From positions 608,001 through 672,000 of the forward strand of contig OZ252243.1 in assembly GCA_965249555.1 (NCBI GenBank): 64,000 nucleotides of DNA, written 5' to 3'. Under the pieces are notes generated by a model. That model worked only from the letters and a program-made list of their open reading frames with translations. It was not told the DNA's origin and did not search any database. The position numbers were made by a program, and so were the translations under genes. How positions within the stretch are numbered: the stretch's first letter is position 1; every line of letters begins with the position of its first letter. The stretch comes from Nitrosopumilus sp. Lineage in GTDB: Archaea > Thermoproteota > Nitrososphaeria > Nitrososphaerales > Nitrosopumilaceae. Shown piece after piece: positions 1-64,000 of this stretch.

Positions 1-801
1 GTAGGACAAGGAAGTAAAAATGAGCCTAAACTAATTGTTTTAGAACATAATCGTGGAACAAGAAATGAAAAACCAATTGTTCTAGTTGGTAAAGCAGTAA
101 CATTTGACACAGGAGGAATTTCGTTAAAGCCTGGTGATAAAATGGATCAGATGAAGTTTGACAAATGTGGAGGCTGTACAGTTCTTGGAATAATGAAAGC
201 AGTTTCAGAATTAAAACTACCAATCAATGTTGTTGGAATTGTTCCATCAGTTGAAAATATGCCTAGTGGAGAAGCATACAGACCAGGAGATATCATAAAG
301 TTGTATAGTGGAAAAACTGCAGAGATTCTCAACACAGATGCTGAGGGCAGATTAATTTTAGCAGATGCATTATCATATGGAGAAAAACATTATTCACCAA
401 AAGCAATTATTGATTTTGCAACTCTAACTGGAGCATGCATTATAGCATTAGGTACCAATGTAGCAGGAATTGTATCAAACAATGAAAAACTAACAAAGAA
501 AATTAATGAATCTTCTAAAAGAACAATGGAAGAAGTTTGGGAGCTTCCATTAAATCAGGACTATATGGATATGATAAAATCAGAAGTTGCAGATATGAAA
601 AATATTGGGACAGGCAGAGCCGCTGGAACTATCACTGCTGCAGCATTTTTGAGAAGTGCAATTGAAAATACTCCATGGACTCATATTGATATTGCAGGAG
701 TTGCATGGACACAAATAGCTACGAAAGAAAAATCATACAATCCAAAGGGTGCGACAGGTTTTGGCGTAAGGTTGATTCTAGATTATTTACAAAATCTATA
801 G
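1..801 (+). CDS. pepA: Leucyl aminopeptidase (M17), 5' end outside window
   Basis: GKAVTFDTGG, MKFDKCG and NTDAEGRL motifs; frame open from base 1. Confidence 0.95.
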   Translation, partial: VGQGSKNEPKLIVLEHNRGTRNEKPIVLVGKAVTFDTGGISLKPGDKMDQMKFDKCGGCTVLGIMKAVSELKLPINVVGIVPSVENMPSGEAYRPGDIIKLYSGKTAEILNTDAEGRLILADALSYGEKHYSPKAIIDFATLTGACIIALGTNVAGIVSNNEKLTKKINESSKRTMEEVWELPLNQDYMDMIKSEVADMKNIGTGRAAGTITAAAFLRSAIENTPWTHIDIAGVAWTQIATKEKSYNPKGATGFGVRLILDYLQNL

Positions 802-803
802 AA

Positions 804-932
804 CTAATAGCCTCTACTATTTCTATCAGGTGTACCAACATTTGGATTTCTAAAACCATGTTTTTCCATCATATGGTTAAGAAATCGGATATCATCAGAA
901 AATGACTCACCACATACGGTACAATTTTGCAT
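804..932 (-). CDS. Small C2H2 zinc-finger protein (42 aa)
   Basis: Manual translation MQNCTVCGESFSDDIRFLNHMMEKHGFRNPNVGTPDRNSRGY; CxxC-x12-HxxxxH pattern. Confidence 0.7.
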   Translation of the reverse strand: MQNCTVCGESFSDDIRFLNHMMEKHGFRNPNVGTPDRNSRGY

Positions 933-990
933 TGAAATCACAATCAAAGCAATTAATTCAATATTAAAAGATTGATTGAAAATTAGAAAA

Positions 991-1105
991 TGCCAGCACT
1001 GTTGCTTCCCAAGAGCTCTCGCATCTTAGTAGCACAACAGCGACGTCAGGTTTGACTTCCAAGTTCGGAACGGGATTGGGTCGCACCCTAACGCTATGGC
1101 CGGCT
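991..1105 (-). rRNA. rrf: 5S rRNA
   Basis: GC-rich 115 nt; reverse complement has GGCCATAGCG...CCCGTTCCGAAC...GAAGTCAAACC and paired termini. Confidence 0.92.
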
Positions 1106-1200
1106 TGAAAAATGTTGTCAGATTCTCATCTATTAACGTAACGCCAGATTTCAAATGTGCTCAAAATAGGTATAAAACAAAGAAAATACAGAGTTACAGC

Positions 1201-2988
1201 ATGACACACAGGGTTGCTGTTTTAGATCAAGATCTATGTCAGCCAAAAAAATGTGGTTTAGAGTGCATAAAATACTGCCCAATTAACAAATCAGGAGCAG
1301 ATTGTATTGTTATTAGTGAGACATCAAAAAAAGCTCAGATCGATGAAGACATTTGTAATGGTTGTGGAATATGTGTCAAAGTATGTCCATTTGATGCAAT
1401 AACTATTGTAAATCTAGCAAGTGAGTTAGCTACAGATAAAATTCATCAATACGGTCCAAACTCATTTCGACTATTCAAACTACCCACTCCAAAGAAAGGA
1501 GAAGTTGTTGGATTATTAGGAAGAAATGGGATGGGGAAAAGTACTGTAGTTAACATACTATCAGGAAATCTAAAACCAAATCTTGGGAGATATGAAAATC
1601 CACCGGAATGGGATGAGATTTTAAAATATTATAGTGGAACCGAACTTAAACAACATTTTGAAAAAATTGAACGAAAAGAAATTCGTGCATCAATAAAACC
1701 TCAACAAGTTCATCATATAGCACAAGCATTTGATGGAACAGGAAAAGAACTCATTGACAAATATGATGAAAGATGTGTATCTAGAGAGTTGATCAAAGAA
1801 TTAGGATTGGAGAATTCTATGGAGCAGAATTTAAAGGAACTCAGTGGTGGTGAACTACAGAGATTAGCAGTAGCTACTGCTGCATCAAAAGATACAGAGT
1901 TTTACTTTTTTGATGAACCATCATCATACAATGATGTTTTTCAAAGAATTGGAGTTGCTCGAGTAATACAGAATTTAGCAAGAATTGGAAAAAGTGTAAT
2001 GGTAGTTGAACATGATTTAACATTGTTAGATTTTCTTAGTGATTATATCGAAGTGTTATATGGTGAACCCGCTGCATACGGAATAGTTTCAAGTGTTTTA
2101 TCTACCAAAGTAGGAATCAATGTTTTTCTTGATGGGTATTTACCAACAGAAAATGTCAGATTTAGAGATAAGAAATTTTCTTTTGATGTATCATCATCAA
2201 CTACTGATGTGTTTCAAGAGGGAAGTGATGTTATCACTTACCCAAAACTTGAGAAAAAATATCATTCATTTTCAGTAACAATTGAGCCTGGTCGAGTAAG
2301 AAAAGGTGAAGTTTTAGGAATTATGGGAGCAAATGCACTTGGAAAAACAACTATGATGAAAATGATTGCTGGAGTTGAAAAGCCAGATTCTGGCAGTATT
2401 GACAAGAAAATAAAGATAGCATACAAACCACAATATCTTCAAAATGATATGGATGTAGAAGTTATAGCATTATTAGATAAAGCAAATGGTAGTCCAATTG
2501 AAGGTAGTCTTGAAGAAGAGCAAATAGTTGAACCGCTAAAAATTAAAAAACTATACAATAAATCAATCAGGAATCTTTCTGGAGGAGAATTACAAAAAGT
2601 TGCAGTTGTATCATGTCTGTTACAAAAAGTAGATCTTTATGCATTAGATGAGCCATCAGCATTTTTAGATGTAGAGGATAGGATTGCAGTAGCAAAATTT
2701 TTACAAAAATTTGTTCGCTCTTTTGGAAAATCAGCAATCGTAATTGATCACGATTTGCAGTTGATGGATCTGGTTTCTGACACAATGATAATCTTTGAGG
2801 GTGAATCAGGAATATCTGGTCAGGCTACAGCCCCAATGCCAAAAGCAGATGCTATGAATAGATTTCTAAAATCACTTGATATGTCCTTTAGAAGGGATGA
2901 AAGAAGTCTCAGACCACGTGTAAACAAACTAGAAAGCAGATTAGACAAAGATCAGAAATCATCTGGAAATTACTATTACAAGAATTGA
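1201..2988 (+). CDS. rli: Ribosome recycling ATPase ABCE1/Rli
   Basis: N-terminal double Fe-S domain (CQPKKCGLECIKYCP, CNGCGICVKVCP) plus two ABC domains; start moved to ATG 1201 because the longer ORF overlaps the 5S rRNA. Confidence 0.95.
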   Translation: MTHRVAVLDQDLCQPKKCGLECIKYCPINKSGADCIVISETSKKAQIDEDICNGCGICVKVCPFDAITIVNLASELATDKIHQYGPNSFRLFKLPTPKKGEVVGLLGRNGMGKSTVVNILSGNLKPNLGRYENPPEWDEILKYYSGTELKQHFEKIERKEIRASIKPQQVHHIAQAFDGTGKELIDKYDERCVSRELIKELGLENSMEQNLKELSGGELQRLAVATAASKDTEFYFFDEPSSYNDVFQRIGVARVIQNLARIGKSVMVVEHDLTLLDFLSDYIEVLYGEPAAYGIVSSVLSTKVGINVFLDGYLPTENVRFRDKKFSFDVSSSTTDVFQEGSDVITYPKLEKKYHSFSVTIEPGRVRKGEVLGIMGANALGKTTMMKMIAGVEKPDSGSIDKKIKIAYKPQYLQNDMDVEVIALLDKANGSPIEGSLEEEQIVEPLKIKKLYNKSIRNLSGGELQKVAVVSCLLQKVDLYALDEPSAFLDVEDRIAVAKFLQKFVRSFGKSAIVIDHDLQLMDLVSDTMIIFEGESGISGQATAPMPKADAMNRFLKSLDMSFRRDERSLRPRVNKLESRLDKDQKSSGNYYYKN

Positions 2989-3821
2989 CTCGAATGCTAA
3001 AAAAAGCACTAGAGAATGCTCTAACATCAGAAGAAAGTGATGAATTAATCTCAGCCTTTGATCAGATTGGAGATATAATTATTGTAAGAATTCCTGATTC
3101 TCTATTATCAAAGAAAAAAATCATTGGTGAAACTTTGCTAAATGAGGTAAAAGTTGCTAGAAGTGTTTTTTATCAGGCATCAGATGTAGAAGGAGATTTT
3201 CGTACACGTAACCTAGAGATCCTTGCAGGCGAAGAAAATACTGAAACAGAATATAAGGAATTTGGCTGTAAATTTGTAGTAGATGTTGAAAATGCATTTT
3301 TTTCACCTAGACTTTCGACAGAAAGGGAGAGAATTGCAAATTTAGTTCAGGATGGAGAGGAAATTACCAACATGTTTGCAGGAGTAGGGATGTTTTCCAT
3401 AATGGCTGCAAAAAAGAAAAAATGTACTGTTTACAGTATTGACATCAATCCAGTTGCATCAAAGTTGTGTGAAAAAAATATTGAATTAAACAAACTTGTT
3501 GGAAAAGTAATTTCAATTAATGGCGATGCATCAGAAATTATCAAAGAACAGCTAGTTAACAAATCTGATAGGACATTGATGTTGTTGCCTGAAAGATCTG
3601 ATGAGTTTTTAGAATCTGCAATAAATACAACCAAAAATGGAGGCGTTATCCATTACTATTCACATATCCACGCAGACAAAAAATCAGAAGCAGGAAAACT
3701 CTCAGAAGAGCATTACCTTCAAGTTACACCAGTACAATCAGAAATTCTAGGTTCAAAAATTGTCAGAGCAGTGGGTCCCAGATATTATCAGACAGTAGTA
3801 GATGTAAAAATTTCAAAATAG
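2985..3821 (+). CDS. trm5: Trm5/Met-10-like tRNA methyltransferase
   Basis: IGDIII, FFSPRLSTER and NMFAGVG SAM-binding motifs. Confidence 0.85.
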   Translation: MTRMLKKALENALTSEESDELISAFDQIGDIIIVRIPDSLLSKKKIIGETLLNEVKVARSVFYQASDVEGDFRTRNLEILAGEENTETEYKEFGCKFVVDVENAFFSPRLSTERERIANLVQDGEEITNMFAGVGMFSIMAAKKKKCTVYSIDINPVASKLCEKNIELNKLVGKVISINGDASEIIKEQLVNKSDRTLMLLPERSDEFLESAINTTKNGGVIHYYSHIHADKKSEAGKLSEEHYLQVTPVQSEILGSKIVRAVGPRYYQTVVDVKISK

Positions 3822-3822
3822 A

Positions 3823-4041
3823 CTAATCATCAGATGTAATTGATGCAGACGATGATTTTGTTGTTGCCATCACATATCCAATCCATGCAACTACTGCAAG
3901 AATTGCACCTGCAAGCATCAATACAGATAATTGTAATACAATGGGACTCCATTCAGAGAGCATCAACAAGTATGCATAAAGAAAGAATCCGCCTATGCAA
4001 AGAATGAAAATGGTGATGCCGGTCCCTTTACGTTTGTCCAT
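3823..4041 (-). CDS. Small two-TM membrane protein
   Basis: Two hydrophobic helices; fills the gap between neighbouring genes. Confidence 0.7.
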   Translation of the reverse strand: MDKRKGTGITIFILCIGGFFLYAYLLMLSEWSPIVLQLSVLMLAGAILAVVAWIGYVMATTKSSSASITSDD

Positions 4042-4078
4042 TACGAAGAATTTTTTGTGAGTTATTTATTGGTTTGAA

Positions 4079-4576
4079 CTAGTTCAATTCTATGGCCATT
4101 AGATATGCATCTTCACCATCTCTATAGTAGGCATTGAGTTGTTGTCTAATAACAAAACCAAGTTTTTCATATAGCCTTACAGCATCATTATTACTACATC
4201 TGACTTCCAGGTGAAATTCATCACAATTTTTTAATTTAATGCCCTTTACTGATTCTTCAACAAGTACATTTCCTATTCCTTTCTTTCTATAATCATCAAG
4301 AACTGCAATAGACACTACATGACCTTTTTTTACAAATCCCAATTTCTTAAAATTTGAAAAACCATATTCAGTTTTACACATGATATAACCAACATGTTTT
4401 ACTCCAATTTCTGCAACAATAAATGCCTCAGGAATTTCTGCAAGTAAACTCTCATAGAAATAATCAGAATAGTGTTCAGGGAGAGTTTTCAAATTAATTT
4501 CCATTACAGGGATTAGATCGCTTGGTTCTGCTCGTCTAATATTGCAATCACCTAATTGTCTTAGAATTACTTGCAT
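4079..4576 (-). CDS. rimI: N-alpha-acetyltransferase (Ard1/RimI, GNAT)
   Basis: LPEHY, GHVVSIAV..YRKKGIG and YYRDGEDAYLM motifs. Confidence 0.9.
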   Translation of the reverse strand: MQVILRQLGDCNIRRAEPSDLIPVMEINLKTLPEHYSDYFYESLLAEIPEAFIVAEIGVKHVGYIMCKTEYGFSNFKKLGFVKKGHVVSIAVLDDYRKKGIGNVLVEESVKGIKLKNCDEFHLEVRCSNNDAVRLYEKLGFVIRQQLNAYYRDGEDAYLMAIELN

Positions 4577-4650
4577 GTTTTAGGATATTTGTATCAATAT
4601 TTAATTTTAAACCAGAAAGCCATTTAATAGAAAGATTTAGTCTTAAACAG

Positions 4651-5742
4651 ATGGAAGAGAATTCACAAGAAGAGGTTATTTCATTCGTAAATTCCATATT
4701 TGAGGTCAGTGATTTTGTTAAAGCGGAATTTTCATTAGAATTTAGAATTGAAGATTTAGAATTCAAATCAAAGTTTGAGGATTTGGCAAGAAAATTAGAG
4801 AATCGGAGTTATATCTGCAAATTAGAAGAAGTGAATGGTTCAAAACATATCATCATTCAAAAATTCACTCCAAAAAAACAGAGAAAATGGCTGAATACAT
4901 CATGGACTCCTCGAATTTTGTTTGCAATTGTCATTTCATTTGTTATGATTGATGGTTACTATAGAACATCTGGAACAAATTCAATTGTAGAAATTGGGGA
5001 TCCGCTAGTGATTGCAGGAGTCTATACATTATCATTGTTAGGAATTTTAGGAGTTCATGAACTGGGTCACATTCTTGCATCCAGAGCACACAAACTAAAA
5101 ACAACTTGGCCTTATTTTATTCCAGGATTACCTATAATTGGAATTCCCACATTTGGTGCATTTATCCAAGCAAAAGGATTAACGATTAATCGAGAAATTT
5201 TATTTGATGTTGCTATTGCAGGGCCTATTGCAGGACTTGTAATTGCAATAATAGTTTCAATATATGCAGCATATACTGCGCCAATTTTAGATCCAGAGAT
5301 TGCTGCAGGATTATTTGCTGAATTTAAATTAATTGAATGGGATATGGGAGAGCCATTGTTAATGACTGCTAGTTTGGCAATGTTCGGTAAGGGAGGAGAG
5401 GGACATGAAGTAATTATGACTCCCTTAATGTTTGCAGCATGGATTGGATTTTTAATTACATTTCTAAATTTATTGCCAGCATGGCAATTAGACGGAGGAC
5501 ATATGGCACGAACATTACTTAGTCCAAAAATGCACAAATATGCAACTTATGGAAGTATGATAATTCTTGTTTTGTTAAATTATTGGATAATGGCAATATT
5601 GATTCTTGTAATGAGTTCAAGAACCCCTAGTGCGTCTCCACTGGATAATGTTTCACCACTTTCAAGAAACAGAAAACTTGCATACGTTGGAATTATAGTA
5701 CTAGCAGTTTTATGCGCACCATTACCATCAGGTCTTTTGTAA
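4651..5742 (+). CDS. Site-2 protease (peptidase M50)
   Basis: HELGH and NLLPAWQLDGG motifs; multiple TM helices. Confidence 0.92.
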   Translation: MEENSQEEVISFVNSIFEVSDFVKAEFSLEFRIEDLEFKSKFEDLARKLENRSYICKLEEVNGSKHIIIQKFTPKKQRKWLNTSWTPRILFAIVISFVMIDGYYRTSGTNSIVEIGDPLVIAGVYTLSLLGILGVHELGHILASRAHKLKTTWPYFIPGLPIIGIPTFGAFIQAKGLTINREILFDVAIAGPIAGLVIAIIVSIYAAYTAPILDPEIAAGLFAEFKLIEWDMGEPLLMTASLAMFGKGGEGHEVIMTPLMFAAWIGFLITFLNLLPAWQLDGGHMARTLLSPKMHKYATYGSMIILVLLNYWIMAILILVMSSRTPSASPLDNVSPLSRNRKLAYVGIIVLAVLCAPLPSGLL

Positions 5743-5748
5743 ATTATT

Positions 5749-6831
5749 TTATCTTAACAAAAGTCTAGCGCCATCTGCAACTACTGCAACTTTTTGTTTT
5801 GCACCTTGTGTTTTGAGGATATAGTCTAGCGAGTATTTTATGCCTTGCAAAGAAATCATGTCAAGTTTCTTTGCATAAAACTCTGGAAGAATTGAAACTA
5901 GACCAATTTGAAAATTCTTTTGAACTTCTGAAAGAAACAACAAATCCTCCATTCCACTAATGTATTTAGTAGGATTTTGAAGTTGTTCCAAAGTTAATCT
6001 ATCTTCAATGTATTGCTGAATTGCATCAGAGCCTAAACCACCCTTACATTCAGCCACTAAAATAGCAAGACCATCCTTTTTGATTGCGTTTGAGCAATTC
6101 CAAAGTGAAGAGAGAGATTTTCCCAGACTGTCATTACTTGCATCTTTACCAGTACTAATTACCATTGTTTTATGTTGACCTATTTCTTTGATTGAATGTG
6201 ATTCCATAATTTTGGTTGCAGAAAGAGTTTCTGAGGGATGGCCTATGGAAAAATCAATTATGCCTTTAGAATTTGCAACTATTTCAATTCCTTGAATTTC
6301 AAAATTATTGGTAAATTTTTTTGCCTCTTCCAAACTTTCAGGATATTGCCCAGGGGTTGGAAGATTTCCTTGCCTTTTTGCATATGCTGAAAGCATTGAT
6401 TCTAGACCAAATTTTTTGATAAGACGAGTAGAAATGGTTTCATAGCCAAATAGACCATCAAATTCCATTTCAGCCATGAAGACAAGATTGGAATTTGAAA
6501 TCTCAACATCATCGAATTCATTAATTGAACTTCCTTCAGGTAATCCTGCTTTGACTAAATTTAGGATTTTTTTGTCAGTTAGAATTTTTGGAAAAGGTTT
6601 TGATTTTTGCTCACACAAAGTAAACAATGATGAAATAATTTTTTGAATGGATTTTGAATTATGTAAAACTACAAGTTCCATTGGTTTTGATAAATCAAGT
6701 GAATTGAGTTTTTCATTAATCACTGAATCCTCCAAAATTTCACCTTCAGAATCAATTTTTTGCCCTAAATTCTCTGCTCTTATATCCAAAACAACGTCTG
6801 TAATACCATAATTCAACCAGATTTCAGGCAT
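5749..6831 (-). CDS. LarA/DUF2088-like protein (degenerate lactate racemase fold)
   Basis: IWLNYG N-terminus and ILVAECKGGLG motif; family inferred. Confidence 0.6.
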   Translation of the reverse strand: MPEIWLNYGITDVVLDIRAENLGQKIDSEGEILEDSVINEKLNSLDLSKPMELVVLHNSKSIQKIISSLFTLCEQKSKPFPKILTDKKILNLVKAGLPEGSSINEFDDVEISNSNLVFMAEMEFDGLFGYETISTRLIKKFGLESMLSAYAKRQGNLPTPGQYPESLEEAKKFTNNFEIQGIEIVANSKGIIDFSIGHPSETLSATKIMESHSIKEIGQHKTMVISTGKDASNDSLGKSLSSLWNCSNAIKKDGLAILVAECKGGLGSDAIQQYIEDRLTLEQLQNPTKYISGMEDLLFLSEVQKNFQIGLVSILPEFYAKKLDMISLQGIKYSLDYILKTQGAKQKVAVVADGARLLLR

Positions 6832-6881
6832 AATTCATACACAATACAAACCAAAATAAATCCAGTGTAGTTAATTTTGGT

Positions 6882-7487
6882 ATGGACTTTGTTAAAGAGT
6901 TTGCAACATTTTTGCATCAAAATGGCATTATAAAGTTTGGAGACTTTACACTTGCTAGTGGAAAAAAGAGTTCATACTATGTAGATTTGAAGCTAGTTCC
7001 AAGCTATCCTCATGAATTTAGAAAAATGGTAAAATATCTTGAAAATGAGATTGCAGAAAATATTGGATTAGACAATTTTGATTCTATTGTTTCAGTACCA
7101 ACAGGTGGTTTGGTAATTGCATCAGCATTAGCTATAGAAACAGTAAAGCCACTAATCTATGTAAGAAGTAAACCAAAAGATCATGGGACTTCAAAATCAG
7201 TTGAAGGAAAAATTCATGAAGGAATGAAAGTGATCATGATTGATGATGTTGCAACTACTGGTGGTTCAGTTGCAAATGCAATAAAATCACTAAAAGAAGT
7301 CAATATTTCCGTAAAAGATGCATATGTAATTGTGAATAGAATGGAGGGAGCAGATGAGGCCTTATCTGAATTAGGGGTAACGATGCATTCAATTCTGAAT
7401 ATTTTGCAAATTACAGAAGAATTGTATGAACAAAATCTTGTAGATGAGAGTATTTTAGAAAAAGTGAGAAATCAGATCAGTAAATGA
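6882..7487 (+). CDS. pyrE: Orotate phosphoribosyltransferase
   Basis: FGDFTLASGKKSSYYVD and IDDVATTGGS PRPP loop. Confidence 0.95.
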   Translation: MDFVKEFATFLHQNGIIKFGDFTLASGKKSSYYVDLKLVPSYPHEFRKMVKYLENEIAENIGLDNFDSIVSVPTGGLVIASALAIETVKPLIYVRSKPKDHGTSKSVEGKIHEGMKVIMIDDVATTGGSVANAIKSLKEVNISVKDAYVIVNRMEGADEALSELGVTMHSILNILQITEELYEQNLVDESILEKVRNQISK

Positions 7488-7491
7488 GTTT

Positions 7492-7556
7492 TGGCAGCTC
7501 AGACAAATGCCTTCCAATCATCGTTCAGATATAACTCTGATTCTTCATTGCAGCCA
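7492..7556 (-). ncRNA. Probable box C/D methylation-guide sRNA
   Basis: Minus strand: C ATGAAGA, D' CTGA, C' ACGATGA, D CTGA; 13-15-nt guides; terminal stem TGGCtGC/GCtGCCA. Confidence 0.7.
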
Positions 7557-8176
7557 GTAAATTTTGGATTCGCTTGTTTTAAAACTAATGGAAATTATAT
7601 GGGCCCGAAGGGCTTTAGGACATTTTAACTGTTATTTTAGACCCATAAAATTATGAATTATTATAATTTTAGAAATATCTGTATTACAGCAAGTTGAGTA
7701 CTAATTGAGCATGAATATTTAACATAGTTTAATTTTTGTTAATTGTGTCTAGTCAAGTTGATGACAGTTCAATCTGGAAATCAAGTGCATGATGTACAGA
7801 AAAAAAATCCATAGATATTGATATTCCTAAAGGACAAACACTAAAAGAATAAGAGATAGTTTCAACTTTTAGTGAGTATTTTAAAAATGCAGATGAATTT
7901 GTAAATGATTATCCAAATTATCTCTGTAGGCAACATTCAGACATGCAAAAATTCAAGTTAGAAAGAATTCCAGATGTAACCTTAAGTGGTTTTGGAGTAA
8001 AACGAGAAGACAAATGGGGTTATGAACTTTATACACCTATTTTATGGAAACTCAAATGTGAATGTGGTCATGAAATCAATGTGGGTACCTCAAAAATCAA
8101 TCCGTCTAGAGAGCAATGTTTTTCATGCAATCTGGGACTACACTTTAACAATCCTTTTTTGATCTGGTTGAAGGTT

Positions 8177-8425
8177 TCATTGTTTAACAGTTGATTCCAC
8201 TAATTCAGGGAATTGTGCTTGCTTTAGTCCAATATCTTGTTGGAATTTTTGAATTTCTAATGCATAATGGTGTGCATTTTTGTAATCACGATCAAATTTA
8301 GCTTTTTTATATGCCTCCCAACATTGTTGTAATTCATTCCATACCATGCTTATATCCATACCAGATTTTGTTTGAATTGGTTTATCAAATTTTATCATGA
8401 CTAGTATATTGAAATAAGTATTCAA
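8177..8425 (-). CDS. Hypothetical protein
   Basis: 82-aa ORF with plausible composition. Confidence 0.5.
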   Translation of the reverse strand: MNTYFNILVMIKFDKPIQTKSGMDISMVWNELQQCWEAYKKAKFDRDYKNAHHYALEIQKFQQDIGLKQAQFPELVESTVKQ

Positions 8426-8469
8426 GTCACATGTAAAAAATGATTTAGTAATTGTCTAATGTTGGTTAG

Positions 8470-8940
8470 CTAAATAGAATTTTTCAATTTTAAAGCAGTT
8501 TCCTTGTTGGATAATGCAATTTCATTATGAGGGTCAAGTTCTAAGACCTTATTAAAATGCCATATCGAATTAGCATACATGCCTAATTCACCTAAAACAA
8601 GTCCTTTATTGAGAAGAGATGATATTGAATATGGATCAATTTTTAATGATTCATCATAACAACGAAGTGCATTTGTGTAATCTTCCATGGCATGATATGC
8701 AACTCCTTTATTTGACCAGGCGTTGTAATTATTAGAATCTATTTTCAATGCTTTATCATAACATTGTATTGCCTCTTCAAATTTATTGATATTTCCTAGT
8801 GTAACACCTTTATCAATTAATATATCAACATTGAATGGATTTTTCTTTAATATGGCATTGAAATATTCTAATGCATCTTCAAAATTTTCATCCTCACATA
8901 AATTATAGGTATGATTAAGTAATTCGGTTAGATCATTCAT
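8470..8940 (-). CDS. Tetratricopeptide repeat protein
   Basis: Repeated NKG..L...EA..CYD.AL..DP units. Confidence 0.9.
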   Translation of the reverse strand: MNDLTELLNHTYNLCEDENFEDALEYFNAILKKNPFNVDILIDKGVTLGNINKFEEAIQCYDKALKIDSNNYNAWSNKGVAYHAMEDYTNALRCYDESLKIDPYSISSLLNKGLVLGELGMYANSIWHFNKVLELDPHNEIALSNKETALKLKNSI

Positions 8941-8977
8941 TATATTTTTTATCCATACTAAGCTAATAACATTTCTG

Positions 8978-9818
8978 TCAAGTAATTTTATTTATAAAAT
9001 CACTAAATTCCTTTTTGGCAGGATATGGGATTTTTTCACTTACAAATACAGAGAATTTGAACCGTTTTTTAATTATATTTACAAAATCTTCATGTCCTGA
9101 TGGGTAAAGTTGATGTTTAAATTGCCATAAAAAACCATTATTTTCTTCAATAAATTTTCTATGTGGTTCCATCCATCTGCCTGCAAAAACAGGGGTTATT
9201 CCAAAATGATTACACATGCGAATTTTTATTGCGATTTCCTTAATGGGTGTTAGATATAATCTATTTTTTACCTCTACACCAATTATAAGATTTTTCCTTT
9301 TATGACGTGCAATAACATCTAAACTATGTTTAGATTCAATCCAAGGTTTTCTATTAAATTCTCTAGCATCTCTAGGTACCAATATTTCAAAATTTTGAAT
9401 ACATAATTCCTTTTTTTACTAGATCATGCAAATGTTCACCAAGTACATCTGTGATCTTTTTTGAAGAATATTGTTCAATCCATAATGCATAACTTTCTAT
9501 CTTTTTTTCAATTTTTGCTTGAAATATCTTGCCACTAAATTCATTCAAAAAATAAAATTTTGGGAGGCCTTTCTCTACACGATATTTTATAAAAAATAAT
9601 TTTCCAATTTTTTCTAATTTATTCAATGAATTTTGAACCTGACTAGGTGTGTAATCATTTTCCAACATCACTACAATTGCACTTTCATGTCTAGGGGTTA
9701 TTTTGGGCCTATTGAAAAAATCATAAAAAATAGACAGTATTTTTCTTTCAATTTCTCGCAAACATCTTATTTTTTGTTTGAAATTTAATTTTTCGCAAAA
9801 ATTAACCAAAATTCCCAT
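8978..9818 (-). pseudogene. PD-(D/E)xK nuclease-like gene split by a frameshift near 9390
   Basis: Two abutting ORFs; the C-terminal part has LDVIA...GVEVKN. Confidence 0.55.
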
Positions 9819-9938
9819 CTAATTTCATCTGTTTTTGGATGTGCTAGGTTCAATTTTACCACATCCGTGATCTGTGTATAGTTAGATCAAAGATCTTATT
9901 ACAGGAGGATTACTGATCTGACTGTAGGTAGACCATAG

Positions 9939-10532
9939 ATGACGAAGTTTAAAACAAAAGAAGAAACCATGCAATTACGATACATGCTAGAAAATCCAGC
10001 ATTTACTCAAAGACAGATGGCTAGAGATATTGACATCAATCACGGGGCAAGGATAAGTAGTTTTGTAAGATGGCTTGAAAGTTTCAAGTATGTTAGAAAG
10101 ACAATAGATCCAAAAGGAAAGGTAATTTATGAAGTTCCATCTAGACAAGCGCTATTAACTTTCTATAATAGATTTAGAAGTATGCAGGATGACAAAATAG
10201 GAACATACACCATAGGACCTGATCCAGATTTTACAATGAAACATCTAAGTGAAAACGGTGCAATAATGTGTTTAACAAGTGCATTAGGTTTCTATGATAA
10301 TTATTCAAGAGACCCAGAATTGCATGCATATATAAAAAATACAGCATTGCTTGAAGAAATTCAATCATCAGAAGGAAAAGTAAAAGTTCATCTATACTGG
10401 TACAAACATCCCGATGATTCAAGGGTGGAAGATGGTATTCACATTACATCCCCCACTAGAACAATCATGGATCTTTATTGTAACAATATGGCTTATTTAG
10501 CTGAACGTCTAATTGCACGGAGATGGCAATAA
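9939..10532 (+). CDS. wHTH protein, AbiEi-like antitoxin
   Basis: N-terminal HTH; C-terminal ITSPTRTIMDLY motif; coupled to the downstream nucleotidyltransferase. Confidence 0.65.
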   Translation: MTKFKTKEETMQLRYMLENPAFTQRQMARDIDINHGARISSFVRWLESFKYVRKTIDPKGKVIYEVPSRQALLTFYNRFRSMQDDKIGTYTIGPDPDFTMKHLSENGAIMCLTSALGFYDNYSRDPELHAYIKNTALLEEIQSSEGKVKVHLYWYKHPDDSRVEDGIHITSPTRTIMDLYCNNMAYLAERLIARRWQ

Positions 10533-11264
10533 GTGAGCTATGATGATTATGATGAAAAATTTACAGATGCAAGTTTTGATGAATTAAAGAAATTTCTAGA
10601 ATGGATGAATGTAAAAAAAGGCATATACCACACAATAATTGGAGGATGGGCAGTTTATGCATACAAACAAGCACTAGGTTCAAAAGATATTGACGTTGTA
10701 ATGCCAACAGATAAAGATCTTAATGATATATTATTAACAGAATATTTTCCAGCCAGGGGATATAATGTAAAAAAAGATAAATATTTCAATCCAAAATATT
10801 ATGTAAAAGAAATAGAAGATAAAGGTAGAACAAAAGAGATCATTGTTGATGTGTTTATTGGAAGTTTTTCAAAAGAGGATGAAGAAGGATTTGGAATAAG
10901 ATTTCATTGGGGGAAAGTTTTAGAATATCAAGAATTAAAGGAAATAGAAGGGCTTTCATTTTATGTTCCCAAGCGTGAATTGTTAATATTTTTGAAGATA
11001 ATAGCATCCTTAGAACGGGCTTCTAAATACGATAAAACAGGAGATGGAAATATTCCTTCTAAAATTTGGAAGGATTACCACGACATAGCAATATTAATTT
11101 CATTAAAAGAATTAGACACAAAATTATTGAAAAACTTTCTAGAGGAATCAAATGTTCAACAATATGTGCATAGATTTCTCATAAAATATAAAACAGAATA
11201 TTCTCAAATATTAGATGATCTAGGCATGAAATATCAAGATATAGAAGAATGCTTCAATGAATAA
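10533..11264 (+). CDS. Nucleotidyltransferase, AbiEii-like toxin
   Basis: IIGGWAV..Y....GSKDIDVV and KDYHDI motifs. Confidence 0.75.
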   Translation: MSYDDYDEKFTDASFDELKKFLEWMNVKKGIYHTIIGGWAVYAYKQALGSKDIDVVMPTDKDLNDILLTEYFPARGYNVKKDKYFNPKYYVKEIEDKGRTKEIIVDVFIGSFSKEDEEGFGIRFHWGKVLEYQELKEIEGLSFYVPKRELLIFLKIIASLERASKYDKTGDGNIPSKIWKDYHDIAILISLKELDTKLLKNFLEESNVQQYVHRFLIKYKTEYSQILDDLGMKYQDIEECFNE

Positions 11265-11268
11265 AGAA

Positions 11269-12100
11269 TTACGCAGAATCAAACATAGTTTTAATTTCCT
11301 TAAACCTATCTCTTTTCCGTTTCATGATATTTTTTAAAATTCTCTTGGATTCTAAATTCCATACGTGACTTGTGAAGAAATTATGTAATGTTATAATATC
11401 TCGATCATCATCATCTTGTCGTATGTGAACAGTTTGATCAAAGAATTGATCTAATATTTCATCTGTTAACTCCAATAATTTTTCATTAACTTCAAAGTTT
11501 TCAAAATACATGTCTAAAATTTTTGTCTCTTTTTTTAATTCAATTTTTTTAGTTAAAACATGATCAATTAATGCTTGAAAATAAGTTGTAACAAAGAGCA
11601 ATCGGGCATATTTTTTCTTTCATGTTAGCCTTTTTACTACCATAATGGAATTGTTTTCACAGTAGATTTTTACCAGATATGGATATAACAACAATCTATA
11701 ATCATCTTCAATTTCACCTTCTGAAAAAATTCTAGTATATTCAGAACCTCCAGGCATGTATTTGCTTATACTTCCATATGGTTTTGCAGGATTTTGCTCA
11801 ATTGCAGCTGCCATGGCCTGAATAGCATCATTAGCAGGAATGACTTTATCTTTCCCATAAACAAGATATTTGTTTAGAGTTTCATCTCCGCGAAAGTCTT
11901 CTTTATCTTGTTTTTTCCAGCATTGGAATCCTCTTTGATTAAATTCACAAAGTTGTTTACAAGTAATGCAAAATCATTTTCAGGTAATAGTTTTCTTTTT
12001 TGTTGAGTTACACTCTAATCATAATTTGGATTAAGAGACATTTCTAGTTGTCCTGCATATTTTTTCTTTGTTGCCTTGTCTCGTATTGCAGTAGTGTAAT
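11269..12100 (-). pseudogene. Fragmented gene, possibly an AIPR-family C-terminal remnant
   Basis: Broken ORFs 11269-11601 and 11620-11814 plus upstream fragments; family resemblance is weak. Confidence 0.35.
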
Positions 12101-12202
12101 TTTCAAAGGGGCAATATCTTGCAATTCTTCTAGATTGTACATATTCTCTTGAGCCAACTCCCAGTAAGAAGTATGGAACTAGATAAATGGCTAGTTATGG
12201 CA

Positions 12203-12276
12203 TGGGCCCGAAGGGCTTCGATCCCTTGGCTCACCGGTTATGAGCCGGTTACTCTACCAAGCTGAGTTACGGGCCC
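12203..12276 (-). tRNA. tRNA with CAT anticodon, likely tRNA-Ile2
   Basis: Cloverleaf GGGCCCGTAACTCAG...CCGGCTCATAACCGG...CGGGCCCA; GGGCCC acceptor typical of archaeal Ile tRNAs. Confidence 0.9.
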
Positions 12277-12317
12277 TAAGCAGATGAATTTTTTCTTAGA
12301 TATAAAATGTTATGAGA

Positions 12318-12950
12318 TTAACAGTATTCTTCATAACAACCATCAAGCAACAAGTTTTGTGCAGAAATAGATTTGTCTGCAATTTCAAGCAAGTTGTTAG
12401 AGTCAGCTGAAGATTTTTCCAGTATATTTCTCCATGATGCAGTATGTCTAATGTCAGCTTCTGTATGGAGTTTGAAGTATTCTGTTGCTTCATCACCAGT
12501 CATTCCGTAGAATTCTGCCAATCCATCAAGTTTTGTTTGACTGATTTTAGGAATTTCTTTTTCAAAAGCATACATTGCACATGCACCGCCCTCATAGGTA
12601 TTCATTAATTCATTCAAATCAGAGACAGCCTTACGGGTTTTAGCTAATCCAGTGTATAAAGTAAGTTCATCCTCAGATACACCAAGTTCCCCTGCAAAGT
12701 CAATCCATGGTTTTACATGATCAGATTCTTCTTGTTGGTTTGCAATTAATTCACTAATTACAGAATCAGGTGCTTGCTCAATAATTGGAGTCATAAAAGA
12801 TGGAACTGCTTTTACAAGTTGAAAATATTCCTTAGAATAACCTGCCAAAGATTCCTGTGTTAACTTTCCATCAGACCACATCTGGTAAAATGGATGTTTT
12901 AGTAGACTTTGCTCCTCAATCATTTCATCAATTCTTTTTATTATATTCAT
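12318..12950 (-). CDS. TenA/PqqC/CADD-like heme-oxygenase-fold protein
   Basis: LLKHPFYQMWSDGKL, EESDH and YFKLHTEADIRH motifs. Confidence 0.85.
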   Translation of the reverse strand: MNIIKRIDEMIEEQSLLKHPFYQMWSDGKLTQESLAGYSKEYFQLVKAVPSFMTPIIEQAPDSVISELIANQQEESDHVKPWIDFAGELGVSEDELTLYTGLAKTRKAVSDLNELMNTYEGGACAMYAFEKEIPKISQTKLDGLAEFYGMTGDEATEYFKLHTEADIRHTASWRNILEKSSADSNNLLEIADKSISAQNLLLDGCYEEYC

Positions 12951-13029
12951 GTCTCATCTTTAAATCTGCCAATAAAAAATCTTTGTGGTTTACAAAAGAT
13001 TTTATGGACAAAATACTGAATTTTTGTGG

Positions 13030-13123
13030 GTTCCAGTGGTGTAGACCGGTCAAGCATTTTGCCCTTTCAAGGCAAAGATCCCGGGTTCAAAATCAAACGA
13101 TGAAAATCCCGGCTGGAGCACCA
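13030..13123 (+). tRNA. tRNA-Glu(TTC) with a 15-nt intron in the T-loop (13092-13106) and encoded CCA
   Basis: Cloverleaf; bulge-helix-bulge TTCA-aaa...TGAA-aat; splicing restores TTCAAAT. Confidence 0.9.
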
Positions 13124-13137
13124 AGATTTAATTACTA

Positions 13138-14016
13138 TTGAAAAAGTTTTTTGATCAGACCATTTTGGATAAAAAAAATATCGAGATTAATCCCCTACTT
13201 GAGACATATGGTAAATATGTTGAAAAAATAGATCAGGCTTTGAAGAAAGAACTAGATCTTTATTCTGAATCAGAATTCATTGAACCGCTAAAATATTCCT
13301 TAGATGGGGGAAAGCGAATCAGGCCCATTATTCTGACTCTGGCTGCTGAAAGCGTGGGTGAAATTGATGAGAATATATTTTCAGCATCATGCGCTGTTGA
13401 ATTTTTACATATGGAATCAATCATTCATGATGACATTATCGATAATGAAACCATGAGAAGGCAAAAGGATCCATTCCATATCAAATATGGATACAACACA
13501 AGCGTCCTTACTGGGGACTTTGTTTTAGGATTAATTCTTGCAATATCTTCTAGATTAAACAATCCTAGAATTACAAAAGATTTGGCTACCACTGCCATGT
13601 TGATGAGTGAAGGAGAAATGATTGAAAGCAGATTAGAAACCAGTGAAGACGTTACATTTGCAGATTACCTCAAAGTAATTGAATACAAAACAGCGACTGC
13701 ATTTGAAGTTGCAGCCAGAATAGGTGCAATTATTGCAAATGGAACAGAAGAGCAAATTGAGGCACTGACTGGATATGGAAAAAATATTGGAATTGCATAT
13801 CAGATTAGAGATGATTTGTTAGATTGGAAAAATGAAGACAAATTGTTTAATCTGTTAATCAAGAAAAGTTTAGACCCAAGAGATGTTTTTGATAAAATGG
13901 AAGATATGTTAAAAGAATATTCTGAAAAAGCAAGATCTCATTTAAGAAAGCTTCCAGATAATGATGCGAAGATAAATCTAGATAATTTAATCAAGTTTAC
14001 TTCGTTTAAGGCGTAA
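13138..14016 (+). CDS. Polyprenyl (geranylgeranyl) diphosphate synthase
   Basis: GGKRIRP, IHDDIID and YQIRDDLLD motifs. Confidence 0.93.
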   Translation: MKKFFDQTILDKKNIEINPLLETYGKYVEKIDQALKKELDLYSESEFIEPLKYSLDGGKRIRPIILTLAAESVGEIDENIFSASCAVEFLHMESIIHDDIIDNETMRRQKDPFHIKYGYNTSVLTGDFVLGLILAISSRLNNPRITKDLATTAMLMSEGEMIESRLETSEDVTFADYLKVIEYKTATAFEVAARIGAIIANGTEEQIEALTGYGKNIGIAYQIRDDLLDWKNEDKLFNLLIKKSLDPRDVFDKMEDMLKEYSEKARSHLRKLPDNDAKINLDNLIKFTSFKA

Positions 14017-15490
14017 AGTCTGAACTGATTACTGGAGTTGCAAACTCTACAAATTGCATAAGGGGTTCTGGGAATACACCAAATCCTATCAAGAAGATCA
14101 TTGAGAAGATCATTACAGCAATAATTGGTTTTGATTCTTTAACCCTCTTCTCTTTTTCTCCTTCAAAGTACATCTTTCTGGTAATCCAACCATAGTAAGC
14201 AAGTGATAATGCACTGTTAAGTACACCAGCTATTGCAAGCCATGGTGCCCACCACAATGTAGAGCCAGCATCTAGTGCACTGCCAAACAACATCAACTTA
14301 CTCCAAAATCCTGAAAGTGGGGGAACACCAGCCAGGGCGAATAGCGAGATAACCAAAGCCAGAGCAGTGATTGGCATTCTTCTTCCAAGTCCCTGTAGCT
14401 TATCGAGATGAGTTACTGCAAGAGTTGTTACAATCCCTGCAATTGCAATAAAGGCCATACCTTTCATTACGGCATGATTTAGAATATGATACAGCGAACC
14501 TTGTAAACCAAGGGAACTATGTGGTGCAACTGCCAGTCCAATCAAAATGTATCCGGCGTGTGCAATACTGGAATATGCCAACATTCTAGTGAGATTCTTT
14601 TGCATGATTGCAGCAATATTACCAATAGTCATCGTCATTACTGCAAGAACACCAAGAGCTAATGTCCAATCAAGATTTAGGACAACCATGCCAAGAACGA
14701 TAATTCTAATTGCTGCAGCAAATCCTACTTTCTTTGTTCCTGCTGCAAGAAGGGCGGCAATTGGTGGTGGCGCTCCCTCATATGTGTCAGGAAGCCATTG
14801 ATGGAAAGGTACGAGTCCCATCTTGAATCCGAATCCTGCAATAAACATTCCAACTGAAAGTAAAGCAAGTGGCAACAGGGACGGATCAAGTGTAGAATAG
14901 CCTTGAATTACCTCCCCAATGTTTGTAGAACCAGTTAATCCATATGAGATTGAAATTCCGTAAACTATGATTGCAGATGATAATGCACCAAACAAGAAAT
15001 ACTTTAGAGCAGCTTCATTTGAGCTTGGATTCTTTTTAATAAATCCAACCAAAATGTATGTTGGAAGACTCATGAGCTCCCATGCAACAAACAACATTAC
15101 CAAGTCAGTAGAATATGCTACTAACACCATACCAATTGTTGCAAGTAGAATTAGAGAATAGTATACAGCAGGAGAGTTGTGTTTTCTCATATAATTAAAA
15201 GAGCCAACAGTAGTGAACAAAGCAACAATTAGCATTGCAATTGCAAATAATCCACCAAAGGCATCATCTACAAGTACATCTTCTGAGAAAAGAGCAGCTG
15301 GTGCTACATTATCATTAATGAACTGGTATCCAACGTAACCAATAGATACAATTAATGCCGCAAATGCAATTACAGCATAAAATGAGTTAGAGCCTTGCTC
15401 TTTTCTTGCAATGCTAATAATTGGAATAAGGATTCCAACGGTTCCAAGGATTGCCATTATTACCAGTGGGGTGGAAGTAATCTCTAACAT
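14006..15490 (-). CDS. nuoN: NADH-quinone oxidoreductase subunit N
   Basis: EAALKYF, FKMGLVPFHQWLPD and RMLAYSSIAH motifs. Confidence 0.95.
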   Translation of the reverse strand: MLEITSTPLVIMAILGTVGILIPIISIARKEQGSNSFYAVIAFAALIVSIGYVGYQFINDNVAPAALFSEDVLVDDAFGGLFAIAMLIVALFTTVGSFNYMRKHNSPAVYYSLILLATIGMVLVAYSTDLVMLFVAWELMSLPTYILVGFIKKNPSSNEAALKYFLFGALSSAIIVYGISISYGLTGSTNIGEVIQGYSTLDPSLLPLALLSVGMFIAGFGFKMGLVPFHQWLPDTYEGAPPPIAALLAAGTKKVGFAAAIRIIVLGMVVLNLDWTLALGVLAVMTMTIGNIAAIMQKNLTRMLAYSSIAHAGYILIGLAVAPHSSLGLQGSLYHILNHAVMKGMAFIAIAGIVTTLAVTHLDKLQGLGRRMPITALALVISLFALAGVPPLSGFWSKLMLFGSALDAGSTLWWAPWLAIAGVLNSALSLAYYGWITRKMYFEGEKEKRVKESKPIIAVMIFSMIFLIGFGVFPEPLMQFVEFATPVISSDFTP

Positions 15491-15500
15491 CTCATATCAC

Positions 15501-17597
15501 CTATATCAACAATATCAGAACTACGAATAGTAATCCTGCTCCAAATACAAATAGATAAGATTGTGAGACACCAGTTTGTGATCCTTGTACAACTTTAGCA
15601 CTCCATCCAACTGCTTTCTGGAATCCATCGTTCATACCATAATCTATTGCCGTTCTTTCAAAGTATCTGAATACACCTCTTGCCAACCACAATGGTGTTG
15701 TAACAAAGCACCAGTATATGACTGCATTAAGATACCATCGATTTAAGAGAAGTTTGTGAATTCCATAAAAGAACAGATTAGAGTTTACAAATTTTACAGG
15801 ATCAACCCATCTGCCAATATAGAAGATGTAACCCAATCCAGCGCCTATTGCAAATGCTGCCAATGATGAACCAACTGCAACAGGATTAAGTCCTTGCAAG
15901 AATTCCGGTAGAATTGATGATTCTACTGCATAATGCTCAGTGTGAATGCCAAAGGAATTTTCAAGATAGTCTACAAACGTATGATGAAGCCCATCTTCGA
16001 ATGATAATCCAACAAGACCGATTCCAATGGTAAGAACTGCAAGAATTCCATATGGAATCCACATGGATAATGGCGCTTCATGTATATGATGTCCATCTTC
16101 TTCCATCTTTTCGATGTGTCTGCTCTTCTTTCCAAAGAAGACCAGTCCCATCATTCTCATAGTATAGAAAGCAGTAATGACTGCAGTTAATACAGCAATT
16201 GCATACAACGGCATTGCCCATTCATTTCCAGACTCGTAGACTGCTGCAAATATTGCATCCTTGCTCCAGAAACCTGTTGTGATAAATGGAGCACCCATCA
16301 ATCCAAGACCAGCTGCCCACATGAATGCATAAGTTTTCTTCATCTGTTTTCTTAGACCGCCCATATCTGTCATAAATCTAGAACCAACAACATGTAACAG
16401 AGAGCCTGCTGCCATGAATAACGAAGCTTTGAACATTGCATGAGAAATTAAATGAAAGAATCCTGCGGTGTAACCATCAACATACTGATAAGACAGTCCT
16501 GCAACACCTAATGCCATCATCATATAACCAATTTGAGAGCCAGTAGAATAAGCAAGAACCTTCTTAATTTCAGGATTGACCATTGCTTGTGTTGCAAGTA
16601 ATAGTGCTGTAATTGCGCCAACCCAGGCAACAATCTCAAAGAATTGATCTGCAAGAATTCCTGCGGCTCCCAATGCAAATACAAGTGGGCCAATTCTTGC
16701 AACTAAGAACACGCCTGCCTTTACCATAGTGGCTGCGTGAATCAATGCAGATACGGCAGTAGGACCAGTCATTGCTTCTAGCAACCACTCGTTTAGTGGG
16801 AATTGTGCTGATTTCCCTACAGCTCCTCCAAAGATTAAGACAAATGCTGGAACCAAAAGCCCTTGAGAGGCCATTGTAACTGCCCATTCAGTATCCCCGA
16901 TTAATTCTTTGAATCCAAAAGTACCTGCATACAAAAATATCAAAAGCATACCTGCAATCATCATTACATCTCCAACTTTGGTCATGATGAATGCCTTCAT
17001 ACCGGCATGAGTTGGAGAATAGTAATCCAACATACCAAGGACAGTACGCCCTTCAGTACCAACATGATCTTTCTTCTTGTCACGATACCAAAAGCTGATC
17101 AATGCATATGACGCAAGCCCTACACCTTCCCATCCAAAGAATACTTGAAGCAAGTTATCAGACATGACAATTAACTGCATTGAACCAATGAAGAACATCA
17201 TCCAGAACCAGAATCTTGTAATGTCTTTATCGCCTTTCATGTATCCTGTACTGTAAATCAAAATGAGAAACGAAATCCAGCCAACAACGTTTGACATTAT
17301 TATGGAAAGTGGATCTGCCAAGACGCCGGCTTTGAGACCAAGTGACTCTATCCATGGAATTTGATTATGTATTTCTCCTGCCTCTAAAGCAATTGGAATC
17401 ATTGATAATGCAGATAATGCACTCATCAAAGCAAATCCAACTGCAACATAACCAGTTGCATGTTTTGAAAAGTTGCCAGTTACATTTTTTGATAATTTAG
17501 CAATTCCAGGAATTATCAGAGCTGCTGCAAATGGAAGAATCCAAACTAACCAAGCACTTGTTGCTCCGGTTTCAAATCCCATTAATTCAGCTGCCAT
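15501..17597 (-). CDS. nuoL: NADH-quinone oxidoreductase subunit L
   Basis: GKSAQFPL..WL.EAM.GPT.VSALIHAATMV motif. Confidence 0.95.
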   Translation of the reverse strand: MAAELMGFETGATSAWLVWILPFAAALIIPGIAKLSKNVTGNFSKHATGYVAVGFALMSALSALSMIPIALEAGEIHNQIPWIESLGLKAGVLADPLSIIMSNVVGWISFLILIYSTGYMKGDKDITRFWFWMMFFIGSMQLIVMSDNLLQVFFGWEGVGLASYALISFWYRDKKKDHVGTEGRTVLGMLDYYSPTHAGMKAFIMTKVGDVMMIAGMLLIFLYAGTFGFKELIGDTEWAVTMASQGLLVPAFVLIFGGAVGKSAQFPLNEWLLEAMTGPTAVSALIHAATMVKAGVFLVARIGPLVFALGAAGILADQFFEIVAWVGAITALLLATQAMVNPEIKKVLAYSTGSQIGYMMMALGVAGLSYQYVDGYTAGFFHLISHAMFKASLFMAAGSLLHVVGSRFMTDMGGLRKQMKKTYAFMWAAGLGLMGAPFITTGFWSKDAIFAAVYESGNEWAMPLYAIAVLTAVITAFYTMRMMGLVFFGKKSRHIEKMEEDGHHIHEAPLSMWIPYGILAVLTIGIGLVGLSFEDGLHHTFVDYLENSFGIHTEHYAVESSILPEFLQGLNPVAVGSSLAAFAIGAGLGYIFYIGRWVDPVKFVNSNLFFYGIHKLLLNRWYLNAVIYWCFVTTPLWLARGVFRYFERTAIDYGMNDGFQKAVGWSAKVVQGSQTGVSQSYLFVFGAGLLFVVLILLI

Positions 17598-17600
17598 AAT

Positions 17601-19154
17601 CTAAACCCCCAAAACCCCACTCATGTACGGAAGTATTGTTTTGTAGAAAATATCCGGATAAATTCCCAGAACAATGGAAAATCCTGCCAAGACCATCATT
17701 GGTGCAGTCATGTACCAGCTTCCTTCTTTCACATTTTCAAGATGTTCGGGAGTTTTTCCAAAGAATACGCGTTTTAGCATCCAGAGAAGATAAGACATTG
17801 TAAGAACAGTTGCAACAAGACCCAAGCCGAATCCTACTGCCCTAAGTGTAGAACCCTCTTCAAGTGCAGTCTCTAATGCACCAGCAAAGAGAATCCACTC
17901 TCCCATGAAACCGCTGGTTGGCGGTACACCCATTATAGTCAAGGCACCAATCACTGCACATACTGCCGTAATTGGCATCTTTCCTGCCAATCCTCCAAGT
18001 TTAGAGATACTTCGGGTTCCGACTTTGACGATAATGATTCCAGCCATCATGAAGAGAATGCCTTTTCCAATAGCGTGTGTCACATACATCATCTCTGCAC
18101 CAGTAAGACCAAGTACGGAAATTGTACCAATACCAAACAAGAGATAGCCCATTTGGCTGATACTAGAGTAAGCAAGAAGACGTTTCAGGTCATCTTGCAT
18201 CAGTGCCATTGCACCACCATAAATCATTGTTACAAGACCCCAAATGTAGAACCATATTGATAGGTCTGCAAATGTTGCAGGTAAGAATTCAACAATTAAT
18301 CTGAAAAGACCATAAGCGCCAATTCCGATCATGGCTGGAGACAGTAATGCACTAATTGGTGTTGGTGCAGCTCCGTGGACATATGGAAGCCAGATGTGGA
18401 ACATAAAGACTGCTAGCTTAACACCAAGACCTAACGCAATTGCAACTGCAGAAAACATTGCAATGTCTTGAGGAATTTCTGATTCATTAATATCTGCAAA
18501 GTCAAAACTTCCAACAGTGAGACCAATCATCAAAAATCCCAATAGCAAAACAACTGCACCTGCATGAGTCCAAAACAAGAACATCAAACCAATCTTTCTT
18601 CTTTGACCAGCACCCCAGAGTGCAACCAGGAAGAAGCCAGGAATCAACATGATCTCAAAGAATACAAAGAATTCAATCAGGTTTGTTGCAAGAACGGTTC
18701 CAAGCATTCCCATCGCAAAGAGAAGATAAAGTGCAAAGTACAATCCTGATTTGGCATTTACGTAATTTGTAAGAGCAGTTGATTCAACTACTGCAGTTTG
18801 TTCGCCCCCAGATGAATGGATGTTATTTTCTTCTTCGAATTGATGATGGAATATGTGAAGCATGTATGGCTTTGAGTAAAGTGCCAGGATTGTAGATAGA
18901 ACATAAATCATTATTGCAAATGGTGATGCTAAACCATCCAGCAAGAAACCAAACTCACCAAACTGGGTTGTCCACGGATAATGCTCCTCTACAGTTCCAG
19001 AAAGTGCGGCATTGATGATTAGAATTGTTGCATAAAGCAGGACTGCAAATGTAAACCACATTGCAGGTGTAGGACCAAACTTTCTTCCAATAATGTATGC
19101 GACAGGAGCTAACAGTAGAGGCAGTATAACTGCCTGCAATAATGCATATTCCAT
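17601..19154 (-). CDS. nuoM: NADH-quinone oxidoreductase subunit M
   Basis: FHIWLPYVHGAAP and DLKRLLAYSSISQMG motifs. Confidence 0.95.
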   Translation of the reverse strand: MEYALLQAVILPLLLAPVAYIIGRKFGPTPAMWFTFAVLLYATILIINAALSGTVEEHYPWTTQFGEFGFLLDGLASPFAIMIYVLSTILALYSKPYMLHIFHHQFEEENNIHSSGGEQTAVVESTALTNYVNAKSGLYFALYLLFAMGMLGTVLATNLIEFFVFFEIMLIPGFFLVALWGAGQRRKIGLMFLFWTHAGAVVLLLGFLMIGLTVGSFDFADINESEIPQDIAMFSAVAIALGLGVKLAVFMFHIWLPYVHGAAPTPISALLSPAMIGIGAYGLFRLIVEFLPATFADLSIWFYIWGLVTMIYGGAMALMQDDLKRLLAYSSISQMGYLLFGIGTISVLGLTGAEMMYVTHAIGKGILFMMAGIIIVKVGTRSISKLGGLAGKMPITAVCAVIGALTIMGVPPTSGFMGEWILFAGALETALEEGSTLRAVGFGLGLVATVLTMSYLLWMLKRVFFGKTPEHLENVKEGSWYMTAPMMVLAGFSIVLGIYPDIFYKTILPYMSGVLGV

Positions 19155-19459
19155 TATCCCTTCAGGCTCCTAAAGTCTGCAATATCGACATTTTGATACA
19201 TTCGATAAGCTACGATAATCAATGAAAGTCCGATTGCCACTTCTGCTGCTGCAATTGCAATTGAGAATAAGGCCAAAGTCTGACCGCCACTGTCAGGTAT
19301 GAATCTACCAAATGCGACAAGGTTAAGATTTGCAGCATTGATAATTATTTCAATTGCAAATAACATTCGAATAAAGTTACGTTTTACTGCAAGACCGTAA
19401 ATTCCTATGCCCAAAAGAGCAACAGAGACTAGTGTAAAATCAATTAGTTCGTTGGCCAT
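19154..19459 (-). CDS. nuoK: NADH-quinone oxidoreductase subunit K
   Basis: IAAAEVAIGL motif; operon position. Confidence 0.93.
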   Translation of the reverse strand: MANELIDFTLVSVALLGIGIYGLAVKRNFIRMLFAIEIIINAANLNLVAFGRFIPDSGGQTLALFSIAIAAAEVAIGLSLIIVAYRMYQNVDIADFRSLKG

Positions 19460-19952
19460 CTTCCACATCCACACGTCTAGCTAAAACTAGTGCACCAGTT
19501 ACAGTACCTGCCAAAATTAAACCCATCAAAATTAACGCAGGCCAGTAATAAATTACAAAGTCGGCGCCAATATCTCTAAAATCAACTGGGGGTTCATCAG
19601 TAGTTATTGTTTTGATTCCAGAATCTACAAATACTGCACCTAGTGACACCATTACGATAAGCATCAAACCAATTCCTGCAAACTTTCTTCTCTTGTCTTC
19701 AATTTTTTTGAAGATTAACTCTCTTTTTACTAACATGACAGTAAATAAAATTAAAACAGCAATAGAGCCAACATAGACTGCTATTTGGAATAACGCGACA
19801 AATGGTGCATCTAGCAATAAAAAGAATCCAGCAATTCCACCAAGAGTTCCCATCAAGGCAATTGAGCCGTAAATTAATGATCTCATTTCAAGTGCAGCAA
19901 TTGCAGAACCGATTGTAATTACAGTTAGTGCAAGAAATGCAACATCAGCCAT
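19440..19952 (-). CDS. nuoJ: NADH-quinone oxidoreductase subunit J
   Basis: QIAVYVGSIAVLILF motif. Confidence 0.93.
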   Translation of the reverse strand: MADVAFLALTVITIGSAIAALEMRSLIYGSIALMGTLGGIAGFFLLLDAPFVALFQIAVYVGSIAVLILFTVMLVKRELIFKKIEDKRRKFAGIGLMLIVMVSLGAVFVDSGIKTITTDEPPVDFRDIGADFVIYYWPALILMGLILAGTVTGALVLARRVDVEDGQRTN

Positions 19953-20442
19953 GTGATGCGCCTCTATCAGTAATTATGATTTCACTATCTTGTGCAACAA
20001 ATGGCTTTACCTGAAGCTGGGCAGGAGTATAGATTAAACCCTCTTTGGAAAACGAAGATAGTTCATAGTCATTAGTCATGTATAGCGCATAAAATGGGCA
20101 TGCATCAACACAGAGACCACAGAAAACACATTTGCCATAATCAATCTGAGGCATGATTGCTTTTTTGTTGTGTTTATGCTCTTCTGGAACCTTTACCATT
20201 GCAATTGCTTCGGCAACCCCTTCACATGCAATGGAGCACAACTGACAGCCAGTACAGTGATCATGAAATAACAGATGGCGCCCCTTTAGTCCTGCAATTC
20301 CTACACCAGTTGATGGATCAAATTGATATCCATCTCCTACAAACTTTAGTTTCTCTTCAGGGTAGCGAAGTGTAAATCGCTTTACTGCAAGATGCTTAAC
20401 TCCCGAGTTTAATGCGCGGATAATACCTGTAGCAGTTCCCAT
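19945..20442 (-). CDS. nuoI: NADH-quinone oxidoreductase subunit I
   Basis: Two 4Fe-4S motifs (CTGCQLC, CVFCGLCVDACP). Confidence 0.95.
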   Translation of the reverse strand: MGTATGIIRALNSGVKHLAVKRFTLRYPEEKLKFVGDGYQFDPSTGVGIAGLKGRHLLFHDHCTGCQLCSIACEGVAEAIAMVKVPEEHKHNKKAIMPQIDYGKCVFCGLCVDACPFYALYMTNDYELSSFSKEGLIYTPAQLQVKPFVAQDSEIIITDRGASHG

Positions 20443-21755
20443 TATTGTAACCCTCCTGGCCCAAGCACTCCAGCGTAAAGCAAACCAAGTGCAATAAAGA
20501 TGTTAATGAAACAAAGGCCAATAAGCTTGGTCCAACCAAGATTCAACAACAGATCAACTCTGACTCTTGGGAACACACCTCTTGGCAATATTATAAAGAA
20601 AATCACTCCAGCTGTTTTGAGAACAAACCAAAGTGTTCCATTAAGCATTTCTTGTGTTATTGTCTCATGAAGTAACGGTCCCAATCCATCAACAGTGAGA
20701 GTGATAGGACCCATTTCAATCCCTTCAGTAATAATTTGCTCTGGGAATGCAGGTACAACCATTGGTCCATTCCAACCACCAAGGAACAAGACAACAAACA
20801 AGGCTGCAAACGCATAAAGTTTCAGATAGGATCCTAGTTGGACAAGCCCATACATCATTCCTGAGAGTTCTGTTAACCATCCGGCTACAATTTCACTTTC
20901 TGCTTCTGGCAGGTCAAATGGAATTCTTTCTAATTCTGCAAGCATTGTAATAAAAAAGACAATAGCACCAATTGGTAAAAATATAATCCAGGGGAAACTA
21001 GATTGACTTGCTGAAATTTCAGACAGGTTTAGAGTTCCAGTCAGCATAACAACTCCCAGCAAAGACAGGATTAACGGAATTTCAAATGAGACCATTTGGA
21101 ACAAGGCTCTGATGCCTCCAATGAATGGATACTTGCTGTTTGCAGACCATGCAGAAAGAATTGTGATTATTGGAAAGAATCCAATTACTGCAAATACTCC
21201 AAGTAATCCCAAGTCAACATCTGCAACTACCCAACCGGGAGCTACTGGAATTAACGCAACAAATGCGGCTGCTGTTGCAACAAAGAGTACTGGCGCTGCC
21301 CAGAAAATTGGTTTGTCAGCTTTTGCAGGAATAATAATTTCTTTAGAAATTAATTTCAGCCCATCACCCATTAACTGTAAAATACCTTCAACTTTTCCGC
21401 AGTAGAAAGGACCAACCCTTAGTTGTATTTTTGCCATCATCTTTCTTTCAACGAAAATTACAGAAGCCGCCAATAATGCTGCAAAACCAAATCCGGGAAA
21501 TGCCATTACTCTGAAGATATCAGTTGTCAGGAATGCATGTATTATTGGAAGAAGGCGTGTGGGGTTTACCAAAGCAGAAAATGCAAGAAATGGCGTAAGT
21601 AGTTCTCCATCAATTACAGGCAATGGAATGACAAATAAAATCATGAAGATTGCCGGAACACCAACTAAAACCAATAACAGCAAGATCCAGAAAATATTGT
21701 CAAGTAATGATTGGATAAATCCACTTAGTTTGAAATTTGGTGCAATAACTGACAT
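20442..21755 (-). CDS. nuoH: NADH-quinone oxidoreductase subunit H
   Basis: ERKMMAKIQLRVGP and RIPFDLPEAESE motifs. Confidence 0.95.
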   Translation of the reverse strand: MSVIAPNFKLSGFIQSLLDNIFWILLLLVLVGVPAIFMILFVIPLPVIDGELLTPFLAFSALVNPTRLLPIIHAFLTTDIFRVMAFPGFGFAALLAASVIFVERKMMAKIQLRVGPFYCGKVEGILQLMGDGLKLISKEIIIPAKADKPIFWAAPVLFVATAAAFVALIPVAPGWVVADVDLGLLGVFAVIGFFPIITILSAWSANSKYPFIGGIRALFQMVSFEIPLILSLLGVVMLTGTLNLSEISASQSSFPWIIFLPIGAIVFFITMLAELERIPFDLPEAESEIVAGWLTELSGMMYGLVQLGSYLKLYAFAALFVVLFLGGWNGPMVVPAFPEQIITEGIEMGPITLTVDGLGPLLHETITQEMLNGTLWFVLKTAGVIFFIILPRGVFPRVRVDLLLNLGWTKLIGLCFINIFIALGLLYAGVLGPGGLQ

Positions 21756-22940
21756 TTACCTGTCTGCCTCCACTGGCCAATAATTAAGACTCCAATAAAC
21801 TGATGGCATGTTGCCAAGTTTTTCACCTTTGAGAAGATATGGTAATGCAATCAGGTTTCTAAAGGAGGGAACACTCATCTTTAATCTGTATGGTTCAGGT
21901 TTGCCATCTGAAACAATATAGTAGCCTAAAGAACCCCGACCAGACTCTACACGTTTGTATACTGTATCAAATCCTTTCCCTTTTGGATTTGGTTTTAGTT
22001 TAACTCTAACAGAACCGGACTTTGGCATTTTTTGTAATGCTTGTCTAATTATGTTGCAGCTTTCCATCATGTCAAGCCACGGGATTTTGGATCTTGCATA
22101 AGCATCTCCTGCTGTCATCACGTTAGTGTGAATGTCCAACTCATCATAAACATCGTAAGGTTCTTTCTTTCTAAGATCAAAATCAACGCCACTTGCACGA
22201 AGTACAGAACCAGTTGTTCCAAGTCTAATTGCATCTTGGCGCGATAGTACACCAGTATCTTGGGTTCTTGAAATTAGAATTGGGTTGTCATAAAAGACTG
22301 CAGCATATTCTTTGATACGTTTTTCAAAATAGTTGACTTGACGTAAACAGACATCTTCAAAGTTTGGTGGCAAGTCATTTCTTACTCCGCCAGGAATAAA
22401 ATGTGCATGTGTGACTCTAGCACCAGTCATTTTTTCCATTAGATCAATTAAGAGCTCACGGTCACCTGCGGGCCACATAAACATTGTAGAATGTCCTAAG
22501 AAAATTCCATAAATTGCAAGCCAATACATTATGTAGATACACCTGTTTAGCTCAGCTGCAATGACTCTGACATACTGTGCACGCTCAGGAACTTCAATTC
22601 CAAGAAGTTCTTCAACTCCCAATACATATGGATAAAGAACATTACATGAATCATGGATTACTGGTCTTTCCAAGTGAGGGACATTTGTGATATAGTTTCT
22701 ATATTCTGCCATTTTTTCTTCTCCGCGGTGTACGTATCCAGGATCAGGATCGCAGGCAACAATATAGTCACCATCAATTTGTACAATAAGTCTCATGTGA
22801 CCAGAACCCGGATGCTGTGGTCCAACATTAAGAGTCATGATTCTCTCATCAACTTTTTTGAGTGCTAATCCTGGTGGTAACCAATCAGATGATGGTTTTT
22901 CCATCTGTATTTCTGATGATGCTGGTAATTCTGTAGTCAT
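21756..22940 (-). CDS. nuoD: NADH-quinone oxidoreductase subunit D
   Basis: LNVGPQHPGSGH and GYVHRGEEK motifs; start set at MTTELP. Confidence 0.95.
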   Translation of the reverse strand: MTTELPASSEIQMEKPSSDWLPPGLALKKVDERIMTLNVGPQHPGSGHMRLIVQIDGDYIVACDPDPGYVHRGEEKMAEYRNYITNVPHLERPVIHDSCNVLYPYVLGVEELLGIEVPERAQYVRVIAAELNRCIYIMYWLAIYGIFLGHSTMFMWPAGDRELLIDLMEKMTGARVTHAHFIPGGVRNDLPPNFEDVCLRQVNYFEKRIKEYAAVFYDNPILISRTQDTGVLSRQDAIRLGTTGSVLRASGVDFDLRKKEPYDVYDELDIHTNVMTAGDAYARSKIPWLDMMESCNIIRQALQKMPKSGSVRVKLKPNPKGKGFDTVYKRVESGRGSLGYYIVSDGKPEPYRLKMSVPSFRNLIALPYLLKGEKLGNMPSVYWSLNYWPVEADR

Positions 22941-22942
22941 CT

Positions 22943-23539
22943 CTATCTTCCCTTTATTGCAAAGTCCTTTCGAAGTGGAGGCAAGTCTGCCCAATCTTCT
23001 GGCAAAAGTAATCTTCTGTTATCAGGATGGTTTTCAAAGAAAACACCAAACATTTCAAAAACTTCCCGTTCATGAAACTCTACACTGTAAAATATATCTC
23101 TAAGACTGGGAAGTTTTGTCGCGTCATTTCCAGGAATTGGATTTTCTTCTCGTTGGGCCCTAGTAGATAGGGCGATAATTTGTCTTGCTAATGAAGAATC
23201 AGAATAAGAGCCAATATGATAGACAACTTCAATCTCTTTGTCTTGCGGATAGTCTACGCCTGAAACAGATTCTACATGATCATAGTTTAATGCATCACGG
23301 ATGAACTCTGCAACGTCATGGATATTTTCCCGACTTGCACTAATTCCAATCCTATCTTCTTTAACAAATGTAACTGCAACTTTATCACCGAATTTTTCAG
23401 TTATCTTATCGGAAATTCCTTTCTCAAATGCAGGTAATTCTACTGATTCTTCTGGTTTTTTTGCTACGGGTTTAGGCGGAGGAGGTGTTTTTACTTCAGG
23501 TTTAGCATCAGCAGGAGGATTTTCAGTCTCGGCACTCAT
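22943..23539 (-). CDS. nuoC: NADH-quinone oxidoreductase subunit C
   Basis: EREVFEMFGVFFENHP..RRLLLP...PLRKDF motif. Confidence 0.95.
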   Translation of the reverse strand: MSAETENPPADAKPEVKTPPPPKPVAKKPEESVELPAFEKGISDKITEKFGDKVAVTFVKEDRIGISASRENIHDVAEFIRDALNYDHVESVSGVDYPQDKEIEVVYHIGSYSDSSLARQIIALSTRAQREENPIPGNDATKLPSLRDIFYSVEFHEREVFEMFGVFFENHPDNRRLLLPEDWADLPPLRKDFAIKGR

Positions 23540-24236
23540 TATACAAACTTCCTAGATGTCATACATTTTAGCGTTTATTTGGGATTTTATGTATATACCA
23601 GAAGATCGATATTGGGCAAGATCTGTCATTTTTCCAGATATTAGTATGTGATTTTACTATTAAAACAAATGGTTTTGAAAATTCAGCGATTGCTGGATCA
23701 GTTTTTGATAACGCTTCTTTGGTATTTCGGCATTGTGGAAACCATTCATTTTTGACACGTTTGCAGACTAGATTCATCTGTTTGGATCCATTGGAAATGC
23801 TTTGTGACAAGAAAAAAGAGAGGTCACAAACATGTGATGGTTCTCTCCAAAAATACCAAAAAACAAGATGTTAAAAAATGCAAAATCTGCAAACATCATT
23901 TTTTTCTTTTCTAATTATTAATTATGACAATTTCATCATCAAATTAGTAGAATATTTTATTTACACACAAAAGCTAAACCCCCATTTTAATTCTTCAAAA
24001 AAAATTTAGGATGTAATTACAGTTTCTTTATCAAGTTTTCTTTCAAGTTCCACTATAGTTGTTGAGTTAACATCTAAGAGTACATTTTACCAAATATAAA
24101 ATTTATCAGTATCTACTGAAAAAACGTGGGTTTTTCTTTTATGTCTACACCAGTTATTTGTGAAAGAGTAACAACAATATTATCTAAAGTGTAATCTGAT
24201 ATTCCTTCTTTAACAATGATTTGTAATTTTTTCAAG

Positions 24237-24467
24237 TTACTTCTCGACGATTGTCAGATCAACCAAATTGTTACCAAATTTCTTTTCAATCTCGTGTGAT
24301 ACTTTGATGGCATCTTCCCAACTTGAGAATGTTTTTAGTGCAGTATGATCATAACTTTTATCCTTTACAGTCTTGTTTTTAAAATCAGGCATTAAAAGTT
24401 GAGTTTTTTTGCATGAATCCTCATCAATACAAGTCAAACGAAATTCAAAAACAGGCATTAGAAACAT
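24237..24467 (-). CDS. Hypothetical protein
   Basis: 76-aa ORF. Confidence 0.4.
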   Translation of the reverse strand: MFLMPVFEFRLTCIDEDSCKKTQLLMPDFKNKTVKDKSYDHTALKTFSSWEDAIKVSHEIEKKFGNNLVDLTIVEK

Positions 24468-24971
24468 TCCTCCTTTAATTCCAAATAATAATGTAGGTTC
24501 AAACTAAACAATACATTCATCCCATAAACCCTCTCTAATTCTGTTTGGAATTGTTTGTTCTATTAACTGCTTTTCTATGAATACAGTTTTCATGATACAA
24601 ATCATCTGTTTCATTTAGATAGGATGTGGTTCATATATTTATGATGATCTTAATTAATATGCAGTTAAATATCAAACCAATTTTATTTCCTTATTATCAT
24701 AGGAATTATTTGAATATGGGTGTTCCAATCAGATACAAAACACCAATAAGAAATGACACATAGAATCTTGCTAGGGATTTTTATTTGTTTTGTAATCATT
24801 CCAATGAACAAAACATAATGAGATCCTTTGCTTTCTCTATTTGAATAATTTGAGAAATCGGTTAAAAATGAGAATTGATTATGTCCATGTCTCAATTATC
24901 TAATATTATAACTACAGGATCACATATAAAAATTTTAAAGATTTATACCATACTGATTATGTTTGTATAAT

Positions 24972-25946
24972 ATGAAATTTTTAGATGAAGATAGATTATT
25001 AGCAGAAGTAGAGTTAGAACCAACACAGGGTTCACGTTTCCAACCAACAGGATTCCCATCATTAGGATCTGCAGAATTCACAACTGTGGATAACGAAGGC
25101 AAAAATATTAACTCACTTTTAGTAGAATCTACACAATCAATGGCAAACAGATTAGAAGTTGTTTGTATGAATGATACAAAAACTGAACTTGTAGAAACAC
25201 TTTCTGATTTACCTGTAATAAAATTAAATGATTCAAATGGGAATTTTATAACAAATTCCATACTTGAAGCACATCGCATGAATTCATCATACCTACTAAA
25301 AGGAGAAAAAGGTAAATTGCTTCATAAGATATCAACCGATCTAGACATAACGGATAACAAAACACATGTTCCAAATATTTCAAAATTTGCAGAATTTGTT
25401 TTCAAATATGATACAAACTCCATTTTACACGGATTGTTTTTAGCTAACTCTGACATAGCAGGTGGTAGATACAAACTTACTCGTTCTCTTTCCTCATTTA
25501 TTGAAGCATCAAATATCAAAGTCAGTGTAAGTGGAGGAGTAAAGCTTGATCACATTGATCCAAAAGGTGGTGAAGGTGGAGCAGAAAAAGGATACGGGCA
25601 CATACCATACTCTAGAACAGAATACACAGCAGAATCAATAAAGGCATACTTTAGTATAGATTTGTCACTTATTCGTTCATATGGTCTATCTAATGTTGCA
25701 AATGAATTTCTATTGACATTTGCAATGTGGAAGATTCAATCTTTTCTTAAAACAGGACTACGACTTCGCACTGCATGTGATCTGAAAGTAAAAAATACCT
25801 TGGCTGTAACGTATCCAAACAACGTAACCATTCCAAGTCTAGATGAATTAGATACAGACTTGAGAAACAGTATAAAAAAATGTAAAAATGAAGGACTTTT
25901 TTGTACGGATCCGATAATCGTAGAACATATAGAGACAAAAAAGTAA
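24972..25946 (+). CDS. csb1: Type I-G Cas7 (Csb1)
   Basis: RFQPTGFP, LLVESTQSMANRLE, LEAHR and LRLRTACDL motifs. Confidence 0.93.
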   Translation: MKFLDEDRLLAEVELEPTQGSRFQPTGFPSLGSAEFTTVDNEGKNINSLLVESTQSMANRLEVVCMNDTKTELVETLSDLPVIKLNDSNGNFITNSILEAHRMNSSYLLKGEKGKLLHKISTDLDITDNKTHVPNISKFAEFVFKYDTNSILHGLFLANSDIAGGRYKLTRSLSSFIEASNIKVSVSGGVKLDHIDPKGGEGGAEKGYGHIPYSRTEYTAESIKAYFSIDLSLIRSYGLSNVANEFLLTFAMWKIQSFLKTGLRLRTACDLKVKNTLAVTYPNNVTIPSLDELDTDLRNSIKKCKNEGLFCTDPIIVEHIETKK

Positions 25947-25956
25947 TGGAACCAAA

Positions 25957-27429
25957 TTGTTTTGTATTAGAATCTGTTTTTTAAGTGGAGCTTATCATGC
26001 AACTCCATGGGGTAAACATGTCAACGAAGGAATTCCAGAATGGCCGCCATCTAGTTGGCGTCTTCTGCGTGCAATCATAGCGTCATGGAAAAACACATGT
26101 TCAGATATAACAGAGGATACAGTATGGCCAATTTTGCAAAAATTAATACAAGAACCCCCAGAGTATTATCTTCCAGATGCAAGTGTCTCTCACACACGTC
26201 ATTACATGCCAACATACAATAAACCAACATTAATCATGAATACATTTGTAGTTACGGGAGACAGACCGTTAGACATAATATGGAAATATGTGGAATTAGA
26301 AAAAAATGAAATTGATACTCTTGAAAAAATTTTAAAGAATATGCATTATTTTGGACGTGCAGAGTCATGGTGTACTGCAGGCATACAAGTAAAACCAAAT
26401 GAACCAAATTGTAGCAAGTTTGATGAACAGAGCATCCCAAAAGATGTAGAGTTGGTAAGAGTTTTGGTTCCAAACAAAGGTGTAAAATTTAAAGATTTTT
26501 CAGAACAATTCAAAGAATTAAAAAAAAATAATACAGACAACATAAGTGTAACTACTCAACAATTACAAGACAAGGGATTCATAGATCCGCCAGGTGCAAG
26601 ATGGATTCGCTATACCAGACCAGTGAATTGTTTTGAAGCAAAGACAAACGATACAGTCACAACTGAAACATTATCAAAAGTAACACTGATTCGTTATGCA
26701 GTAGTAAATACAGTTAGGCCAGAAATCAAAGACACATTACGCGTCGGAGATTTAGCAAGAACCGCTTGCATGTCCAGATACGGTAAAAAGAAAAATGGCG
26801 GTACATCAAAAATATTTTCAGGTAAAGATGAAAATAAAAAGCCGTTAGAAGGTCACAAACATGCTTTTTATCTACCAACATACGAGACACAGAATAAAGA
26901 GATAGATCATATTACCATTTTTGCAAAAGGTGGGTTTAATGCAGATGAGTTAGATGTATTATTCTCGTTGAAGAGATTATACCGATATGATTTGATGGAC
27001 ATACGCCTGATCTTTGAAGATTGTGGTACGGTTGATAATTTTACAGACATTCCCATATTTAAAAAAGAGCGTGTTTGGGTATCTACCACGCCGATGGTTC
27101 TTTCTAGACACATCAAATATCGCGGAACGGGATCAAACAAACATATGGTTGATGGTCCCAAAGAACAAATTTCTAATGAAATAAAACAAAGATACGATTC
27201 TTCATATAAAATTAAAGACATACAAATAGATGAAAAACCAACAAACATGCATAATACAAATATCAAACCATTTGATTTTTTCAGATGGCGAAATCATGGA
27301 AGAGTGGGAAGTGATAAGACATACAAAGTTAGATTAGAGTTTGAAGAACCTGTAAAAGGACCAATTACATTGGGATATGGATCACATTTTGGATTGGGCA
27401 TGTTTGTACCAGAGGATTATCATGAATAA
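25957..27429 (+). CDS. csb2: Type I-G Cas5/Cas6 fusion (Csb2)
   Basis: YHATPW, EWPPSSWRLLRA and GPITLGYGSHFGLGMF motifs. Confidence 0.93.
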   Translation: MFCIRICFLSGAYHATPWGKHVNEGIPEWPPSSWRLLRAIIASWKNTCSDITEDTVWPILQKLIQEPPEYYLPDASVSHTRHYMPTYNKPTLIMNTFVVTGDRPLDIIWKYVELEKNEIDTLEKILKNMHYFGRAESWCTAGIQVKPNEPNCSKFDEQSIPKDVELVRVLVPNKGVKFKDFSEQFKELKKNNTDNISVTTQQLQDKGFIDPPGARWIRYTRPVNCFEAKTNDTVTTETLSKVTLIRYAVVNTVRPEIKDTLRVGDLARTACMSRYGKKKNGGTSKIFSGKDENKKPLEGHKHAFYLPTYETQNKEIDHITIFAKGGFNADELDVLFSLKRLYRYDLMDIRLIFEDCGTVDNFTDIPIFKKERVWVSTTPMVLSRHIKYRGTGSNKHMVDGPKEQISNEIKQRYDSSYKIKDIQIDEKPTNMHNTNIKPFDFFRWRNHGRVGSDKTYKVRLEFEEPVKGPITLGYGSHFGLGMFVPEDYHE

Positions 27430-29782
27430 TTCACCAAACTACAAAAACTTTGAAGCTTTTTTTAAAAAAGCTACAGGATATGATCCCTATCCTTATCAGA
27501 TCAAACTTGCAGAATCCCAAATACCAGCAGTGATTAATGTACCTACAGGTGCAGGTAAGACAGAAGCTGCAATATTATCATTATGGATGTGGAGAAGGGA
27601 ATTAAAAGATGAAAATACACCAACCAGATTAATTTATTGTCTTCCCATGAGAGTGTTAGTGGAGCAGACCGTTCAGAGAGTGAGGAAATGGATCGAAAAT
27701 TTAGGATTAGATGATGTAATTGGAGTAATATCGCTTATTGGAGGTAGTAAGTATGAAGAATTCCAAAAACACCCCAGTAAAAAATACATCATCATAGGCA
27801 CACAAGATATGCTTATTTCAAGTGCACTTAATCGAGCATATGGAAAGAGTCCATATGCATGGCCCGCCTTTTTTGGTCTGTTTAATAATGACTGTATGTG
27901 GATCATGGATGAAATACAGATTATGGAAAATGGTCTCCCAACATCACTACAATTAGATGTATTTCGTAAGCAATTTAAAACATATGGATCATCAAAGACA
28001 GTTTGGATGTCTGCCACAATAAACAAAGATTGGCTGAAAACGATAAATTTTGACGGCATAAAGGATTCAGAGATTTGTAGTCTGGGTAAAGAAGATAAAA
28101 ATCATGAAGAGTTAAAAAAGCGCAACGAGGCAGCAAAAACACTTCACACCGCAGACATTGAATTTAAAAAATATGATAGCAAAGTTGTAAAATATCTGTA
28201 CAGTCTACACAAAAAAGGAACAACTACTGCCATCATGGTAAACACGGTTAAAAGAGCGCAAGAACTGTATGATCTATTTAAAAAAGAAGGATTAGAATGC
28301 AAATTAATTCATTCTAGGTTTAGAGAGAAAGACAGATCCGAATTAAATAAATGGATAAATAACTTGGGCAAAGAGGAAGTCATCATATCAACACAGGTAC
28401 TAGAAGCAGGAGTAGATATTTCTGTTCGTACAATGATCACAGAGATTGCACCATGGGCAAACATGGTACAACGTTTTGGAAGATGCAATAGAACTGGGGA
28501 ATTAGACCAAGCTGACATATACTGGATAGATCTACCTGACAAATTATTTGCACCATATGAAGAAAAAGATATGGAACTTGCAAAAGAAAAATTAAAAGAG
28601 CTGGACAACAAGTCAGTATCTCCAATTAATCTTCCAGACATCACAGAACAGAAAATTTTTGATGTCATACTACGAAAAAGAGATTTGGTGGATCTGTTTG
28701 ACAATGCATCTGACATATCTGGGAATTATGTAGATGCCTCAAGATTTGTACGTACAATTAAGCAGCAATTAAATGTCGAAGTATTTTGGAGAGATGATCT
28801 AACAAATAATGAAGAAGTGCAGAAACAAAACAGACATGAACGCAATGAGATATGCAGTGTTCCAATATATGATCTAAAAGAATTTCTAAAAAAAGCAAAA
28901 GTGGCATACTCGTGGAATAATGTAGAAGAGAAATGGGAGAGGATTAAAGCAGGTAAAATTTTTCCCGGACAAGTAGTTATGATAGATAGCAAAAAAGGAG
29001 GATATTCAAAAACATATGGATGGAAAAAAGAAATTGGAGAAAAAGTAGAGGCATGCCAAACATCAGATAAAAAAAATGATTCAAATGGATATGATGCACA
29101 ATCAGAATCAAAGAATCCAGTAACGCTAGAAGAACACACCAGTCATGTATCAGAAGAGATGAAAACCATACTAGCCAAATTGAAAATCATAGATAAGGAC
29201 ATCAAAGATATCATGACTACTGCTGCCAGATATCATGACATTGGTAAGATACACAATGTATTTCAAGACACATTAAAAAAAGGAATCATAGATAATGAGA
29301 TTGCCAAAACCAAAATATGGGCCAAGAGCCAAAAAATGAGTAAACATTCCATACCAGGTTTCAGACATGAGGTAGTCAGTGCACTAGTATATCTTAAACA
29401 ACCAGGCATAACACAAGATAAAAAATTGCAGAATCTTGTGGCATATCTTATAGTTTCACATCATGGAAAAGTTAGACTCTCATTAAGAGATGTAATTAAG
29501 AAAAAATATGAGGTAAAAGACCAGAAATATTTGTTAGGAATAAATGTAAATGGTGAGACCATACCAGAATTCTCTAGCGATGCAGTATCTGTCAAGGCAA
29601 CTGAAATAGACGTTTTATTAGCAAAAATTGGTCAAAACAATACATCAGAACCATCATGGGTAGAAAGAGCATTGTCTTTACGTGATGAGTATGGACCATT
29701 CCGTCTTGGATATCTTGAATCGTTACTCAGAGCAGCAGACACACTTGCCAGTCAAAAAGAGAGTGAAAGAAGATATGACTAG
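27422..29782 (+). CDS. cas3: Type I-G Cas3 (helicase with C-terminal HD nuclease)
   Basis: PTGAGKT, DEIQ, SAT and QRFGRCNR, followed by HDIGK...HHG at the C-terminus. Confidence 0.95.
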   Translation: MNNSPNYKNFEAFFKKATGYDPYPYQIKLAESQIPAVINVPTGAGKTEAAILSLWMWRRELKDENTPTRLIYCLPMRVLVEQTVQRVRKWIENLGLDDVIGVISLIGGSKYEEFQKHPSKKYIIIGTQDMLISSALNRAYGKSPYAWPAFFGLFNNDCMWIMDEIQIMENGLPTSLQLDVFRKQFKTYGSSKTVWMSATINKDWLKTINFDGIKDSEICSLGKEDKNHEELKKRNEAAKTLHTADIEFKKYDSKVVKYLYSLHKKGTTTAIMVNTVKRAQELYDLFKKEGLECKLIHSRFREKDRSELNKWINNLGKEEVIISTQVLEAGVDISVRTMITEIAPWANMVQRFGRCNRTGELDQADIYWIDLPDKLFAPYEEKDMELAKEKLKELDNKSVSPINLPDITEQKIFDVILRKRDLVDLFDNASDISGNYVDASRFVRTIKQQLNVEVFWRDDLTNNEEVQKQNRHERNEICSVPIYDLKEFLKKAKVAYSWNNVEEKWERIKAGKIFPGQVVMIDSKKGGYSKTYGWKKEIGEKVEACQTSDKKNDSNGYDAQSESKNPVTLEEHTSHVSEEMKTILAKLKIIDKDIKDIMTTAARYHDIGKIHNVFQDTLKKGIIDNEIAKTKIWAKSQKMSKHSIPGFRHEVVSALVYLKQPGITQDKKLQNLVAYLIVSHHGKVRLSLRDVIKKKYEVKDQKYLLGINVNGETIPEFSSDAVSVKATEIDVLLAKIGQNNTSEPSWVERALSLRDEYGPFRLGYLESLLRAADTLASQKESERRYD

Positions 29783-31865
29783 GATAACACTTGAGTGCAC
29801 ATCAACGTTACTATCAGACTATTTCAAAGCTCTAGGCATATTTCGAATCATGACAGAACAAAGCGATTCTAATATTACAGCATATTGGAGATATGATAAA
29901 TTTGTTTTGGAAACAAGCATGAGTGAAGAAGAAATTTTGGAGTTTATTTTAAAACAATACAAGCCGACGCCTATAATCACACCGTGGAGTTATAACAAAT
30001 ACATAAAAACAAAAGCATCAATCAAAACAAAATTAGATGCAAAAGATGATAGGTTTGAATCATATCGTACGGTAATACAAGAAATAGACAAAATTAATGA
30101 AATGTTCTGCAAGATTTTAAATCTAAATGAAATGAAAAAAGATACCATAACTAAAAAAACAAAGTTGTTATTTTTGCAACTATGTAGAAATAATTTTCCA
30201 GATGAAGCATTATCTTGGCTAGATGTAAATGTTGTGCTAGATGGAACAGATGCAAAATTTGCACCAATTACAGGATCGGGTGGAAATGACGGTAATTTTG
30301 ATATGGCTGAAAACTTTGTCAAGTATCTAATAGAGATGTTTGATCATAATGAAGAATCCAAAAACTTGCTGAAAGAATCACTCTTTGGAGGATCAAGTAA
30401 ATTGGAAGAAACAACTATGATAGGTCACAACCCAGATGGGAATAGTAGTGCAACATCAGGACAAGGTTTTGAAGGTAGATCACTGTCAAACAAGTGGGAT
30501 TACATACTGATGTTAGAAGGAATAATCTCGTTTGCAGGAAATCTGGCTAGACGTCAATCTCAAGGGAAAGGGAAAGCAGTATTTCCATTTACAACAGATG
30601 GCTCACATGTTGGCTATGCAACTGCATCAGATGATGAAAGGGATATCAGAGGTGAGATATGGTTGCCAATATGGAATAATCCTGCCACGTATAGAGAGAT
30701 CGCACATATGTTTAGTGAAGGACGGGTTCAGCTTAATGGAAAACAAGCTGGGACAGGAACAGAGTTTGCACGTGCCATAGTTAGTTTAGGTGTGGAAAGA
30801 GGGATATCGGCATTTCAAAGATTCAGTATTGTGCAAAGAAAAGGAGACGCATATTATTACATCAATGCAGGTAAAATACACACCGCAGATGAATCTGCAG
30901 TTTATTTATTAAGTGAGTTGGATAATTGGTATAATCCAATTTATCAAAAGAGCCAATCAAAAGAGAGTCCAGTGTCGATAAAACGGCATGTCAGAAATTT
31001 TGAAAACGAAGTGATGGAATTTTGCAAATATAGAAAAAAAGAACATCTCTTAAAAATAATGATTCAGGTTGGAAAGATAGAAAAACAGACATCATTGAGC
31101 AAAGAATTAAACCCATTACAGGAACTATCTGCGCAGTGGCTTGATGAGAGCTATGACAATTCAGTGGAATTTAGACTGGCAGCATCCATTGCATCAATAA
31201 AATCAGATAACAACGTAGGAGGAATACGAGAAAACTTGGAAGATATACAATATGGAGAAAGATGGGAACATAAAAAAGAATCAACAACATCTGTGTGGAA
31301 AGAAAATGATGATCTATTAAGGAATATGGGTCGTGTATTGCAAAGACGTGGAATAGATGGTAAAATAAAATCATTGGATGCCATACCAATTAAGGGGATC
31401 ATACCTGCAAGAATGGAGGATATTATAAAATTTCTCAGAGGAGAAGTAGATATGAGAAAAATAAATGACCTAGTTCTTCCGTTATCCATGATATCAATAA
31501 ATCAAAAGACAGAATATCCTTGGAAATCTATGAATAATGATGATATTTACGATATGCCAATACCAGAAGCATATATCATAATGAAGTTGATATGTCCTCC
31601 AGATAGAGATGAAAAAATCCCATACGACACATCAATACTAAATATGTTACATGCAGGAAGATTTGATGATGCTTATGCAAAAACAGCATACATACTACAT
31701 TCACACATGCGATCACCATTAAAATATTCAAAAATAAACGGCATGCCTAAAATATTGATTTCAGATATCATTAAAAAAAATATAATGGCGTCACTATTGT
31801 TTCCAATTTCAAAACATGATAGACAGAAAATGTTGCGTATGGTTACAGTTCAACAAAATTCATAG
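29775..31865 (+). CDS. csx17: Type I-G Cas8 (Csx17/Cas8g)
   Basis: YFKALG, YKPTPIITPW, GSGGNDG and GEIWLPIW motifs. Confidence 0.9.
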   Translation: MTRITLECTSTLLSDYFKALGIFRIMTEQSDSNITAYWRYDKFVLETSMSEEEILEFILKQYKPTPIITPWSYNKYIKTKASIKTKLDAKDDRFESYRTVIQEIDKINEMFCKILNLNEMKKDTITKKTKLLFLQLCRNNFPDEALSWLDVNVVLDGTDAKFAPITGSGGNDGNFDMAENFVKYLIEMFDHNEESKNLLKESLFGGSSKLEETTMIGHNPDGNSSATSGQGFEGRSLSNKWDYILMLEGIISFAGNLARRQSQGKGKAVFPFTTDGSHVGYATASDDERDIRGEIWLPIWNNPATYREIAHMFSEGRVQLNGKQAGTGTEFARAIVSLGVERGISAFQRFSIVQRKGDAYYYINAGKIHTADESAVYLLSELDNWYNPIYQKSQSKESPVSIKRHVRNFENEVMEFCKYRKKEHLLKIMIQVGKIEKQTSLSKELNPLQELSAQWLDESYDNSVEFRLAASIASIKSDNNVGGIRENLEDIQYGERWEHKKESTTSVWKENDDLLRNMGRVLQRRGIDGKIKSLDAIPIKGIIPARMEDIIKFLRGEVDMRKINDLVLPLSMISINQKTEYPWKSMNNDDIYDMPIPEAYIIMKLICPPDRDEKIPYDTSILNMLHAGRFDDAYAKTAYILHSHMRSPLKYSKINGMPKILISDIIKKNIMASLLFPISKHDRQKMLRMVTVQQNS

Positions 31866-31945
31866 ACAGAAATAGAGTTACAATATAAAGATTCAACATT
31901 TTTACAAGTTGATGAATTTTATAGATTTACAGACTTGTTAAGCAA

Positions 31946-34900
31946 TCTTCAATGAAGCCATAATTTTTTGTTATGGCAATCAGTGTAGATACTTTGTTCC
32001 ACATATCAACTCTACTAGGCTTCAAGAGAGTTGTAACTTTATCGTTACAGAAATTTGGTGGTCATGTGCCATATCAGAACGCCCTGATGTTATGCTTCAA
32101 TGGGGCTGTAACTTTATCGTTACAGAAATTTGAGAATAAATCCAGTAATAAATGGATTACCAGTTCCAGCGCTTCAATGGGGCTGTAACTTTATCGTTAC
32201 AGAAATTTTATGCGCTATGTGTTATGTTTGTCATACTCATGTAGCTTCAATGGGGCTGTAACTTTATCGTTACAGAAATTTCACAAATTGTAATACAATA
32301 AGGGTACTATAACGGTTGCTTCAATGGGGCTGTAACTTTATCGTTACAGAAATTTTATGCGCTATGTGTTATGTTTGTCATACTCATGTAGCTTCAATGG
32401 GGCTGTAACTTTATCGTTACAGAAATCACTCGGATGTTGTTTTCCCTGCACGTCTGATATACAGAGCTTCAATGGGGCTGTAACTTTACCGTTACAGAAA
32501 TTGGCTCCAGCTTTGGTAATCTCAAGAATGATCTCGCCACGCTTCAATGGGGCTGTAACTTTATCGTTACAGAAATCACTCGGATGTTGTTTTCCCTGCA
32601 CGTCTGATATACAGAGCTTCAATGGGGCTGTAACTTTACCGTTACAGAAATTGGCTCCAGCTTTGGTAATCTCAAGAATGATCTCGCCACGCTTCAATGG
32701 GGCTGTAACTTTATCGTTACAGAAATGGCTTAATCAAAGATGTTATCTCAATGTCCGTATATTATCAACTTCAATGGGGCTGTAACTTTATCGTTACAGA
32801 AATATAAAGAGGAAGCTGAGGGTTTCACAATCGATTTTCTAGCTTCAATGGGGCTGTAACTTTATCGTTACAGAAATTTTGTGAGGTTTGAAGTTTGAAG
32901 TGGACAGTTTCCCAAGCTTCAATGGGGCTGTAACTTTATCGTTACAGAAATTCTGTTATCTTTGATTTTTAGTTTGATTTTATCTTCTTCAGCTTCAATG
33001 GGGCTGTAACTTTATCGTTACAGAAATCTAAAAATGTTTTGACTGCTGTCGGCGTGTAAGCCGGGCTTCAATGGGGCTGTAACTTTATCGTTACAGAAAT
33101 TTCCATCAGCTCCAGTTTCATCTTTACCAAATGCTTTGCTTCAATGGGGCTGTAACTTTATCGTTACAGAAATTTCTCCAGCCGGATATTGATAACCGTG
33201 AGCCTTCATGCTTCAATGGGGCTGTAACTTTATCGTTACAGAAATTTCGAAAAGCCAATTAGTAAACTTGGTACGACTCACCTGCTTCAATGGGGCTGTA
33301 ACTTTATCGTTACAGAAATTGTAAGTTACAGGATAACGCAATAAATCTATGCTCAGCTTCAATGGGGCTGTAACTTTATCGTTACAGAAATACTTTATCA
33401 CGATTACGGTTTAGATAGTCAAGGACAAGCTTCAATGGGGCTGTAACTTTATCGTTACAGAAATAAATGAATCAGCGAATAGTTCGACATCAAATTTCTT
33501 GCTTCAATGGGGCTGTAACTTTATCGTTACAGAAATCTGATGATAACATCTTTGCTGAATTTCATGTTCATGCTGCTTCAATGGGGCTGTAACTTTATCG
33601 TTACAGAAATCATGAGTGATTTGTTGTCCTCGAGTTGGTCCTCCATGTGCTTCAATGGGGCTGTAACTTTATCGTTACAGAAATGATACAACTTGAAAAT
33701 ATTGCAAAAGCAGAAGCACGCTTCAATGGGGCTGTAACTTTATCGTTACAGAAATTGGAAAATCAAGCTTCAAAATTAATGGCTACAACATCGCTTCAAT
33801 GGGGCTGTAACTTTATCGTTACAGAAATTTCCCTATGGACCTTCCTTTGCAGGTCCTTGTATTTCTCAGCTTCAATGGGGCTGTAACTTTATCGTTACAG
33901 AAATGCGGCAGCCAATCCCGACGGCTTGGCTTCCATCATAGACGCTTCAATGGGGCTGTAACTTTATCGTTACAGAAATGTAGTAATTGCATTCATCTGC
34001 ATTTGACTTGCACCACCGCTTCAATGGGGCTGTAACTTTATCGTTACAGAAATTTCGGCTTTGAAAATTGCTAATGCTTTAGATTTTTTGCTTCAATGGG
34101 GCTGTAACTTTATCGTTACAGAAATCTTGATGTCTCAAACAGCAAGAGTTCAAACTAGATTAGCTTCAATGGGGCTGTAACTTTATCGTTACAGAAATAT
34201 AGAACGGTTATCAGGTCAAAGAGCGTTAAAAGTAGCTTCAATGGGGCTGTAACTTTATCGTTACAGAAATTTGGATAGCGATTGGATAGCTATGACAAAG
34301 CAACTGGAAGCTTCAATGGGGCTGTAACTTTATCGTTACAGAAATCTGCATCAGTAAGAAATAGTAGATTGTCTACAGCCGTTGCTTCAATGGGGCTGTA
34401 ACTTTATCGTTACAGAAATGATGGATCAGGCTATACCAGGGGTATTGGGTCAGGGATGCTTCAATGGGGCTGTAACTTTATCGTTACAGAAATTTAGTGT
34501 TACTGAAAATTCTAGGTTAGGATGGTCCAAAGCTTCAATGGGGCTGTAACTTTATCGTTACAGAAATTTTGAAAAAGAAACTTTGAAAGAAGACAAAGAG
34601 AGAGCGCTTCAATGGGGCTGTAACTTTATCGTTACAGAAATCTTAGGTTGTAGAACTCAAAGAACAGCTGACATTATCGCTTCAATGGGGCTGTAACTTT
34701 ATCGTTACAGAAATGTCAGAATTAGTTTGAGTAAAAACACTACCTTTTCTCGCTTCAATGGGGCTGTAACTTTATCGTTACAGAAATTTAGCATACAAGA
34801 GATAGCCTCCGATACCAACCGCTCCTGGCTTCAATGGGGCTGTAACTTTATCGTTACAGAAATTTCTCAAAATGAAAAAAATTGTTAACAATGTCCAAGC

Positions 34901-35538
34901 TTCAATGGGGCTGTAACTTTATCGTTACAGAAATTTTGAGCCTTTCAATTACACTAGTTAAAATTTTAGATGCTTCAATGGGGCTGTAACTTTATCGTTA
35001 CAGAAATCACCAAGTCGTGCAATACCTCCACCAGGTCCTCCTGGCTTCAATGGGGCTGTAACTTTATCGTTACAGAAATTTGATTGTTTCGACAAGATTC
35101 CAACTGACACCTAGATCCTGGAGGCTTCAATGGGGCTGTAACTTTATCGTTACAGAAATTAGGATATCAGCGCCACGACTTAGGCCCGCTGCTAAATTTG
35201 TGCTTCAATGGGGCTGTAACTTTATCGTTACAGAAATATGGTATACAAGCAACATATCCGTACGAAGTGTGTATTGTCTACGCTTCAATGGGGCTGTAAC
35301 TTTATCGTTACAGAAATATCGAATTTAGAAAACTTGTCGCAATTAGAACATTTATGCTTCAATGGGGCTGTAACTTTATCGTTACAGAAATTTTTATAGA
35401 GCTATAAAGCCTAATATAAACCCTAAATGCTTCAATGGGGCTGTAACTTTATCGTTACAGAAATTTCTGTTTGTTCTTTTTTAGCCTTGTCAAGACTACT
35501 TTGCTTCAATGGGGCTGTAACTTTATCGTTACAGAAAT
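31946..35538 (-). CRISPR. Type I-G array: 49 repeats (two degenerate at the left, trailer end) and 48 spacers of 35-44 nt
   Basis: 36-bp repeat ATTTCTGTAACGATAAAGTTACAGCCCCATTGAAGC (minus strand) with CTGTAAC/GTTACAG stem; orientation from the ATTGAAGC 3' end, degenerate left repeats and AT-rich leader next to cas2. Confidence 0.98.
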
Positions 35539-35690
35539 GGGGTCATTTTCTCTAAAACCGTTATCATGTTTTTGTTTCTAGTTGTTTTTCAATTGTTATC
35601 TGACGATTCAAGCAAATCATAGACATTGCTGTGGTATGATATTTTTTTCATATATATTATATCTGCGAGAGTATTATCATACTTACCTTG
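35539..35690 (-). promoter_or_regulatory. CRISPR leader
   Basis: AT-rich non-coding stretch between cas2 and the first perfect repeat, with a TATA-like element. Confidence 0.7.
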
Positions 35691-35691
35691 A

Positions 35692-35801
35692 CTTGTAACC
35701 CATCGCATTTTCTTTGCCCTATATCACTTGCGCAAAGCTCTTGATAGGGCTTCTTGTCAGGCATCTTGTAACCCATCGCATTTTCTTTGCCCTATATCAC
35801 T
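35692..35801. repeat. 37-bp direct duplication flanking a 36-nt insert
   Basis: CTTGTAACCCATCGCATTTTCTTTGCCCTATATCACT at 35692-35728 and 35765-35801. Confidence 0.95.
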
Positions 35802-36079
35802 ACGGATCTCTCCCTTTCCGTATCCATTTGTGCCCCTATTACTGATATTCTTTCTTTACTTTTATTTAAGGAGCCAAGATTAATTATCAAAATTTTATCT
35901 TCAACCATATTCATTATATCCTCTAACTCTTCTTTCATAATTATTATTTCCTTGTAGTTAAGATCACACATAAACACAGAATATTGTACAGGTTCCCCAT
36001 ACCCCTTCATCTTTTTATGTATCTGTATCAATCGTTGCGGATCATGTATATCGTAACATACAAAGTATCTATTGCGCAA
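35792..36079 (-). CDS. cas2: Cas2
   Basis: YFVCYDIHDP.RL...GYGEPVQYSVF; TTG start assumed. Confidence 0.93.
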   Translation of the reverse strand: MRNRYFVCYDIHDPQRLIQIHKKMKGYGEPVQYSVFMCDLNYKEIIIMKEELEDIMNMVEDKILIINLGSLNKSKERISVIGAQMDTERERSVVI

Positions 36080-36083
36080 ACCT

Positions 36084-37769
36084 TCATCTTGTCCTAAATG
36101 CAGGATATGTTGGAATCTCTCCAAGAATATGTCTGGCAAGTAATCTTGTTTGAGTTTCCATTATGCGTTTATAGCTGGCAGCATAACCCAAAAGTGGATG
36201 AATAACAACAGAATCCATACGTCTCTCATATGCAGTTATCACTGTAGAACGCCCTCTATTGGTAAGGTTTGTTCCAAAGTCGGTCTTTATCAAATCTGAT
36301 TCATTGATTTCACCGTTATTGATAAGCGTAATACATGTAGAATCTGCTACAATTGGTCTGAATTCCTCGATCATATCAAGTGCAAGTGCGGGTTTCCCAT
36401 ATTTTGGCATATGAAGAAATCCCAGATAGGGATCAAGACCTACTCTACTAACTGTAATCATTGCATTCCTTGTCAACATTGCATATAGAAATGACATAAT
36501 TGCATTAACTGGATCCTTTGGAGGTCTTCTGTTTCTTCCATTAAAATCAAAAGCCGTTGATTCAGATTTTATCATGCCATTAAATTCTGAAAAATATATG
36601 CGTGCAGCCATTCCCTCTATTCCAAGAAGAGTATCATATTGTTTTACAGTACATGCACGTTGTGCAAGTATGTTCATCTTGTGTATCTTATCTATAGGGG
36701 GAGATTTGTGGTTTCTACGTAGCATTGTCATGCAATTTTTTATTTTTCCAAACACCATCTGACGAGCTATCCCAATGGATGCATTTTTAACATCATATTT
36801 TTTATGCTGTTTAATTCGCAGTTCTATATTTTTATGTGAAAGTCCTGTAGTAATACCCGTAAACCATCCTCCATATGTCATGTAACAGATAGGAATATTT
36901 CGCTTGCTTAACTCCCTTATTGCTTGTGTTGTGATCTGGATATTTCCAAATAGTGTAATTTCTGAAATGTCTATCAATCTAATCTTCTTTATTATTGTAT
37001 CTTTTAATTTTACATGAATGCAATCATTTGATTTTGTAATATGTGCTCCCTGTTCCTGTATGTATACTGGTATGGTGTCATTTCTTATTGGATACATTCT
37101 GCGTATCTGGTCCTTGTTTATTTGATGAGTCTCATCTGATAACAAATTGACTTCATCAGGTAGACATATTCCCACAAGGGAACATCTTGGACATTTCGGA
37201 CTGTCAACCAACGGAGCAGGTATTGTATATGACTTTGCCATTTCTTTCATCTCTTTGATCATCTGTAATGTTTTTTTTACTGTTTGATCATCTAGATTAA
37301 TTTCTATTCTTTGCTTTGATGCAATATAATAAACAAAACCCTTTGTACATGTGTATCCATTTGCACGTAGTAAAAGTCCTTGAGCACATACTTGTATGAT
37401 GTGATCATCATATGTTCTGTTAGGAGTATTGGGAGTGCTGCCACGTTTGTATTCTATTGGTGTTGCAACGTTTCCATCTAATTCAAGTAGATCTGTTTTA
37501 GATATCAATCCAAGCTCTGTATCAGACAAAGTAACTGATCTGGCATGAATCTTTTCTACTGTGATATTATCTTTATCGGTCTTTTGTTCAAGCATTTTTC
37601 CTCCTGACGGTTTGTCTACATTTCTATGCTGATATTTGCCGTCTATCACATCTTTGTTGGATTCAAATTCCCCTTGAACCCATTCCATATATGCAAGTCG
37701 TTTACAATATACGAATTGTGTTAGCATTCTTACTGGTATAAGATTTGAATTAACACTTGATGTACTCAT
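36084..37769 (-). CDS. cas1: Cas4-Cas1 fusion
   Basis: YCKR, PIEYKRG and CPRCSLVGIC (Cas4); GIEG.AAR.YF, RNRRPPKDPVNA and DMIEEFRP (Cas1). Confidence 0.95.
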   Translation of the reverse strand: MSTSSVNSNLIPVRMLTQFVYCKRLAYMEWVQGEFESNKDVIDGKYQHRNVDKPSGGKMLEQKTDKDNITVEKIHARSVTLSDTELGLISKTDLLELDGNVATPIEYKRGSTPNTPNRTYDDHIIQVCAQGLLLRANGYTCTKGFVYYIASKQRIEINLDDQTVKKTLQMIKEMKEMAKSYTIPAPLVDSPKCPRCSLVGICLPDEVNLLSDETHQINKDQIRRMYPIRNDTIPVYIQEQGAHITKSNDCIHVKLKDTIIKKIRLIDISEITLFGNIQITTQAIRELSKRNIPICYMTYGGWFTGITTGLSHKNIELRIKQHKKYDVKNASIGIARQMVFGKIKNCMTMLRRNHKSPPIDKIHKMNILAQRACTVKQYDTLLGIEGMAARIYFSEFNGMIKSESTAFDFNGRNRRPPKDPVNAIMSFLYAMLTRNAMITVSRVGLDPYLGFLHMPKYGKPALALDMIEEFRPIVADSTCITLINNGEINESDLIKTDFGTNLTNRGRSTVITAYERRMDSVVIHPLLGYAASYKRIMETQTRLLARHILGEIPTYPAFRTR

Positions 37770-38112
37770 ATGTTTTGAAATTATTTTTCATATAAATAAA
37801 TCAATATATTGATGAGATAATTACTAAATGAGATAGATACAGTATCAATTATTGCTGTTTGAATTTCAGGATTATGTAACAATTCATCTCTCTCTAATTC
37901 TTGATTGAATTGCACTTGAAGAATATGAGTAATACTGAATTACTTTTTTGATTTCTTTAGACTTTTCTCGTATCTCTCAAATACTTTATCATCTCTTTTG
38001 CTCCATGGTTACTCTTCTTTGAGTTTGGTTTCTTCCATAGTTATATTATAACTATTTTGTTATTCAATTGCTTAAGCTTTGGTGATTTTGAAAATATAGG
38101 TCTCGATACCCG

Positions 38113-38637
38113 TTATACAAACTTTCTAGCCTTCATTCTCTTGATTTTTTCTTGCAACAAAATACATCCTTGGATGAGAGTTTCAGGTCTAGGCGGACAG
38201 CCAGGAACATAGACATCGACTGGAATCACTCCGTCAATTCCCGGAAGTACATTGTATGAATCAAAATACAACCCCCCAGTAATTGCACAAGCTCCCATAG
38301 CAATTACATACTTTGGTTCTGGCATTTGATCATAAACTAGTCTGAGACGTGGTGCCATTTTTCTTGTAATAGTTCCTTGAACAACAATTAGATCACATTG
38401 TCTAAGTGATCCAAATGCCTCAATGATACCAAATCTTTCAACATCATATCTAGGACTTGATGCTGCACCAAATTCAACACTGCAGCAAGCCGTTTCAATG
38501 TGGACAGGCCAGAGTGACCAAATTCTACCCCAATTGATGGCATAGCCCAATGGTTTGCCGATTGCCCGCTCTAAAATGTCCCCTAGCTTTCCTACAAAGA
38601 CATTTGCATTTTCTGGCGTTACTAAATCATTAAGCAA
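38113..38637 (-). CDS. nuoB: NADH-quinone oxidoreductase subunit B
   Basis: TACCSVE, MGACAITGG and VPGCPPRPE motifs. Confidence 0.96.
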   Translation of the reverse strand: MLNDLVTPENANVFVGKLGDILERAIGKPLGYAINWGRIWSLWPVHIETACCSVEFGAASSPRYDVERFGIIEAFGSLRQCDLIVVQGTITRKMAPRLRLVYDQMPEPKYVIAMGACAITGGLYFDSYNVLPGIDGVIPVDVYVPGCPPRPETLIQGCILLQEKIKRMKARKFV

Positions 38638-38676
38638 TCTTATCCCCTATCTCATAAATGCAATTTATATAAAAAA

Positions 38677-39051
38677 CTACCATATTCTTCGCCTCCCAGA
38701 CTGATACAATGCAAATGCCATTGCGCCAAACATTATAGCTAAAAATCCCATCATTGGCAAAGTTGCACTCTTTGGAAGTTCCAAAAGGGCACTTCCCCAG
38801 GCATACAGGAAGATTGCCATGACATCAAAGACTACAAACATCAGAATGTAGGGATAATACTGCATCATAAAGTGAGTCCGGCCTTCGCCTGACGGGACTT
38901 GACCGCATTCCATTGGTAAAAATTTCACAGGATTGTTTATTTTTCGAGGAGAAATCATCCTAGAAATAACTAAAGCCGGAGCCATAGCTGCTACGGCAAA
39001 TCCAAACATCAATACAACAATACTGTAATTGCCCGCTAATTCTCCGACCAA
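38677..39051 (-). CDS. nuoA: NADH-quinone oxidoreductase subunit A
   Basis: PMECGQ and YYPYILMFVVFDV motifs. Confidence 0.95.
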   Translation of the reverse strand: MVGELAGNYSIVVLMFGFAVAAMAPALVISRMISPRKINNPVKFLPMECGQVPSGEGRTHFMMQYYPYILMFVVFDVMAIFLYAWGSALLELPKSATLPMMGFLAIMFGAMAFALYQSGRRRIW

Positions 39052-39102
39052 TTTAGCTTTTCACTACAATTTTTGTATATAATTCAATCGTTTCAAAGGT
39101 TC

Positions 39103-40025
39103 TCCCATACGAAATCGTCTCCAACCCTACTGAGGACACTTACTAGCGTGCTTTGCTGAATCAGGACATCTCAGATATGCTTTGCATCTTATACTTTCGT
39201 TGTGTCAGTTCATGATTTTGTGTACGATACACTTTCAGAATTTGTTAGCATGTACCCGGATTATTGCAAGCATCCGGTCTTGCAGCTGCCACCTTTGCCT
39301 TTTGTTTTCCTCTTCTCTTTGCAATTCTGAAATAGAATGATTCCATTCTTTCATCAAATCGTACTATAGTATTTGCAGCCTCTACCATTGCGTTACGTAA
39401 CCATGCAGAACCCCTCTTTGTTATTCCGCCTCCTCGGTGCACATCTGCGCTGTCCCTGTGCGATGGTGCAAGTCCTGCATATGAGACTAGTTTTTCTGCT
39501 GTTGCAAATCTGCTGATGTCAACTATCTCTGAAATTATTGTCAATGCCGTGACATAGTTTATTCCAGGAATGGTCATTAGCAGTCTTGTTTTCTCATCCT
39601 CATTGCTAATTGTTGCAATCTTTATCTCAATTGTGTTGATCTGTTTTTGCATCATATCTATGCTGTCAAGATATGCATCCATTGCCATTCTGTCAACCTC
39701 ACTCAGATTAATTTCATGCAACCATCGTACTCCTTTTTGCGAGAATGTCTTTGTGGGTGTAATCATATTTTGCAAGTATTGCATAAATCATGTTTTTGTG
39801 TTTTGATACATTTCGCACGCGATTCAGTCTGGTTCTTACCAGACTGTATAGGTCTCTATAGTATTTTTCTGGTACGAATGAGCTGTACACCATGTCTGCT
39901 CTTAGCAAGTCTGCCAATACGTCTGAATCAAGTTTGTCGTTTTTTATCTTTGCCTGTGCAATTATCTTGGTCTTTGCAGGATGTGCGAGAACTGTATCAA
40001 TTCCATGGTCTTCTAGTGTGTCATG
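39103..40025 (-). mobile_element. IS110-family element, frameshifted and 5'-truncated transposase plus 3' non-coding end
   Basis: LMTIPGI, SYAGLAP..RDS and ITKRGSAWLR motifs; KIKNDKLDS..LADLLR fragment; end sequence repeated at 56507-56645. Confidence 0.85.
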
Positions 40026-40364
40026 GAGTCTAATCCAATAGTTGGCTTTGTTGTAATGATAGGACTATCCATTATGTTTAGTTTAGGACAGAATACTTAC
40101 GAATCAGAAGAATATGATCTGGTGGTTATTGGATTTGAGGATTTGCTAACAAAATGCAACAGCATACACAGTTTTGAATCCTATAATTCCTACATTGATC
40201 ATCATAATTCTTTCATTGATGAATATGGGGAATTTAATAAATCTGAAGGCGATACTGAAATTGTTTCAACAGATTACCAAATTGCAATTTTGATAGAAGA
40301 ACTGATTCAATGTGAGAATAAGGAAGAATCTAGGTTGATAAACTATGGTGAGCTATCAGGATAG
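40023..40364 (+). CDS. Hypothetical protein with N-terminal TM/signal segment
   Basis: 113-aa ORF. Confidence 0.5.
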   Translation: MESNPIVGFVVMIGLSIMFSLGQNTYESEEYDLVVIGFEDLLTKCNSIHSFESYNSYIDHHNSFIDEYGEFNKSEGDTEIVSTDYQIAILIEELIQCENKEESRLINYGELSG

Positions 40365-40910
40365 GATGTAATTTGTATCTAGGATTTTTCTTTATTCATT
40401 GATCAGAAAGTCAAACTAAACAAGTGTTTCAATCAGAACCAGAACCTATTGATGAATGTCCTTTTTGCCATAAACCTAGCGATATTATATACAAAATATA
40501 CAACAATAAGACTAAGCATTATTCTGCTTTTTCAATAGGATAAGGGGATTATTCGGCTACATTTACTTGTAGAAATTGCACTACTGAAGGAGAATTATCA
40601 AAAGATTTTGAACATAATTTAATCTACAATTTCAAATTAGGTTTAAAATATAATAAAATCTGTAAATCATACAAACATAATCCTGTAAAGGCACGAGGTC
40701 AATTAGAAAAATTAATACAAAAAAATCAACAGTATACAAATGTTGAGGATTTTGTAGAAACTCTAAGAGATTGGGATAGATAATTACCATCTCCATAAAT
40801 CCTTCAAAAAGCCCCGACAGTTAACAGGAAGAAGATTTACAGTTATGCCTCGATAAGTTAACAGAACCGTTTCAAATAGTTTTTATATTAGTATACCGAA
40901 CATATGGTGA

Positions 40911-41925
40911 ATGCCTACCTTATTAACAACCAGAGATCGAATTAGTTTTGAGGATAAAATACAGACAAAAGCAGTCAATACGCAGAAAACATCCCAGTCA
41001 TCAGTAAGAAACTTTGAGAGATTTTGCAAGGAAAAGTATGACAAATCAATGGAGGAGATAATATCAGAATATCACAAAGTTGAGATGGATTTAATCTATG
41101 AATCACTGCAAGAATGGATAAACTGGAACAATACAAAGGTTCATTCAAACAGCATTCCTACACTGTTTTCATATCTCAAAACATACCTAAGATATCACAA
41201 GATAAGAATTACAAAAGAGGATGTGGTAAAACAGCTGAGTTTACCTCACAAGGTCAAAGAGGAGAAATATCCATTGACAAAAGAGGAGATCAGAAGCCGA
41301 TGATTTTTTGTTTGATATTGAACATGATTACCTGGGAGAAATATCCATTGACAAAAGAGGAGATCAGAAGGATACTGCAAGTATGCAATAAGAATAACAC
41401 GATCAAGATTCTGGCACAGTTATCAAGTGATATGAGAAAAGGGGAATTGCTCCAGCTGAAAAAAAGAGATCTTGGACAAAAAAGAATCATGGTAAATATT
41501 CCTGCAAGTATTACAAAGACAAAAAGATCAAGGGTGACTTTTTTTAGCAGAGAGATAATACCTTTACTGATGCCGATTCTTAGAAGGCTCTGGCTGATGA
41601 TGACAGAGTGTTTTTTCGTGGAAAGCTAAATCCTGCAAACATAAGCAATCACTACCAGCTGATTCTGACAGAGTATCTAAAGAGGACAGGGCTTGATCAA
41701 AAATATGAATCCGGACGTCACAAGATAACAACACACAGCTTTAGGGCATTTTTTATCACAAAGGTGTCTCTTCATGATCCAAACCTTGCAAAGTACTTTG
41801 CAGGACAGGAACAAACAAGAGACCTGCTGATGTATGACATATTGACAGCAGATGAAAAGTGAGAAAACTATATCAAATTTGAGCCTGATTTGTTGATATG
41901 GGATTCAAATAAAAGCGTAAGGTAA
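40911..41925 (+). pseudogene. Tyrosine recombinase/integrase pseudogene
   Basis: MRKGELLQL, TKTKRSR and HSFRAFF motifs in three frames; disrupted by a 74-nt duplication-insertion and further lesions. Confidence 0.88.
41261..41370. repeat. Exact 36-bp direct duplication flanking a 38-nt insert
   Basis: GGAGAAATATCCATTGACAAAAGAGGAGATCAGAAG at 41261-41296 and 41335-41370. Confidence 0.95.
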
Positions 41926-41936
41926 GGCCAACTGTC

Positions 41937-42629
41937 ATGCCACATGTCTCAATTTATGTTGATGAATCAGGAGATATTGGATTTAAAAGATCATCAGAGT
42001 TCTTTACTGTAGGATATGTGTTTACTGTTAACAAGTTTCCTCAAAAAGAAAATAGGAGAATGAAAAAATTATTAAAGAATATCAATCTAGGTATCAAAAA
42101 ACACAATAAAAAAATTTCAGAATTCAAGTTTTCAGACAATACACATGAAATTAGAAAGAAGGTTTTACATGAAATACAAAAATTGGATGCAAACATTGGT
42201 GTCATATGTATAAGCAAGGATTCAGTAAAGGCAAAATTGAAAAAGGATCCCATCAGATTCTACAGCTATGTCATAATTGAGAATATTGCAACGGTGCTAG
42301 TAAATGATTATATGAAAACATATGATCCTTACAACAACATTCGTTTTACAATAGACAGAAGTTTATCAAAAAATCAGATTAAATCATTTAATGAATACTG
42401 TGAAGAAAAAATATCATACAAAACACATCAAAGGGATCAGGAAATGGAAATACGCACAACAATCAAGCATGAGGATTCAAAAAAAGTTCCGATGCTGCAA
42501 GTTGCAGACTATATAGCAGGTGCAACACAGAGAAAAATTGTACATAGAGATTCAACATACTATAATATAATTTCAGAGAGAATAAAACATCGTGAAAAAT
42601 GGGATTGGAACAACAAAATTAGTTGGTGA
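41937..42629 (+). CDS. DUF3800 family protein
   Basis: IYVDESGD, EFKF and DSK..PMLQVADYIAG motifs. Confidence 0.88.
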   Translation: MPHVSIYVDESGDIGFKRSSEFFTVGYVFTVNKFPQKENRRMKKLLKNINLGIKKHNKKISEFKFSDNTHEIRKKVLHEIQKLDANIGVICISKDSVKAKLKKDPIRFYSYVIIENIATVLVNDYMKTYDPYNNIRFTIDRSLSKNQIKSFNEYCEEKISYKTHQRDQEMEIRTTIKHEDSKKVPMLQVADYIAGATQRKIVHRDSTYYNIISERIKHREKWDWNNKISW

Positions 42630-42713
42630 ACCTTGACTGACCTCCCAGCTTATCCAAATAAGCATCATTGATCTGTCAAGACACTCCTGATTGCTCAAGA
42701 GACGTTACCCACC
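42625..42713 (-). ncRNA. Candidate structured RNA abutting the DUF3800 stop codon
   Basis: Stems CTTGAC/GTCAAG, GCTTAT/ATAAGC and CTCTTGA-GCAA-TCAGGAG (GNRA loop and G-U pair only on the minus strand); TATA-like element near 42740. Confidence 0.6.
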
Positions 42714-43119
42714 TAATCATAATACCAAGTATTCCATATTTATAATTATTCTATAATTAGATTTTATTGTATGTGTAATTTGGAGGGATAATCATAATAT
42801 TATGGATTTTACAGCTTTGGTTTGATTCGTAATTTCATTTTTGGAATTAACCAATAATATTCAAGATGTCTCAAATTGCTACGTAAATTAAAACAATTGA
42901 CACTTGTTAGAATATTTTCAATGAGATTAAAGGTCGTCTTTTTTCTCAGAACCCAAATCATCTAACAAACCAGAATATTTTTCAATGATTTCATCAGTTA
43001 TTTTTTCATCATTTTGGTTCATGTGCATTAGTTCTTTTTGTCGTATAAATAACGATCTGCTTTACAACTGAACGGTCTAGGCTAGTTCGTTGGTCCTGAA
43101 TATCATATAATAAAATTCT

Positions 43120-43255
43120 AGGCGATTGGGTACCTACTGCCCCTAACATATACTTCAATAGATCAAACAAATTACCATCCCTGTTACTGTATCTCCATTC
43201 CATCTCCTTGAGGTATAGTAAAAATTTACCCGGACACACCATGATGCCATTGCAA
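43120..43255 (-). pseudogene. IS1595-family transposase C-terminal remnant
   Basis: HHGVCPGKFLLYLKEMEWRY resembles the HGVS..HL..YL.EF.FR motif. Confidence 0.65.
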
Positions 43256-43358
43256 GATAATTATTTGATGCAGATGCCTCTGGTGTGACTTTATCATTTA
43301 GAGCTTTTCTCATTTGAATGGAAATTTTCATAAAAATTAGTGGAGCAAATTTAAAGGA

Positions 43359-44633
43359 TCAGGAATAAAATTTCATTATTAAAAAGAATAATGCAAATCC
43401 AATTAAAAACAGAATTCCTGCAACACTGGTAACTTTCAGTATTGTAGAAGGATGATCTAATTTAGGGAGGAATTTTCCAGTGACCAATCTAAAATTAAAA
43501 ATGGCAATTATTGGTGCAACCACAAAGGACATAACAGTGGCAAAATCCACCAATCCTTTCAAATTATTACCAAATTGGAATATCACAATTAATGAGCCTA
43601 TAGCGATTATCAATAGAATGGATATGTATAGAATTCTGGATTTTGTCCCTTCAATACTTTCATGTTTTGTAAAAAGTAACTCAACAGTCCTTTTCAAAGA
43701 TCTAGAATAACCATCAAATACGGCGATAATAGTTCCAAACATTATTGCAAAAGATGAAGCAGAGATTAGGATATAACTCCAGTCTCCAATGGTATCAGTA
43801 TACAAAGTAACCACCTGATGTGCAAATTGTGCACTATTGTTTGGAAGTTCCTCGCCAGAGCCAAAGAAGATGTAGGATCCCAAAGTTATAAACATTATCG
43901 CAAGAATGCCTGTAACTAAATATGCAAATTTAAATTCAAAAATAGTCTCTTTTAATTTTGGTTTATAATTTGATTGTTTGATTCGCTCCAGTGTCCACAA
44001 ACTATTCCAACTAGAAATTTCCAGAGGAGCAGGCATCCATCCCATTAGTGCCAACAGAAAGAAAATGCCAGATACGGATAGTAAATCCTTACTTACAAAT
44101 CCCTGAACATGTTCTATTGGACCATCATACAACACAAGAACAAAAGCAGCCACAGTAGACACTAACAATACTATTGCAACAGTTTTGATCAGACTGTCAA
44201 GGGCATTATATTTTCCAATTGTCAATATTGCAACACAGACAGCAAATAAGATAACCACGGTCCATTCTACAAGAAAATCAATTCCAAAGAGATTTTCAAA
44301 AAATCCCGCAGTAACAAACCCAACTGCACCAGTCACAAAAAACATGGATGCCATAGTGAGTATAAAGTACAACCACAGTGCAGGTTTGCCGAGTTTCTTG
44401 TATCCATCAAGGATACTTGTTTGTGTAGAATTTGCATAGCGGGAACCATATTCAAAGAAAGGATATTTCAAAATTATGGCTAAAATTACAAACCCCATAA
44501 TAAATAGACCGTAATCAGCACCAGCTCTTGTAGATTGAATTAGATGTGAAACTCCAATTGCAGTACTGGCAAATAATATTCCAGGACCGGCAGTTTTTAA
44601 AAAATTAGACAGTTTTTCATTCATCATATTCAA
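43359..44633 (-). CDS. NRAMP-family divalent metal transporter
   Basis: GPGILFASTAIGVSHLIQSTRAGADYG; many TM helices. Confidence 0.85.
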   Translation of the reverse strand: MNMMNEKLSNFLKTAGPGILFASTAIGVSHLIQSTRAGADYGLFIMGFVILAIILKYPFFEYGSRYANSTQTSILDGYKKLGKPALWLYFILTMASMFFVTGAVGFVTAGFFENLFGIDFLVEWTVVILFAVCVAILTIGKYNALDSLIKTVAIVLLVSTVAAFVLVLYDGPIEHVQGFVSKDLLSVSGIFFLLALMGWMPAPLEISSWNSLWTLERIKQSNYKPKLKETIFEFKFAYLVTGILAIMFITLGSYIFFGSGEELPNNSAQFAHQVVTLYTDTIGDWSYILISASSFAIMFGTIIAVFDGYSRSLKRTVELLFTKHESIEGTKSRILYISILLIIAIGSLIVIFQFGNNLKGLVDFATVMSFVVAPIIAIFNFRLVTGKFLPKLDHPSTILKVTSVAGILFLIGFALFFLIMKFYS

Positions 44634-44709
44634 AATTAGACAAGACTAACATTCCATATATCATCAACCCAAACTCCAATTATTTTGACATTCAATTTCC
44701 ATGAAGAAA

Positions 44710-45000
44710 TTACCTCGAGACACCTTTTTTGATTTGAGCAATATGTTCTTCATTAGATACAGGATTTCCAGCGCAACTATAATGGCCAGAAATCATAATT
44801 AATTCAGACTTGTGAGCATTGATTGAAATATTAATTTTGCGTTTAACAGAATCAGGATCTAAATTTTCTGCAACTGTTTTATCAATTCCAGGTTCTGTAA
44901 CTGCATCAACAGAGGAATTTTCTTTAGTCCAATTTGCCAAAGGTATCTGAATCCTTCTATCCATACATGTAACAGATGTCGCAAATTTTCCTTCAGCCAT
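44710..45000 (-). CDS. Putative carbonic anhydrase-like protein, probably degenerate
   Basis: CMDxR and GHxxCAGNP zinc-ligand pattern; short. Confidence 0.6.
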   Translation of the reverse strand: MAEGKFATSVTCMDRRIQIPLANWTKENSSVDAVTEPGIDKTVAENLDPDSVKRKINISINAHKSELIMISGHYSCAGNPVSNEEHIAQIKKGVSR

Positions 45001-45029
45001 GGTTAAACCAAATCAATATGGCTTAATAA

Positions 45030-45330
45030 TTATTTTTGATATAGAAAACATTCAGATGTATGATCGTTTATCATTCCCGTAGCTTGCATGAATGCATAGC
45101 AAATTGTGGGTCCGACAAAATTAAATCCGCGTTTTTTTAGATCTTTATATAATTTTTCTGAGATTTCTGCAGATTCAGATAATTTAGAATGTTTTTTGGA
45201 TTTATTTTTGATAGGTTTATGATCAGCAAATTCCCACAAATACTTGTCAAAAGTTCCAGATTCATTCTGAATCTTTAAGAATTGTTTTGCATCATTAATT
45301 GCATAATTAATTTTTAGTTTATTGCAAATT
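45030..45330 (-). pseudogene. tag: DNA-3-methyladenine glycosylase I, C-terminal fragment
   Basis: LKKRGFNFVGPTICYAFMQATGMINDH motif; N-terminus missing. Confidence 0.8.
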
Positions 45331-45438
45331 ATTGGTTCATTTTCTTGCATCAACTGGTGCACGAATAGGCGTTTTTGATCATTCTCTAATCATGCATATG
45401 AAAAAAATGCCTTATGGCAGGTAGTGTAGTGATGCTTT

Positions 45439-45858
45439 ATGCTTGGGCATGTAGACGAATATTGGGCGTTTTTGACTCCACAGGCGACAAAAATATTGAA
45501 TACATATCACAATCATCGCAAACGAAAAGGGGCATCTTGCAATGACACTCCAATATTTGGAATTGATAAATCAATTCAAAGACAGCTTAGATGGAATGGT
45601 ATCAGATCAATAGTGTACAGATCAACAGTAAAAAGCAAAATGTTCCGATACAAACATGGTGATCGTTATGATATACAAGCAGATCACGGATTTAGAAAAA
45701 GATTCAATACAATTCTAAAACTAGACAACACTGTAAATTACAATATTGCAGAAAAGCTAATGGGACACAAAAGTGGTCTTGATGGAGTATATTTTACTCC
45801 CACATTAAATGAATTGTTTATAGAATTTAAAAAAATTATATGTAAATTAGAGATTTAA
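45439..45858 (+). pseudogene. Tyrosine recombinase C-terminal fragment
   Basis: HGFRKRF and EKLMGH...Y motifs. Confidence 0.8.
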
Positions 45859-45957
45859 GATATAAATCATATTTTTGTGAAACTTGTAACGATTTCAGAT
45901 TCTATTTAGATTACTGTTTATAAGTAAGAAACTTCTTACTTAATATCAGGTGAATTA

Positions 45958-46212
45958 ATGCTAAAGACAGTAAATGTATCTGAAAAAGGTCAAATTGCAA
46001 TACCAAAAGAAATTCAGGAATTATTAGGAATTCAGAAAGGAGATAACCTAGTTATTACTACAAAAAACAAAAAAATTTTGATCCAAAAAGCTACAAATAT
46101 AGAAAAACGTATTGTGGATGACTTTGATGATCTACTAAAATACTCTGAATCATCACTTGGAAAATTATGGAACAATAAGAAAGATGATGTCTGGGAAAAA
46201 TATTTGCAATGA
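45958..46212 (+). CDS. AbrB/MazE-type antitoxin
   Basis: VSEKGQIAIPKEI...LGI.KGD motif. Confidence 0.88.
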   Translation: MLKTVNVSEKGQIAIPKEIQELLGIQKGDNLVITTKNKKILIQKATNIEKRIVDDFDDLLKYSESSLGKLWNNKKDDVWEKYLQ

Positions 46213-46544
46213 TTTTACAAAGACAAATAATTTTACTAAATTTCCCATTCTCAAATCTCAAAATATCAAAAGTAAGACCTGTAATCGTTATATCAAATGA
46301 TAAATACAATAAAAAATCCAAGGATGTGGTTGTTGTTCCGATAACATCAAATCTGACAAAAACTGATTATGACATGATCATTACAAATAACAACTTGGAG
46401 GAAGGAACTCTGATTGTTGATAGTAGAGCAAAAATAAATAGAATTTTTAGCGTAGAGCAAAAACTGATTAGACTCAATATAGGAAGAATCAATAAAAAGA
46501 CATTTTCTGAGATAAAGACAATTTTATCTAAACTTGTAGGATAA
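46209..46544 (+). CDS. mazF: PemK/MazF toxin
   Basis: FPFS....KVRPVIVISN...VVVPITS; overlaps the antitoxin stop. Confidence 0.88.
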   Translation: MILQRQIILLNFPFSNLKISKVRPVIVISNDKYNKKSKDVVVVPITSNLTKTDYDMIITNNNLEEGTLIVDSRAKINRIFSVEQKLIRLNIGRINKKTFSEIKTILSKLVG

Positions 46545-46819
46545 AACATTAGTTTATTTTTTGTGCTTGTAAGATTTTTCTTTTTTAATTCGCTCCAAAA
46601 GAACAGATGCTGGCTCATCATTTGGGTCTTGTGGTACTAGTTTGCCTTCAAATGCTTTTTTGAGAATACTTTTTTTCAAATGATCCATATTATCATCAAA
46701 TATTTACAAAATGATCAGTTTTAGGATGAGTTGAGTTATTTTGTTTATTAGAACGGTGTCTGTTAGATTGGGAATAATCTAATTCAACATGATAGAGTCA
46801 TCAATCATGGCGTATTTTC

Positions 46820-48307
46820 CTAATTCAACCATTCCCCACCTCTAATTCCCCATACATTATAATTTGCTTGAGCCAAATCTCCTGCTTCATTTAGTGTTGT
46901 TGGACCTATTGCTCCTATGTAATTCTCTGCAATTCCTGGGAGTGCAGCTTTAATCACACTAACATCACTGCTTTGGGTTTCAAGCATTGCCAGTCCAATT
47001 AACCACACGGCATCATATGAAGAATGCACAAATACGTTAGGAACCATGCCAAGTACTTCAGTTATATGAGATTGCACTTTGTTATATTTTGGGTTTTCTG
47101 TAATTGCAAACGCAACTGATGTAAATTGAACATTAGTTGAAAATTCTAGTGCTATTGGATCATCAATCAGACTGTGGTCTTTTGTGGTAGCACCTGGTCC
47201 GAACCATCTTACATCATGTAATATGTCATATTCGGATGCTGATTGAGTAAACTGTAGAATTTCCGCAAATCCCAAAAACATGACACCAACTTTGTCTGCT
47301 CCATATTCATCAACATGTTCTTGTACTTGTTGAGCTAATAGGGAAACTGATACAGAAAATTCTGGAGTCTCCGGATTGTAGCGAATAGGTTCGCCTACTA
47401 TTCCCCCTCTTTTGATAAATGAATCAGTTGTAGACTTACTTAGACCATCACCCCATGTGTCTCCCCTATATACTGGAACCAATACATCGATTCCTTCATG
47501 TTTCATTAGCTTTGCAAGTGCAGGTCCTTGCTTAGAGTCATCTGGAATTAGACGAAATACACTATCATTTGTAATAGCTAATGCAGGTGCAGTAGAACAA
47601 CAGCTAACTAACAACATGTTGTTAGAGTCCGAATAACCTTTCATGTGGCTAACATTGGAACTAGTTTCAGGTCCTATTACAATTCCAATTCCTTTGGCAT
47701 AAAGTGATGTTAGTTTTTCTAGTGCAGTTACTGGATTAGTTGCAGAATCTTCTGTAATCATTTTGAGATGCCATGGGGCATCAATGTCTTGCAAATGTTT
47801 GTTAAACTCGGATACCCCAAACTTTGAGCCCTCATTGCTTCCTAGTCCATGAGTTGACCAATCACCTGTTAGTGGAACGATTGCTCCGATGGTTACTTCT
47901 CCGGACAGTCCTGCTGTTTCTTCCATCATTGGATCTTTCATCATATCATCCTCCATCATTGGATCTTTCATCATATCATCCTCCATCATTGGATCTTTCA
48001 TCATATCATCCTCCATCATTGGATCTTTCATCATATCATCCTCCATCATTGGATCTTTCATCATATCATCCTCCATCATTGGATCTTTCATCATATCATC
48101 CTCCATCATTGGATCTTTCATCATATCATCCTCCATCATTGGATCTTTCATCATATCATCCTCCATCATTGGATCTTTCATCATATCATCCTCCATCATT
48201 GTTTCATCTACATCCATAACTTCTGTATCCGTACCTAATACTCCATAAGCAACACCGATAATAATTAGAATAACTACAACACCAATTCCTATTTGTTTAG
48301 TACTCAT
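46820..48307 (-). CDS. ABC substrate-binding protein (LivJ-like) with Met-rich repeat; probable 3' frameshift
   Basis: N-terminal anchor; IGAIVPLTG, IGPETSS and FRLIPDD motifs. Confidence 0.85.
   Translation of the reverse strand: MSTKQIGIGVVVILIIIGVAYGVLGTDTEVMDVDETMMEDDMMKDPMMEDDMMKDPMMEDDMMKDPMMEDDMMKDPMMEDDMMKDPMMEDDMMKDPMMEDDMMKDPMMEDDMMKDPMMEDDMMKDPMMEETAGLSGEVTIGAIVPLTGDWSTHGLGSNEGSKFGVSEFNKHLQDIDAPWHLKMITEDSATNPVTALEKLTSLYAKGIGIVIGPETSSNVSHMKGYSDSNNMLLVSCCSTAPALAITNDSVFRLIPDDSKQGPALAKLMKHEGIDVLVPVYRGDTWGDGLSKSTTDSFIKRGGIVGEPIRYNPETPEFSVSVSLLAQQVQEHVDEYGADKVGVMFLGFAEILQFTQSASEYDILHDVRWFGPGATTKDHSLIDDPIALEFSTNVQFTSVAFAITENPKYNKVQSHITEVLGMVPNVFVHSSYDAVWLIGLAMLETQSSDVSVIKAALPGIAENYIGAIGPTTLNEAGDLAQANYNVWGIRGGEWLN
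47922..48200 (-). repeat. Perfect 30-bp tandem repeat, 9 copies, encoding MMEDDMMKDP
   Basis: Unit CTCCATCATTGGATCTTTCATCATATCATC. Confidence 0.97.
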
Positions 48308-48660
48308 CTAAAATAAGATAAAAAATGATATATTTAAAATCTTCTGATTAATACGCTGTCAATCTTAGGGTCATTTGCCTTTACTGTTCAATTCGAATCA
48401 TGAAAAATTAAAGTTGTATGCCGTTACATATTAGGCATAGAAATAGACAGTTTTGGTTGTATGGGAATGTCATTTCCTATAATTCTACCACGATAAACCT
48501 TACTTGAAAGTATCATCATTTAGAAAATTAACAAATCGAATATAAAGTTCTGGCATACTCTCATGTAGCCATTGATACAGTCTGGAGACACCATATTGGG
48601 AGATGAAAATGGACTTTGTATTTTAGTTCAATATTATTTGAGTTTAATATACATTGAATT

Positions 48661-49230
48661 TTAATATTTTATAATTTTCATTGGATCAATTTTTGGGTGA
48701 GATTCAAGTTTTTTTATATCGCCATCAAATGTGTAGAATTCATCACATCCAATGTGTTTAGCTATCAACACATGTAAAAGATCTGCAGTGTATGCACGTC
48801 TAAATTCAGCTTTTACTGCTTGCCCAGAAATTATTCTTGAAATTTTTAGTGCCATTTGTTTCTTGCATGACTTTCAAAGCATCTGAAATAATATCTTGAA
48901 ATTTTAAATTTGGCACTTCTTCCATTTTGATATTAGGTAATGATAAGAAATGTGGAATTACTTTATTGTAATTTGCTAGACCCTCAGTTCTTACATGTAG
49001 TTCTCTTTGATCAGGTGTCAAAAGTCCAATTCTTGCAATATCATATGTTTCCATCTTTTGACATACACCAGCAAATTCAGTTAATGTAGGATTTGAAATA
49101 ATTCCTAAATGGGTTCCAGATTTACATTTGTTTAGAATATCTCTAGATCCAGTTTTTAATCTAACATTTGAGGTTGGAAGTAAATTGTATACTAGAATAT
49201 TAGTATCTAAATATGCTTTTTTAATAACTC
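48661..49230 (-). pseudogene. PIN-domain protein, frameshifted near 48850
   Basis: AYLDTNIL at the N-terminus and ADLLHV.IA...CDEFYTFD at the C-terminus, in different frames. Confidence 0.75.
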
Positions 49231-49233
49231 TAG

Positions 49234-49971
49234 TTATGCATCAATTTCTTCCATTATTTCTTCAACATCTACACCTTGAAGAAATTTTTTATCTGCAAAG
49301 ATTTCAGACAACTCATCATAAGCTCCAATATCAAGAGGAGGAATCTTACTTAGTCCTGATTTTTCTGCTAATTTTTTTCTAAAATCTTCATCATTAAACA
49401 TGAATGGATTTACTTTAGCAGTAGAAGTAATTGATGTTAAATCTATTTTCTTGTCAGTAAATGGTAATTCAAATTGTGAACTTGGGTCAGAATCTCTTTC
49501 TAAGAGAGTCTTTCTAACTAGAGCTTTAATTTTACTTTTGTCGGTATATTCTGGAAACAAGGCATATGCATCAGCCAATAACTCATTTAATGGTTTAGTA
49601 AAATAGTACAAAGTCATTGTCTTAATTTTTTCAAATGACTCTGAATGTTCTTCTTTAAATCCAGATAACATGTCTTTTCCTTTTTCAGTAATTAAATATC
49701 GGTTATGTTTATCATCATAATAATTTGATACAGGGTAGGAATCTACAAAATGATTATTAACTAGAAATTCGGTATCAGCAAATAATTGCGGACTAAAAGC
49801 ACCGAAATGGCTTGATTCCCAATCATCGTAAACAGATTCATTAGCTAAGATGATTTTATTTGTTAGTAAACCATACTTTTGTAATCTTGTATTACCATCA
49901 ACATATTGTGTTGAATCTATAATGGATAAAAGCCACAATGACTTGTCAGATAAATCCAATGAATTAGTCAT
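49234..49971 (-). CDS. SocA/Panacea (DUF4065)-like antitoxin
   Basis: GNTRLQKY.LL and HFGAFS..L motifs; upstream of the PIN gene. Confidence 0.65.
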   Translation of the reverse strand: MTNSLDLSDKSLWLLSIIDSTQYVDGNTRLQKYGLLTNKIILANESVYDDWESSHFGAFSPQLFADTEFLVNNHFVDSYPVSNYYDDKHNRYLITEKGKDMLSGFKEEHSESFEKIKTMTLYYFTKPLNELLADAYALFPEYTDKSKIKALVRKTLLERDSDPSSQFELPFTDKKIDLTSITSTAKVNPFMFNDEDFRKKLAEKSGLSKIPPLDIGAYDELSEIFADKKFLQGVDVEEIMEEIDA

Positions 49972-50169
49972 CCCGTTACGATATAAATCCGTAACTGATA
50001 ATTGATCTAGATCTTTGAAAAGTGACTTGATGGTAAAACAATATCGGATTTTATTATTGTAAAATCAGCGACATTCATTGCACCAAGATTGTCCCTTTTG
50101 AAATGTCCCTAAGATTGAGCAGAATAAATCTAGCATAATTAATTATACTGTAATGTTGTACCTAATTTA

Positions 50170-50721
50170 TTGAGTAAAAGAAAAATTGCAATTATTTCAT
50201 TTTTAGTAATTGTTGGAATTATCATAGGCTCATCAATAATATCATCTAATCAAGATAAACCAGTTGCAGAAAAACAAAAACAGCCCATAAAAGATTATTA
50301 TGAAAATGGACGGTTAAAAAGTGAAACACAGTATCATGAGAATGGAAAAATAGAATGGGCAAGACTGTATTATGAAAATGGACAAAAGGAATGGCACAAG
50401 TCATATTATGAAAATGGTAAATTATGGGTTGAAGCAAAACATCGTGAGAATGGAAAAGGAGACTGGCTAAAGGAATATTATGATAATGAACAATTATACC
50501 GTGAATACAAATACGATGAGAATGGGATTGAGAGATATTTGAAGTACTATTATGAGACTGGACAATTACACTATGAAGAACAATTCTATGATAATGGAAA
50601 TAGTATGTCACAAAATCTGTATTATGAGAATGGGCAATTAAGAAATGAAAAACATTATGACAAGTATGGAGAATTAGAAAATGAAAACCATTATGACAAG
50701 AATGGAAAATTAGAGAATTAA
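50170..50721 (+). CDS. MORN-variant repeat protein (YwqK-like)
   Basis: Repeated YYENG units; N-terminal TM. Confidence 0.85.
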   Translation: MSKRKIAIISFLVIVGIIIGSSIISSNQDKPVAEKQKQPIKDYYENGRLKSETQYHENGKIEWARLYYENGQKEWHKSYYENGKLWVEAKHRENGKGDWLKEYYDNEQLYREYKYDENGIERYLKYYYETGQLHYEEQFYDNGNSMSQNLYYENGQLRNEKHYDKYGELENENHYDKNGKLEN

Positions 50722-51297
50722 CTAAATTCTAATTTTTTAATAAAGTCTAAAAAAGACACTTTTAGATCCAAAAAATAGGCATGAATACACCTGAAAATTG
50801 ATTAAAAAAATATGATCATACTTTGCAAGTTATAACTCCCATCTGATTTTGAGGACCTAGATTTTTAGGCGTAAAAATTGAATATAATTCATTATTCCTA
50901 AATCCAGTCTTCTAAGGACATGGTGTTTTTAGATTCTTGTTTTGATTTTTTCCTTTGTTGAATCTCATCTAACTTTATTTCCTTTCATTGGGTTGGGAGC
51001 CTTAAGGAAAACCTGCAGAGGCTTTGATAGATGGAAAACCATCATTCAAAATGCAACACCTTACAAGGAAAATTCAGTTTGAAAGAGTCTAGTTCAGATA
51101 AAATTTACATTTCATAATTTATCCCCAAATAACTTTCATCAAACCCTATAGTGACAGAAGTATGGGAGGTAAAACTCACATACAAACAAAACTATCCATC
51201 TATGCCTAATATGTAACGGCACACGACTTTATTTTTTCAAATTTTTCATGTCCCGAATTGAACAGCATGAAATGTCCCTAAGATTGAGCAGACGTAT

Positions 51298-51498
51298 CTA
51301 AGGAATTATCGCCCTGCAGTTAGTAGGTTTTTGTAACGGAGTATAATCACATTCTACTGGAAAACCATCCTGAGGCAAATAATAATGTTCATTACTTCCC
51401 CAAGTTTTGTACAATAAATAATTTGCAACTACCACAAAACTAAAAATAAATACCATAAGAATCAAAATCACTATTGGAATTAAAATTAATTTTTTCAT
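51298..51498 (-). CDS. Small membrane/secreted protein
   Basis: Hydrophobic N-terminus. Confidence 0.5.
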   Translation of the reverse strand: MKKLILIPIVILILMVFIFSFVVVANYLLYKTWGSNEHYYLPQDGFPVECDYTPLQKPTNCRAIIP

Positions 51499-51512
51499 AA
51501 TAAAAAAAGAGG

Positions 51513-52064
51513 TTAGTTATCATAGTGCCAAGCGGCTACATACACATCCCACCAGAAGGTAGGAGCAGAATAAGCATTCAGATCAGGATTAGGTTCGTTA
51601 ACTTGCACTAAACTTAGAATAGGAGTATACCACATATGATTGACTCGGACATAATAATCATATATATGATTCTCATCTCTAAATTCACCATTGTCACAAT
51701 TACCATAACCAGTCGTGTTTATTTTGGCATAGACTTTACCATTATCCCTAAAATCAATCCAAGGCCACTGAACTTGATAATATCCCAAACTTGTTAATGT
51801 GGATTGAGCAGAAGACAGTTCATCATAACCGTGCAATCCAATTTCCAAGGGAGGTTCTGGGTGTTCGGTAGAACCATAAGTAATTCCGCAAGCAGACAAA
51901 GACCAATAGTTGACAGGTGTGATGTAAGAAACATTACTTACATTATTATCATCATATCCAATAGTTGTGATTTGAGCATTTGTAAGATAACTGAAAGGGC
52001 CATTAGCAGCTTCTGCTAAAGCAACGCCAGTTCCTTCTTTATCCCCATTCATGTAAGATATCAT
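51513..52064 (-). CDS. Hypothetical protein, possibly a fragment of a secreted protein
   Basis: 183-aa ORF. Confidence 0.5.
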   Translation of the reverse strand: MISYMNGDKEGTGVALAEAANGPFSYLTNAQITTIGYDDNNVSNVSYITPVNYWSLSACGITYGSTEHPEPPLEIGLHGYDELSSAQSTLTSLGYYQVQWPWIDFRDNGKVYAKINTTGYGNCDNGEFRDENHIYDYYVRVNHMWYTPILSLVQVNEPNPDLNAYSAPTFWWDVYVAAWHYDN

Positions 52065-52467
52065 TATTTTATTATGTAATTTAGCCCTACACTGTTAAAA
52101 CTTAGGTTGTTTTCATCTCATTGAAACCACTGTTAAGTTAGGTTGTTTTGCTGTTAAATTCGGTTGTTTAAATTCCTTAATCTAATCTAGTTTCAAATTT
52201 ACATTTTTTACATTTGCATACATTTTTTATTATTATCAAAGTGGCTTTACATTTAGGACATCTTGGTCTTTTAACATACTGATAAAGACCATATACACCA
52301 CCTGCAATTCCTATAGCTGCAAATATGAAAGGCAGAACCATAAACAATGATTAATTCAACCAATTAAAAAATCAAGCGATCATCTTAAGCCAACAACTAT
52401 CCTTCCCATTAGACAGCCAGCTGGCTCAAATTAACCTCTTGGGATTTAACTTGATTGATCCTGTTAG

Positions 52468-52535
52468 AGATTTTAACGTGCATAACGAATGCACGTTAAG
52501 ATTTTAACGTGCATAACGAATGCACGTTAAGATTT
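52468..52535. repeat. Tandem 31-bp duplication of an 11-5-11 palindrome
   Basis: TTAACGTGCAT-AACGA-ATGCACGTTAA twice. Confidence 0.9.
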
Positions 52536-52550
52536 AAAAATAATGAATAT

Positions 52551-53669
52551 ATGAATAATTCATTGGAATTAAAACAGAATCAACAAGAATCTACGAAATC
52601 GACAACTCAACAAATTCCTAAAGGTAAAAAGATCATAAGATATTCATTGAATCAATCTCTAAAGATCGCAAAATCAATAGAAGACAACAATGCTGGAAAT
52701 CCATATAATCGAATAGATCTATGCAAATCATTAGAATTAAGTCCAAATGGATCCGTCTTTCGAACATTACTTGTTGCATCTAATAGGTATGGTTTAACAA
52801 AAGGTAACTATAATGCAGATAAAATTGAATTAACTGAATTAGGAAGTTCCATAGTTGCACCAATTGATGATGAGAATCAACTACAAGCAATTAAACAAGT
52901 TCTGAAAACCAACATATTGGGAGAAATAATTGATCATTATAACAATAAACAAATTCCAAGAGTTGAATTACTCAAAAATACATTAAAAAAAGAATTCCAT
53001 GTTGAACATGATGATGTAGATTTATGCTATAATGTTTTTATGTCTAATGCAAAAGAATATAACTTAATTCAGAAAATTAAAGGAAAACAATATCTTAAAT
53101 TTGATGTTTCGATTAAACTACAAAATCCAGAAGAAAAATTTGAATCATTAGAGCAATTAGAAAAAGAAGAAACAATAACAAATGATAATATTGCAATTAT
53201 ACCAACAACAGTAACAACTACATCTAAAGTATTTCTTTCTCACAGTAAGAATATGACAATATTGGATCAGATAAAAAAAGTCCTAACATTTGGAAATTTT
53301 GAATTTGAAATTGCAGTAGAAGAAGAAACAACAGCAATTCCAATACCTGAAAAAATATTTGGTTTAATGCGTAAATGTAACTGTGCCATCATAAATGTCA
53401 GTGCAGATGAACAGGAAAAAAGAGAAGATGGAAGTTATGGTATAAATCAGAATGTACTAATTGAAATTGGAGCTGCATTTTTGCAATACAATAAAAAAGT
53501 TATTTTGTTAGTAGATAAAAGAGTAAAGTTACCTAGTAATCTACAAGGATTGTATAAATCAGAATATGAGGGTGAAGAATTAAGCTGGGATACGGGTATG
53601 AAACTTCAAGAAGCGTTATCAAGTTTTCGTCAATCTGGATATGTGGAATCAAAAAGTTCTAGTCAATAA
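52551..53669 (+). CDS. Protein with C-terminal TIR-like nucleotide-binding domain and N-terminal HTH-like region
   Basis: KVFLSHSK, NQNVLIEIG and LPSNLQGL motifs; start uncertain. Confidence 0.8.
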   Translation: MNNSLELKQNQQESTKSTTQQIPKGKKIIRYSLNQSLKIAKSIEDNNAGNPYNRIDLCKSLELSPNGSVFRTLLVASNRYGLTKGNYNADKIELTELGSSIVAPIDDENQLQAIKQVLKTNILGEIIDHYNNKQIPRVELLKNTLKKEFHVEHDDVDLCYNVFMSNAKEYNLIQKIKGKQYLKFDVSIKLQNPEEKFESLEQLEKEETITNDNIAIIPTTVTTTSKVFLSHSKNMTILDQIKKVLTFGNFEFEIAVEEETTAIPIPEKIFGLMRKCNCAIINVSADEQEKREDGSYGINQNVLIEIGAAFLQYNKKVILLVDKRVKLPSNLQGLYKSEYEGEELSWDTGMKLQEALSSFRQSGYVESKSSSQ

Positions 53670-53863
53670 AATAATAACTAGAATTCATAATTAATTCCTA
53701 ACTTTACAACTAAACTCCTAACCATAATACCATAAAAACCCAAGATACCTATGATTTGATCAACCCTCGCTTATCTTAACACTGGTTTGAATTGATTGAA
53801 AACCTTCGTCAAGTTACCAGTGTATTATCAATTGTATTATAACAGGGTGCCGTGTATGGTACA

Positions 53864-54112
53864 ATGACGTATAAGAACGTAAAAACAGTACCGTTTGCTT
53901 CACTGATTGCTGCAATGATCCTGCCATTCTCTGGCATGAATTTTGCAGAGGCAGAAATAGATGAAATAAAATACAGTAAATCAGAGATTGACAAATCATT
54001 TAAAAATTCAGAAGGTTATGTCAGTTTTGAGAAACAAGATAATCAAATGAAAGTAGATGTGAGTGAAATGATCAAAAATGATCTAGATATGAAAGATATC
54101 AGAATCATGGAA
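53864..54112 (+). pseudogene. Truncated secreted-protein gene
   Basis: Leader MTYKNVKTVPFASLIAAMILPFSGMNFAEA; runs into an inverted fragment of the 61906 gene. Confidence 0.6.
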
Positions 54113-54113
54113 T

Positions 54114-54308
54114 TTAGGTATTTGCGTTTTGCCATATCCCAAGTGAGCTTGTCCCATGTGTAAACAAAATATGCAGTAAATTGTGAATGTTTTTTTGGTG
54201 CTTTGATTTTGTTTTATTGGTATAACCGTACAATTTGTGGGCTGCAGACCTTACATATGTTTTGTAAGATAATAAATTGCCATAAATTTGTTTATTATTT
54301 TGAGGCAT
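54114..54308 (-). pseudogene. 5' fragment of a paralog of the 61906-62709 gene
   Basis: Near-identical peptide MPQNNK..YGNLLSYK...HNLLHILFTHGTSS. Confidence 0.85.
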
Positions 54309-55404
54309 ACCGCAAGTCATTATCAATTGTATTATAACAGAGTGCCGTATATAGTATAGGCAGTCTAGCCAAGGTAAACCTCCTGCAAGATTTTTACTTG
54401 GTTGGACTTTTGCCTTTGGAATTTAAAATAAATTACTTGCTAGTTTTTTTAATGACAGGATCTCTTCTTCCTGTCTGATTTTTTTATCAATTACACAAAG
54501 CATTGCATCATTCCAAACATGTTGTGAGAAAAAATTATGTTTGGTATTGGCTAATTCAATCTCATCATCCACTACCGTATCTTCAAGAAATTTAGTTACA
54601 ATTACGTCTTCATCTACAGATTATGACGACTTGAAATCATTATTGCATTATGATCCTGCCAATACAAATATTGTCACGGGTAACGGCCCTGATGAGTTAA
54701 TGTGGAATCTACTACAAACTGCAGAAATTATCTTAGATGGAAGTGAAAGCGATGACAAAGATAATGGGAATCTAAAATTCTTTTGTCGTATTATATAGCC
54801 TGGAATGTTTAGCTATATTCAAAGTTCTGGAATGGAAGAGATGTCAATGATTGTGTATTTGGTAGGCCAAATATTTTCTCCCCAGAGAAGATCTATATTA
54901 TTCCTCGATAATGTTACAGGCATCTTTGACACTTGTTATTCGCATATTTACTAAGTTTCTTCATCTGTTGATTCAACATGATGATAATTCTTATTTGTAG
55001 GAATAAGCATTATGGATTTTATCCTTTCTAATGTATAACATGTTGATTTGTATATTCCATTATCCATTTGAAACCATACTGAATTAATTTAGAGAAATCG
55101 TAATTTAACATCGGATGCAATAGGGGCCAGAAATCTAAAGAAAAATATCCCTACATATCATTTGTCATAAAAGTTCCTAAAACAACCATCATGTTGCTGT
55201 TTTGTCTTCAATATTGCAAAAAATATTCAAACATCACTTTACAATGATCCAAATAACTACCATCTCACAGCTTTGGTTGTATAGCATTCCAACTGCATTA
55301 ATTTCAGATTTCTATGATTTCCTTTACGAACAATCCCTTTGGAATGACAATTATGAAAACATTACATATCACATTATTATAAATTAACAATATTTAATAA
55401 ATAA

Positions 55405-56292
55405 GTGATATGTAGTATATTCATGGTAAGTATAGTAAAAGAGGGAGGATTTTACTATATGAAACATCACACTAGAGACAAAGAAAAGAGAAGATATCTA
55501 GGCAAAACCATACCAAAGGATATCGAGCAACAAAAAAAGACGTTTCTCAAGGAATTTTACTGTAAAGTGTGGGATGGTAAAACACGAAAAATTATCGCAA
55601 GTTACAAAAAAGACACAGTGGGAATTCCACGATCAATAAAACTAAAAAATTTTGAGAGTTTTGCAATATCATTTACATACAACACGCAAAGAATAGAGGG
55701 TTCAAGTCTCACTCGTGCAGACACAATAAACTTGCTAGTACATGGTGTCACTTCTGCAAAAAAATCAAAGATAGATGCCATTGAGACTCTGAAACACTAT
55801 GAGCTATTTATCAGACTAGTAACATCAAAGAAGCTTGAAAGAATCAGAAAAAAAGATGTCCTAAAATGGCACAGAGAAATATTTGATCAAACAAAAATTG
55901 GAGAAGCTGGGGATATCAGACATCACAGGGTAGGAGTAATAACTAGTAACGAGGTAGAATTTACGCCAGTTCCACAGATACCAAAAAAACTAAAAGAATT
56001 TTTTGATTGGCTAAACAGATATGATAAAAAGGCAAATCCTGTAGAATTTGCAGCCCTCACTCATTACAAGCTTGTCTCAATTCACCCCTTTGCTGATGGA
56101 AATGGCAGGATCTCAAGACTAGTCATGAATTATGTTTTATTCAAATATGATTGTCCACTTGTGCAGATTGAAAGCAGGGACAAGAGGTCATATTTCAAGT
56201 CATTAGAAAAATCCCAGACAAACAATAATGAGATGTATTTTCTAAAGTGGTTTATGAAATATTATATCAAATCCAACAAGAGATATCTATAA
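55405..56292 (+). CDS. Fic-domain protein
   Basis: HPFADGNGRISR catalytic motif; YNTQRIEGS inhibitory helix. Confidence 0.93.
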   Translation: MICSIFMVSIVKEGGFYYMKHHTRDKEKRRYLGKTIPKDIEQQKKTFLKEFYCKVWDGKTRKIIASYKKDTVGIPRSIKLKNFESFAISFTYNTQRIEGSSLTRADTINLLVHGVTSAKKSKIDAIETLKHYELFIRLVTSKKLERIRKKDVLKWHREIFDQTKIGEAGDIRHHRVGVITSNEVEFTPVPQIPKKLKEFFDWLNRYDKKANPVEFAALTHYKLVSIHPFADGNGRISRLVMNYVLFKYDCPLVQIESRDKRSYFKSLEKSQTNNNEMYFLKWFMKYYIKSNKRYL

Positions 56293-56506
56293 AAAAACTA
56301 ATTTACTATCTACGCCAGTTGTCTGCATCTGAGATACTTTCAAATTGATTCTTTTAAAAACCTGACAAACAAAACCCTCAGAACAACCAAAACAATTGAG
56401 TGCCAGCCACAGAAAAGATTTAGAATATTATCTAGAAAATTTTCCCAATTTTTTTCTTAGTTTATTCAACGTTGCTTATCATATGTAGTAATTATTGAAA
56501 TGTACA

Positions 56507-56645
56507 CTCTCATACGAAACCGTCTCCAACCCTACTGCGACTAAGTGTGTTTTGCTGAATCACGACATCTGGGATATGCATCTTATACTTTCGTTGTGTC
56601 AGTTCATGATTTTGTATACGATACACTTTCAGAGTTTGTTAGTAT
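56507..56645 (-). mobile_element. Solo copy of the IS110 3' end
   Basis: Similar to 39103-39251, e.g. GCATCTTATACTTTCGTTGTGTCAGTTCATGATTTTGT. Confidence 0.85.
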
Positions 56646-56918
56646 GATGCATTTAGATAAAAAAAGTCCGTATCCACATCAGCCCCTGATTACCCATCAC
56701 GGATGGTCCAAGGGATTCAAATACGGCAATATACCATAGTATAAGATAACATAAGATAGTATCGGTTTGCGATATTTATTCTCTAAAGGCAATTATTCAT
56801 GTTTGTGCCTAAATTATATCTTCAATAACATGTGATTTTGTCAAACCTATAAAATTAACGATCATGTGGAATCTTGTGTGAAAGAAAAATGAAAAGAATA
56901 GTAAAAATGGCATGCTAC

Positions 56919-57025
56919 AACTATGAGCAGGCAACAACACGGAAGAAAGATGCCTAAATCAAGTTCAAGTTCTAGTTACCGTTCATCTAGTAACTATGAC
57001 CAGGCAACAACACGGAAGAAAGGTG
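56919..57025. repeat. 34-bp imperfect direct duplication with 73-bp period
   Basis: AACTATGA(G/C)CAGGCAACAACACGGAAGAAAG(A/G)TG at 56919 and 56992. Confidence 0.88.
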
Positions 57026-57135
57026 AGATAATCAGGTGCACAAAATGCCGGTTCTGTGAAGTTATCGTGACCTGAAATATGGATCTTCTAAGGATTCTGC
57101 TAACTAATTTTTATAACTGGTTATTCAATCAAAAA

Positions 57136-57243
57136 CATGAATCTCTGCTTACAGAGCCGCCCCATTGAAGAATTAACTATGTGTGTTACAAAATACAAAA
57201 ATTAGAAATTTCTGAAAGTTTCTACTTTCAGCCCCATTACCGA
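57136..57243 (+). CRISPR. Mini-array (one spacer) related to the type I-G repeat
   Basis: ...GCCCCATTGAAGA, 36-nt spacer, then ATTTCTGAAAGTTTCTACTTTCAGCCCCATT with two compensatory stem pairs. Confidence 0.8.
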
Positions 57244-57247
57244 ACAT

Positions 57248-57340
57248 ACATACTTAATGAATCTATCATAACAAGGATTGAAACTTTGTAGTGAGTTGTA
57301 GAGAATCCAATTTGGAAATCCACTAAAACAAGGATATAAC
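57248..57340 (+). CRISPR. Second mini-array, from a different (...ACAAGGATTGAAAC) repeat family
   Basis: ATCTATCATAACAAGGATTGAAAC, ~20-nt spacer, ATCCACTAAAACAAGGATATAAC. Confidence 0.7.
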
Positions 57341-57424
57341 ATCTCACTACAAACAAATTATTTTCTTGTGCCTGTCAACAAAATCAAGAAATATTTAATA
57401 AAGTAGTTCAATGTTAATTTGAGT

Positions 57425-57538
57425 ATGACAAAAGAAAACACACCAGATTGGAATGATGAAGACCTTGCCAAATGCACAAAATATGATGATGATGTTAAAG
57501 CAGGTACAATGACCTATAGAAGCATAGAGATAAATTAA
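57425..57538 (+). CDS. Small acidic protein (37 aa), putative antitoxin
   Basis: MTKENTPDWNDEDLAKCTKYDDDVKAGTMTYRSIEIN; TATA ~25 nt upstream; precedes the RelE-like ORF. Confidence 0.55.
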   Translation: MTKENTPDWNDEDLAKCTKYDDDVKAGTMTYRSIEIN

Positions 57539-57558
57539 ATCAATTTCTCTCTTTTTTT

Positions 57559-57825
57559 ATGAAAATTTCTAAAATTAAATACAGTAAACAGTTTGATAAA
57601 TTTTTAGAGAATCTGAATGATAAAACTCGTGCAGAACAAATTACTACTGCACTTGAAAACTATGCAAAAGATCCAAATGAATTACCTAGACCAAAAGATT
57701 GCAAACATTATGCAAATAGAGAAAAAGTTGCAATACCTGATGCAAGTGTTGTCGTTTTTTATGATAATTTTGGGAGTTATTGGATTATGATTGATGGTTC
57801 TGAATTTACTCAACGAGTAACTTAG
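57559..57825 (+). CDS. RelE/ParE-like protein
   Basis: IKYSKQFDKFLENL...EQI..AL....DP size and pattern; divergent C-terminal half. Confidence 0.55.
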   Translation: MKISKIKYSKQFDKFLENLNDKTRAEQITTALENYAKDPNELPRPKDCKHYANREKVAIPDASVVVFYDNFGSYWIMIDGSEFTQRVT

Positions 57826-57838
57826 TTACTTGTATTGA

Positions 57839-58009
57839 TTAATCCTTAGTTACAACAATTCCTTTACCACGAATGACAAACTTTATCCTTTCAGGATCTT
57901 TGAGAAGTTCTATTATTGGTTTTGGTACTCTGCATATTTTACTGTTAGCTCCATCAAATGTAAGTTTTACAGAAAACTCTCTCTGATCTTTTTTCCATCT
58001 TGGCAACAT
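57839..58009 (-). CDS. Small AbrB-like DNA-binding protein divergent from the transposase
   Basis: MLPRWKKDQREFSVKL...CRVPKPIIELL...IKFVI; ATACGTACG twice in the shared intergenic region. Confidence 0.7.
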   Translation of the reverse strand: MLPRWKKDQREFSVKLTFDGANSKICRVPKPIIELLKDPERIKFVIRGKGIVVTKD

Positions 58010-58090
58010 ACAAAATTATCTTTACATGTATAAAAATCATACGTACGCTAATAAGTTATGTATAAATATACGTACGTGTAATATAATTAC

Positions 58091-59215
58091 ATGAACCCAA
58101 GAACTCAAAGAGCCCAACAGATGATGAAAAATCCAGACTGTGCAGTACAATTCACTCCTGACAAATTCAGTGTAAGATCACAAAGCATTCCACAAATTCA
58201 TTATATCATATCAAAGACTGACAACGGATTAATCTGTGACTGTCCAGATCACACCAAAAGAAAATCAGACTGCAAACATATCAAGATTGTATTGGAGCTA
58301 ATTAAGAAAAATCAAGGTGATGTCCAAGAGTTTAGAATGATGGATAGATCACTACTCAAATTATGCAAATACTGTGATTCAGGCAGATTGATCAAAAAAG
58401 GAATCAAAAAAAACAAGAAAGGAAATACCCAGCAATACAAATGCCAAGATTGTAAAAAGAGATTCACCTTGAATCTTGGCTTTGAGAAGATGAGATATGA
58501 TTCAACTCTAATCACTAGAGCCTTGCAGTTGTACTTTGCAGGAATGAGTGTAAGAGATATTGCAGATGCTTTTGAGCAGGAGGACATCAAAGTATCTTAT
58601 AGGGCAGTCTACGGATGAGTTGAAAAATACTCCAAGATGACCAGTAATTATCTCAAGGGTATAGTACCAAGAGTATCTGAAACTTGGAGAACAGATGAAA
58701 TCTTTATGAAGATAAAAGGCAATATGAAACTACAGTATTCAATGCTTGACCACTCCACTAGATTTATGATCACTCAATATGTGGTAAACACAAAAGGCAC
58801 TGAAAACGTCACACCGATGTTTAGGGAAGCAATGATGATTGCAGACAAAATCCCAACTACTCTGATTTCTGATGGTGCAGCCAACTTTCACTAGGCATGG
58901 AAGGATAATTACAAGGCACGAAATTTCTTGTGGAAAGATACTAACCATATCAGACACATACACCTCAAGGGTGACAAAAATAATAACAGAATGGAAAGAT
59001 TGAATGGTACTATAAGAGACAGAGAAGTAGCATACAGGGGGATAAAGAAGATGAACAGTCCATTATTTGCAGGATTCCAAACATTCTATAATTTCTCAAA
59101 AAAGCATGGTGGCATAGGCAAGAAGACTTCAGCAGAATTAGCTGGTATTCTAGTAGATGGAAATAACAAGTGGAAAACTCTGATCCAAAACGCCTCACTT
59201 AGTCAATACCAATAA
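58091..59215 (+). pseudogene. IS6-family DDE transposase with SWIM and Zn-ribbon domains; two in-frame stops
   Basis: CDCPDH..CKH, WRTDE, LISDG and NNNRMERLNG motifs; three same-frame ORFs separated by TGA 58616 and TAG 58892. Confidence 0.9.
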
Positions 59216-59326
59216 TCATCATTTTAAGAATTTTAGAACTTGTAAATTTTATGTAGATTTTTCAATCCTTAGAAGATCGTGTTTTGTGTCTGGGTCACGA
59301 TAACTTCACAGAACCACAAATTCAAT

Positions 59327-60768
59327 GTATGTATCAACCTTCACGCACAAATCAATATCATTACACAAAAAGATCTAAGATCAACTAAATCATCATACAA
59401 AACATGTCAGGTTGTGGTCATGAGAAAATCATCATACAGCTACAAGCAGAGATAAAACAACTGCAAGAAAAGTTAAAACAACTACCGCTAATCATAGAAA
59501 ATCTCATAGAATCAAACAAGGAACTGCAAAAAAAGCTGTCATATTATGAGAATGCACACTCTCCGCCATCAAAGAATTCCCTTGAATGGAGAAAGCAAAA
59601 AAGACAACACAGACAGCCAGGCAAATCAAGACGTGGTGGAATAGCAGGACACGTTGGCAAGACACAGAAATTCAGACCAACTAGCACCAAACACCACAGA
59701 TCAGATGCATGTCCCAAATGCGGTAGTGAAAATATTCATCAAACCAAAACCTGCAAAAGGATAATGGTTGAGATTCCTCCACCAACACCCTACGGTATAA
59801 CTGAGCATGTTTTGAATCAATACATCTGCATGGACTGTTCTGATAATTTTCAAACCACGGGAAACCTTCCACTACATGGATGTTTTGATGGTTCAGTGAT
59901 ACGTGAGGTCGTCTCACTGTTCTCAAAGAGATTGACATACGATGCTATCAGAACCACACTCTATGAAAGATATGGATTAGAAATCAGCAATACAACCGTA
60001 CAATCCATTCTTCGCAACGGTAGTGTGATGTTAGAGTCATTTTACAATACAATCCACAGCGAAATCGTGACTGAAAATATTCTCGGAATCGATGAGACAG
60101 GATTTTCAATTGATGGAAATACTGGATGGATGTGGGTTGCAAGAAGCAAGACTAGTGCACAGTATGCCTTGGAGTACAGCAGAGGTGCCAATGTTCTAAA
60201 AAAGTACTGGAAGAAATTCAAAGGAACCCTAGTGTCTGACGGATATGCTCCGTACAGGACAGTATTTTGTGATAACACAAAGCAGAGATGCACCGCACAC
60301 CTGCAGCGCGATGCCAAATATCTGGCAATAAAATCACAGGACAAAAAGGCAAGGATTCTATACGAGAAACTCTCAGATATGCTAGGTCATGCCAGGGTTT
60401 GGAGTGTAGGTAATCGTCATACAAAACGGCGGGAAACGTACAGGGATGATTTACTAAAACAGCTAGACCGTATCATTGCACGATATTTGAAAGGTGATAT
60501 GGAGATGGTTCAGTTTGGCAAGAAGCTAAAGACTGCAAGGAACAGCATGTTTACGTTTGTCATGGATGGCGATGTCCCGTCAACTAACAATGATGCAGAG
60601 AATTCCATTCGAAAGTGCGTGATGCAGAGGAATGTTCGCGGGCAGATGAAGAGTGATCAGGGCATGAGGATGATCTCAGTCTTTCTCACATGCTTTGAGA
60701 CATGGAGAATAAGGGAATTGAACATGTTTTCTGAGATGGCAAAATACATCTAAGTGCTTGATACATAC
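59327..60768 (+). mobile_element. IS66-family (single-ORF, ISBst12-like) element
   Basis: 11-bp IR GTATGTATCAA; 8-bp TSD AATTCAAT at 59319-59326 and 60769-60776. Confidence 0.93.
59404..60753 (+). CDS. IS66 transposase
   Basis: NAHSPPS, IDETG, LVSDGY, QRCTAHLQR and TNNDAENSIR motifs. Confidence 0.95.
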   Translation: MSGCGHEKIIIQLQAEIKQLQEKLKQLPLIIENLIESNKELQKKLSYYENAHSPPSKNSLEWRKQKRQHRQPGKSRRGGIAGHVGKTQKFRPTSTKHHRSDACPKCGSENIHQTKTCKRIMVEIPPPTPYGITEHVLNQYICMDCSDNFQTTGNLPLHGCFDGSVIREVVSLFSKRLTYDAIRTTLYERYGLEISNTTVQSILRNGSVMLESFYNTIHSEIVTENILGIDETGFSIDGNTGWMWVARSKTSAQYALEYSRGANVLKKYWKKFKGTLVSDGYAPYRTVFCDNTKQRCTAHLQRDAKYLAIKSQDKKARILYEKLSDMLGHARVWSVGNRHTKRRETYRDDLLKQLDRIIARYLKGDMEMVQFGKKLKTARNSMFTFVMDGDVPSTNNDAENSIRKCVMQRNVRGQMKSDQGMRMISVFLTCFETWRIRELNMFSEMAKYI

Positions 60769-60871
60769 AATTCAATTAATTTAAATAAATCTCCAGGAAT
60801 CAATGTCGTTATCGCCATAATGATATTAATTTTTGGAAATTACAAGTCAACCGGGCATAACCATTGCAGAG

Positions 60872-61789
60872 ATGGAAGAAAAAAAGCACAAACCAATTCC
60901 AAATGATCAATCACAAAGCAAGTATGAAAACATGCCTGTTTGGCATAATCGAATGGATTTGATAGTAAATCTTGCCCGAGAACTGCAGCTTAGACAAAAA
61001 TACTGGGGGCCTCAAAGAACATCAGCTGATTTTTACAATATCATAGATCAAGAAATTAGTAAACTAGGAAAGAAAAAAATCATCGTAGATTGGAACAGAT
61101 CAAAACGCACGGGCACAATTAGACTGACAGATACAAATCAGACATTCCAGAAACCCACAGTAAGTTTAGACAAATCAAAGAAGAGTGTACTGCCTGACAG
61201 CATGGATCAAAATGATCCAAAAAAAATATTTGTGTCAATACTTGGAAATGGACGTAAAGACAACACATACAAGTTTGCCCTAGCTCGTGCCCTGTTAGAA
61301 TATTGTAAAGAAACATCATACGATGAGAATGACGCACATAGAGTAATACCATACGAATACCTTGCAGACAAATTCCTGAAATATTACTGGCATCAAGAAT
61401 GTAAATTCAAAATTAAACAAGATTTTAAGATTAAAAGTACGCCCAAAGTCATACAAGCAATACGTGATGTGTTTAATGATTCTGTGCCAGCTGATTTTGA
61501 TCTTGTTGATGAGGAACAGAAGAGTCTTGCCAAACGTACCATCTTAAAGACAGTTTTTGGTAATGAAAAATCAAAGACATCACTTGTTGTGCCAAGATTC
61601 CAAAAGATAGTGGAAGGCAGATATTCAAATCTAACAAAGGTGTTTTATGACTATGATGATGCTGCAAAAAGGATAGCTCTTTGCCCCGAAGCATTTAGAT
61701 TCTTCAAAGACAATAACAGTTTACTTTCGTTGGCAGTTCTCCTTTATCTGATTTTTCTGCATCAGCGTATGAATTATCTACCATACTAA
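60872..61789 (+). pseudogene. HNH-endonuclease-associated N-terminal domain, truncated
   Basis: NTYKFALARALL and KYYW motifs; 3' end collides with an inverted secreted-protein leader fragment. Confidence 0.6.
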
Positions 61790-61905
61790 ATGGTATAATC
61801 ATTGCAGCAATCAGTGGAGGCAAACGGTAACTGTCTTTGCGTTCTTGTACGTCATTGTATCGTATACAACACCTTGTTATAATACAGTTGATAATGATTT
61901 GCGGT

Positions 61906-62709
61906 ATGCCTCAAAATAATAAAGCAGTTTATGGCAATTTGCTATCTTACAAAGTATACGTAAGGCCTGCAGCCCACAAATTGTACGGTTATACCAACAA
62001 AACAAAATCAAAGCACCAAAAAAACATTCACAATTTACTGCATATCTTGTTTACACATGGGACAAGCTCCACTTGGGATATGGCAAAACGCAAATCACGC
62101 AAAATATCATTAATTCGAAAACAAGAAAAGATTTACAGGCGCCTACTGATTGGCAGAACCGATAGGGGCAGACATTCAGGGGGCATGTTGGATCTTGGCC
62201 TGGTAGTCAAAGAGCAAAGTGTACCACACACAAAGTACAGGCTGTCATTGTATGGCATACTATACTGCATTGATACGCAAGATCCCGCCAAAAAAGACAT
62301 TGACAGTATGGTAAAAAACTATGCATTTTTGATTCCCAAAATATTTGGCAACTGGGGCAGGGTAAAATCGGCATTAGGTGCTGATGCATACAGTTTGAGA
62401 ATACTATCTAAAGGCATTTATCTTAACAACACAAAGATGGCACGCAGCGACAACCCACTGTACGAGCTAATGTCATATGTCCACATAAAATATAAAAAAA
62501 ATTTCGAGTCTATTTTTGAGTATCAGCTAGCCGAGCAGATATCTTTTTGGTTTTACACATATTTACTGTATGAAAATTCTCAAAAACTAAAAAACATACT
62601 AGGCAAAGACGAGCAATTGCAAAATTGGTATATGGATTTTTTCAAGCAGGCAAAGGACCATTATACCAAGAGATTGCACACAATTAAAAATTCCAATATT
62701 TTAAAATAG
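61906..62709 (+). CDS. Hypothetical protein, possible wHTH regulator
   Basis: Long ORF; STWDMAK and YRLSLYG motifs; start at MPQNN. Confidence 0.7.
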   Translation: MPQNNKAVYGNLLSYKVYVRPAAHKLYGYTNKTKSKHQKNIHNLLHILFTHGTSSTWDMAKRKSRKISLIRKQEKIYRRLLIGRTDRGRHSGGMLDLGLVVKEQSVPHTKYRLSLYGILYCIDTQDPAKKDIDSMVKNYAFLIPKIFGNWGRVKSALGADAYSLRILSKGIYLNNTKMARSDNPLYELMSYVHIKYKKNFESIFEYQLAEQISFWFYTYLLYENSQKLKNILGKDEQLQNWYMDFFKQAKDHYTKRLHTIKNSNILK

Positions 62710-62711
62710 AC

Positions 62712-63077
62712 TCATTTTGCGTGCTTTGTTATCATTTTGCGCAAGATATCTGGCTCTATTGGCTTGTTAATTATGCCTGCAAGACTTTTTGTCTTGACGT
62801 CTTCGTACTTTGTATGATCTAAAACATAACTTGATGTAAATACTATCTTGGCATTACTATCAATATTTTTAATGCGCAAAAATGTCTCATAGCCGTCAAT
62901 TCCGGGCATCTTTATATCCAAAAATACAAGGTGGGGCTTTATCTCTACATACTGTGCTATGGCATCATGGCCATTTGTTGCAGTGTATACATTATAGCCA
63001 TCATTTAACAAAACCAGCTGCAAGGATTCTAAAAAATCACAGTCATCATCTGTTATCAGAATCCTTTTTCTTGCCAT
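62712..63077 (-). CDS. Single-domain response regulator
   Basis: ILITDDD, LDIKMPGIDG and NKP motifs. Confidence 0.93.
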   Translation of the reverse strand: MARKRILITDDDCDFLESLQLVLLNDGYNVYTATNGHDAIAQYVEIKPHLVFLDIKMPGIDGYETFLRIKNIDSNAKIVFTSSYVLDHTKYEDVKTKSLAGIINKPIEPDILRKMITKHAK

Positions 63078-64000
63078 TACGCACCAGTCTTGGGCAAAGT
63101 TATGGTAAATGTGACGGGATGATTACTTGCAGTAATGGAGCCATTGTGGCGCTCTATGATGTTTTTGCAGCTTGTAAGGCCCAAGCCGGTACCTTGCATC
63201 TTTGTGGTAAATAATGGATCAAATAATCGTTCAATATCTTTTTTTGGTATCGCAGGACCAGAGTTCTCAAAGGACAATACAATCATATCGTGTTGTTTTT
63301 CTAGTTTTACTGTTATATATCCAGTATCATTGCCAATTGCCTGCACTGCGTTGAGCATTATATTTGTAAATACAAACTCTATCTTTTCTGCATCACATGA
63401 TATCATGTCATCCCCATCAGGCAGTGTCAGTGTAATGTTTTGAGGCAGCGCCATACCTGCCATACACTGGCGTAATATTGACAGTATTGATGCAGGTTCA
63501 GATATTATGGAAATGGTTCTGACATAGTTTAGCACGCCTTCTATCTGGTGTGACATTCTCTTTATTGCTCGGTTTATCCTGTTTGTTTCATTGTGTATGA
63601 TGTCGGTTTTGGGATTACTTTGGATTAGTGTGATAGAGTTGCGTATTGTACCTAGGGGGTTTCGCATGTCATGGGCAATCATTGCTGCAAACTCGCCTAT
63701 TGTCACAAACTTTTCTTGTCTTATCTTCTCATCTGCATATCTGTTAAAGATTCGCAGGATAAAATATATCATAAATACGTGTGTTATCACATTAATGATG
63801 CCGAGTATTACTTGCAGTGAAATTAGCTGAATTGATATCTCATCTATATAATTCCCCAAGTTTTCAGTCAGTACATCAGATAGTATCAGCAGCTGGTTCC
63901 CGTCAAATATAATGTCAGTGACTTGTTGATTAGCGGCAATATCATTTGATCTTAGTATGGCAATTTTGTCTTTATACTCTGTGAATTTTTGGCTTATGAC
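63077..64000 (-). CDS. Sensor histidine kinase, 5' end outside window
   Basis: AHDMRNPL, NAVQA and FTTKMQGTGLGL motifs; frame open to the window edge. Confidence 0.92.
   Translation of the reverse strand, partial: VISQKFTEYKDKIAILRSNDIAANQQVTDIIFDGNQLLILSDVLTENLGNYIDEISIQLISLQVILGIINVITHVFMIYFILRIFNRYADEKIRQEKFVTIGEFAAMIAHDMRNPLGTIRNSITLIQSNPKTDIIHNETNRINRAIKRMSHQIEGVLNYVRTISIISEPASILSILRQCMAGMALPQNITLTLPDGDDMISCDAEKIEFVFTNIMLNAVQAIGNDTGYITVKLEKQHDMIVLSFENSGPAIPKKDIERLFDPLFTTKMQGTGLGLTSCKNIIERHNGSITASNHPVTFTITLPKTGA

Follow-up and report, generated by a model that had tools for sequence, protein, structure and literature searches.

A type I-G CRISPR-Cas island at a recurrent insertion site between nuoB and nuoC in Nitrosopumilus

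The nuoB-nuoC junction, inside the complex I (nuo) operon, is a recurrent hotspot for variable genes in at least nine congeneric genomes. In the genome under study (G000; other G-numbers denote genomes of our congeneric survey), positions 23556-38112 of the window hold what its genes identify as a complete type I-G CRISPR-Cas locus, probably an active one. The window is the whole stretch of DNA analysed, 64,000 nucleotides from Nitrosopumilus sp. (GCA_965249555.1 OZ252243.1:608001-672000), with every nuo gene encoded on the minus strand (Table 1). With fair though not high confidence, we favour the account that this I-G locus occupies the hotspot by way of homologous recombination with a relative.

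The 14.6 kb in question is bracketed by two 17-mers and is missing from the closest relative, G007. The sequence-only reading of this DNA had reported that the last 17 bp of nuoB stand at both ends of the island, and this is borne out: the 17-mer TTATACAAACTTCCTAG (plus strand) occurs with 0 mismatches at 23539-23555 and with 1 mismatch at 38113-38129 (16/17 identical), and these are its only matches in the window (100 shuffles gave 0) and, at no more than 1 mismatch, in the 2.23-Mb genome. On the minus strand the left copy reads CTAGGAAGTTTGTATAATG, with the TAATG stop/start overlap with nuoC intact, and the nuoB copy in use reads GCT AGA AAG TTT GTA TAA; the sole difference is AGA versus AGG, as that reading had it. 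AGG in 19/19 intact same-genus junctions examined supports its view that the left copy represents the ancestral type; the AGA codon is common to G000, G162, G002 and G152. In G007 a single run of 17 bases (1270852-1270868) aligns to both window copies, so the duplication is exactly 17 bp and the insert runs precisely between the copies. The proposed comparison of island-bearing and island-free relatives was likewise fruitful, with an empty site with a 17-nt overlap in both G007 and G158 and nine split genomes in the genus. At the other end of the island, the bases 3′ of the nuoB stop resemble the nuoC start, with ATG changed to ACG (binomial p = 0.004; Table 1).

Homologous leaders, each with a TATA-like box and the orphan nuoB end, stand upstream of nuoC in 9/9 split genomes; divergence is far greater in G160 and G141, where homology comes from shorter blocks. 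The core motif of the leader was found in 7/151 genomes, all of them split, with 0 control hits, and its 36-nt motif shows no difference among G017, G162 and G154. A TATA-like sequence had been predicted near 23575-23600, and a hexamer that is conserved and common to other split genomes does lie in that range; the mini-ORF downstream of it terminates inside the nuoB tail that was kept, 12 nt upstream of the nuoC ATG. G017 has the motif a second time, at another locus, where it stands at the end of an insertion and the similarity breaks off at the point where the orphan starts. Because part of the leader recurs at this second locus, the conserved leader stretch probably represents one terminus of an inserted element. 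Neither metagenome contigs nor viral contigs gave any match to the 26-nt leader core.

The survey took in 151 congeneric genomes, one per species, with nuoB found in 135/151 and nuoC in 134/151. The junction is split in 9 of the 128 genomes that have both genes on one contig (G000, G162, G154, G141, G160, G017, G018, G002 and G152), the split and intact calls and the count of 128 having been read from tables by eye; G058, with a distance of 332 nt, falls in neither class, and 6 genomes with the genes on separate contigs or with one gene only lie outside the count. As in defence or flexible-genome hotspots, the same core flanks enclose different cargo, and mosaic flanks and a patchy distribution point to exchange through the flanks. 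The cargo between nuoB and the leader consists mostly of defence genes or IS elements, and across the nine it comprises I-G CRISPR-Cas, a ParE toxin, HEPN/DUF4238/Schlafen genes, IS elements or some 0.2 kb of non-coding DNA; G162 has a homologous I-G island at the same site. On the nuoB side the flanks are clearly related only in G017-G154 (60%) and G002-G152 (83%), similarity between the G002/G152 pair and G017/G154/G160 being 40-48%, which is background level. The scanned insert ORFs of G000, G017, G018, G160, G154, G141 and G162 gave no match to PF00589 or another recombinase. One small G017 ORF with an integrase-like look was set aside, having no Pfam match and no similarity to the nuoA-side integrase described below (E = 0.29). 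The recurrence of this junction as a common site in the genus had escaped the sequence-only reading.

That the island is of type I-G, as had been proposed, is confirmed by profile matches to its cas genes. Cas8g/Csx17 scores 525 bits with TIGR04113 against a cut-off of 150 (residues 39-723 of 727), Csb1 and Csb2 exceed the cut-offs of TIGR02570 and TIGR02165, and Cas3g scores 705 bits with TIGR02621 and has Cas3_HD at residues 592-771, after the helicase. The Cas4-Cas1 fusion (NF049935, 731 bits against a cut-off of 560) and Cas2 (TIGR01573) lie beside the 48 repeats, and the cas4/1-cas2 stretch has 88% nucleotide identity to G162. No separate cas5, cas6 or cas11 and no other cas family was found among the 13 scanned ORFs. 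These are 13 of 28 ORFs of at least 70 aa, and for them the earlier statement that the island contains no integrase or transposase holds; the other 15, outside the scan, overlap cas genes or the array in other frames. The array is oriented by its degenerate terminal repeat at 32019, which marks the distal end, and the duplicated spacers (3=5, 6=8 and 7=9) come from internal tandem duplications. The locus resembles type I-G (formerly I-U) of Geobacter sulfurreducens and Thioalkalivibrio, as given in the accessible text of PMC9638904, in Cas8g/Csx17, Csb1, Csb2, Cas3g with a C-terminal HD, Cas4-Cas1, Cas2 and 36-nt repeats. Unlike those loci, it belongs to an archaeal ammonia oxidiser and lies inside the nuo operon, and its order is csb1-csb2-cas3-cas8, convergent with cas4/1-cas2-array.

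Table 1. Features of the island and its surroundings, in window coordinates
Feature	Position	Strand	Remarks
nuoC	22943..23539	-	NCBIfam/Pfam NuoC
Orphan 17-bp copy of nuoB 3′ end	23539..23555	-	AGG type; keeps TAATG overlap and AGGA purine run upstream of nuoC ATG
Mini-ORF, 4 codons (MYD[I/D]*)	23566..23552	-	conserved ATG 25 nt downstream of TATA-like hexamer
Common nuoC leader	23553..23643	-	83-92% identical to G017, G162, G154; putative promoter role
36-nt motif of leader	23553-23588		
TATA-like hexamer	23592-23597		
Two small ORFs of AT-rich edge	23568..23810 and 24237..24467		no assigned family
AT-rich island edge	23644..24962	.	GC 0.27-0.30
398-nt segment	24233-24630		one further copy elsewhere
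MITE-like repeat, roughly 185 nt	24720-24907		at least 25 genomic copies
csb1/cas7g	24963..25946	+	TIGR02570 1.2e-24, PF09617
csb2 (Cas5-Cas6 fusion of type I-G)	25957..27429	+	TIGR02165 1.9e-55, full length
cas3g helicase, C-terminal HD nuclease	27377..29782	+	TIGR02621 2.4e-211; Cas3_HD
cas8g/csx17	29682..31865	+	TIGR04113 3.6e-157
CRISPR array	32019..35538	-	48 repeats of 36 nt, 47 spacers (44 distinct)
Spacer 7	32502..32540	-	identical copy, spacer 9, at 32652-32690
CRISPR leader, adjoining cas2	35539..35791	-	77% identity over 168 nt to G162 array flank
cas2	35792..36139	-	TIGR01573, PF09827
cas4-cas1 fusion (Cas4g/Cas1g)	36084..37769	-	NF049935 7e-220
nuoB-proximal island edge	37770..38112	.	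38100-38112 like nuoC start, 9/13
nuoB	38113..38637	-	17-mer copy in use at 38113-38129, AGA type
nuoA	38677..39051	-	mosaic 5′ part (see text)
IS110-derived 950-nt element	39097..40046	.	just upstream of nuoA TATA box
Frameshifted tyrosine-recombinase (integrase) gene	40911..41629	+	PF00589

It is informative to examine the flanks of the island in light of the phylogeny. An aEF-2 tree built from 41 genomes pairs G000 with the intact G007 as sisters (98/91) and scatters the split genomes, with at least seven changes of split state; AU tests reject a single clade for the nine split genomes (p = 0.0028) and for the four with near-identical leaders (p = 2e-41). In sliding windows and in alignment, the leader and nt 1-80 of nuoC are G017-like and the remaining nuoC is 93-96% identical to G158/G160. 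The first roughly 130 nt of nuoA and its promoter are foreign-like (G162/G017-like), as possibly are the last tens of bases of nuoB. In nuoA the informative sites are G162-like at first (28/6) and switch to 17/65 thereafter (p = 7e-10, with no correction for scanning the breakpoint), and in nuoB the last 8 informative sites run 6/2 G162-like (p = 0.003, post hoc, the sites having been picked after the data were seen). No donor of the foreign-like tracts was found; they are 87-92% identical to G017/G162, short of near-identity, which implies an old exchange or an unsampled donor. The mosaic flanks support the earlier suggestion that the island arrived by recombination.

Just upstream of nuoA lies a 94.4-kb genome-specific region, delimited by synteny, whose nuoA-proximal end holds a tyrosine-recombinase pseudogene (Table 1); the sequence-only reading had not remarked on this region and its pseudogene. 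Homologues of the integrase adjoin nuoA in G160, where the gene is fused to an HsdS fragment, and in G154.

In the account we favour, one ancient insertion would have duplicated about 17 bp of the junction and left a promoter and the old ribosome-loading sequence before nuoC, such that nuoAB and nuoC-N came to be transcribed as separate units and the gap turned into a tolerated landing pad. The island of G000 would then have come by homologous recombination, not site-specific integration, from a relative of the G017/G162 clade that already had an I-G island at this site, with one crossover close to nt 80 of nuoC and another within the final tens of nuoB bases. The 94-kb region upstream would have come in by a separate exchange, together with the nuoA promoter and roughly the first 130 nt of that gene. 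Transcription of nuoC-N would now start from the leader, and cas4/1, cas2 and the array, on the same strand and downstream of nuoAB, may receive read-through. Sorting of old polymorphism could give a similar mosaic.

It is also necessary to consider that a CRISPR-Cas integrative element entered the 3′ end of nuoB site-specifically, the 17-bp repeats being att sites and the integrase lost or acting in trans (for example from the pseudogene at 40911-41629). Direct repeats flank the insert exactly, the nuoB end is rebuilt, the site is empty in G007 and G158, the pseudogene lies 2.3 kb from the nuoB start, and there is thaumarchaeal precedent in the 14/68 integrated elements found in 3′-distal regions of protein genes (accessible text of PMC6563490). 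However, none of the nine inserts was found to contain an integrase, the repeats and leader are common to genomes with unrelated cargo, and the gene ends on either side are mosaic; the integrase gene carries a frameshift in G000, is fused to an HsdS fragment in G160, and lies next to nuoA in just 3/9 split genomes. We therefore regard such an entry as rather unlikely for this island, and site-specific integration may instead have been the original, ancient event. A split ancestral to the genus and inherited vertically, with intact operons arising by repeated precise deletion between the repeats, appears unlikely as well. The repeats would permit an excision that restores TAATG, and the split-bearing G018/G002/G152 clade branches deeply, but 118/128 genomes (G058 in neither class) would need many separate precise losses, species with 10-20% divergence in their genes share one and the same 36-nt motif, and the flanks of G000 switch affinity.

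The sequence-only reading had further supposed that the island came with a different nuoA-nuoB allele. The foreign-like start of nuoA and the AGA codon shared with G162, G002 and G152 are in keeping with this, but between about nt 140 of nuoA and a point close to the nuoB end the sequence groups with the closest relatives, at 89-98% identity in windows to G158, G160 and G007 compared with 81-92% to G162, and the separate nuoAB and nuoCD trees suggested as a check have no supported conflict for G000; transfer of the whole allele is thus very improbable. Misassembly joining unrelated regions, which would have undone the earlier interpretation, can be dismissed with near certainty, the same architecture being present in eight other genomes. 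In addition, Logan contigs from three runs of one study, which may be the assembly's own data, bridge 35772-39124 with 0 differences, and their k-mer share over 22900-24100 is 0.96-1.00, with all sampled left-junction words present. Two kinds of mobile element were also considered and rejected: a transposon or IS composite, given no transposase among the scanned ORFs of the G000 island and, with as many as 9 mismatches allowed, no 36-nt motif in inverted orientation, and a casposon, given that Cas1 is present as the CRISPR Cas4/1 fusion, with no TIR, no PolB among the scanned ORFs, and a repeat of 17 bp against a casposon TSD of 13-14 bp (PMC8464041).

Defence hotspots are already known as a kind, and the nuoB-nuoC site is a new variant. 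The core defence hotspots of P. aeruginosa reportedly have conserved-gene flanks and are exchanged through them. Flexible genomic islands of ammonia-oxidising archaea are also flanked by conserved genes and exchanged via these flanks, according to the accessible text of bioRxiv 10.1101/2024.04.23.590705. The nuo site shares with both the same core flanks, variable defence-rich cargo, a patchy distribution and mosaic flanks; unlike them, as far as that text describes them, it lies within an essential, translationally coupled operon and has its own conserved leader that would restore downstream expression. Some thaumarchaeal integrated elements with short att sites carry CRISPR-Cas (2019, PMC6563490), and in the accessible text these elements resemble the present case in their short direct repeats, rebuilt target 3′ end and empty site in close relatives. 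They differ in that here no integrase is found in nine inserts, the system is of type I-G, not I-B, and the site is common to unrelated cargo; that text has 0 occurrences of nuo or NADH. A phrase search of the literature, supplements aside, found no description of a nuo-operon hotspot in ammonia-oxidising archaea.

The site shows how an essential, translationally coupled operon can accommodate large accessory inserts, retain them and transmit them, with the insert end presumably supplying a promoter and the duplicated gene tail preserving the context in which the following gene starts. The site is also a natural example of inter-species gene flow via conserved flanks, and it provides a defined natural insertion site for ammonia-oxidising archaea, whose genetic manipulation is, to our knowledge, not yet possible.

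The array itself may hold a record of exchange, a spacer source that had gone unseen in the sequence-only reading. Spacer 7 is identical to nuoA (window 38946-38984) at 30/39 bases, and because all nine differences fall at codon position 3, leaving the peptide unchanged, spacer 7/9 appears to derive from a foreign, diverged nuoA allele. This protospacer-like site, the one diverged protospacer traceable, has TTC on its PAM side, compatible with the TTN given for type I-G in the accessible text of PMC9638904. Among the 150 other congeneric genomes none has the source within 3 mismatches, the best alleles reaching 33/39, or 88% over 40 nt, and metagenome contigs gave no exact match. The spacer would be an old one, probably taken from incoming chromosomal DNA of a relative, and should spare the resident nuoA, which has 9 mismatches to it, 3 within the first 8 PAM-proximal bases. 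In inter-species mating of haloarchaea, CRISPR spacers are acquired from chromosomal genes of related species. The present spacer similarly matches a housekeeping gene of a congener, not a virus; unlike those spacers, its source gene is the array's neighbour, and the resident allele differs at nine synonymous sites. It is a concrete, testable trace of chromosomal DNA exchange among relatives. We hesitate to press a joint reading, which we hold with low confidence: a mobile element would have left the leader behind as a portable cassette for expression, in which a TATA box is combined with the leaderless mini-ORF; the mini-ORF may stand in for the lost translational coupling and so turn the essential respiratory operon into a dock for defence systems that is safe, heritable and exchangeable; and the array's memory of a foreign nuoA allele would suggest that CRISPR immunity polices inter-lineage recombination at the same locus by which the island spreads.

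The whole array gave no match to phage records, and a match of spacer 39 to AT-rich sequence in G144 and G108 (29/35) was judged noise. Non-autonomous repeats do occur within the island (Table 1), and the IS110-derived element upstream of nuoA is one of 9 near-full-length copies in the genome, alongside about 30 partial ones.

The nuoB–nuoC junction of G000, the genome holding the window, is interrupted by a CRISPR-Cas island whose limits are fixed by comparison with an empty site. Specifically, the alignment with G007, the closest relative (~92.6% nucleotide identity), covers window positions 12202–23555 and 38113–39082, and because these segments overlap by 17 nt in G007 coordinates, the insert is 23556–38112 and the duplication is 17 bp. 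The sequence-only reading, which had suggested such a comparison of island-plus and island-minus relatives, correctly placed the last 17 bp of nuoB at both island ends: across the whole window the 17-mer matches at 23539–23555 and, with one mismatch, at 38113–38129, with no third site in the window, none in 100 shuffles and no further match at one mismatch or fewer across the 2.23-Mb genome. As also described there, the orphan left copy retains the TAATG overlap with nuoC and carries AGG on the coding strand, whereas the copy in use carries AGA. AGG is present in all 19 intact congeneric junctions inspected, and AGA is common to G000, G162, G002 and G152. The bases after the nuoB stop match the nuoC start at 9 of 13 positions (p = 0.004). 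Misassembly is contradicted by Logan contigs of three runs (one study, no more than two samples, perhaps the data behind the assembly itself) that bridge the right junction, spanning 35772–39124 with zero differences, and contain 96–100% of sampled words from 22900–24100 at the left. The 17-bp-flanked island is real.

The site is not private to this genome. The genus set comprises 151 species genomes, 135 with a detected nuoB and 134 with a detected nuoC; in coordinate tables compared by eye both genes lie on one contig in 128, nine of which have a nuoB–nuoC gap larger than the nuoC open frame accounts for (table). G058 (332 nt), and six genomes with the genes on different contigs or with only one of the two found, are counted as neither split nor intact. 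The cargo varies by genome, and no integrase was found in the inserts of the split genomes. The homologous island of G162 has cas4/1-cas2 at 88% nucleotide identity to G000, and arrays with repeats of the family seen in G000; its cas3 and cas8 are 65–70% identical, its effector module is inverted and its cas4/1 is a pseudogene.

Positions of the nuo genes in the window, and nuoB–nuoC gaps in the nine split genomes
Gene or genome	Window position	Strand	nuoB–nuoC gap	Insert content
nuoC	22943..23539	-		
nuoB	38113..38637	-		
nuoA	38677..39051	-		
G000			14.6 kb	type I-G island
G162			18 kb	homologous type I-G island
G154			10.2 kb	HEPN, DUF4238, Schlafen/AlbA_2 and metallophosphatase genes; IS6 transposase
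G141			6.3 kb	DUF3800; IS66 transposase
G160			3.7 kb	IS6 and IS630 transposases
G017			2.4 kb	ParE toxin
G018			2.1 kb	TnpB/IS605 gene
G002			~0.2 kb	non-coding
G152			~0.2 kb	non-coding

Of 68 thaumarchaeal integrated elements, 14 are reported to lie in 3′-distal parts of protein genes, and some of the elements carry type I-B CRISPR-Cas (Krupovic et al. 2019, PMC6563490). In the accessible portions of that text the words NADH and nuo are absent, as is any mention of either in those of a preprint (10.1101/2024.04.23.590705) whose subject is the flexible islands of marine AOA; literature searches, supplements aside, found no paper on a nuo hotspot. Several congeners hold extra nuoB copies distant from the operon (G072:C1:802726, G133:C1:639736, G069:C1:568223 and G134), a lone nuoB lying 86–91 kb upstream of an intact operon in G072 and G133, and six extra copies, some only 77–89% identical, occurring in G134. 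The Pro/Ala-rich N-terminal extension of NuoC (L033 485–1483) varies greatly, and open frames range between about 190 aa and, in G002 and other genomes, as much as 336 aa.

Related sequence (the nuoC leader) lies directly upstream of nuoC in all nine split genomes. Some 100 nt are common to G000, G017, G162 and G154 at 83–92% identity, including a 36-nt motif that is identical in the last three and differs at 2 bases in G000; G018, G002 and G152 have a variant of this motif, and the leaders of G160 and G141 are more diverged. A 22-nt core, allowing one mismatch, occurs in 7 of the 151 genomes, all seven split, and the reversed control pattern in none. In G017 the motif recurs at another locus (G017:C1:234683–234704, L109; 41 nt, 97.6% identical), where it ends an insertion of ~1.9 kb that has cut short an unrelated gene. 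Because the similarity to this second copy ends at GACGACTA, the very point at which the orphan nuoB tail starts, we read the leader as the putative terminus of an inserted element, followed by the 17-bp duplicate of the target. The TATA-like sequence anticipated near 23575–23600 proved to be a TATATA hexamer at 23592–23597, with a conserved ATG 25 nt downstream; by manual count this opens a 4-codon frame whose stop, a TAG within the orphan, precedes the nuoC ATG by 12 nt. Archaeal promoters with leaderless starts follow a spacing rule, and the TATATA–ATG distance would fit such a promoter, consistent with a possible promoter role for the nuoC leader.

In an aEF-2 DNA tree of G000, the eight other split genomes and 32 intact ones (picked for closeness and completeness from 118 clearly intact), intact G007 is the sister of G000 (98/91), and both belong to a seven-genome clade, three of whose members are split and four intact; a different clade contains G017 and G162, a third G018, G002 and G152, and the split state requires at least seven changes. 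Descent of the nine split genomes as a single clade is rejected by an AU test (lnL difference 654, p = 0.0028), as is a clade of G000, G154, G162 and G017 (p = 2e-41). The flanks themselves are mosaic. Sites of nuoA–nuoB that discriminate G162 from G158 are 28 to 6 G162-like as far as nuoA nt ~140 and 17 to 65 thereafter (p = 7e-10, uncorrected and the lowest value among all breakpoints scanned), with a similar switch when G017, G007 and G160 are used; the last eight discriminating sites of nuoB are 6 to 2 G162-like against 16 to 64 for those preceding (p = 0.003, post hoc). On the other side, the leader and nt 1–80 of nuoC are G017-like, and beyond them G000 is 93–96% identical to G158 and G160. 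These mosaic flanks agree in kind with the earlier proposal that the island arrived by recombination, but not with its extent: a different nuoA–nuoB allele was suggested to have come along, and the placement of G000 does not differ with support between separate nuoAB and nuoCD trees (26 rows each). The flanks are most simply read as import of the island through homologous recombination with a G017/G162-clade donor already bearing it, plus a separate exchange at the 5′ end of nuoA.

Upstream of nuoA, synteny with G007 breaks just before the nuoA TATA box and returns after 94.4 kb, at genome position 741525. This region (window 39083 onward to C1:741524) is missing from G007, G158 and G157, so that with the island on the other side nuoAB is a 970-bp conserved islet flanked by two variable regions. 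It begins with a 950-nt IS110-derived element (window 39097–40046) that codes only for the C-terminal half of the transposase, has nine near-full-length genomic copies, this one included, and ~30 partial ones, and from whose edge contig depth is ~50-fold higher. Next come a frameshifted tyrosine recombinase gene (an integrase pseudogene) and, past it, DUF3800, MazF, a TIR-domain protein, Fic and an IS66 transposase. Tandem repeats with a period of about 492/984 nt form a long run at genome 680–706 kb. Downstream of the nuo genes, a further 4.6 kb (window 7616–12201), flanked by syntenic blocks, is without a G007 counterpart.

The island itself is a conventional type I-G system at an unusual, if recurrent, location. 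The I-G assignment stands, six genes (csb1, csb2, cas3g, cas8g/csx17, cas2 and a cas4-cas1 fusion) each exceeding the curated NCBIfam cut-off, as does the statement that no integrase or transposase lies inside, none being found among the 13 ORFs scanned out of 28 that are 70 aa or longer (the others overlap cas genes or the array in other frames). The array comprises 48 repeats and 47 spacers; the degenerate repeat at 32019 (4 mismatches) places the CRISPR leader at 35539–35791, adjoining cas2, with the array read on the minus strand, as nuoAB is. This leader flank is 77% identical to that of a G162 array. The island edge contains a 185-nt MITE-like repeat, present in at least 25 copies across the genome, and GC falls to 0.27–0.30 at 23500–25000. 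The system is probably active. The genome encodes archaeal amoA and therefore belongs to an ammonia-oxidising archaeon.

Spacer 7 and its copy, spacer 9, match nuoA 38946–38984 at 30 of 39 positions; an ungapped genome scan gave no better partial self-match for any other spacer. All nine mismatches fall at third codon positions, leaving the encoded peptide the same, and three lie within the first 8 PAM-proximal bases. In crRNA orientation this one site is flanked by TTC, which would fit the type I-G PAM reported as TTN (PMC9638904). No allele within 3 mismatches occurs in 150 congeneric species genomes; the best alleles reach 33/39, or 88% over 40 nt, and metagenome contigs contained no exact copy. 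The spacer lies near the old array end, and its site falls within the recombinant nuoA tract of G000.

Other CRISPR loci were also seen. G157, with an intact nuoB–nuoC junction, nonetheless has an I-G locus with very long arrays 5–20 kb upstream of nuoA (G157:C1:1632000–1645239, L055), past the first conserved neighbouring gene. In G000, a type I-B system at C1:1610010–1626000 (L108; cas4, cas1b, cas6, cas8b, cas7, cas5, cas3) comes with an array in which a 30-nt repeat recurs several dozen times; an IS1595 transposase separates cas4 from cas1, and there are copies of IS66 nearby. The I-G spacers at window 33685–33719 and 35008–35043 overlap I-B spacers, one pair sharing 21 exact bases and the other differing mainly at every third base, and hence both systems sampled the same or related invaders. 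Finally, two perfect I-G repeats enclosing one spacer form an orphan mini-array (C1:1884688–1884798; L112 6688–6798), which lies 1.24 Mb from the cas genes in ordinary chromosomal context, with a gene for a GNAT acetyltransferase on one side and an unknown ORF on the other.

What the first reader, a model, noticed from the sequence alone, without database searches (positions are those of the whole stretch)
32502..38984. CRISPR spacer against nuoA beside a synonymously recoded nuoA: possible natural cleave-and-rescue/homing drive
Seen: the spacers at 32502-32540 and 32652-32690 (TGGCTCCAGCTTTGGTAATCTCAAGAATGATCTCGCCAC) encode APALVISRMISP, identical to NuoA at 38946-38984, under 1 kb from the island edge. 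DNA identity is 30/39. All 9 mismatches (crRNA positions 2, 5, 8, 14, 17, 20, 23, 26, 32) are synonymous third positions. Every PAM-proximal codon that can change has changed; only Met and two distal Ala codons have not. The site is preceded by 5'-TTC in crRNA orientation. Established: type I-G uses a TTN PAM, and seed mismatches block interference. Inference: the island targets the nuoA allele of island-free relatives while the linked allele is immune. After DNA exchange, Cas3 would destroy the naive locus and repair would copy in nuoAB plus the island; the same spacer would block recombination that removes the island. This could explain mobility without an integrase. Alternatives: escape after accidental self-acquisition, or a spacer taken from a related species.
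Basis: partly seen in the sequence, partly recalled or inferred. Interest (0 to 1): 0.95.

Follow-up and report, generated by a model that had tools for sequence, protein, structure and literature searches.

The report
CRISPR spacer matching a replaced nuoA allele
A CRISPR array inserted in the respiratory nuo operon of a Nitrosopumilus archaeon holds a spacer copied from a different natural version of the neighbouring nuoA gene, and the matching part of the resident gene was swapped in by recombination, not deliberately recoded.

Summary
Spacers 32502-32540 and 32652-32690 match nuoA (38946-38984) at 30/39. All 9 mismatches are synonymous third positions, and a TTC PAM is present. This is the only such match in the genome (26/26 non-wobble positions; next best 21/24).

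"Recoded" is not supported. The resident protospacer allele is an ordinary allele: 2/39 from five other genomes, and 7 of its 9 differing states are widespread. nuoA is a recombinant. Nt 1-113, which hold the protospacer, group with G195 and G303 (99/95). The rest of nuoA plus nuoB group with another clade (99/90). AU tests reject both alternative groupings. G303 is the only other genome of 151 with a type I-G island between nuoB and nuoC. It has the identical repeat, and its cas4cas1-cas2 is 88% identical.

No exact target was found in genome, metagenome or viral collections; the closest allele has 5/39 mismatches. G303's 63 spacers show no flank match.

Best reading (0.45): the spacer records the nuoA allele this locus carried before recombination replaced it. 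Main rival (0.35): it came from a third lineage's DNA at this exchange hotspot. An evolved drive is unlikely (about 0.06). Integrase and IS110 remnants and a 94.5 kb insertion lie just upstream of nuoA.

The parts
32019..35538 (-). CRISPR array: 48 repeats of 36 nt and 47 spacers (44 unique). Transcribed from the - strand; the trailer (degenerate repeat) is at 32019.
32502..32540 (-). spacer sp7, nuoA-like (30/39 to the resident nuoA)
32652..32690 (-). spacer sp9, an identical copy of sp7. It is part of a duplicated sp6-sp7 unit that carries a T>C variant repeat.
35539..35791 (-). inferred leader between cas2 and the first repeat; conserved with G303
   Evidence: an HSP runs through 35765; the next HSP starts at 35709; inference
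35792..36139 (-). cas2
   Evidence: PF09827
36084..37769 (-). cas4-cas1 fusion (Cas4g/Cas1g); the region is 88.1% nt identical to G303
24963..25946 (+). csb1/cas7g
25957..27429 (+). csb2 (Cas5-Cas6 fusion)
27377..29782 (+). cas3g (helicase plus C-terminal HD domain)
29682..31865 (+). cas8g/csx17
38677..39051 (-). nuoA (124 aa)
38943..38984 (+). protospacer-like site 38946-38984 (nuoA nt 68-106), preceded by TTC at 38943-38945 in crRNA sense
38939..39101 (-). recombinant tract of G195/G303 type: about 50 nt upstream of nuoA plus nuoA nt 1-113. The breakpoint lies between nt 113 and nt 144 (window 38939 to 38908).
38113..38637 (-). nuoB. It is clade-A-like except for its last ~45 nt (38113-38158), where 5 of the last 6 informative sites are G303-like.
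22943..23539 (-). nuoC, separated from nuoB by the 14.5 kb island; clade-A-like
23539..23643 (-). island junction upstream of nuoC, shared with the inserts of G195 (91%) and G303 (90% to the G195 copy)
39245..39784 (-). IS110-family transposase fragment (C-terminal domain only)
40911..41629 (+). tyrosine integrase fragments in two overlapping ORFs. A homologous region lies 80-1000 nt upstream of nuoA in L044.

Best explanation
The spacer is a PAM-selected copy of a natural nuoA allele that is no longer at this locus. SHOWN: (1) A complete type I-G CRISPR-Cas island splits the nuo operon between nuoB and nuoC. (2) The resident nuoA is a recombinant. Its first ~113 nt, which hold the protospacer, plus ~50 nt upstream, are of the G195/G303 type. 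The rest of nuoA, nuoB, nuoC and the ancestral upstream neighbour are clade-A type. (3) The adaptation module, the repeat and the island junction are also of G303/G195 type. (4) The 9 mismatches are ordinary between-lineage synonymous differences. INFERRED (about 0.45): the spacer matches the allele this lineage carried before that replacement. Three routes are possible. Cas4-Cas1-Cas2 may have captured the spacer from free DNA ends at this locus, which lies 3.4 kb from the leader and next to transposase and integrase remnants, during or before the recombination. It may have been a self-targeting spacer whose carriers survived only after the target was replaced. Or it may have arrived in the donor's array, forcing co-conversion of the recipient's allele. 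Today it has no target in the genome. It could only act on incoming DNA that carries the old allele with its TTC PAM.
For: Specific match: 26/26 non-wobble positions, unique in the genome. Recombinant nuoA: for nt 1-129, own+G195+G303 group at 99/95 and AU rejects own+clade A (p 0.0009). For nt 144-892, own+clade A group at 99/90 and AU rejects own+G195+G303 (p 4e-5). Three-way informative sites: 14 G303-like versus 5 A-like up to nt 113, then 13 versus 61 after nt 144; 0 of 2000 permutations did as well. The breakpoint therefore lies 4-35 nt past the PAM. Island ancestry: G303 has the same insertion site and an identical repeat. Its cas4cas1-cas2 is 88.1% identical, against 79% for nuoC and the downstream genes. 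The 105-nt junction is shared with G195 and G303. The spacer has 0/26 changes at non-wobble positions, so little neutral decay has occurred since capture. The 9 synonymous differences therefore cannot have arisen in place (inference). The spacer is compatible with a clade-A-base allele: constraining it with clade A raises lnL by 1.1 (p-AU 0.557). Hotspots of self-spacer uptake at CRISPR arrays, transposases and recombination sites in an archaeon: PMC5737086 (passages read).
Against: 39 nt cannot place the allele. Placement with own+G303 (p 0.24) or with B-core+own (p 0.19) is not rejected, and the free search put the spacer with L048/L037. The spacer is 6-9 mismatches from every clade-A allele and 5 from some non-A alleles. 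No exact target was found anywhere, so the 'old allele' is hypothetical. The 5' end of nuoA abuts an insertion hotspot, which could independently explain both the tract and a foreign spacer. Escape from self-targeting usually needs only one PAM or seed change. Spacers from other prokaryotes can outnumber self-targeting ones up to threefold in MAGs (PMC12612501, abstract).
Confidence: 0.45

Rival explanations
1. Third-party capture. The spacer was taken from DNA of another Nitrosopumilus lineage that entered the cell, for example a fragment or integrative element carrying the nuoA 5' flank of the insertion hotspot. The resident allele never matched, and the overlap with the recombinant tract is a by-product of the same hotspot.
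For: No sampled allele is closer than 5/39 and the spacer is roughly equidistant from all clades. The site upstream of nuoA holds different inserts in own, L044, L045/G195 and G303, with integrase remnants in own and L044. Recombination is patchy across the genus at nuoA nt 50-66. Relatives' arrays hold other cell-gene-like spacers, G406 #78 and G303 #10. Foreign-prokaryote spacers are common in MAGs (PMC12612501, abstract). Island-free relatives co-occur in sample X3, where a contig bridges 23509 to 38115.
Against: A random chromosomal spacer would fall within 5 kb of the array in about 0.5% of cases (inference). Only about 1-3 of 921 spacers examined resemble conserved genes. The protospacer sits inside the 113-nt recombinant tract, about 8-16% by chance within nuoAB. 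No mobile-element or viral record carries this nuoA peptide (0 in viral contigs).
Confidence: 0.35
2. One reading: an evolved cleave-and-rescue or homing drive. The spacer is maintained because it cuts the nuoA of island-free kin, and repair copies in the island plus the immune allele.
For: The immune resident allele and the island's adaptation module share G195/G303 ancestry and flank about 780 nt of recipient-type DNA. That pattern is expected if both had to be co-inherited. The cas genes look intact, the TTC PAM is conserved in most alleles, and the spacer shows no decay at 26 non-wobble positions. In Haloferax volcanii, CRISPR targeting of a mating partner raises recombination and the share of CRISPR-positive progeny (10.1101/2025.06.18.660351; abstract and sections 7 and 9 read).
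Against: No target allele was found. An island at this site occurs in only 2 of 151 genus genomes, with no shared spacers. G303 has 0 of 63 flank-like spacers. The allele is not recoded. In Haloferax, DNA flows from the cut genome into the cutter, not the island into the cut genome. The spacer lies near the trailer end, and its duplication is an ordinary array rearrangement. No DNA-exchange mechanism is known for Nitrosopumilus (recalled).
Confidence: 0.06
3. Escape in place: a self-derived spacer, followed by stepwise synonymous point mutations of the resident protospacer.
For: All 9 differences are synonymous. CCG is own-specific and AGG is rare, and both differ from the spacer.
Against: 7 of the 9 resident states are shared with many relatives, and the segment is a recombinant tract. 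One seed or PAM change would suffice for escape. A neutral spacer would have decayed at non-wobble positions over the time needed for 9 synonymous changes, yet 0/26 have changed.
Confidence: 0.02
4. Chance resemblance, or a spacer from a virus-borne nuoA-like gene.
For: No exact source is known.
Against: 26/26 non-wobble matches against a background of at most 21/24. There were 0 viral-contig hits to the exact spacer or to the degenerate peptide pattern, and no INPHARED match to the array.
Confidence: 0.03

Closest known systems
CRISPR spacers against chromosomal genes of related or co-occurring prokaryotes. Sources: Haloferax inter-species mating (cited as ref 8 in 10.1101/2025.06.18.660351; the paper itself is recalled, not read); Sures et al. 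2025, PMC12612501 (abstract read); Porphyromonas, PMC5570325 (search listing only).
   Same: A spacer derived from a housekeeping gene of a relative, with a proper PAM, that could limit or bias recombination.
   Different: No exact target genome was found here. The homologous resident gene lies 3.4 kb from the array's leader, and its matching segment is itself a recombinant tract.
CRISPR-targeting-stimulated, biased homologous recombination in Haloferax volcanii (Choudhary et al. 2025 preprint; abstract and sections 7 and 9 read)
   Same: Cas3-dependent cutting of a partner's chromosome raises recombination and enriches CRISPR-positive recombinants.
   Different: That was a laboratory construct in a type I-B system with known cell fusion, and the gene flow ran into the cutter. 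Here there is only a sequence footprint, in type I-G and in a lineage with no known mating.
Self-targeting spacers and array-proximal or free-end acquisition hotspots (Shiimori et al. 2017, PMC5737086, passages read; E. coli work cited there as ref 14, recalled as Levy et al. 2015)
   Same: The protospacer homologue lies on the leader side, a few kb from the array and next to a transposase remnant. These are places where self-uptake is enriched.
   Different: The spacer does not match the resident genome (30/39), so it is not a self-targeting spacer by definition.
Synthetic Cleave-and-Rescue (ClvR) gene drive
   Same: A nuclease guide against an essential gene, plus a tightly linked cleavage-immune version with synonymous differences.
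   Different: The immune version here is a natural allele imported by recombination, not a recoded copy. No target population, no spread and no second example are shown.

Membership tests
Type I-G CRISPR-Cas | Cas3g, Cas8g/Csx17, Csb2 (Cas5-6 fusion), Csb1/Cas7g, Cas4-Cas1 fusion and Cas2, beside an array | tested here: met
   Scores against cut-offs: TIGR02621 704.9/400, TIGR04113 525.2/150, TIGR02165 188.9/45, TIGR02570 87.2/38, NF049935 731.1/560. Cas2, PF09827; the array.
Type I-G CRISPR-Cas | 5'-TTN PAM | tested here: inconclusive
   Only the nuoA site could be examined (TTC). No protospacer was found for any other spacer. The TTN rule comes from an introduction passage of 10.1101/2022.08.08.503147.
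Self-targeting spacer | Perfect or near-perfect match to the carrier's own genome outside the array | tested here: not met
   Best own-genome match is 30/39. By contrast, G406 #78 matches its own mrp gene 40/40.
Spacer derived from another prokaryote's chromosome | Exact or near-exact protospacer in another genome | tested here: inconclusive
   0 exact matches in genome contigs, viral contigs and metagenome contigs. The closest of 82 allele rows has 5/39 mismatches. The best hit in 150 genus genomes is 35/40.
Cleave-and-rescue / homing drive | The guide cuts the allele carried by non-carriers | tested here: not met
   No carrier of the targeted allele was found. Co-occurring alleles in run X3 could not be read.
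Cleave-and-rescue / homing drive | A linked, cleavage-immune rescue allele made by recoding | tested here: not met
   The allele is immune by mismatch (9, including seed positions 2, 5, 8) and is linked. But it is a natural G195/G303-type allele, 2/39 from five other genomes.
Cleave-and-rescue / homing drive | Homologous islands also carry flank-matching spacers, or there is evidence of spread | tested here: not met
   G303: 0 of 63 spacers rise above background against its 40 kb locus. An island at nuoB|nuoC occurs in 2 of 151 genus genomes. Eight other I-G loci are not next to nuo genes.
Integrase-borne integrative element (for the CRISPR island) | An integrase and att repeats at the island borders | tested here: not met
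   No integrase lies within 23.6-38.1 kb. Integrase and IS110 fragments lie in the separate insertion upstream of nuoA. No direct repeat of 12 nt or more was found at that insertion's junctions.

The most novel reading that the evidence does not exclude
When a G195/G303-type donor's I-G island entered this clade-A-type genome by homologous recombination, its array already held a spacer against the recipient's native nuoA allele. Cascade-Cas3g cutting then forced co-conversion of the nuoA 5' end to the donor's immune allele. The spacer now blocks reversion and biases exchange with island-free kin towards spread of the island. This would be a natural CRISPR-based cleave-and-rescue element.
Probability: 0.1. 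Interest if true: 0.85.

Novelty: new variant of a known kind. Interest (0 to 1): 0.55.

Why it matters
Spacers against relatives' chromosomal genes are known. Experiments in Haloferax show that such targeting can bias recombination. A natural footprint has been missing. Here a spacer's homologous site lies inside a phylogenetically demonstrable recombination tract. The tract ends 4-35 nt from the PAM and shares ancestry with the CRISPR island beside it. If the spacer proves to match the replaced allele, this would be direct genomic evidence that CRISPR immunity shapes, or records, allelic replacement and island transfer in ammonia-oxidising archaea, a group with no known DNA-exchange mechanism. 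If the spacer comes from a third lineage, the case is an ordinary inter-lineage spacer at an exchange hotspot. Independently, the data show a defence island inserted inside the nuo operon in two species, with the effector module exchanged.

Tried and rejected
Searches for the exact spacer found nothing in genome contigs, viral contigs or metagenome contigs. A half-degenerate pattern in metagenomes gave one contig, 6/39 from the spacer.

The degenerate peptide pattern found nothing in viral contigs. The array found nothing against INPHARED phages. The three leader-proximal spacers sp44, sp43 and sp47 found nothing in viral contigs. The PAM could therefore not be derived empirically.

blastn-short missed the nuoA match and flooded the output. 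It was replaced by Hamming and codon-phase scans.

My first breakpoint test used groups defined by eye and was not significant (315 of 2000 permutations). It was replaced by clades defined on the independent segment and by AU tests.

No att-like direct repeats of 12 nt or more were found at the junctions of the 94.5 kb insertion. No degenerate repeats were found in the gaps flanking the cas genes. No G303-like tract was found on the nuoC side.

The sp39 hits in G421 and G450 (29/35) fall in a zinc-finger gene, but the spacer reads a stop codon in that frame. I judged them chance or low complexity.

Read laying used contigs only and the variant table was truncated. It could not show the protospacer alleles of co-occurring relatives. 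Run X1 holds only a small share of the words. Parts without cover in X5, X6 and X1 say nothing.

The array-as-query BLAST scored only 2 candidates per genome, so it cannot exclude other spacer matches.

An icd-like model was considered, in which an element carries a replacement gene end. No second nuoA 5' copy was found in own, G303, G453 or G454, apart from a 38-nt 87% match in G303 of unclear meaning.

Structure prediction, complex prediction, the protein-homology searches and the RNA tools were not used. Supplementary files of papers were not opened.

Full report
WHAT IS THERE

The window is G000:C1:608001-672000 of a 2.23 Mb single-contig genome with 34.4% GC. Record titles of related loci place it among Nitrosopumilus.

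A CRISPR array of 48 repeats and 47 spacers (44 unique) spans 32019-35538. A complete type I-G gene set surrounds it:
- csb1/cas7g, csb2, cas3g and cas8g at 24963-31865 (+)
- cas2 and a cas4-cas1 fusion at 35792-37769 (-)

This ~14.5 kb island lies inside the nuo operon. On one side are nuoI, nuoH, nuoD and nuoC (19945-23539, -). On the other are nuoB (38113-38637, -) and nuoA (38677-39051, -). In island-free relatives the nuoB stop abuts or overlaps the nuoC start.

The repeat's reverse complement ends in ATTGAAGC. The degenerate repeat sits at 32019. The order cas2-leader-array is shared with G303.

sp7 and sp9 are identical. They differ from the reverse complement of 38946-38984 at 9 of 39 positions. 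All 9 are third codon positions and the peptide is identical. TTC precedes the site in crRNA sense.

Across the whole genome, 30/39 is the best ungapped hit of this spacer. The next best is 25, and other spacers reach 23-29. When one codon phase is ignored, sp7 scores 26/26 and the next best of 44 spacers scores 21/24. The match is therefore homology, not chance.

The sp6-sp7 unit is duplicated exactly.

THE RESIDENT ALLELE IS NOT RECODED

A degenerate peptide pattern recovered nuoA alleles from 47 of 401 family genomes and from 51 loci of the species-level genome collection.
- Among the 82 allele rows (duplicates included), mismatches to the spacer range from 5 to 12, and mismatches to the resident allele range from 2 to 12.
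- Five genomes carry an allele only 2/39 from the resident one.
- Seven of the nine resident states that differ from the spacer are therefore widespread.
- Among 27 distinct alleles of the closer set, pairwise distances have median 5 and a 5-95% range of 2-9.5. Thirteen percent of pairs differ by 9 or more.
- The protospacer window ranks 32nd of 113 nuoA windows for between-clade divergence.

The spacer shows no change at 26 non-wobble positions. It has therefore decayed little since capture, and the 9 synonymous differences cannot have accumulated in place. This step is inference.

nuoA IS A RECOMBINANT, AND THE TRACT COVERS THE PROTOSPACER

Trees of nuoA+nuoB from 31-32 genomes under 15% divergence give two histories.
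- For nt 130-940 (and for nt 144-892), this genome is sister to clade A at 99/88 (99/90). Clade A is L042, L065, L074, L084, L046, L078, L066, L069 and L029.
- For nt 1-129 it groups with G195 and G303 at 99/95.
- AU tests reject own+clade A in the 5' segment (p 0.0013, and 0.0009 with G195 added).
- AU tests reject own+G195+G303 in the middle segment (p 4e-5).

Three-way informative sites tell the same story. Up to nt 113 there are 14 G303-like and 5 A-like sites. From nt 144 on there are 13 and 61. The best split lies between nt 113 and 144, and none of 2000 permutations did as well.

The protospacer is nt 68-106 and the PAM is nt 107-109, so the tract ends 4-35 nt beyond the PAM.

Five of the last six informative sites of nuoB, next to the island, are again G303-like. 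That signal is weak by eye.

nuoC and the ancestral upstream neighbour are clade-A-like.

THE ISLAND SHARES THAT ANCESTRY

G303 is the only other genome of 151 in the genus whose array matched strongly and which has an identical repeat. It also carries a type I-G island between nuoB and nuoC.
- Its cas4cas1-cas2 region is 88.1% identical over 2049 nt. By comparison, nuoC and the next 8 kb are 79% identical.
- Its effector genes are a different variant, 35-46% aa identity.
- No spacer is shared between the arrays.

G195 has a 2.4 kb insert at the same junction, without cas genes. It shares the 105 nt upstream of nuoC with this genome at 91%.

Eight other type I-G loci in the genus are not next to nuo genes.

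In relatives, the DNA upstream of nuoA is syntenic with genome position 741,524 onward. This genome therefore has ~94.5 kb inserted directly upstream of nuoA. The insertion begins with an IS110 fragment and tyrosine-integrase fragments. L044, L045/G195 and G303 carry other inserts at that site. nuoA-nuoB thus sits between two variable regions.

THE SOURCE OF THE SPACER WAS NOT FOUND

The exact 39-mer is absent from the genome, viral and metagenome collections. The best hit among 150 genus genomes is 35/40.

Phylogenetic placement of the 39 nt is unresolved. The free search puts it with L048/L037. Constraining it with clade A gives a slightly better likelihood. Placement with own+G303 is not rejected.

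Contigs of the sample that holds this organism include island-free relatives, shown by a contig bridging 23509 to 38115. Their protospacer alleles could not be read.

BASE RATE

Among 877 unique spacers from relatives' I-G arrays, one (G406 #78) clearly resembles a conserved gene of this genome. It matches G406's own mrp gene exactly, but without a TTN flank. One more (G303 #10) probably resembles a conserved gene.

Such spacers are rare. A location 3.4 kb from the leader is unlikely for a random chromosomal spacer.

G303's 63 spacers show nothing above background against its own 40 kb locus.

READING

What is shown: the mismatches are an allelic difference created or maintained by recombination, at a locus that exchanges DNA between lineages.

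What I infer as most likely (0.45): the spacer matches the allele that occupied this locus before the G195/G303-type tract replaced it. This accounts together for the proximity, for the tract covering the protospacer, and for the foreign-looking sequence. It also fits known uptake hotspots at arrays, transposases and recombination sites (PMC5737086).

The main rival (0.35) is capture from a third lineage's DNA at the same hotspot. This agrees with the frequency of foreign-prokaryote spacers in MAGs (PMC12612501, abstract).

An evolved drive (0.06) is not excluded. The co-ancestry of the immune allele and the island is what it would predict, and Haloferax experiments show CRISPR-biased recombination (10.1101/2025.06.18.660351). 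However, it lacks a target, a second example and evidence of spread. In Haloferax the DNA flows into the cutter.

Noticed in passing
window 39052-64000 and beyond (genome 647,052-741,523): About 94.5 kb is inserted between nuoA and its ancestral upstream neighbour. It starts with an IS110 fragment, integrase fragments and a DUF3800 gene. Other genomes (L044, L045/G195, G303) carry different inserts at the same site.
   Followed up: partly
L140+L141 (G303:C1:1160001-1200000): A second species has a type I-G island between nuoB and nuoC. The repeat is identical and the adaptation module is 88% identical, but the effector module is a different variant. It has two arrays in opposite orientation, and cas4cas1 appears in three frames (possibly frameshifted). 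This looks like module shuffling within one insertion site.
   Followed up: partly
L158 12419-14813 (G195:C1): A 2.4 kb insert lies between nuoB and nuoC with small ORFs, one RelE-like by eye, and no cas genes. It shares the 105-nt junction upstream of nuoC with this genome and with G303.
   Followed up: partly
G406:C1:93163-93202 and G406:C2:109107-109146 (L144, L145, L147): A spacer in a relative's I-G array matches that assembly's only mrp/apbC gene 40/40, with an AAC flank rather than TTN. The assembly has 9% contamination, so the target contig may belong to a co-occurring strain.
   Followed up: partly
window 32171-32726: Array-internal duplications near the trailer: sp3 = sp5, and the sp6-sp7 unit is repeated exactly together with a T>C variant repeat.
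   Followed up: yes
L033 8565-8600 and 9826-9860 (genome 1,610,564 and 1,611,825): sp41 (27/36; peptide TRA[IM]PPPGPP) and sp23 (21-nt exact stretch) have partial matches 1.3 kb apart in the own genome. This may be a resident relative of a targeted element.
   Followed up: no
genome 1,884,688-1,884,798 (outside the window): An orphan pair of CRISPR repeats, 83% identical to a repeat-spacer-repeat unit of the array.
   Followed up: no
L154 1501-1538 (G303:C1:1851151-1851188): A 38-nt stretch 87% identical to nuoA nt 84-120, outside any array. It is either chance or a stray nuoA fragment.
   Followed up: partly
window 47922-48201: A perfect 30-nt tandem repeat (9.3 copies) inside a 495-aa periplasmic-binding-protein gene with an extensin-like region.
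   Followed up: no
genome ~680,000-705,700 (outside the window, inside the 94.5 kb insertion): A 13-nt word of sp42 recurs about every 492 or 984 nt over ~26 kb. This indicates a very long tandem-repeat region.
   Followed up: no

Follow-up and report, generated by a model that had tools for sequence, protein, structure and literature searches.

Very probable off-target spacer integration at the 3′ end of cas2 in a type I-G CRISPR-Cas locus of Nitrosopumilus, with sister scars across the genome

What has placed a spacer-sized piece of unrelated DNA between two exact copies of the end of a cas2 gene? The question arises in a Nitrosopumilus genome (archaeal, 2.23 Mb, 34% G+C, one contig), within a window of 64,000 nucleotides—the whole stretch of DNA analysed, in which positions are counted unless a genome is named—that holds a complete type I-G CRISPR-Cas locus. 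A reading made from the sequence alone had proposed a natural off-target spacer integration, and this proposal is supported by the geometry of the scar, by an empty site in the same-genus genome G162, by the intact integrase gene adjoining it, and by 17 sister scars. Very probably, the cas2 scar records one off-target integration of a spacer by the neighbouring type I-G Cas4/Cas1 fusion together with Cas2.

The scar has three parts:

35692-35728, no strand assigned: copy 1 of the duplicated target, array-proximal, an exact 37-nt repeat
35729-35764, no strand assigned: the insert of 36 nt, a putative misplaced spacer, unrelated to its flanks
35765-35801, no strand assigned: copy 2 of the duplicated target, cas2-proximal, an exact 37-nt repeat

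The two copies lie 73 nt apart from start to start, and the 37-bp exact duplication around an unrelated 36-nt insert, as first described, is borne out, with the insert agreeing letter for letter with the one originally quoted. The bases outside the two copies differ (left a/t, right t/a), and hence the exact repeat stops at 37 nt; one boundary base, already called ambiguous, may match by chance, which gives the alternative of a 36-nt duplication around a 37-nt insert. An exact 37-mer at any spacing of 64–84 nt has a chance expectation of 2e-15 in 64 kb. The period of 73 nt had been equated with one repeat plus one spacer, and it is indeed typical of the adjacent array (36-nt repeat; spacers mostly 36–39 nt). 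The duplicated sequence was also correctly distinguished from the CRISPR repeat, to which it is at best 13/36 identical without gaps, within the range of random segments.

The scar sits among the following features of the type I-G locus:

24963-31865, plus strand: effector genes cas7g, csb2, cas3g and cas8g/csx17
32019-35538, minus strand: type I-G array, 48 repeats (36 nt each) with 47 spacers
35539-35691, minus strand: remainder of the leader, 153 nt, from the scar to the first repeat
35792-36139, minus strand: cas2, intact (TIGR01573 and PF09827)
36084-37769, minus strand: cas4g/cas1g fusion of 561 aa, the proposed integrase (NF049935, 731 bits; cut-off 560)

Read on the minus strand, the I-G repeat ends in ATTGAAGC, which indicates that the array is read on that strand and that the leader is 35539-35791, directly after cas2. 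A degenerate repeat marks the low-coordinate (trailer) end of the array, and its spacers measure 35–44 nt (38 nt in 13, 37 nt in 11, 39 nt in 7, and 36 nt in 6; n = 47). The scar lies where the leader meets cas2, across the cas2 stop codon, directly beside intact cas4g/cas1g and cas2 genes. Copy 2 carries the genuine cas2 stop (35792-35794) and the last two codons, and copy 1 holds the last cas2 codons and stop once more, in silent form. With the target restored by the duplication, the C-terminus of Cas2 remains SVVI*, as in genomes G009 and G014, and the protein is unchanged by the scar. An AT-rich, TATA-like stretch in the leader remainder is conserved in G162 and may be the promoter. Since the scar lies on the cas2 side of this conserved part of the leader, it probably leaves the array undisturbed, and probably does nothing itself.

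Other features of the window were recorded alongside. The I-G island, of approximately 14.5 kb, interrupts a row of NADH dehydrogenase genes (22943-39051): nuoH, nuoD, and nuoC extend to 23539, and the row continues with nuoB and nuoA at 38113-39051, all on the minus strand. Just past nuoA are an IS110-family transposase fragment and a tyrosine-recombinase gene in overlapping open reading frames (ORFs; 39245-39784 and 40911-41862). The array itself has internal duplications, with one spacer present twice (32171-32426 region) and a two-unit repeat-spacer block duplicated exactly at 32391-32726 (period 150, 100% identity). Further along lie a perfect 30-nt tandem repeat of 9.3 copies at 47922-48201 (100% identity), a coding repeat with a 36-nt period and YYENG-like units at 50296-50718 (probably a MORN-type repeat protein, with similar repeats in G162), and a 31-nt unit with its own inverted repeat, perfectly tandem-duplicated, at 52468-52529.

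The filled form of the site is present in contigs of four public sequencing runs from two studies, some of which may be the source of the assembly; in run X4, from the second study, there are 0 differences over 35699-35801. The scar is therefore not an artefact of one assembly. These public data are k-mer contigs, and they show the filled form only, since empty and filled alleles look alike in them: the 37-nt duplicate exceeds the words at which the contigs apparently break. No joint is reported in these contigs. An exact search with the scar 37-mer returned no second place in its own genome and no match in the genome-contig or metagenome-contig collections, and thus no empty allele from the same species was found there.

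Evidence that the 73 nt are a later addition comes from relatives. Among 151 genomes of the genus searched (the present genome, G000, included), 13 match the cas2–leader stretch, of which G162 is nearest (84% identity in cas2, approximately 80% in the leader). Its alignment is collinear but for one 75-column gap, accounted for by one copy, the insert, and a 2-nt indel. G162 has the target once and lacks the insert, which is the empty single-copy allele that the sequence-only reading had suggested looking for in relatives; the 73 nt are thus not ancestral but were inserted later, with duplication of a target of repeat length. In G009 and G014 the leader has diverged too far for a gap to be placed, and leader lengths alone were compared: 178 nt and 177 nt, respectively, against 253 nt in the window, or 180 nt once the 73 nt are subtracted.

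A single integration would produce this arrangement as follows. The complex would carry a prespacer of approximately 36–37 nt and make two staggered strand-transfer cuts 36–37 bp apart, not at the two ends of the first repeat but in non-CRISPR DNA. The attacked site would be 153 bp upstream of the leader–repeat junction, across the cas2 stop codon. Gap repair would then copy the 36–37 bp between the cuts and leave target copy, spacer, and target copy in that order, and with the target regenerated, cas2 would retain its native last codons and stop.

The cas2 scar is not alone. Curation of the 2.23-Mb genome yields 18 scars, the cas2 scar included, with duplications of 28–39 nt (median 36), inserts of 32–43 nt, and periods of 64–75 nt; the two copies are without mismatch in 11 of the 18. 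The spacing stands out before curation as well: 12 of 46 isolated exact repeat pairs of at least 20 nt fall at 70–74 nt, against 6 or fewer in every other 5-nt bin, and when mismatches are tolerated and arrays excluded, spacings 69–76 account for 24 of 64 rows (101 spacings scanned). Candidates dropped as tandem or protein-coding repeats lie at genome positions 119078, 162023, 280554, 728772, 915940, 1864123, 2136402, and 2154811, and those dropped as true small arrays at 1607941/1608006 and 1884690. The last of these (genome 1884690-1884798) is an orphan mini-array in which two exact I-G repeats enclose a single 37-nt spacer; it lies among ordinary host genes, 1.24 Mb from the cas genes and with another scar 2.6 kb off at 1882077. 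A provirus context for it was considered and is not supported.

Two further scars fall within the window:

41261-41370, no strand assigned: sister scar 2, an exact 36-nt duplication with a 38-nt insert, splitting the tyrosine-recombinase gene; empty in genome G154
56919-57022, no strand assigned: candidate sister scar 3, a 31-nt duplication (1 mismatch) with a 42-nt insert, period 73

For scar 2, the orthologous site in G154 is uninterrupted and aligns with a 74-column gap; for scar 3, no empty site was found. Two other sister scars lie in multi-copy sequences, whose paralogous copies reveal the empty state by being collinear on both sides of single gaps of 71 and 75 nt (identity 202/216 and 170/201). 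Within 25 kb of the I-G array there are 3 of the 18 scars against 0.43 expected (p = 0.01), an excess that could reflect local enzyme concentration or an insertion-tolerant region. All seven scars in long intact ORFs have a period divisible by 3 (69, 72, or 75 nt), compared with 2 of the 11 others (Fisher p = 0.002), and four of the seven sit within repeat-protein ORFs of more than 3,200 codons. These giant ORFs, built of 246–249-nt repeats, occupy genome positions 3600-21233 and 509159-518896, and the four scars they contain are in frame.

Compared with the CRISPR repeat, the 18 targets have a mean best identity of 14.4/36, against 14.5 for random segments, and they resemble neither the repeat nor the leader–repeat junction. 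No 5–7-mer is enriched in them after correction for the number of tests (best p 0.002 among 630 six-mers), and the bases at the target boundaries show no clear bias. In G009, two scars (contig C1, 1744491 and 1800775) have different inserts in targets that are reverse complements of one another and belong to a multi-copy, hairpin-containing sequence; either one target family was struck twice, or this is a preferred target.

Sister inserts are mutually unrelated (insert-to-insert matches of 10 nt at most), and in 8 of the 18 scars the insert is copied, at essentially full length (31–36 nt), from elsewhere in the same genome. The matched lengths are 32/32, 32/32, 35/35, 36/36, 31/33, 32/33, 31/32, and 31/36, and the matches end within 1–3 nt of the insert ends. 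The sources include the genes for an Na/H exchanger, an ammonium transporter, tRNA-His, and an HTH protein, and one is a multi-copy short element. A mobile-element origin of the self-derived inserts was rejected, the sources being ordinary genes and this one multi-copy short element. The eight self-matches among 18 scar inserts compare with none among the 47 array spacers (Fisher p = 9e-6), a difference that fits with self-matching spacers being harmful within an expressed array. Host fragments held between duplicates that are not repeats would give no crRNA and hence would be tolerated.

For the cas2-scar insert itself, the viral or metagenomic source that the sequence-only reading had in mind did not emerge: there is no exact match in viral or metagenome contigs, in scans by exact match that would miss a diverged protospacer. 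The same insert has no match of at least 16 nt in its own genome, none in 150 congeners at up to 3 mismatches, and only chance-level matches in a phage collection (E = 0.4). The TTN protospacer-adjacent motif (PAM) proposed earlier fared no better, being without enrichment at the sources of the eight traced sister inserts (3/8 against approximately 1.5 expected). TTN is the PAM of another type I-G system. Spacers of the I-G array have no match in the phage collection from which the PAM of the present system might be read.

Whether scars accompany an intact adaptation module was followed in relatives, scanned identically in two 400-kb blocks (800 kb) each of G009, G162, and G002, with candidates curated by eye. 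G009, which has an intact Cas4/1 of 555 aa, yields 19 candidates in 800 kb, with duplications mostly of 36–37 or 33 nt and inserts of 32–45 nt. Four of these inserts match elsewhere within the G009 sample, and one has 35 nt in common with spacer 12 in the I-G array of G009 itself, an overlap that links this off-array insert directly with the repertoire of spacers. G162 yields 0 candidates in 800 kb. Its cas4/1 runs through three reading frames, the frame changing twice within the Cas4 part (G162, contig C1, 1177679-1179361), and its cas2 and large arrays look intact. G002 has no Cas1-like match and still yields 1 candidate in 800 kb. Pooling gives 37 events over the 3.03 Mb from genomes whose module is intact and 1 over the 1.6 Mb from the other two (p = 3e-6, from four related genomes and partial samples). 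Scar counts thus suggest a link to intact cas4/1, across four related genomes of which three were sampled only and of which the one without Cas1 has a candidate of its own.

Could the scar have arisen without CRISPR adaptation at all? Such an origin would comprise the footprint of an insertion sequence (IS) or transposon, the action of a casposase, a break repaired with a templated insertion, or a tandem duplication with a replaced middle, and it is very improbable. The region is rich in mobile elements, with the IS110-family fragment and a broken recombinase within 6 kb of the scar, but target duplications made by IS elements are far shorter than 36 bp, and the IS footprint named at the outset as a possible refutation does not fit an insert whose ends are not inverted copies of one another (it lacks terminal inverted repeats) and a 37-nt duplication of CRISPR-repeat length. 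Casposon target duplications are approximately 14–15 bp, with a multi-kilobase element as cargo; at 37 nt the present duplication is unlike these, and the genome has no casposase gene and no third Cas1 gene. Decay of a tandem duplication cannot leave 37/37 flanks around an unrelated middle. The eight host-derived inserts are what templated repair insertions would be expected to give, and the G002 candidate has a like geometry in a genome lacking Cas1; against this, however, duplication and insert lengths both match the CRISPR unit, over 18 events with unrelated inserts, and 35 nt of one G009 insert recur in a genuine array spacer.

The genome's Cas complement is two Cas1 and two Cas2 genes, with both Cas1 genes beside arrays, and off-target integration by the second pair (genome 1615392-1616569) has an equally slight probability. 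This pair looks intact and adjoins an array of 30-nt repeats with a 66–67-nt period. The second CRISPR locus as a whole (genome 1607944-1616569) consists of a 3-repeat array (1607944-1608117), with 35–36-nt repeats ending in ATTGAAAC, and a main array of approximately 60 repeats, each of 30 nt (1609802-1613830), together with a cas1 and a cas2 belonging to this locus. In five sister scars the duplication measures 28–32 nt, and one of the five, at 29 + 35 = 64 nt, comes near the period of the main array; a few such sister scars might come from the second module. At cas2, however, the 37-nt (or 36-nt) duplication fits the 36-nt I-G repeat and not one of 30 nt, which favours the I-G module, and the scar is 153 bp from the I-G leader–repeat junction and approximately 970 kb from the second module. 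The 28–39-nt spread of duplications across the 18 scars would reflect either a loose ruler or a contribution to some events from the second module or another process.

Least probable of all is an inherited or transferred vestigial array of another repeat family, with two repeats and one spacer: the repeat–spacer–repeat form and the presence of other small arrays in the genome (the 3-repeat array at 1607944-1608117 and the 2-repeat I-G orphan at 1884690) would suit it, but one "repeat" holds the last cas2 codons and stop, conserved in relatives, G162 has a single copy at the same place, and the 37-mer is found nowhere else in its own genome or in the genome-contig and metagenome-contig collections.

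From sequence evidence, we infer that the type I-G Cas4/1–Cas2 complex was the responsible enzyme, and its off-target activity has counterparts in other systems. Citing papers describe off-target integration and neo-CRISPR units with overproduced type I-E Cas1–Cas2 of Escherichia coli (Nivala, Shipman, Church 2018, via 10.1101/148544, PMC7054753, PMC11788318), and one terms natural evidence from two other species circumstantial (10.1101/148544). By these accounts, the E. coli units and the present scar share a spacer-sized insert, a repeat-length duplication of non-CRISPR DNA, and a position outside the array. They differ in that the E. coli events followed laboratory overproduction, whereas the present scar is fixed in a wild archaeal genome and involves a type I-G Cas4/Cas1 fusion, with approximately 18 events per genome, 8 of 18 inserts host-derived, and empty sites in relatives.

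For the type I-G Cas4/1–Cas2 complex, Dhingra and Sashital (2023, PMC10504553) report Cas1 trimming the non-PAM end for leader-side attack and Cas4 trimming the PAM end for spacer-side attack. The present enzyme belongs to the same family (NF049935), and a 36-nt duplicated unit with a spacer of approximately 36–38 nt agrees with canonical integration as set out there. Canonical integration, however, attacks the leader–repeat junction with a PAM-bearing prespacer, whereas the target of the scar is non-repeat DNA 153 bp upstream.

Among archaeal integrases, Pyrococcus furiosus Cas1–Cas2 also places spacers at non-CRISPR sites in vitro, and these off-target sites share features with the repeat (PMC6698737), unlike the 18 targets here, which have neither repeat likeness nor a motif. 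Archaeal histones reduce off-target integration in vitro (PMC13748974), and it is possible that the high scar number here is due to a changed host factor such as histones. Ectopic spacer acquisition within arrays of Streptococcus thermophilus (PMC7999890, PMC5338259) likewise puts a spacer away from the leader-proximal repeat; there, the insertions are at internal true repeats, whereas the scar here is in non-CRISPR DNA. A Cas1-like integrase is also found closer by, as the family 1 casposase of Ca. Nitrosopumilus koreensis (PMC8464041), and casposon integration resembles the present case in that a Cas1-family integrase makes a target-site duplication. The present genome differs from the casposon case in its 37-nt duplication, in having no casposase gene, and in having two Cas1 homologues that are both beside arrays.

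The literature search, whose reach stopped short of Nivala 2018 itself, found no report of natural type I-G off-target integration, nor of natural events of this kind in this archaeal group. The cas2 scar is a natural case of a known mechanism, unusual by the number of scars that accompany it. Its interest lies in that number, in the host-derived inserts, in the selection filter, and in recurrence in a second genome: this is a clean example from nature, for which a relative has the empty site, with approximately 18 sister events and approximately 19 more in 800 kb of G009.

A catalogue of such scars opens the natural error rate and target choice of the type I-G integrase to study. It bears on the cost of autoimmunity, since self-derived inserts are seen outside arrays only; on selection, since intact genes show in-frame insertions only; and on whether new CRISPR arrays can begin by off-target integration. 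Beyond the single scar, a wider proposal is somewhat favoured on balance: that the type I-G Cas4/1–Cas2 complex may act as a chronic, genome-wide insertional mutagen in the genus, with dozens of fixed integrations per genome, many of them copies of host genes, with self-copies surviving only outside arrays, and with some adding 23–25 codons in frame to giant repeat-protein genes. If so, CRISPR adaptation would measurably supply new coding sequence, along with units from which new arrays could be seeded, and genomes would give a direct reading of its natural error spectrum.

Follow-up and report, generated by a model that had tools for sequence, protein, structure and literature searches.

Spacer-sized insertions with 36-bp target duplications in a Nitrosopumilus chromosome: probable off-target integration by a type I-G CRISPR adaptation module

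Results and discussion

We found that a 110-nt unit at 41261..41370 of the window (the whole 64,000-nt stretch of the Nitrosopumilus sp. chromosome that was analysed) very probably arose when the organism's own type I-G Cas4g/Cas1g-Cas2 carried out a single full-site spacer integration off target. The original prediction had proposed that Cas4/1-Cas2 acts here as an insertional mutagen with a ruler of repeat length, and this proposal is supported by a duplication and a CRISPR repeat that are both 36 nt long, by a sharp genome-wide peak in the period of similar units, and by empty sites for 7 of the 15 scars found in the genome.

Structure of the duplicated unit

The unit is built of two identical 36-mers, GGAGAAATATCCATTGACAAAAGAGGAGATCAGAAG, at 41261-41296 and 41335-41370 of the window (100% identity, 74 nt start to start), which enclose the 38-nt insert CCGATGATTTTTTGTTTGATATTGAACATGATTACCTG (41297..41334); the exact 36-bp duplication around a 38-nt insert that had been described was confirmed letter for letter. 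By our own arithmetic from base composition, which uses a per-base match probability of ~0.27 at 34% G+C, ~1e-12 exact 36-mer pairs at such a distance are expected per genome. The duplication has the same length as the CRISPR repeat (36 nt), and the insert, said beforehand to be of a length typical of spacers, lies within the range of the array spacers (35-44 nt) and is equal to the median of all 47 of them (38 nt). The parts of the unit are as follows.

41261..41296, unstranded: left-hand copy of the target-site duplication (36 nt), part of the integrase coding sequence, single copy in the homologues of the relatives G017 and G009
41297..41334, unstranded: spacer-sized 38-nt insert, absent from the G017 and G009 homologues
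41335..41370, unstranded: right copy of the 36-nt target-site duplication, exact repeat of the left copy

The interrupted integrase gene and its uninterrupted homologues

The unit lies within a degraded gene.

40911..41862, + strand: pseudogene of a tyrosine recombinase (phage-integrase family), split over three reading frames, recognized from its ORFs, PF00589 and homologues

The claim that an integrase gene is disrupted at this position stands: the ORF at 40911..41303 (frame 0) stops within the 38-nt insert, the protein continues in the ORF at 41114..41629 in frame 2, a shift equal to 74 mod 3, and the gene is identified as an integrase by PF00589 together with its homologues. The PF00589 score was 27.3 bits on one fragment against a cut-off of 27.1 (a narrow margin) and 28.1 bits when the gene was read through its 5 internal stops, and an uninterrupted paralogue at genome positions 1485181-1485942 scored 51.9 bits. 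Removal of 74 nt had also been predicted to restore the frame, and this proved true of the junction, where the joined reading KEEKYPLTKEEIRRILQV agrees with the uninterrupted homologues of G017 and G009, but not of the gene: the integrase has a second frameshift near 41590-41600, with frame 2 stopping at 41629 and homology to the G017 ORF resuming in frame 1 from ~41596. The reading frame therefore carries two lesions, the 74-nt scar and this frameshift, and deleting the scar alone would not restore the gene.

The G017 and G009 homologues, which are 73% identical, possess one copy of the 36-mer and are missing the 38 nt, and in both of them the two BLAST pieces overlap on that single copy. The paralogue is likewise continuous over the junction and has no insert. 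The 110-nt unit is thus an insertion relative to its homologues.

The resident type I-G system

The host genome is a single contig of 2.23 Mb with 34% G+C, matched end to end by an archaeal SSU rRNA model (1456 bits), and it possesses a complete type I-G system, with Cas7g/Csb1, Csb2, Cas3g, Cas8g1/Csx17, Cas4g/Cas1g and Cas2 all above their curated NCBIfam cut-offs. In the window the system and a related relic are arranged as follows.

24963..31865, + strand: interference genes Cas7g/Csb1, Csb2, Cas3g and Cas8g1/Csx17 (TIGR02570, TIGR02165, TIGR02621, TIGR04113)
32018..35538, - strand: type I-G CRISPR array of 48 repeats of 36 nt and 47 spacers, from a repeat scan
35539..35791, - strand: leader, lying between cas2 and the first repeat; it aligns with its counterparts in the relatives G359 and G429
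35792..36139, - strand: Cas2 (PF09827, TIGR01573)
36084..37769, - strand: Cas4g/Cas1g fusion, the proposed integrase (NF049935, Pfam Cas_Cas1 and Cas_Cas4)
57136..57243, + strand: relic mini-array of two degenerate repeats resembling those of type I-G, at a spacing of 72 nt, from the handle motif

The array repeat ends in ATTGAAGC on the - strand, and the degenerate repeat at 32018 places the leader on the right-hand side of the array, whose 47 spacers measure 35-44 nt (median 38). A search for degenerate repeats by mismatch count did not discriminate, since at <=14 mismatches a shuffled genome already gave 8 chance hits, and we therefore used an 11-mer handle motif in its place; this motif, CCCCATTGAAG, was found outside the main array only at 57136..57243 and in a mini-array at genome position 1884690.

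The Cas4g/Cas1g fusion scored 731 bits against NF049935 (cut-off 560) and aligned end to end with chain A of PDB 7mi4 (E = 3e-160), with D87, K102 and E380 conserved in the alignment. In the Geobacter enzyme, mutation of these three residues is reported to have abolished or deranged adaptation (PMC6547450). The scar has on its left, at a distance of ~3.5 kb, an adaptation module with intact catalytic residues and, judged by its sequence, this cognate module is apparently active.

We infer that Cas4/1-Cas2 catalysed the event. Two transesterifications, staggered by 36 bp, would have linked a spacer-sized fragment of ~38 nt to the integrase gene, one on each strand, 36 bp being the distance that the complex would normally measure across its repeat. 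Gap repair would then have doubled the 36 bp between the cuts, leaving a repeat-spacer-repeat geometry in which ordinary coding sequence takes the place of the repeat, and for the gene the outcome would be a 74-nt frame shift and a stop codon within the insert.

Genome-wide distribution of scars

The genome-wide search for direct repeats that had been suggested as a check was carried out for pairs of >=26 nt, with mismatches allowed, at periods of 40-120 nt, and tandem arrays and both CRISPR arrays were taken out before counting. It left 28 non-tandem pairs, 17 of them at periods of 69-75 and 11 at 40-68 or 76-120. Two pairs in the 69-75 range are not scars: at 1884690 the true CRISPR repeat itself occurs twice, as a small array, and the one at 2053378 is a palindromic element also conserved in the relative G010. 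After these were dropped 15 of 26 pairs remained at 69-75, where ~2.2 are expected under a null of 7 out of 81 possible periods (p = 3.4e-10); the peak is sharp.

The 15 scars are duplications of ordinary local sequence around unrelated inserts, and no two inserts are alike or have common termini. Duplication lengths are not broadly spread, ranging from 30 to 39 nt with a median of 36. The two copies are identical in 8 scars and differ by 1-2 mismatches or more in the other 7, and this variation in divergence indicates events of different ages. In the scar at 1219275 both boundaries are unambiguous and delimit a 35-nt insert and a 36-nt duplication. One comparison counts against off-target integration by the type I-G complex: the scar periods have a median of 72 versus 74 for the array periods (p = 0.0013).

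Three scars had been claimed in the 64 kb, as had a genome-wide record outside arrays; our data bear out both, in that two more exist in the window beside the one at 41261-41370, and 15 are spread over the 2.23-Mb genome. The other two in the window are listed here.

35692..35801, unstranded: scar 1, a 37-nt exact duplication with a 36-nt insert and a period of 73, from the repeat scan and its empty site
56919..57040, unstranded: scar 3, a 31-nt core with 1 mismatch and a period of 73, from the repeat scan

Scar 1 sits inside the leader, 153 nt upstream of the first array repeat, and its right copy runs into cas2, covering the final 10 nt of that gene with the stop; the leaders of G359 and G429 can be aligned around the scar but lack exactly 73 nt, which marks its empty site. 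Scar 3 is an older unit, ~110 nt upstream of the two relic I-G-like repeats, and it stands outside the empty-site set because no relative examined covers its site.

Empty sites were found for 7 of the 15 scars, 2 in relatives and 5 in paralogous copies. The latter are the scars at 16547, 19053, 512988, 1219275 and 1268457, which lie in multi-copy sequence with insert-free copies elsewhere, and over the listed pairs at these five sites the BLAST pieces overlap by 28-41 nt, mostly 34-37. Four further units were left out of the scars: a three-repeat array of another 36-nt repeat at 1607942-1608118, a unit at 82220 whose 53-nt insert comes from a repeated element, one at 1840225 (duplication length, L, of 29; period 64), and one at 1476220 with an L of 23, under the threshold.

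Scars in related genomes

Full-length Cas4/1 was present in 6 of the 60 genus genomes searched. We scanned four related organisms for scar-like units, each over 0.4 Mb (G359) or 0.8 Mb (G002, G010 and G018).

G359, 400 kb scanned: 78%-identical Cas4/1 and 132 repeats; 1 clean scar and 1 doubtful
G010, 800 kb scanned: no Cas1 and no such repeat; 0 scar-like units
G002, 800 kb scanned: no Cas1 and no such repeat; 1 scar-like unit
G018, 800 kb scanned: no Cas1 found, an orphan array of 5 same-family repeats; 4-6 scar-like units

The two genomes with neither Cas1 nor the repeat (G010 and G002) together gave 1 unit in 1.6 Mb, versus 10.8 predicted from the density in our own genome (Poisson p = 2.5e-4). 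The original prediction had expected a sharp peak at 36 only in genomes that carry the system, and the picture is instead graded: G010, with none, and G359, with its clean scar, are in keeping with such a split, but the single unit in G002 and the 4-6 in G018 are not. The lone G002 unit, in a genome with no Cas1 and no repeat of this family, counts against off-target integration, as do the G018 units where no Cas1 was found, though G018 has kept its orphan array, and 4 of its 6 units carry 1-2 mismatches between the copies. Taken together, in the 0.4-0.8 Mb scanned of each of these four relatives, the pattern is compatible with integration where the system is present and with scars that persist after its loss.

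Alternative explanations

The genome holds a second adaptation module, a stand-alone Cas1 (26% identical) at 1615398-1616351 beside an array of 30-nt repeats with a period of ~66 nt, and this module could in principle have made the integration. Such an origin is improbable, since a 30-nt repeat predicts a 30-nt duplication and a period of ~64-67, whereas the scar has 36 and 74, and the only unit in the genome that this geometry fits is the one at 1840225 noted above.

An event unrelated to CRISPR would account for the similar unit in G002, where neither Cas1 nor the repeat family was found; it could be a repair or replication accident that took up filler DNA while duplicating 36 nt, or the insertion of a very small mobile element that duplicates 36 bp of its target. 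We regard this as quite unlikely, given that the inserts all differ and have no common termini, and that duplication length and period peak sharply at the values of the resident array, with only 11 of the 28 pairs elsewhere. No repair pathway or transposon is known to yield a fixed 36-bp duplication with inserts of 32-39 nt.

There is little to suggest that the unit is a genuine small CRISPR array, with two repeats and one spacer that make a guide RNA: the repeat-spacer-repeat geometry is there, and a true two-repeat array does exist at 1884690, but the would-be repeat is integrase coding sequence that is single copy in the homologues, matches the CRISPR repeat at 11 of 36 positions in a hand alignment, and has neither a hairpin nor the CCCCATTGAAG handle.

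An assembly artefact, for which we found no supporting point, is barely credible, as a 98-nt Logan contig (41267-41364) crosses the junction with 0 differences in 3 of 4 runs (X1, X2 and X5) that come from 3 studies (one of these runs may be the source of the assembly), and in X2, the sole run with appreciable depth, the depth of the insert contig is about that of its flanks. Logan contigs break at the 36-mer, and an insert-free allele that coexisted with the scar would not be visible in them.

Origin of the inserts

The original prediction had suggested that the scars form a record of foreign DNA. This is not right: at least 7 of the 15 inserts are self DNA, copied from other, distant loci of the same genome. 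Four of these are 100% identical to their source over 32-36 nt, one such source being a tRNA-His gene, and three are 86-97% identical. Among the array spacers there were no self matches of this kind (0 of 47), and this difference from the scar inserts would follow if a self-spacer kills from a working array but does no harm elsewhere.

For the 38-nt insert of the integrase gene itself no source was found. It has no second copy in its own genome (best match 17 nt), a 33-mer from it had 0 matches in the viral_contigs set and a 26-mer 0 matches in each of metagenome_contigs and genome_contigs, and the full insert had 0 matches at <=3 mismatches in 400 genomes of the family. The protospacer and PAM search proposed earlier was consequently fruitful in part, with self sources for 7 of 15 inserts, none for this one, and a PAM signal that fell short of significance: only 3 of the 6 near-exact self sources are preceded, in one orientation, by TTN, the motif anticipated for this type (p = 0.13), a count that leaves out the 86%-identical source of the insert at 16547. 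Both the missing source and the weak TTN count speak against off-target integration. In the Geobacter system, whose PAM is TTN, the motif was reported at about half of the unique new spacers (PMC6547450).

Insertion sites and selection

In each of the 6 scars located within long intact ORFs the period is a multiple of 3 (p = 0.0014). The ORFs concerned encode 6567 aa (two scars), 5960, 766, 299 and 244 aa, and the remaining scars are intergenic or within broken genes. From this we infer that the survival of scars is filtered by selection, and the in-frame rule makes their absence from core genes a matter of survival and not of targeting. The earlier statement that all scars lie outside core genes accordingly describes a selection effect, and does not hold as a rule of insertion, with six scars in frame within intact long ORFs and scar 1 overlapping cas2.

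Little sequence specificity had been proposed for the integrase, and this is roughly right. No insertion-site motif emerged from the 15 scars, and two results qualify the proposal. Firstly, the sites bear a slight likeness to the leader and repeat, with 242 matches versus 212.8 +/- 10.1 at random sites (p = 0.005), the orientation being chosen per site in the data and the null alike. Secondly, 4 of the 15 scars are no more than 6 kb away from a locus with the handle motif, of which there are three, and 2 of the 4, scars 1 and 3, are inside leaders (binomial p = 1.2e-4, for a 6-kb limit set after seeing the data and regions near these loci that are poor in essential genes). Orienting the sites by their similarity to leader and repeat was also tried, and it disagreed with the PAM-based orientation at 2 of 3 sites, and for this reason we claim no site motif.

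Precedents and implications

Off-target integration and the generation of "neo-CRISPR" loci are reported for the over-expressed type I-E Cas1-Cas2 of E. coli by Nivala, Shipman and Church in 2018 (Nat Microbiol 3:310, as cited in 10.1101/148544, PMC7054753, PMC9456107 and PMC11788318). As in the integrase gene, spacer-sized inserts in E. coli enter non-array DNA with a target duplication of repeat length, and such inserts can seed new arrays. The E. coli case differs in that Cas1-Cas2 was over-expressed in a bacterium and IHF-like motifs guide the choice of sites (PMC9456107), whereas the module described here is native to an archaeon, belongs to type I-G and has Cas4 fused to Cas1, and there are ~15 fixed events in one wild genome, of which at least 7 are self-derived, and an in-frame filter on survival. 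Natural cases were put forward as circumstantial evidence from two other species (10.1101/148544).

In vitro, Pyrococcus furiosus Cas1-Cas2 carries out full-site integration outside CRISPR loci, at sites one repeat length apart, the likeness to our scars being the paired integrations into opposite strands at that spacing and the weak resemblance of the sites to the repeat (PMC6698737). The P. furiosus targets were plasmids in vitro, with a 30-bp ruler and no Cas4 fusion (PMC6698737), whereas the scars described here are repaired and inherited genomic products with a 36-bp ruler. The type I-U/I-G Cas4/1-Cas2 of Geobacter sulfurreducens is the same fused enzyme (7mi4, E = 3e-160), and it takes up spacers of ~36 bp (PMC6547450); the term "off-target" has 0 occurrences in the text of PMC6547450. 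Ectopic spacer acquisition is also on record for Streptococcus thermophilus and S. mutans, where spacers are likewise placed away from the leader-proximal repeat, but those events occur at genuine internal repeats inside the array (PMC7999890, PMC5338259, PMC8265633), whereas the targets here are unrelated sequences.

A search of mainly open-access literature turned up no earlier account of such scars, either in type I-G systems or in the genomes of archaea. Off-target integration itself is known, and what looks new is a dense natural record of it in an archaeal I-G system, worthy of note for its density of events, its share of self-derived inserts, its in-frame filter and its tie to leaders. 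The ~15 fixed events offer a view of the choices made in capture and insertion without selection by interference or by array function. They quantify the mutagenic cost of an active integrase, in broken genes and in in-frame insertions elsewhere, and they provide natural intermediates for the birth of new arrays.

Although speculative, and in our estimation somewhat short of an even chance, it may be that the type I-G Cas4/1-Cas2 of this archaeal lineage writes a second, unselected archive of spacer capture into ordinary chromosomal DNA. Such an archive would be dominated by self sequence and seeded preferentially in cis around leaders, which is how new arrays would arise; it would add in-frame insertions of 23-25 residues to giant surface proteins, and it would outlive the cas genes, as in G018. 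If this were true, scars would make it possible to date former CRISPR activity in genomes that no longer have the system.

Chromosomal position of the self sources

Four of the 7 sources of self-derived inserts lie at 965-1100 kb, near the maximum of the cumulative GC skew at ~1.03 Mb, and the clustering of the tightest three of them gave p ~0.015 in a post hoc calculation.

Further CRISPR loci and scar-like units

Besides the type I-G array of the window, we found on the same contig (C1 of G000, the genome to which the window belongs) a minimal array and a second CRISPR region with three components:

C1:1884690-1884798, two-repeat, one-spacer array with the exact type I-G repeat
C1:1607942-1616351, second CRISPR region, containing
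C1:1607942-1608118, three-repeat array with another 36-nt repeat
C1:1609447-1613726, large array of 30-nt repeats with a period of ~66
C1:1615398-1616351, stand-alone Cas1

The two-repeat array at 1884690 is solitary, distant from the cas locus and without a recognisable leader, and one of the scars (local duplications around a spacer-sized insert), that at 1882077, lies 2.6 kb from it. Two units resembling scars but of other dimensions were also detected in this genome:

C1:1840225-1840317, 29-nt duplication with a period of 64 and a 35-nt insert
C1:82220-82340, 34-nt exact duplication around a 53-nt insert

The dimensions of the first (29 nt, period 64) fit the 30-nt-repeat system, and over 32-33 nt its insert matches, at 91-97% identity, a dispersed element that occurs ~22 times. 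The second was rejected as a scar, as its duplication is scar-like in length but its insert, which has 94-96% matches at two other loci, exceeds the size of a spacer. A third candidate consisted of paired palindromic boxes of ~28-31 nt, 70 nt apart:

G000, C1:2053378-2053475, palindromic box pair
G010 (a relative), C1:607129-607229, palindromic box pair

The boxes have the sequence TTTC.AAA.TCGA.TTTAGAAA. This pair, conserved between the two species, was likewise rejected as a scar and may instead be a protein-binding or origin-type element.

The type I-G locus and its surroundings

Within the type I-G array exact duplications occur at window 32171-32426 and 32391-32690, one block of 109 nt recurring at +147 and another of 150 nt at +150, so that pairs of spacers are present twice. 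The island is flanked by complex I genes, one group on each side:

24963-37769, type I-G cas locus and array
38113-39051, minus strand, nuoA-nuoB
14006-23539, minus strand, nuoC-D-H-I-J...N

The complex I operon appears to be split by the CRISPR-Cas island.

Repeat-like remnants and other repeats in the window

A stretch of ~28 nt at window 57260-57288 shares 93-97% identity with the array repeat (period ~72) of the relatives G015 and G425, and on this resemblance appears to represent a third kind of repeat, standing alone beside the relic I-G repeats, a degenerate pair. A ~140-nt element at window 56507-56646, which may be a MITE, has at least 9 more copies in G000 (84-86% identity) and is also found in the relatives G359 and G353. 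Tandem repeats include a perfect 30-nt unit in 9.3 copies within a 495-aa ORF (window 47922-48201) and a 31-nt exact duplication with a hairpin inside (window 52468-52529).

Genome composition

The cumulative GC skew of C1 has its minimum at ~2 kb and its maximum at ~1.025 Mb, followed by a plateau until ~1.45 Mb; four of the seven self-derived scar inserts (those with a second copy elsewhere in G000) have sources at 965-1100 kb. As the genomes are placed, G+C within the one genus runs from 0.31 (G010) and 0.34 (G000) to 0.52 (G002) and 0.54 (G018), and 31% to 54% is an unusually wide spread for a single genus.

Follow-up and report, generated by a model that had tools for sequence, protein, structure and literature searches.

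What would a CRISPR RNA-like sequence inside the end of an insertion sequence be aimed at, and what could the element gain from carrying it? We address this question with a 64,000-nt stretch of Nitrosopumilus DNA; "the window" denotes this whole stretch, and all coordinates are positions within it. An earlier note had described, in the left end of an IS6 element, a crRNA-like unit matched to the type I-G CRISPR-Cas system of the host, and had tentatively proposed that the unit guides Cascade to the promoter of the element's passenger genes. Our results demonstrate that the crRNA-like unit in the IS6 left end is well above chance, and that the conserved, covarying target of its pseudo-spacer is a different site, directly 3' of the unit, which had been missed.

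The IS6 element and its passenger genes

An IS6-family element spans positions 57050 to 59315. It is bounded by perfect 23-nt terminal inverted repeats (57050-57072 and 59293-59315), which start with GGTTCTG and fit the IS6 terminal pattern GG(T/C)NCTG, and a further perfect inverted match of 15 nt is present in the subterminal regions (57082-57096 versus 59264-59278). The left end thus comprises 57050-57096 on the plus strand, and the right end, with its inverted repeats, 59264-59315 on the minus strand. The transposase gene (58091-59215, plus strand) is interrupted in translation by two in-frame stops at 58616-58618 and 58892-58894, and a profile search identified a DDE_Tnp_IS240 domain in its product (E 2.2e-7). 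A related IS copy in the genome G413 matches the NCBIfam model transpos_IS6, and the copy of the transposase in the genome G276 is an intact 390-aa frame. The 23-nt inverted repeats and the DDE_Tnp_IS240 domain bear out the assignment to IS6. No target-site direct repeat around the element was seen in the window sequence, and no further IS6 copy in the genome of the window host carries crRNA-like units.

The passenger genes are a pair of small open reading frames on the plus strand (57425-57825), encoding 37 aa (57425-57538) and 88 aa (57559-57825). The designation of this pair as antitoxin-RelE has as its sole basis a sub-threshold match of the 88-aa protein to ParE_toxin (E 0.049; score 14.6 bits, cut-off 23). 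This protein has four close homologues. Its structural model is of low confidence (pLDDT 55); the succession of helices and strands would suit a RelE/ParE fold but is too uncertain for a fold search. Convergent with the cargo is a 56-aa open reading frame (57839-58009, minus strand), which is also present in the homologous locus of the genome G377 and has no match in Pfam. A 46-aa open reading frame on the minus strand (57342-57202) was considered as a conserved peptide and rejected, as it has no counterpart in G276 or G377.

The type I-G system of the host

The host harbors a type I-G CRISPR-Cas system at 24963-37769, on mixed strands, with Cas7g, Csb2, Cas3g and Cas8g encoded on the plus strand and Cas4/Cas1 on the minus strand. 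The set is complete (Cas7g, the Cas5-Cas6 fusion Csb2, Cas3g, Cas8g/Csx17 and a Cas4-Cas1 fusion), and its five matches all exceed the curated NCBIfam cut-offs. Together with an array of 48 repeats at approximately 32094-35538, whose crRNA sense is the minus strand, these profiles confirm the subtype that had been assigned to the host. In the available text of a published type I-G study, Csb2 cuts 4 nt 3' of a 7-bp stem, leaving an 8-nt handle, the PAM is TTN, and the sixth base of the guide is unpaired. We took the TTN PAM from this literature because the host spacers yielded no convincing protospacer: comparison of the 47 spacers with their own genome gave no convincing self-match (longest exact stretch, 21 nt; most, 13 to 17 nt), and the whole array had no match in the phage collection. 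The genome also contains a perfect two-repeat mini-array at genome position 1884690, for which no partial target was found, either nearby or genome-wide.

A degenerate type I-G repeat-spacer-repeat unit in the left end

Unit 1 is preceded by a TATA-like box, TTTTTATAA (57108-57116, plus strand), a putative promoter (P1) of the pseudo-array whose start site would lie near 57136-57140. The sequence TTTTTATA is unchanged across three aligned homologous loci, and TTTTTATAA is also present in a fourth, the metagenome contig L128. The degenerate first repeat, psiR1 (57136-57171, plus strand), consists of a hairpin (57143-57156), a CCCC (57160-57163) and the 8-nt handle ATTGAAGA (57164-57171). It forms only a weak hairpin of -4.7 kcal/mol, as good a fold being reached by 51 of 200 shuffled sequences, and the distance from this hairpin to the expected cut is 7 nt instead of 4 nt. 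Its 3' part is better kept: GCCCCATTGAAGA, at 57159-57171, agrees with the end of the array repeat at 12 of 13 nt. Of the 50 copies of the handle motif GCCCCATTGAA in the 2.23-Mb genome, 47 belong to the main array, two to a second mini-array and one to unit 1, which in this genome-wide count is its only location outside the arrays.

The 36-nt pseudo-spacer psiS1 (57172-57207, plus strand) is followed by a second type I-G repeat, psiR2 (57208-57243, plus strand), in which an ATTT, a 7-bp stem (57212-57218 paired with 57225-57231), a CCCC (57232-57235) and a decayed handle, ATTACCGA, can be recognized. PsiR2 is identical to the array repeat at 24 of 36 positions (12 mismatches). Its stem, CTGAAAG/CTTTCAG, is two compensatory pairs apart from the canonical CTGTAAC/GTTACAG, and its fold of -8.5 kcal/mol (z -5.2) was equaled by none of 200 shuffled sequences. 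The stem, the CCCC and their spacing agree with the reported geometry of Csb2 cleavage, as in the host repeat. The TATA-like element, GCCCCATTGAAGA, the 36-nt spacer and the repeat with its compensatory stem were all found where the earlier note had placed them. The match to the host system is likewise supported, since handle, 7-bp stem with CCCC and TTN PAM all follow the rules published for type I-G.

The pseudo-spacer matches a site directly downstream of the unit

The partial protospacer of psiS1, designated T1 (57243-57261, minus strand), reads 5'-TTC followed by ATTAAGTATGTATGTT, the PAM TTC being the complement of 57259-57261. The target proper, which matches seed positions 1 to 16 of psiS1, runs from 57258 to 57243 and comes directly after psiR2, 15 nt beyond that repeat and on the opposite strand. 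Within the first 16 nt all 14 paired positions match, with mismatches at positions 6 and 12 only, the bases that type I Cascade leaves unpaired; over the first 17 nt, 14 of 15 paired positions match. Among approximately 4.46 million positions on both strands, T1 is the best non-self match of psiS1. An inverted 14-position match with a TTN PAM at a distance of 36 to 170 nt was found for 3 of 4,460,478 genome start positions, one of which is the base right after the handle; for any one position, the genome-wide odds of such an adjacent target are thus about one in a million. In 58 unrelated stretches that contain the handle-plus-ATTAA pattern of unit 1, the closest match in the vicinity carries four to eight core mismatches.

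The earlier note had tentatively placed the target elsewhere, at 57391-57402 (PAM TTT at 57400-57402), on the TATA box of the passenger genes, which type I-G Cascade would then repress. The match exists, at positions 1-5, 7-9, 11 and 13, and its TTT fits TTN. However, it covers only 10 of the 14 paired positions and has a mismatch at seed position 10, and within the same 4 kb four unrelated sites score 11 and six others score 10. A scan of approximately 0.5 kb at each homologous locus (three in all), cargo promoters included, gave no site other than T1 that scores at least 12, and at the G377 locus none other reaches even 10. The site is thus at chance level and not conserved, and we regard repression of the passenger promoter by this route as very improbable.

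Viral sequences offered no better target. Compared with the phage collection, the unit gave just one 24-nt match, at chance level (E 0.3), and the full unit pattern was found in none of the viral contigs. The PAM-plus-seed pattern is contained in 49 viral contigs; we read these matches as chance because none exceeds 7 of 20 matching bases in the PAM-distal part. The search for a viral target of the full pseudo-spacer, which had been suggested as a check, therefore returned nothing above chance.

A second, type I-B-like unit follows in tandem

Immediately downstream lies a second guide-like unit, of another subtype. Its first repeat, psiR-A (57248-57284, plus strand), ends in the handle ATTGAAAC (57277-57284), and 24 of its 3' 25 nt are identical to the 37-nt repeat of type I-B arrays in congeners (G015, G029, G413 and others); in G413 this 37-nt repeat adjoins type I-B cas genes. 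No array with a type I-B-like repeat was found in the genome of the window host. A short pseudo-spacer, psiS2 (57285-57305, plus strand; seed TTTGTAGTGAGTTGT), and a degenerate I-B-like repeat, psiR-B (57306-57340, plus strand), complete the unit. The latter has the 5' mini-palindrome TCCAA-T-TTGGA instead of GTCAT-A-ATGAC; it was compared with the I-B repeat consensus by eye and has 14 mismatches in an ungapped scan.

Unit 2 is likewise followed by a partial protospacer of its own pseudo-spacer, T2 (57339-57356, minus strand), which reads 5'-TTG followed by TTTGTAGTGAGATGT; the target runs from 57353 to 57339 and has one mismatch, at position 12. Because the window host is without type I-B, unit 2 has no partner system there. 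The T-rich run that follows T2 may itself terminate a transcript. Unit 2 had been overlooked in the earlier description of this locus.

Guide and target covary among homologous loci

Homologous loci were sought by a copy search of 401 genomes of the family, which returned G276 and G377 only; by a search with the G276 version among 151 genomes of the genus, which at E values below 1e-8 returned only G276 and the window; and by a single exact-pattern scan of metagenomes, which returned one contig, L128. The comparison therefore comprises four loci, three of which share some history. The four are 70 to 75% alike in DNA and have a common order of IS6 end, TATA, unit 1, target and unit 2. In all four the units lie within IS6 inverted repeats, in the window at a distance from the cas locus, and a left end of the same type as that of the window precedes the unit in G276, G377 and L128. 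The cargo genes differ among the four loci; approximately 27 to 30 nt upstream of the start codon, each seems to be served by a separate TATA.

The PAM of the T1-type site is TTC in four of four loci. Over the first 17 nt, mismatches between guide and target fall at positions 6 or 12 only (seven of the eight such cells), apart from position 17 in the window, and 4 of 17 seed/target pairs are altered on both sides. The covariation is a direct observation on the aligned loci, just as the anatomy of the units and the statistics of the adjacent target are observations. The repeat-like stems are likewise kept in the other IS copies through compensatory change, with three of five aligned psiR2 stem pairs altered on both sides across the four loci, so that the lack of stem conservation, which the earlier note had named as a refutation, did not come about. 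Covariation of guide and target among copies of the IS, which that note had suggested as a check, is present for the adjacent T1; the promoter site is not conserved. For unit 2, an adjacent target is found in three of the four loci although the spacer sequences wholly differ: equivalents of T2 exist in G276 (PAM TTA, mismatch at position 12) and in L128 (PAM TTA, mismatch at position 8), and none was found in G377, where unit 2 has decayed.

Such a pattern could in principle arise without Cascade. If seed and target were the arms of hairpins in a transcript of the left end, which serve, for example, to end, stabilize or process the RNA, the repeat-like parts would be leftovers. The putative 237-nt transcript does fold at -50.2 kcal/mol (z -4.3; none of 200 shuffled sequences as good) with these exact arms paired, a T-rich run follows the second hairpin, and conserved RNA helices also show compensatory changes. 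Because the RNA can form this seed/anti-seed hairpin, an RNA structure would explain some of the covariation equally well. A purely structural role would not readily account for the placement of the mismatches, however: among positions 1 to 16, non-Watson-Crick cells are found in seven of eight cases at positions 6 and 12 versus 0 of 56 elsewhere, and G-U pairs do not occur elsewhere. In addition, TTC (unit 1) or TTR (unit 2) always flanks the correct side of the arm, the arm always starts at the first base past the crRNA handle, and the enclosed repeat retains the Csb2 stem and CCCC. RNA structure as the sole explanation consequently seems unlikely to us.

The same comparison bears on whether the locus is a neutral, decaying scrap of a CRISPR array that the IS acquired and that has no function. 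The repeats are degenerate, the transposase of the window copy is broken, and unit 2 is without a partner system in the window host and decayed in G377, all of which would suit this explanation. In contrast, the four loci, at their level of divergence, retain the stems, the CCCC, the handle, the PAM and, through compensatory change, the pairing between guide and target, and the rarity of an adjacent target also argues against scrap. This explanation is already disfavoured, and we consider it highly unlikely.

As for the effector, both the genome of the window host and G377 have the Csb2 gene. Neither Csb2 nor type I-B Cas7 was found in G276, despite its well-kept copy of the unit; G276 is a 20-contig metagenome-assembled genome, so its cas genes may merely be unassembled.

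A proposed mechanism

We think it probable, though by no means assured, that the units are guides of the CreA/CreR/Cracr kind that direct type I-G or type I-B Cascade to non-cleaving sites in cis. From the features of the sequence, we infer transcription, processing, Cascade binding and a regulated output as follows. The conserved TATA box would give rise to one transcript spanning both units. In unit 1, the host Csb2 would cut at both degenerate repeats, producing an RNA that starts with the 8-nt handle ATTGAAGA, continues with the 36-nt pseudo-spacer and ends in a hairpin. Once it carried this RNA, type I-G Cascade would bind the TTC-flanked T1 just past the gene for its own guide, pairing with only the PAM-proximal 16 nt (1-5, 7-11 and 13-16). 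Because this pairing is too short, Cas3 would not cut, and Cascade would stay on T1 as a DNA-bound block. Unit 2 would be the equivalent device for type I-B Cascade, present in congeners and absent from the window host.

Such Cascade blocks would most likely halt rightward transcription from the left-end promoter, in which case the presence of a matching, free Cascade would decide whether the rest of the unit and the toxin-antitoxin-like cargo are expressed. In type I-E, a Cascade targeted to the non-template strand blocks elongation; the guide here would pair with the plus strand, which is the non-template strand for rightward transcripts, provided that "targeted" means paired in the type I-E paper. 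No promoter motif is recognizable within T1 or T2. The regulated output is a guess, because the targets overlap no recognizable promoter and the cargo seems to have its own TATA. A further possibility, which we put forward tentatively, concerns the element as a whole: it may be a portable two-channel Cascade sensor that carries a guide mimic for both of the type I subtypes circulating in the host genus, offers harmless targets inside itself, reads whether its new cell contains a matching, unoccupied Cascade, and switches downstream genes (the toxin-antitoxin-like cargo and perhaps transposition).

Alternatively, the units might serve the mobile element chiefly as anti-CRISPR decoys comparable to Cracr or Racr RNAs, soaking up or re-aiming Cas7, Csb2 and Cas8 and thereby weakening immunity against the IS or its carrier, with the nearby target merely tuning the level of decoy. 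Their location on a mobile element, away from the cas locus, speaks for this, and two CRISPR subtypes in one array suit an element that passes from strain to strain. Phages and plasmids are the source of the crRNA-like anti-CRISPR genes listed in the available text of a 2026 preprint (bioRxiv 10.1101/2024.10.29.618823), 219 candidates in all, some of them arrayed. Published Cracrs, however, copy the spacer of a host CreA or CreR and aim at cas or toxin promoters. No target of psiS1 was found at the host cas promoter: in the region 23000-38500 the best two sites score 12 of 14, are inside cas coding sequence and have seed mismatches, and no CreA or CreR carrying the psiS1 seed was found in the host genome. 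The covarying partner, moreover, lies inside the IS itself, and a downstream target cannot silence the unit's own promoter. Decoys overlap with guides acting in cis, and the two are not mutually exclusive; as the principal function, we find a decoy rather unlikely.

Comparison with known systems

A close parallel is CreA of the CreTA module, known from type I-B haloarchaea and others. According to the available text on CreTA (PMC8501985), CreA represses transcription through seed pairing at positions 1-5 and 7-11 beside TTC, and it tolerates mutations at positions 6 or 12. Like CreA in that text, psiS1 is a pseudo-spacer between two divergent repeat-like flanks, its TTC-flanked partial seed pairing leaves positions 6 and 12 free, and guide and target stand side by side in a compact module with predicted non-cleaving binding of Cascade. 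Unlike CreTA as described there, in or next to the cas operon, the unit with its target (57136-57261) is located inside an IS6 element, approximately 20 kb from the cas genes, which end at 37769. The target of CreA is a promoter upstream of creT or creA, whereas here it is 3' of the guide gene and has no recognizable promoter; pairing extends over 14 to 15 positions here versus 10; and, unlike in CreTA as that text presents it, no CreT-like RNA toxin was identified at this locus, the subtype is I-G, and a I-B unit follows in tandem. As for a possible toxin of the CreTA type, no minus-strand open reading frame conserved across the unit was found in the compared loci.

CreR, as available text describes it (bioRxiv 10.1101/2023.03.10.532045; survey, 10.1101/2023.03.03.530964), is likewise a degenerate mini-array whose spacer partly matches nearby DNA and which self-limits via its effector. 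Unlike CreR, which in these texts targets the cas promoter, the unit has no such site at the host cas genes. The term "I-G" occurs 0 times in the main text of the survey preprint (10.1101/2023.03.03.530964). Cracr RNAs resemble the locus, in the available text of their report (bioRxiv 10.1101/2024.10.29.618823), in their carriage on mobile elements, their use of the host Cas proteins and the possibility of several units per transcript. The candidates in that text belong to types V-A, I-F, I-E, I-C and I-B and are from phages (203/219) or plasmids (16/219). Unlike these reported Cracrs, the unit sits on an insertion sequence in an archaeon, although the supplementary tables may list such cases. 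The units of a Cracr array, as far as that text goes, always aim at variants of a single type, with targets in the host cas locus, whereas the array here spans I-G and I-B and its targets are within the element. Racr RNAs, according to the available text of PMC10651486, are also repeat mimics on mobile elements; they are lone repeats without a guide, unlike the present unit with its spacer, second repeat and matched, covarying target.

At cas loci, guide-like RNAs (CreA and CreR) are known to make repressors of CRISPR effectors, and such RNAs have recently been found on phages and plasmids as well (Cracr). What appears new here is their presence on a plain insertion sequence of a marine ammonia-oxidising archaeon, the joining of two subtypes in one array, a target that is the element itself and not the host cas or toxin promoters, and type I-G, which is absent from the reported cases in the literature text compared, although supplementary tables may list some. 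CRISPR-associated transposons also use an atypical repeat-flanked guide, with their own effector, and this guide chooses the insertion site in the host chromosome. The IS6 element would resemble them as a transposable element with its own odd guide, partial pairing and no cutting; unlike them, it lacks cas genes, and its guide has its match within the element. If guides acting in cis are confirmed, even the smallest mobile elements can use the CRISPR machinery of the host to regulate themselves. The strict covariation with positions 6 and 12 free would then be natural evidence for the pairing rules of Cascade in an uncultured lineage, and the units would offer compact natural modules with which to repress genes through type I-G and I-B. 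Should the more tentative sensor reading also be true, the element would be the first simple transposable element without cas genes to co-opt host CRISPR effectors as transcription factors.

The host type I-G system and the IS6 element

The genome is a single contig of 2.23 Mb with a G+C content of about 34% and harbors a complete type I-G CRISPR-Cas system at 24963-37769, whose Cas7g, Csb2, Cas3g, Cas8g/Csx17, and Cas4-Cas1 fusion proteins all exceed the curated NCBIfam cut-offs. Of the 48 repeats in its array, 44 are exact, 3 carry one mismatch, and 1 carries four; in the crRNA sense, which is on the minus strand, the repeat consists of ATTT, a 7-bp stem, CCCC, and then ATTGAAGC. The island (about 14.5 kb, 24963-37769) is located between nuoB (38113-38637) and nuoC (22943-23539) within 14006-39051 and splits an apparent single minus-strand nuo operon into nuoA-B and nuoC-N; an IS110-type fragment is present just beyond this region, at 39245-39784.

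An IS6-family element of 2,266 bp is bounded by perfect 23-nt terminal inverted repeats starting with GGTTCTG (57050-57072 and 59293-59315), with a second, 15-nt pair just inside them. Its transposase frame (58091-59215; DDE_Tnp_IS240 domain) contains two in-frame stops, and about 1 kb of passenger DNA, absent from all other IS6 copies of this genome, separates the left end from the transposase gene. A copy with 88% identity to 57377-57579, the passenger promoter region with a 37-aa ORF, is found at 1990347-1990540 of the contig; this copy lacks the pseudo-array and adjoins a further IS6-type inverted repeat (1990537). A multicopy IS66-family element (59324-60753) begins 9 nt past the right end of the IS6 element; more than 30 genome sites carry its first ~75 nt with 94 to 100% identity, and its 449-aa transposase frame is intact. 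Upstream of the element are genes for a 386-aa protein bearing a TIR domain of the CAP12/Pycsar type (52509-53669; E value, 2.6e-15) and a 295-aa Fic/DOC protein (55405-56292; E value, 2.8e-20), and the site may be a defense or mobile-element island. Farther upstream, a perfect 30-nt tandem repeat (47922-48201; 9.3 copies, 100% identity) lies within a 495-aa periplasmic-binding-protein-like ORF (46820-48307).

A type I-G-like unit with a nearby target

The sequence features listed in the earlier note were all found. The second repeat of the unit, psiR2 (57208-57243), displays 24/36 identity to the array repeat, with one other genome site equally close, and retains the 7-bp stem, in which two pairs are compensatory, together with the flanking ATTT and CCCCATT. 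Its predicted folding energy is -8.5 kcal/mol, versus -8.2 for the true repeat, and none of 200 shuffles was as good for either. Of the 50 genome occurrences of the upstream motif GCCCCATTGAA, 47 lie in the array, 2 in a separate mini-array, and 1 in this unit. That mini-array (contig positions 1884690-1884798) consists of two perfect type I-G repeats and one 37-nt spacer, for which neither a partial nor a full target was detected in the genome; it is surrounded by small cysteine-rich ORFs, and an IS6 transposase fragment with 74% identity is found about 1 kb away.

According to the available portion of a type I-G study, cleavage by Csb2 falls 4 nt 3' of a 7-bp stem and generates an 8-nt handle, the crRNA base at each sixth position is unavailable for pairing, and the PAM, from earlier in vivo work cited there, is TTN. 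The Csb2 geometry and the sixth-base and TTN rules all fit, which upholds the proposal of a crRNA-like unit matched to the host type I-G system; the TTN PAM is that published for other type I-G systems, the spacers of this host having yielded none.

A scan of both genome strands with the 36-nt pseudo-spacer psiS1 (57172-57207), in which each sixth position was disregarded, gave as the best match other than psiS1 itself a minus-strand site from 57258 down to 57243, 5'-TTC|ATTAAGTATGTATGTT, with mismatches at positions 6 and 12 only. This target, T1, starts 15 nt past psiR2. Only 3 of 4,460,478 start positions in the genome had an inverted, TTN-flanked match at the 14 paired positions within 36 to 170 nt; one of the three is the base directly after the handle of this unit. 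In 58 unrelated stretches sharing this handle-plus-ATTAA pattern, inverted matches nearby had at best 4 to 8 core mismatches. The promoter target at 57399 suggested previously is not above chance: 10 of its 14 positions match, seed position 10 being among the mismatched ones, and within the same 4 kb four unrelated sites score 11 and six others score 10.

A second, type I-B-like unit

Congeners possess long arrays of a 37-nt repeat that, in one of these congeners (G413), adjoins type I-B cas genes (Cas7/Csh2, Cas5b, Cas3, Cas1, and Cas4); the sequence at 57260-57284 shares 96% identity with the 3' portion of this repeat. The window genome harbors no array of this repeat and no type I-B Cas7 family match. 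The handle ATTGAAAC is followed by a short pseudo-spacer, psiS2 (57285-57305), and a degenerate repeat copy (57306-57340) whose small 5' palindrome is rebuilt from different bases. Directly past this copy, the minus strand reads 5'-TTG|TTTGTAGTGAGATGT (target T2), matching psiS2 positions 1 to 15 except 12.

The same congener, in which type I-G and type I-B systems coexist, carries another composite pseudo-array family with four pseudo-spacer copies (G413:C1:790360-790560 and 793500-793700, 1626150-1626320, and 1512989; loci L138 for the first two and L139 for the third). In these pseudo-arrays, a type I-B-like handle and a spacer precede a type I-G-like repeat (stem, CCCC, and handle), after which come a pseudo-spacer of some 55 nt and another type I-G-like hairpin; a target was recognized neither adjacent to them nor genome-wide. 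An IS6-family transposase gene (G413:C1:1447966-1449087; L131:9966-11087) is also present in G413, about 1.6 kb upstream of its type I-B cas genes.

Covariation among four loci

A search of 401 family genomes identified two homologous loci (G276 and G377), and one exact-pattern scan of metagenome contigs added a fourth (L128); a viral scan revealed none. With the G276 version as the query against all 151 genus genomes, G276 and the window alone were recovered at E values below 1e-8. In all four loci, the IS6 left end is followed by TTTTTATAA, the type I-G unit with its target, the type I-B unit with its target, and small ORFs, the last not being alike between loci.

The PAM of the type I-G unit is TTC in all four loci, and mismatches within the first 17 nt are confined to position 6 or 12 (seven of eight such cells), apart from one at position 17 in the window locus. 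Seed positions 8, 9, 14, and 16 vary between loci, and the target changed alongside every time (4/17 pairs two-sided); the covariation score, from four loci partly related by descent, was equaled by none of 500 shuffles. The psiR2 stem is different in every locus and always paired (CTGAAAG, CCAAGT, CTAGAAGT, and CCAAAT), with two-sided change in three of five aligned pairs; natural type I-G arrays of this genus are variable at these stem positions too. For the type I-B unit, a matching site is present in three of the four loci with unrelated spacer sequences, PAMs of TTG, TTA, and TTA, and single mismatches at 12, 12, and 8; in G377, both handle and target have decayed.

The seed and target arms might be mere structure in the transcript, and they would indeed pair in an unprocessed RNA. 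However, the distribution of the mismatches and the constancy of the PAM argue for DNA recognition by Cascade over such a hairpin.

Possible roles of the guides and their cargo

The unit is most likely a crRNA-like regulator akin to CreA and CreR and to the mimics of these on mobile elements, whose anatomy it shares. In the CreA report (PMC8501985), as far as its available text goes, seed pairing at positions 1 to 5 and 7 to 11 beside a TTC PAM directs Cascade to repress a promoter, and mutations are tolerated at position 6 or 12. Pairing of psiS1 that ends after 14 to 15 positions should, from established type I behavior, allow Cascade binding without Cas3 cutting.

Because the sequences of the targets vary freely, overlap with a TATA box is unlikely; each cargo appears from the locus sequences to have its own TATA about 27 to 30 nt before the start codon. 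For transcripts from a left-end promoter, the non-template strand is the plus strand, with which the guide would pair. In the accessible part of a type I-E Cascade study, targets within a transcribed region repress on the non-template strand only, "targeting" not being spelled out as pairing. Given this strand rule and the predicted pairing, we favor a block to rightward read-through, which could make cargo expression dependent on Cascade and could also limit the output of the units themselves. A lethal Cascade-dependence module is an alternative. Against it, G276 retains the element and neither Csb2 nor type I-B Cas7 was found there, which is weak evidence because G276 is a 20-contig metagenome-assembled genome.

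The 88-aa cargo protein has four close homologues only, a sub-threshold ParE_toxin match (E value, 0.049), and a low-confidence structure model (pLDDT, 55), and the two ORFs of L128, which we take to be HicB/HicA-like, have no Pfam match. A toxin-antitoxin-like cargo is therefore a lead and not a finding.

Comparison with known crRNA-like RNAs

The available text of the Cracr preprint (2026; 10.1101/2024.10.29.618823) describes candidates for types V-A, I-F, I-E, I-C, and I-B from phages and plasmids, and states that all units within an array are invariably directed at variants of one type. The main text of a mini-array survey preprint (10.1101/2023.03.03.530964), to the extent available, does not mention I-G. 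Among the papers listed on crRNA-like RNAs, mini-arrays, and insertion sequences, none describes an insertion-sequence-borne unit as judged from titles, abstracts, and accessible passages, and supplementary tables could contain some. No site for the psiS1 guide was found at the host cas genes, and the unit is thereby distinct from CreR and the published Cracrs.
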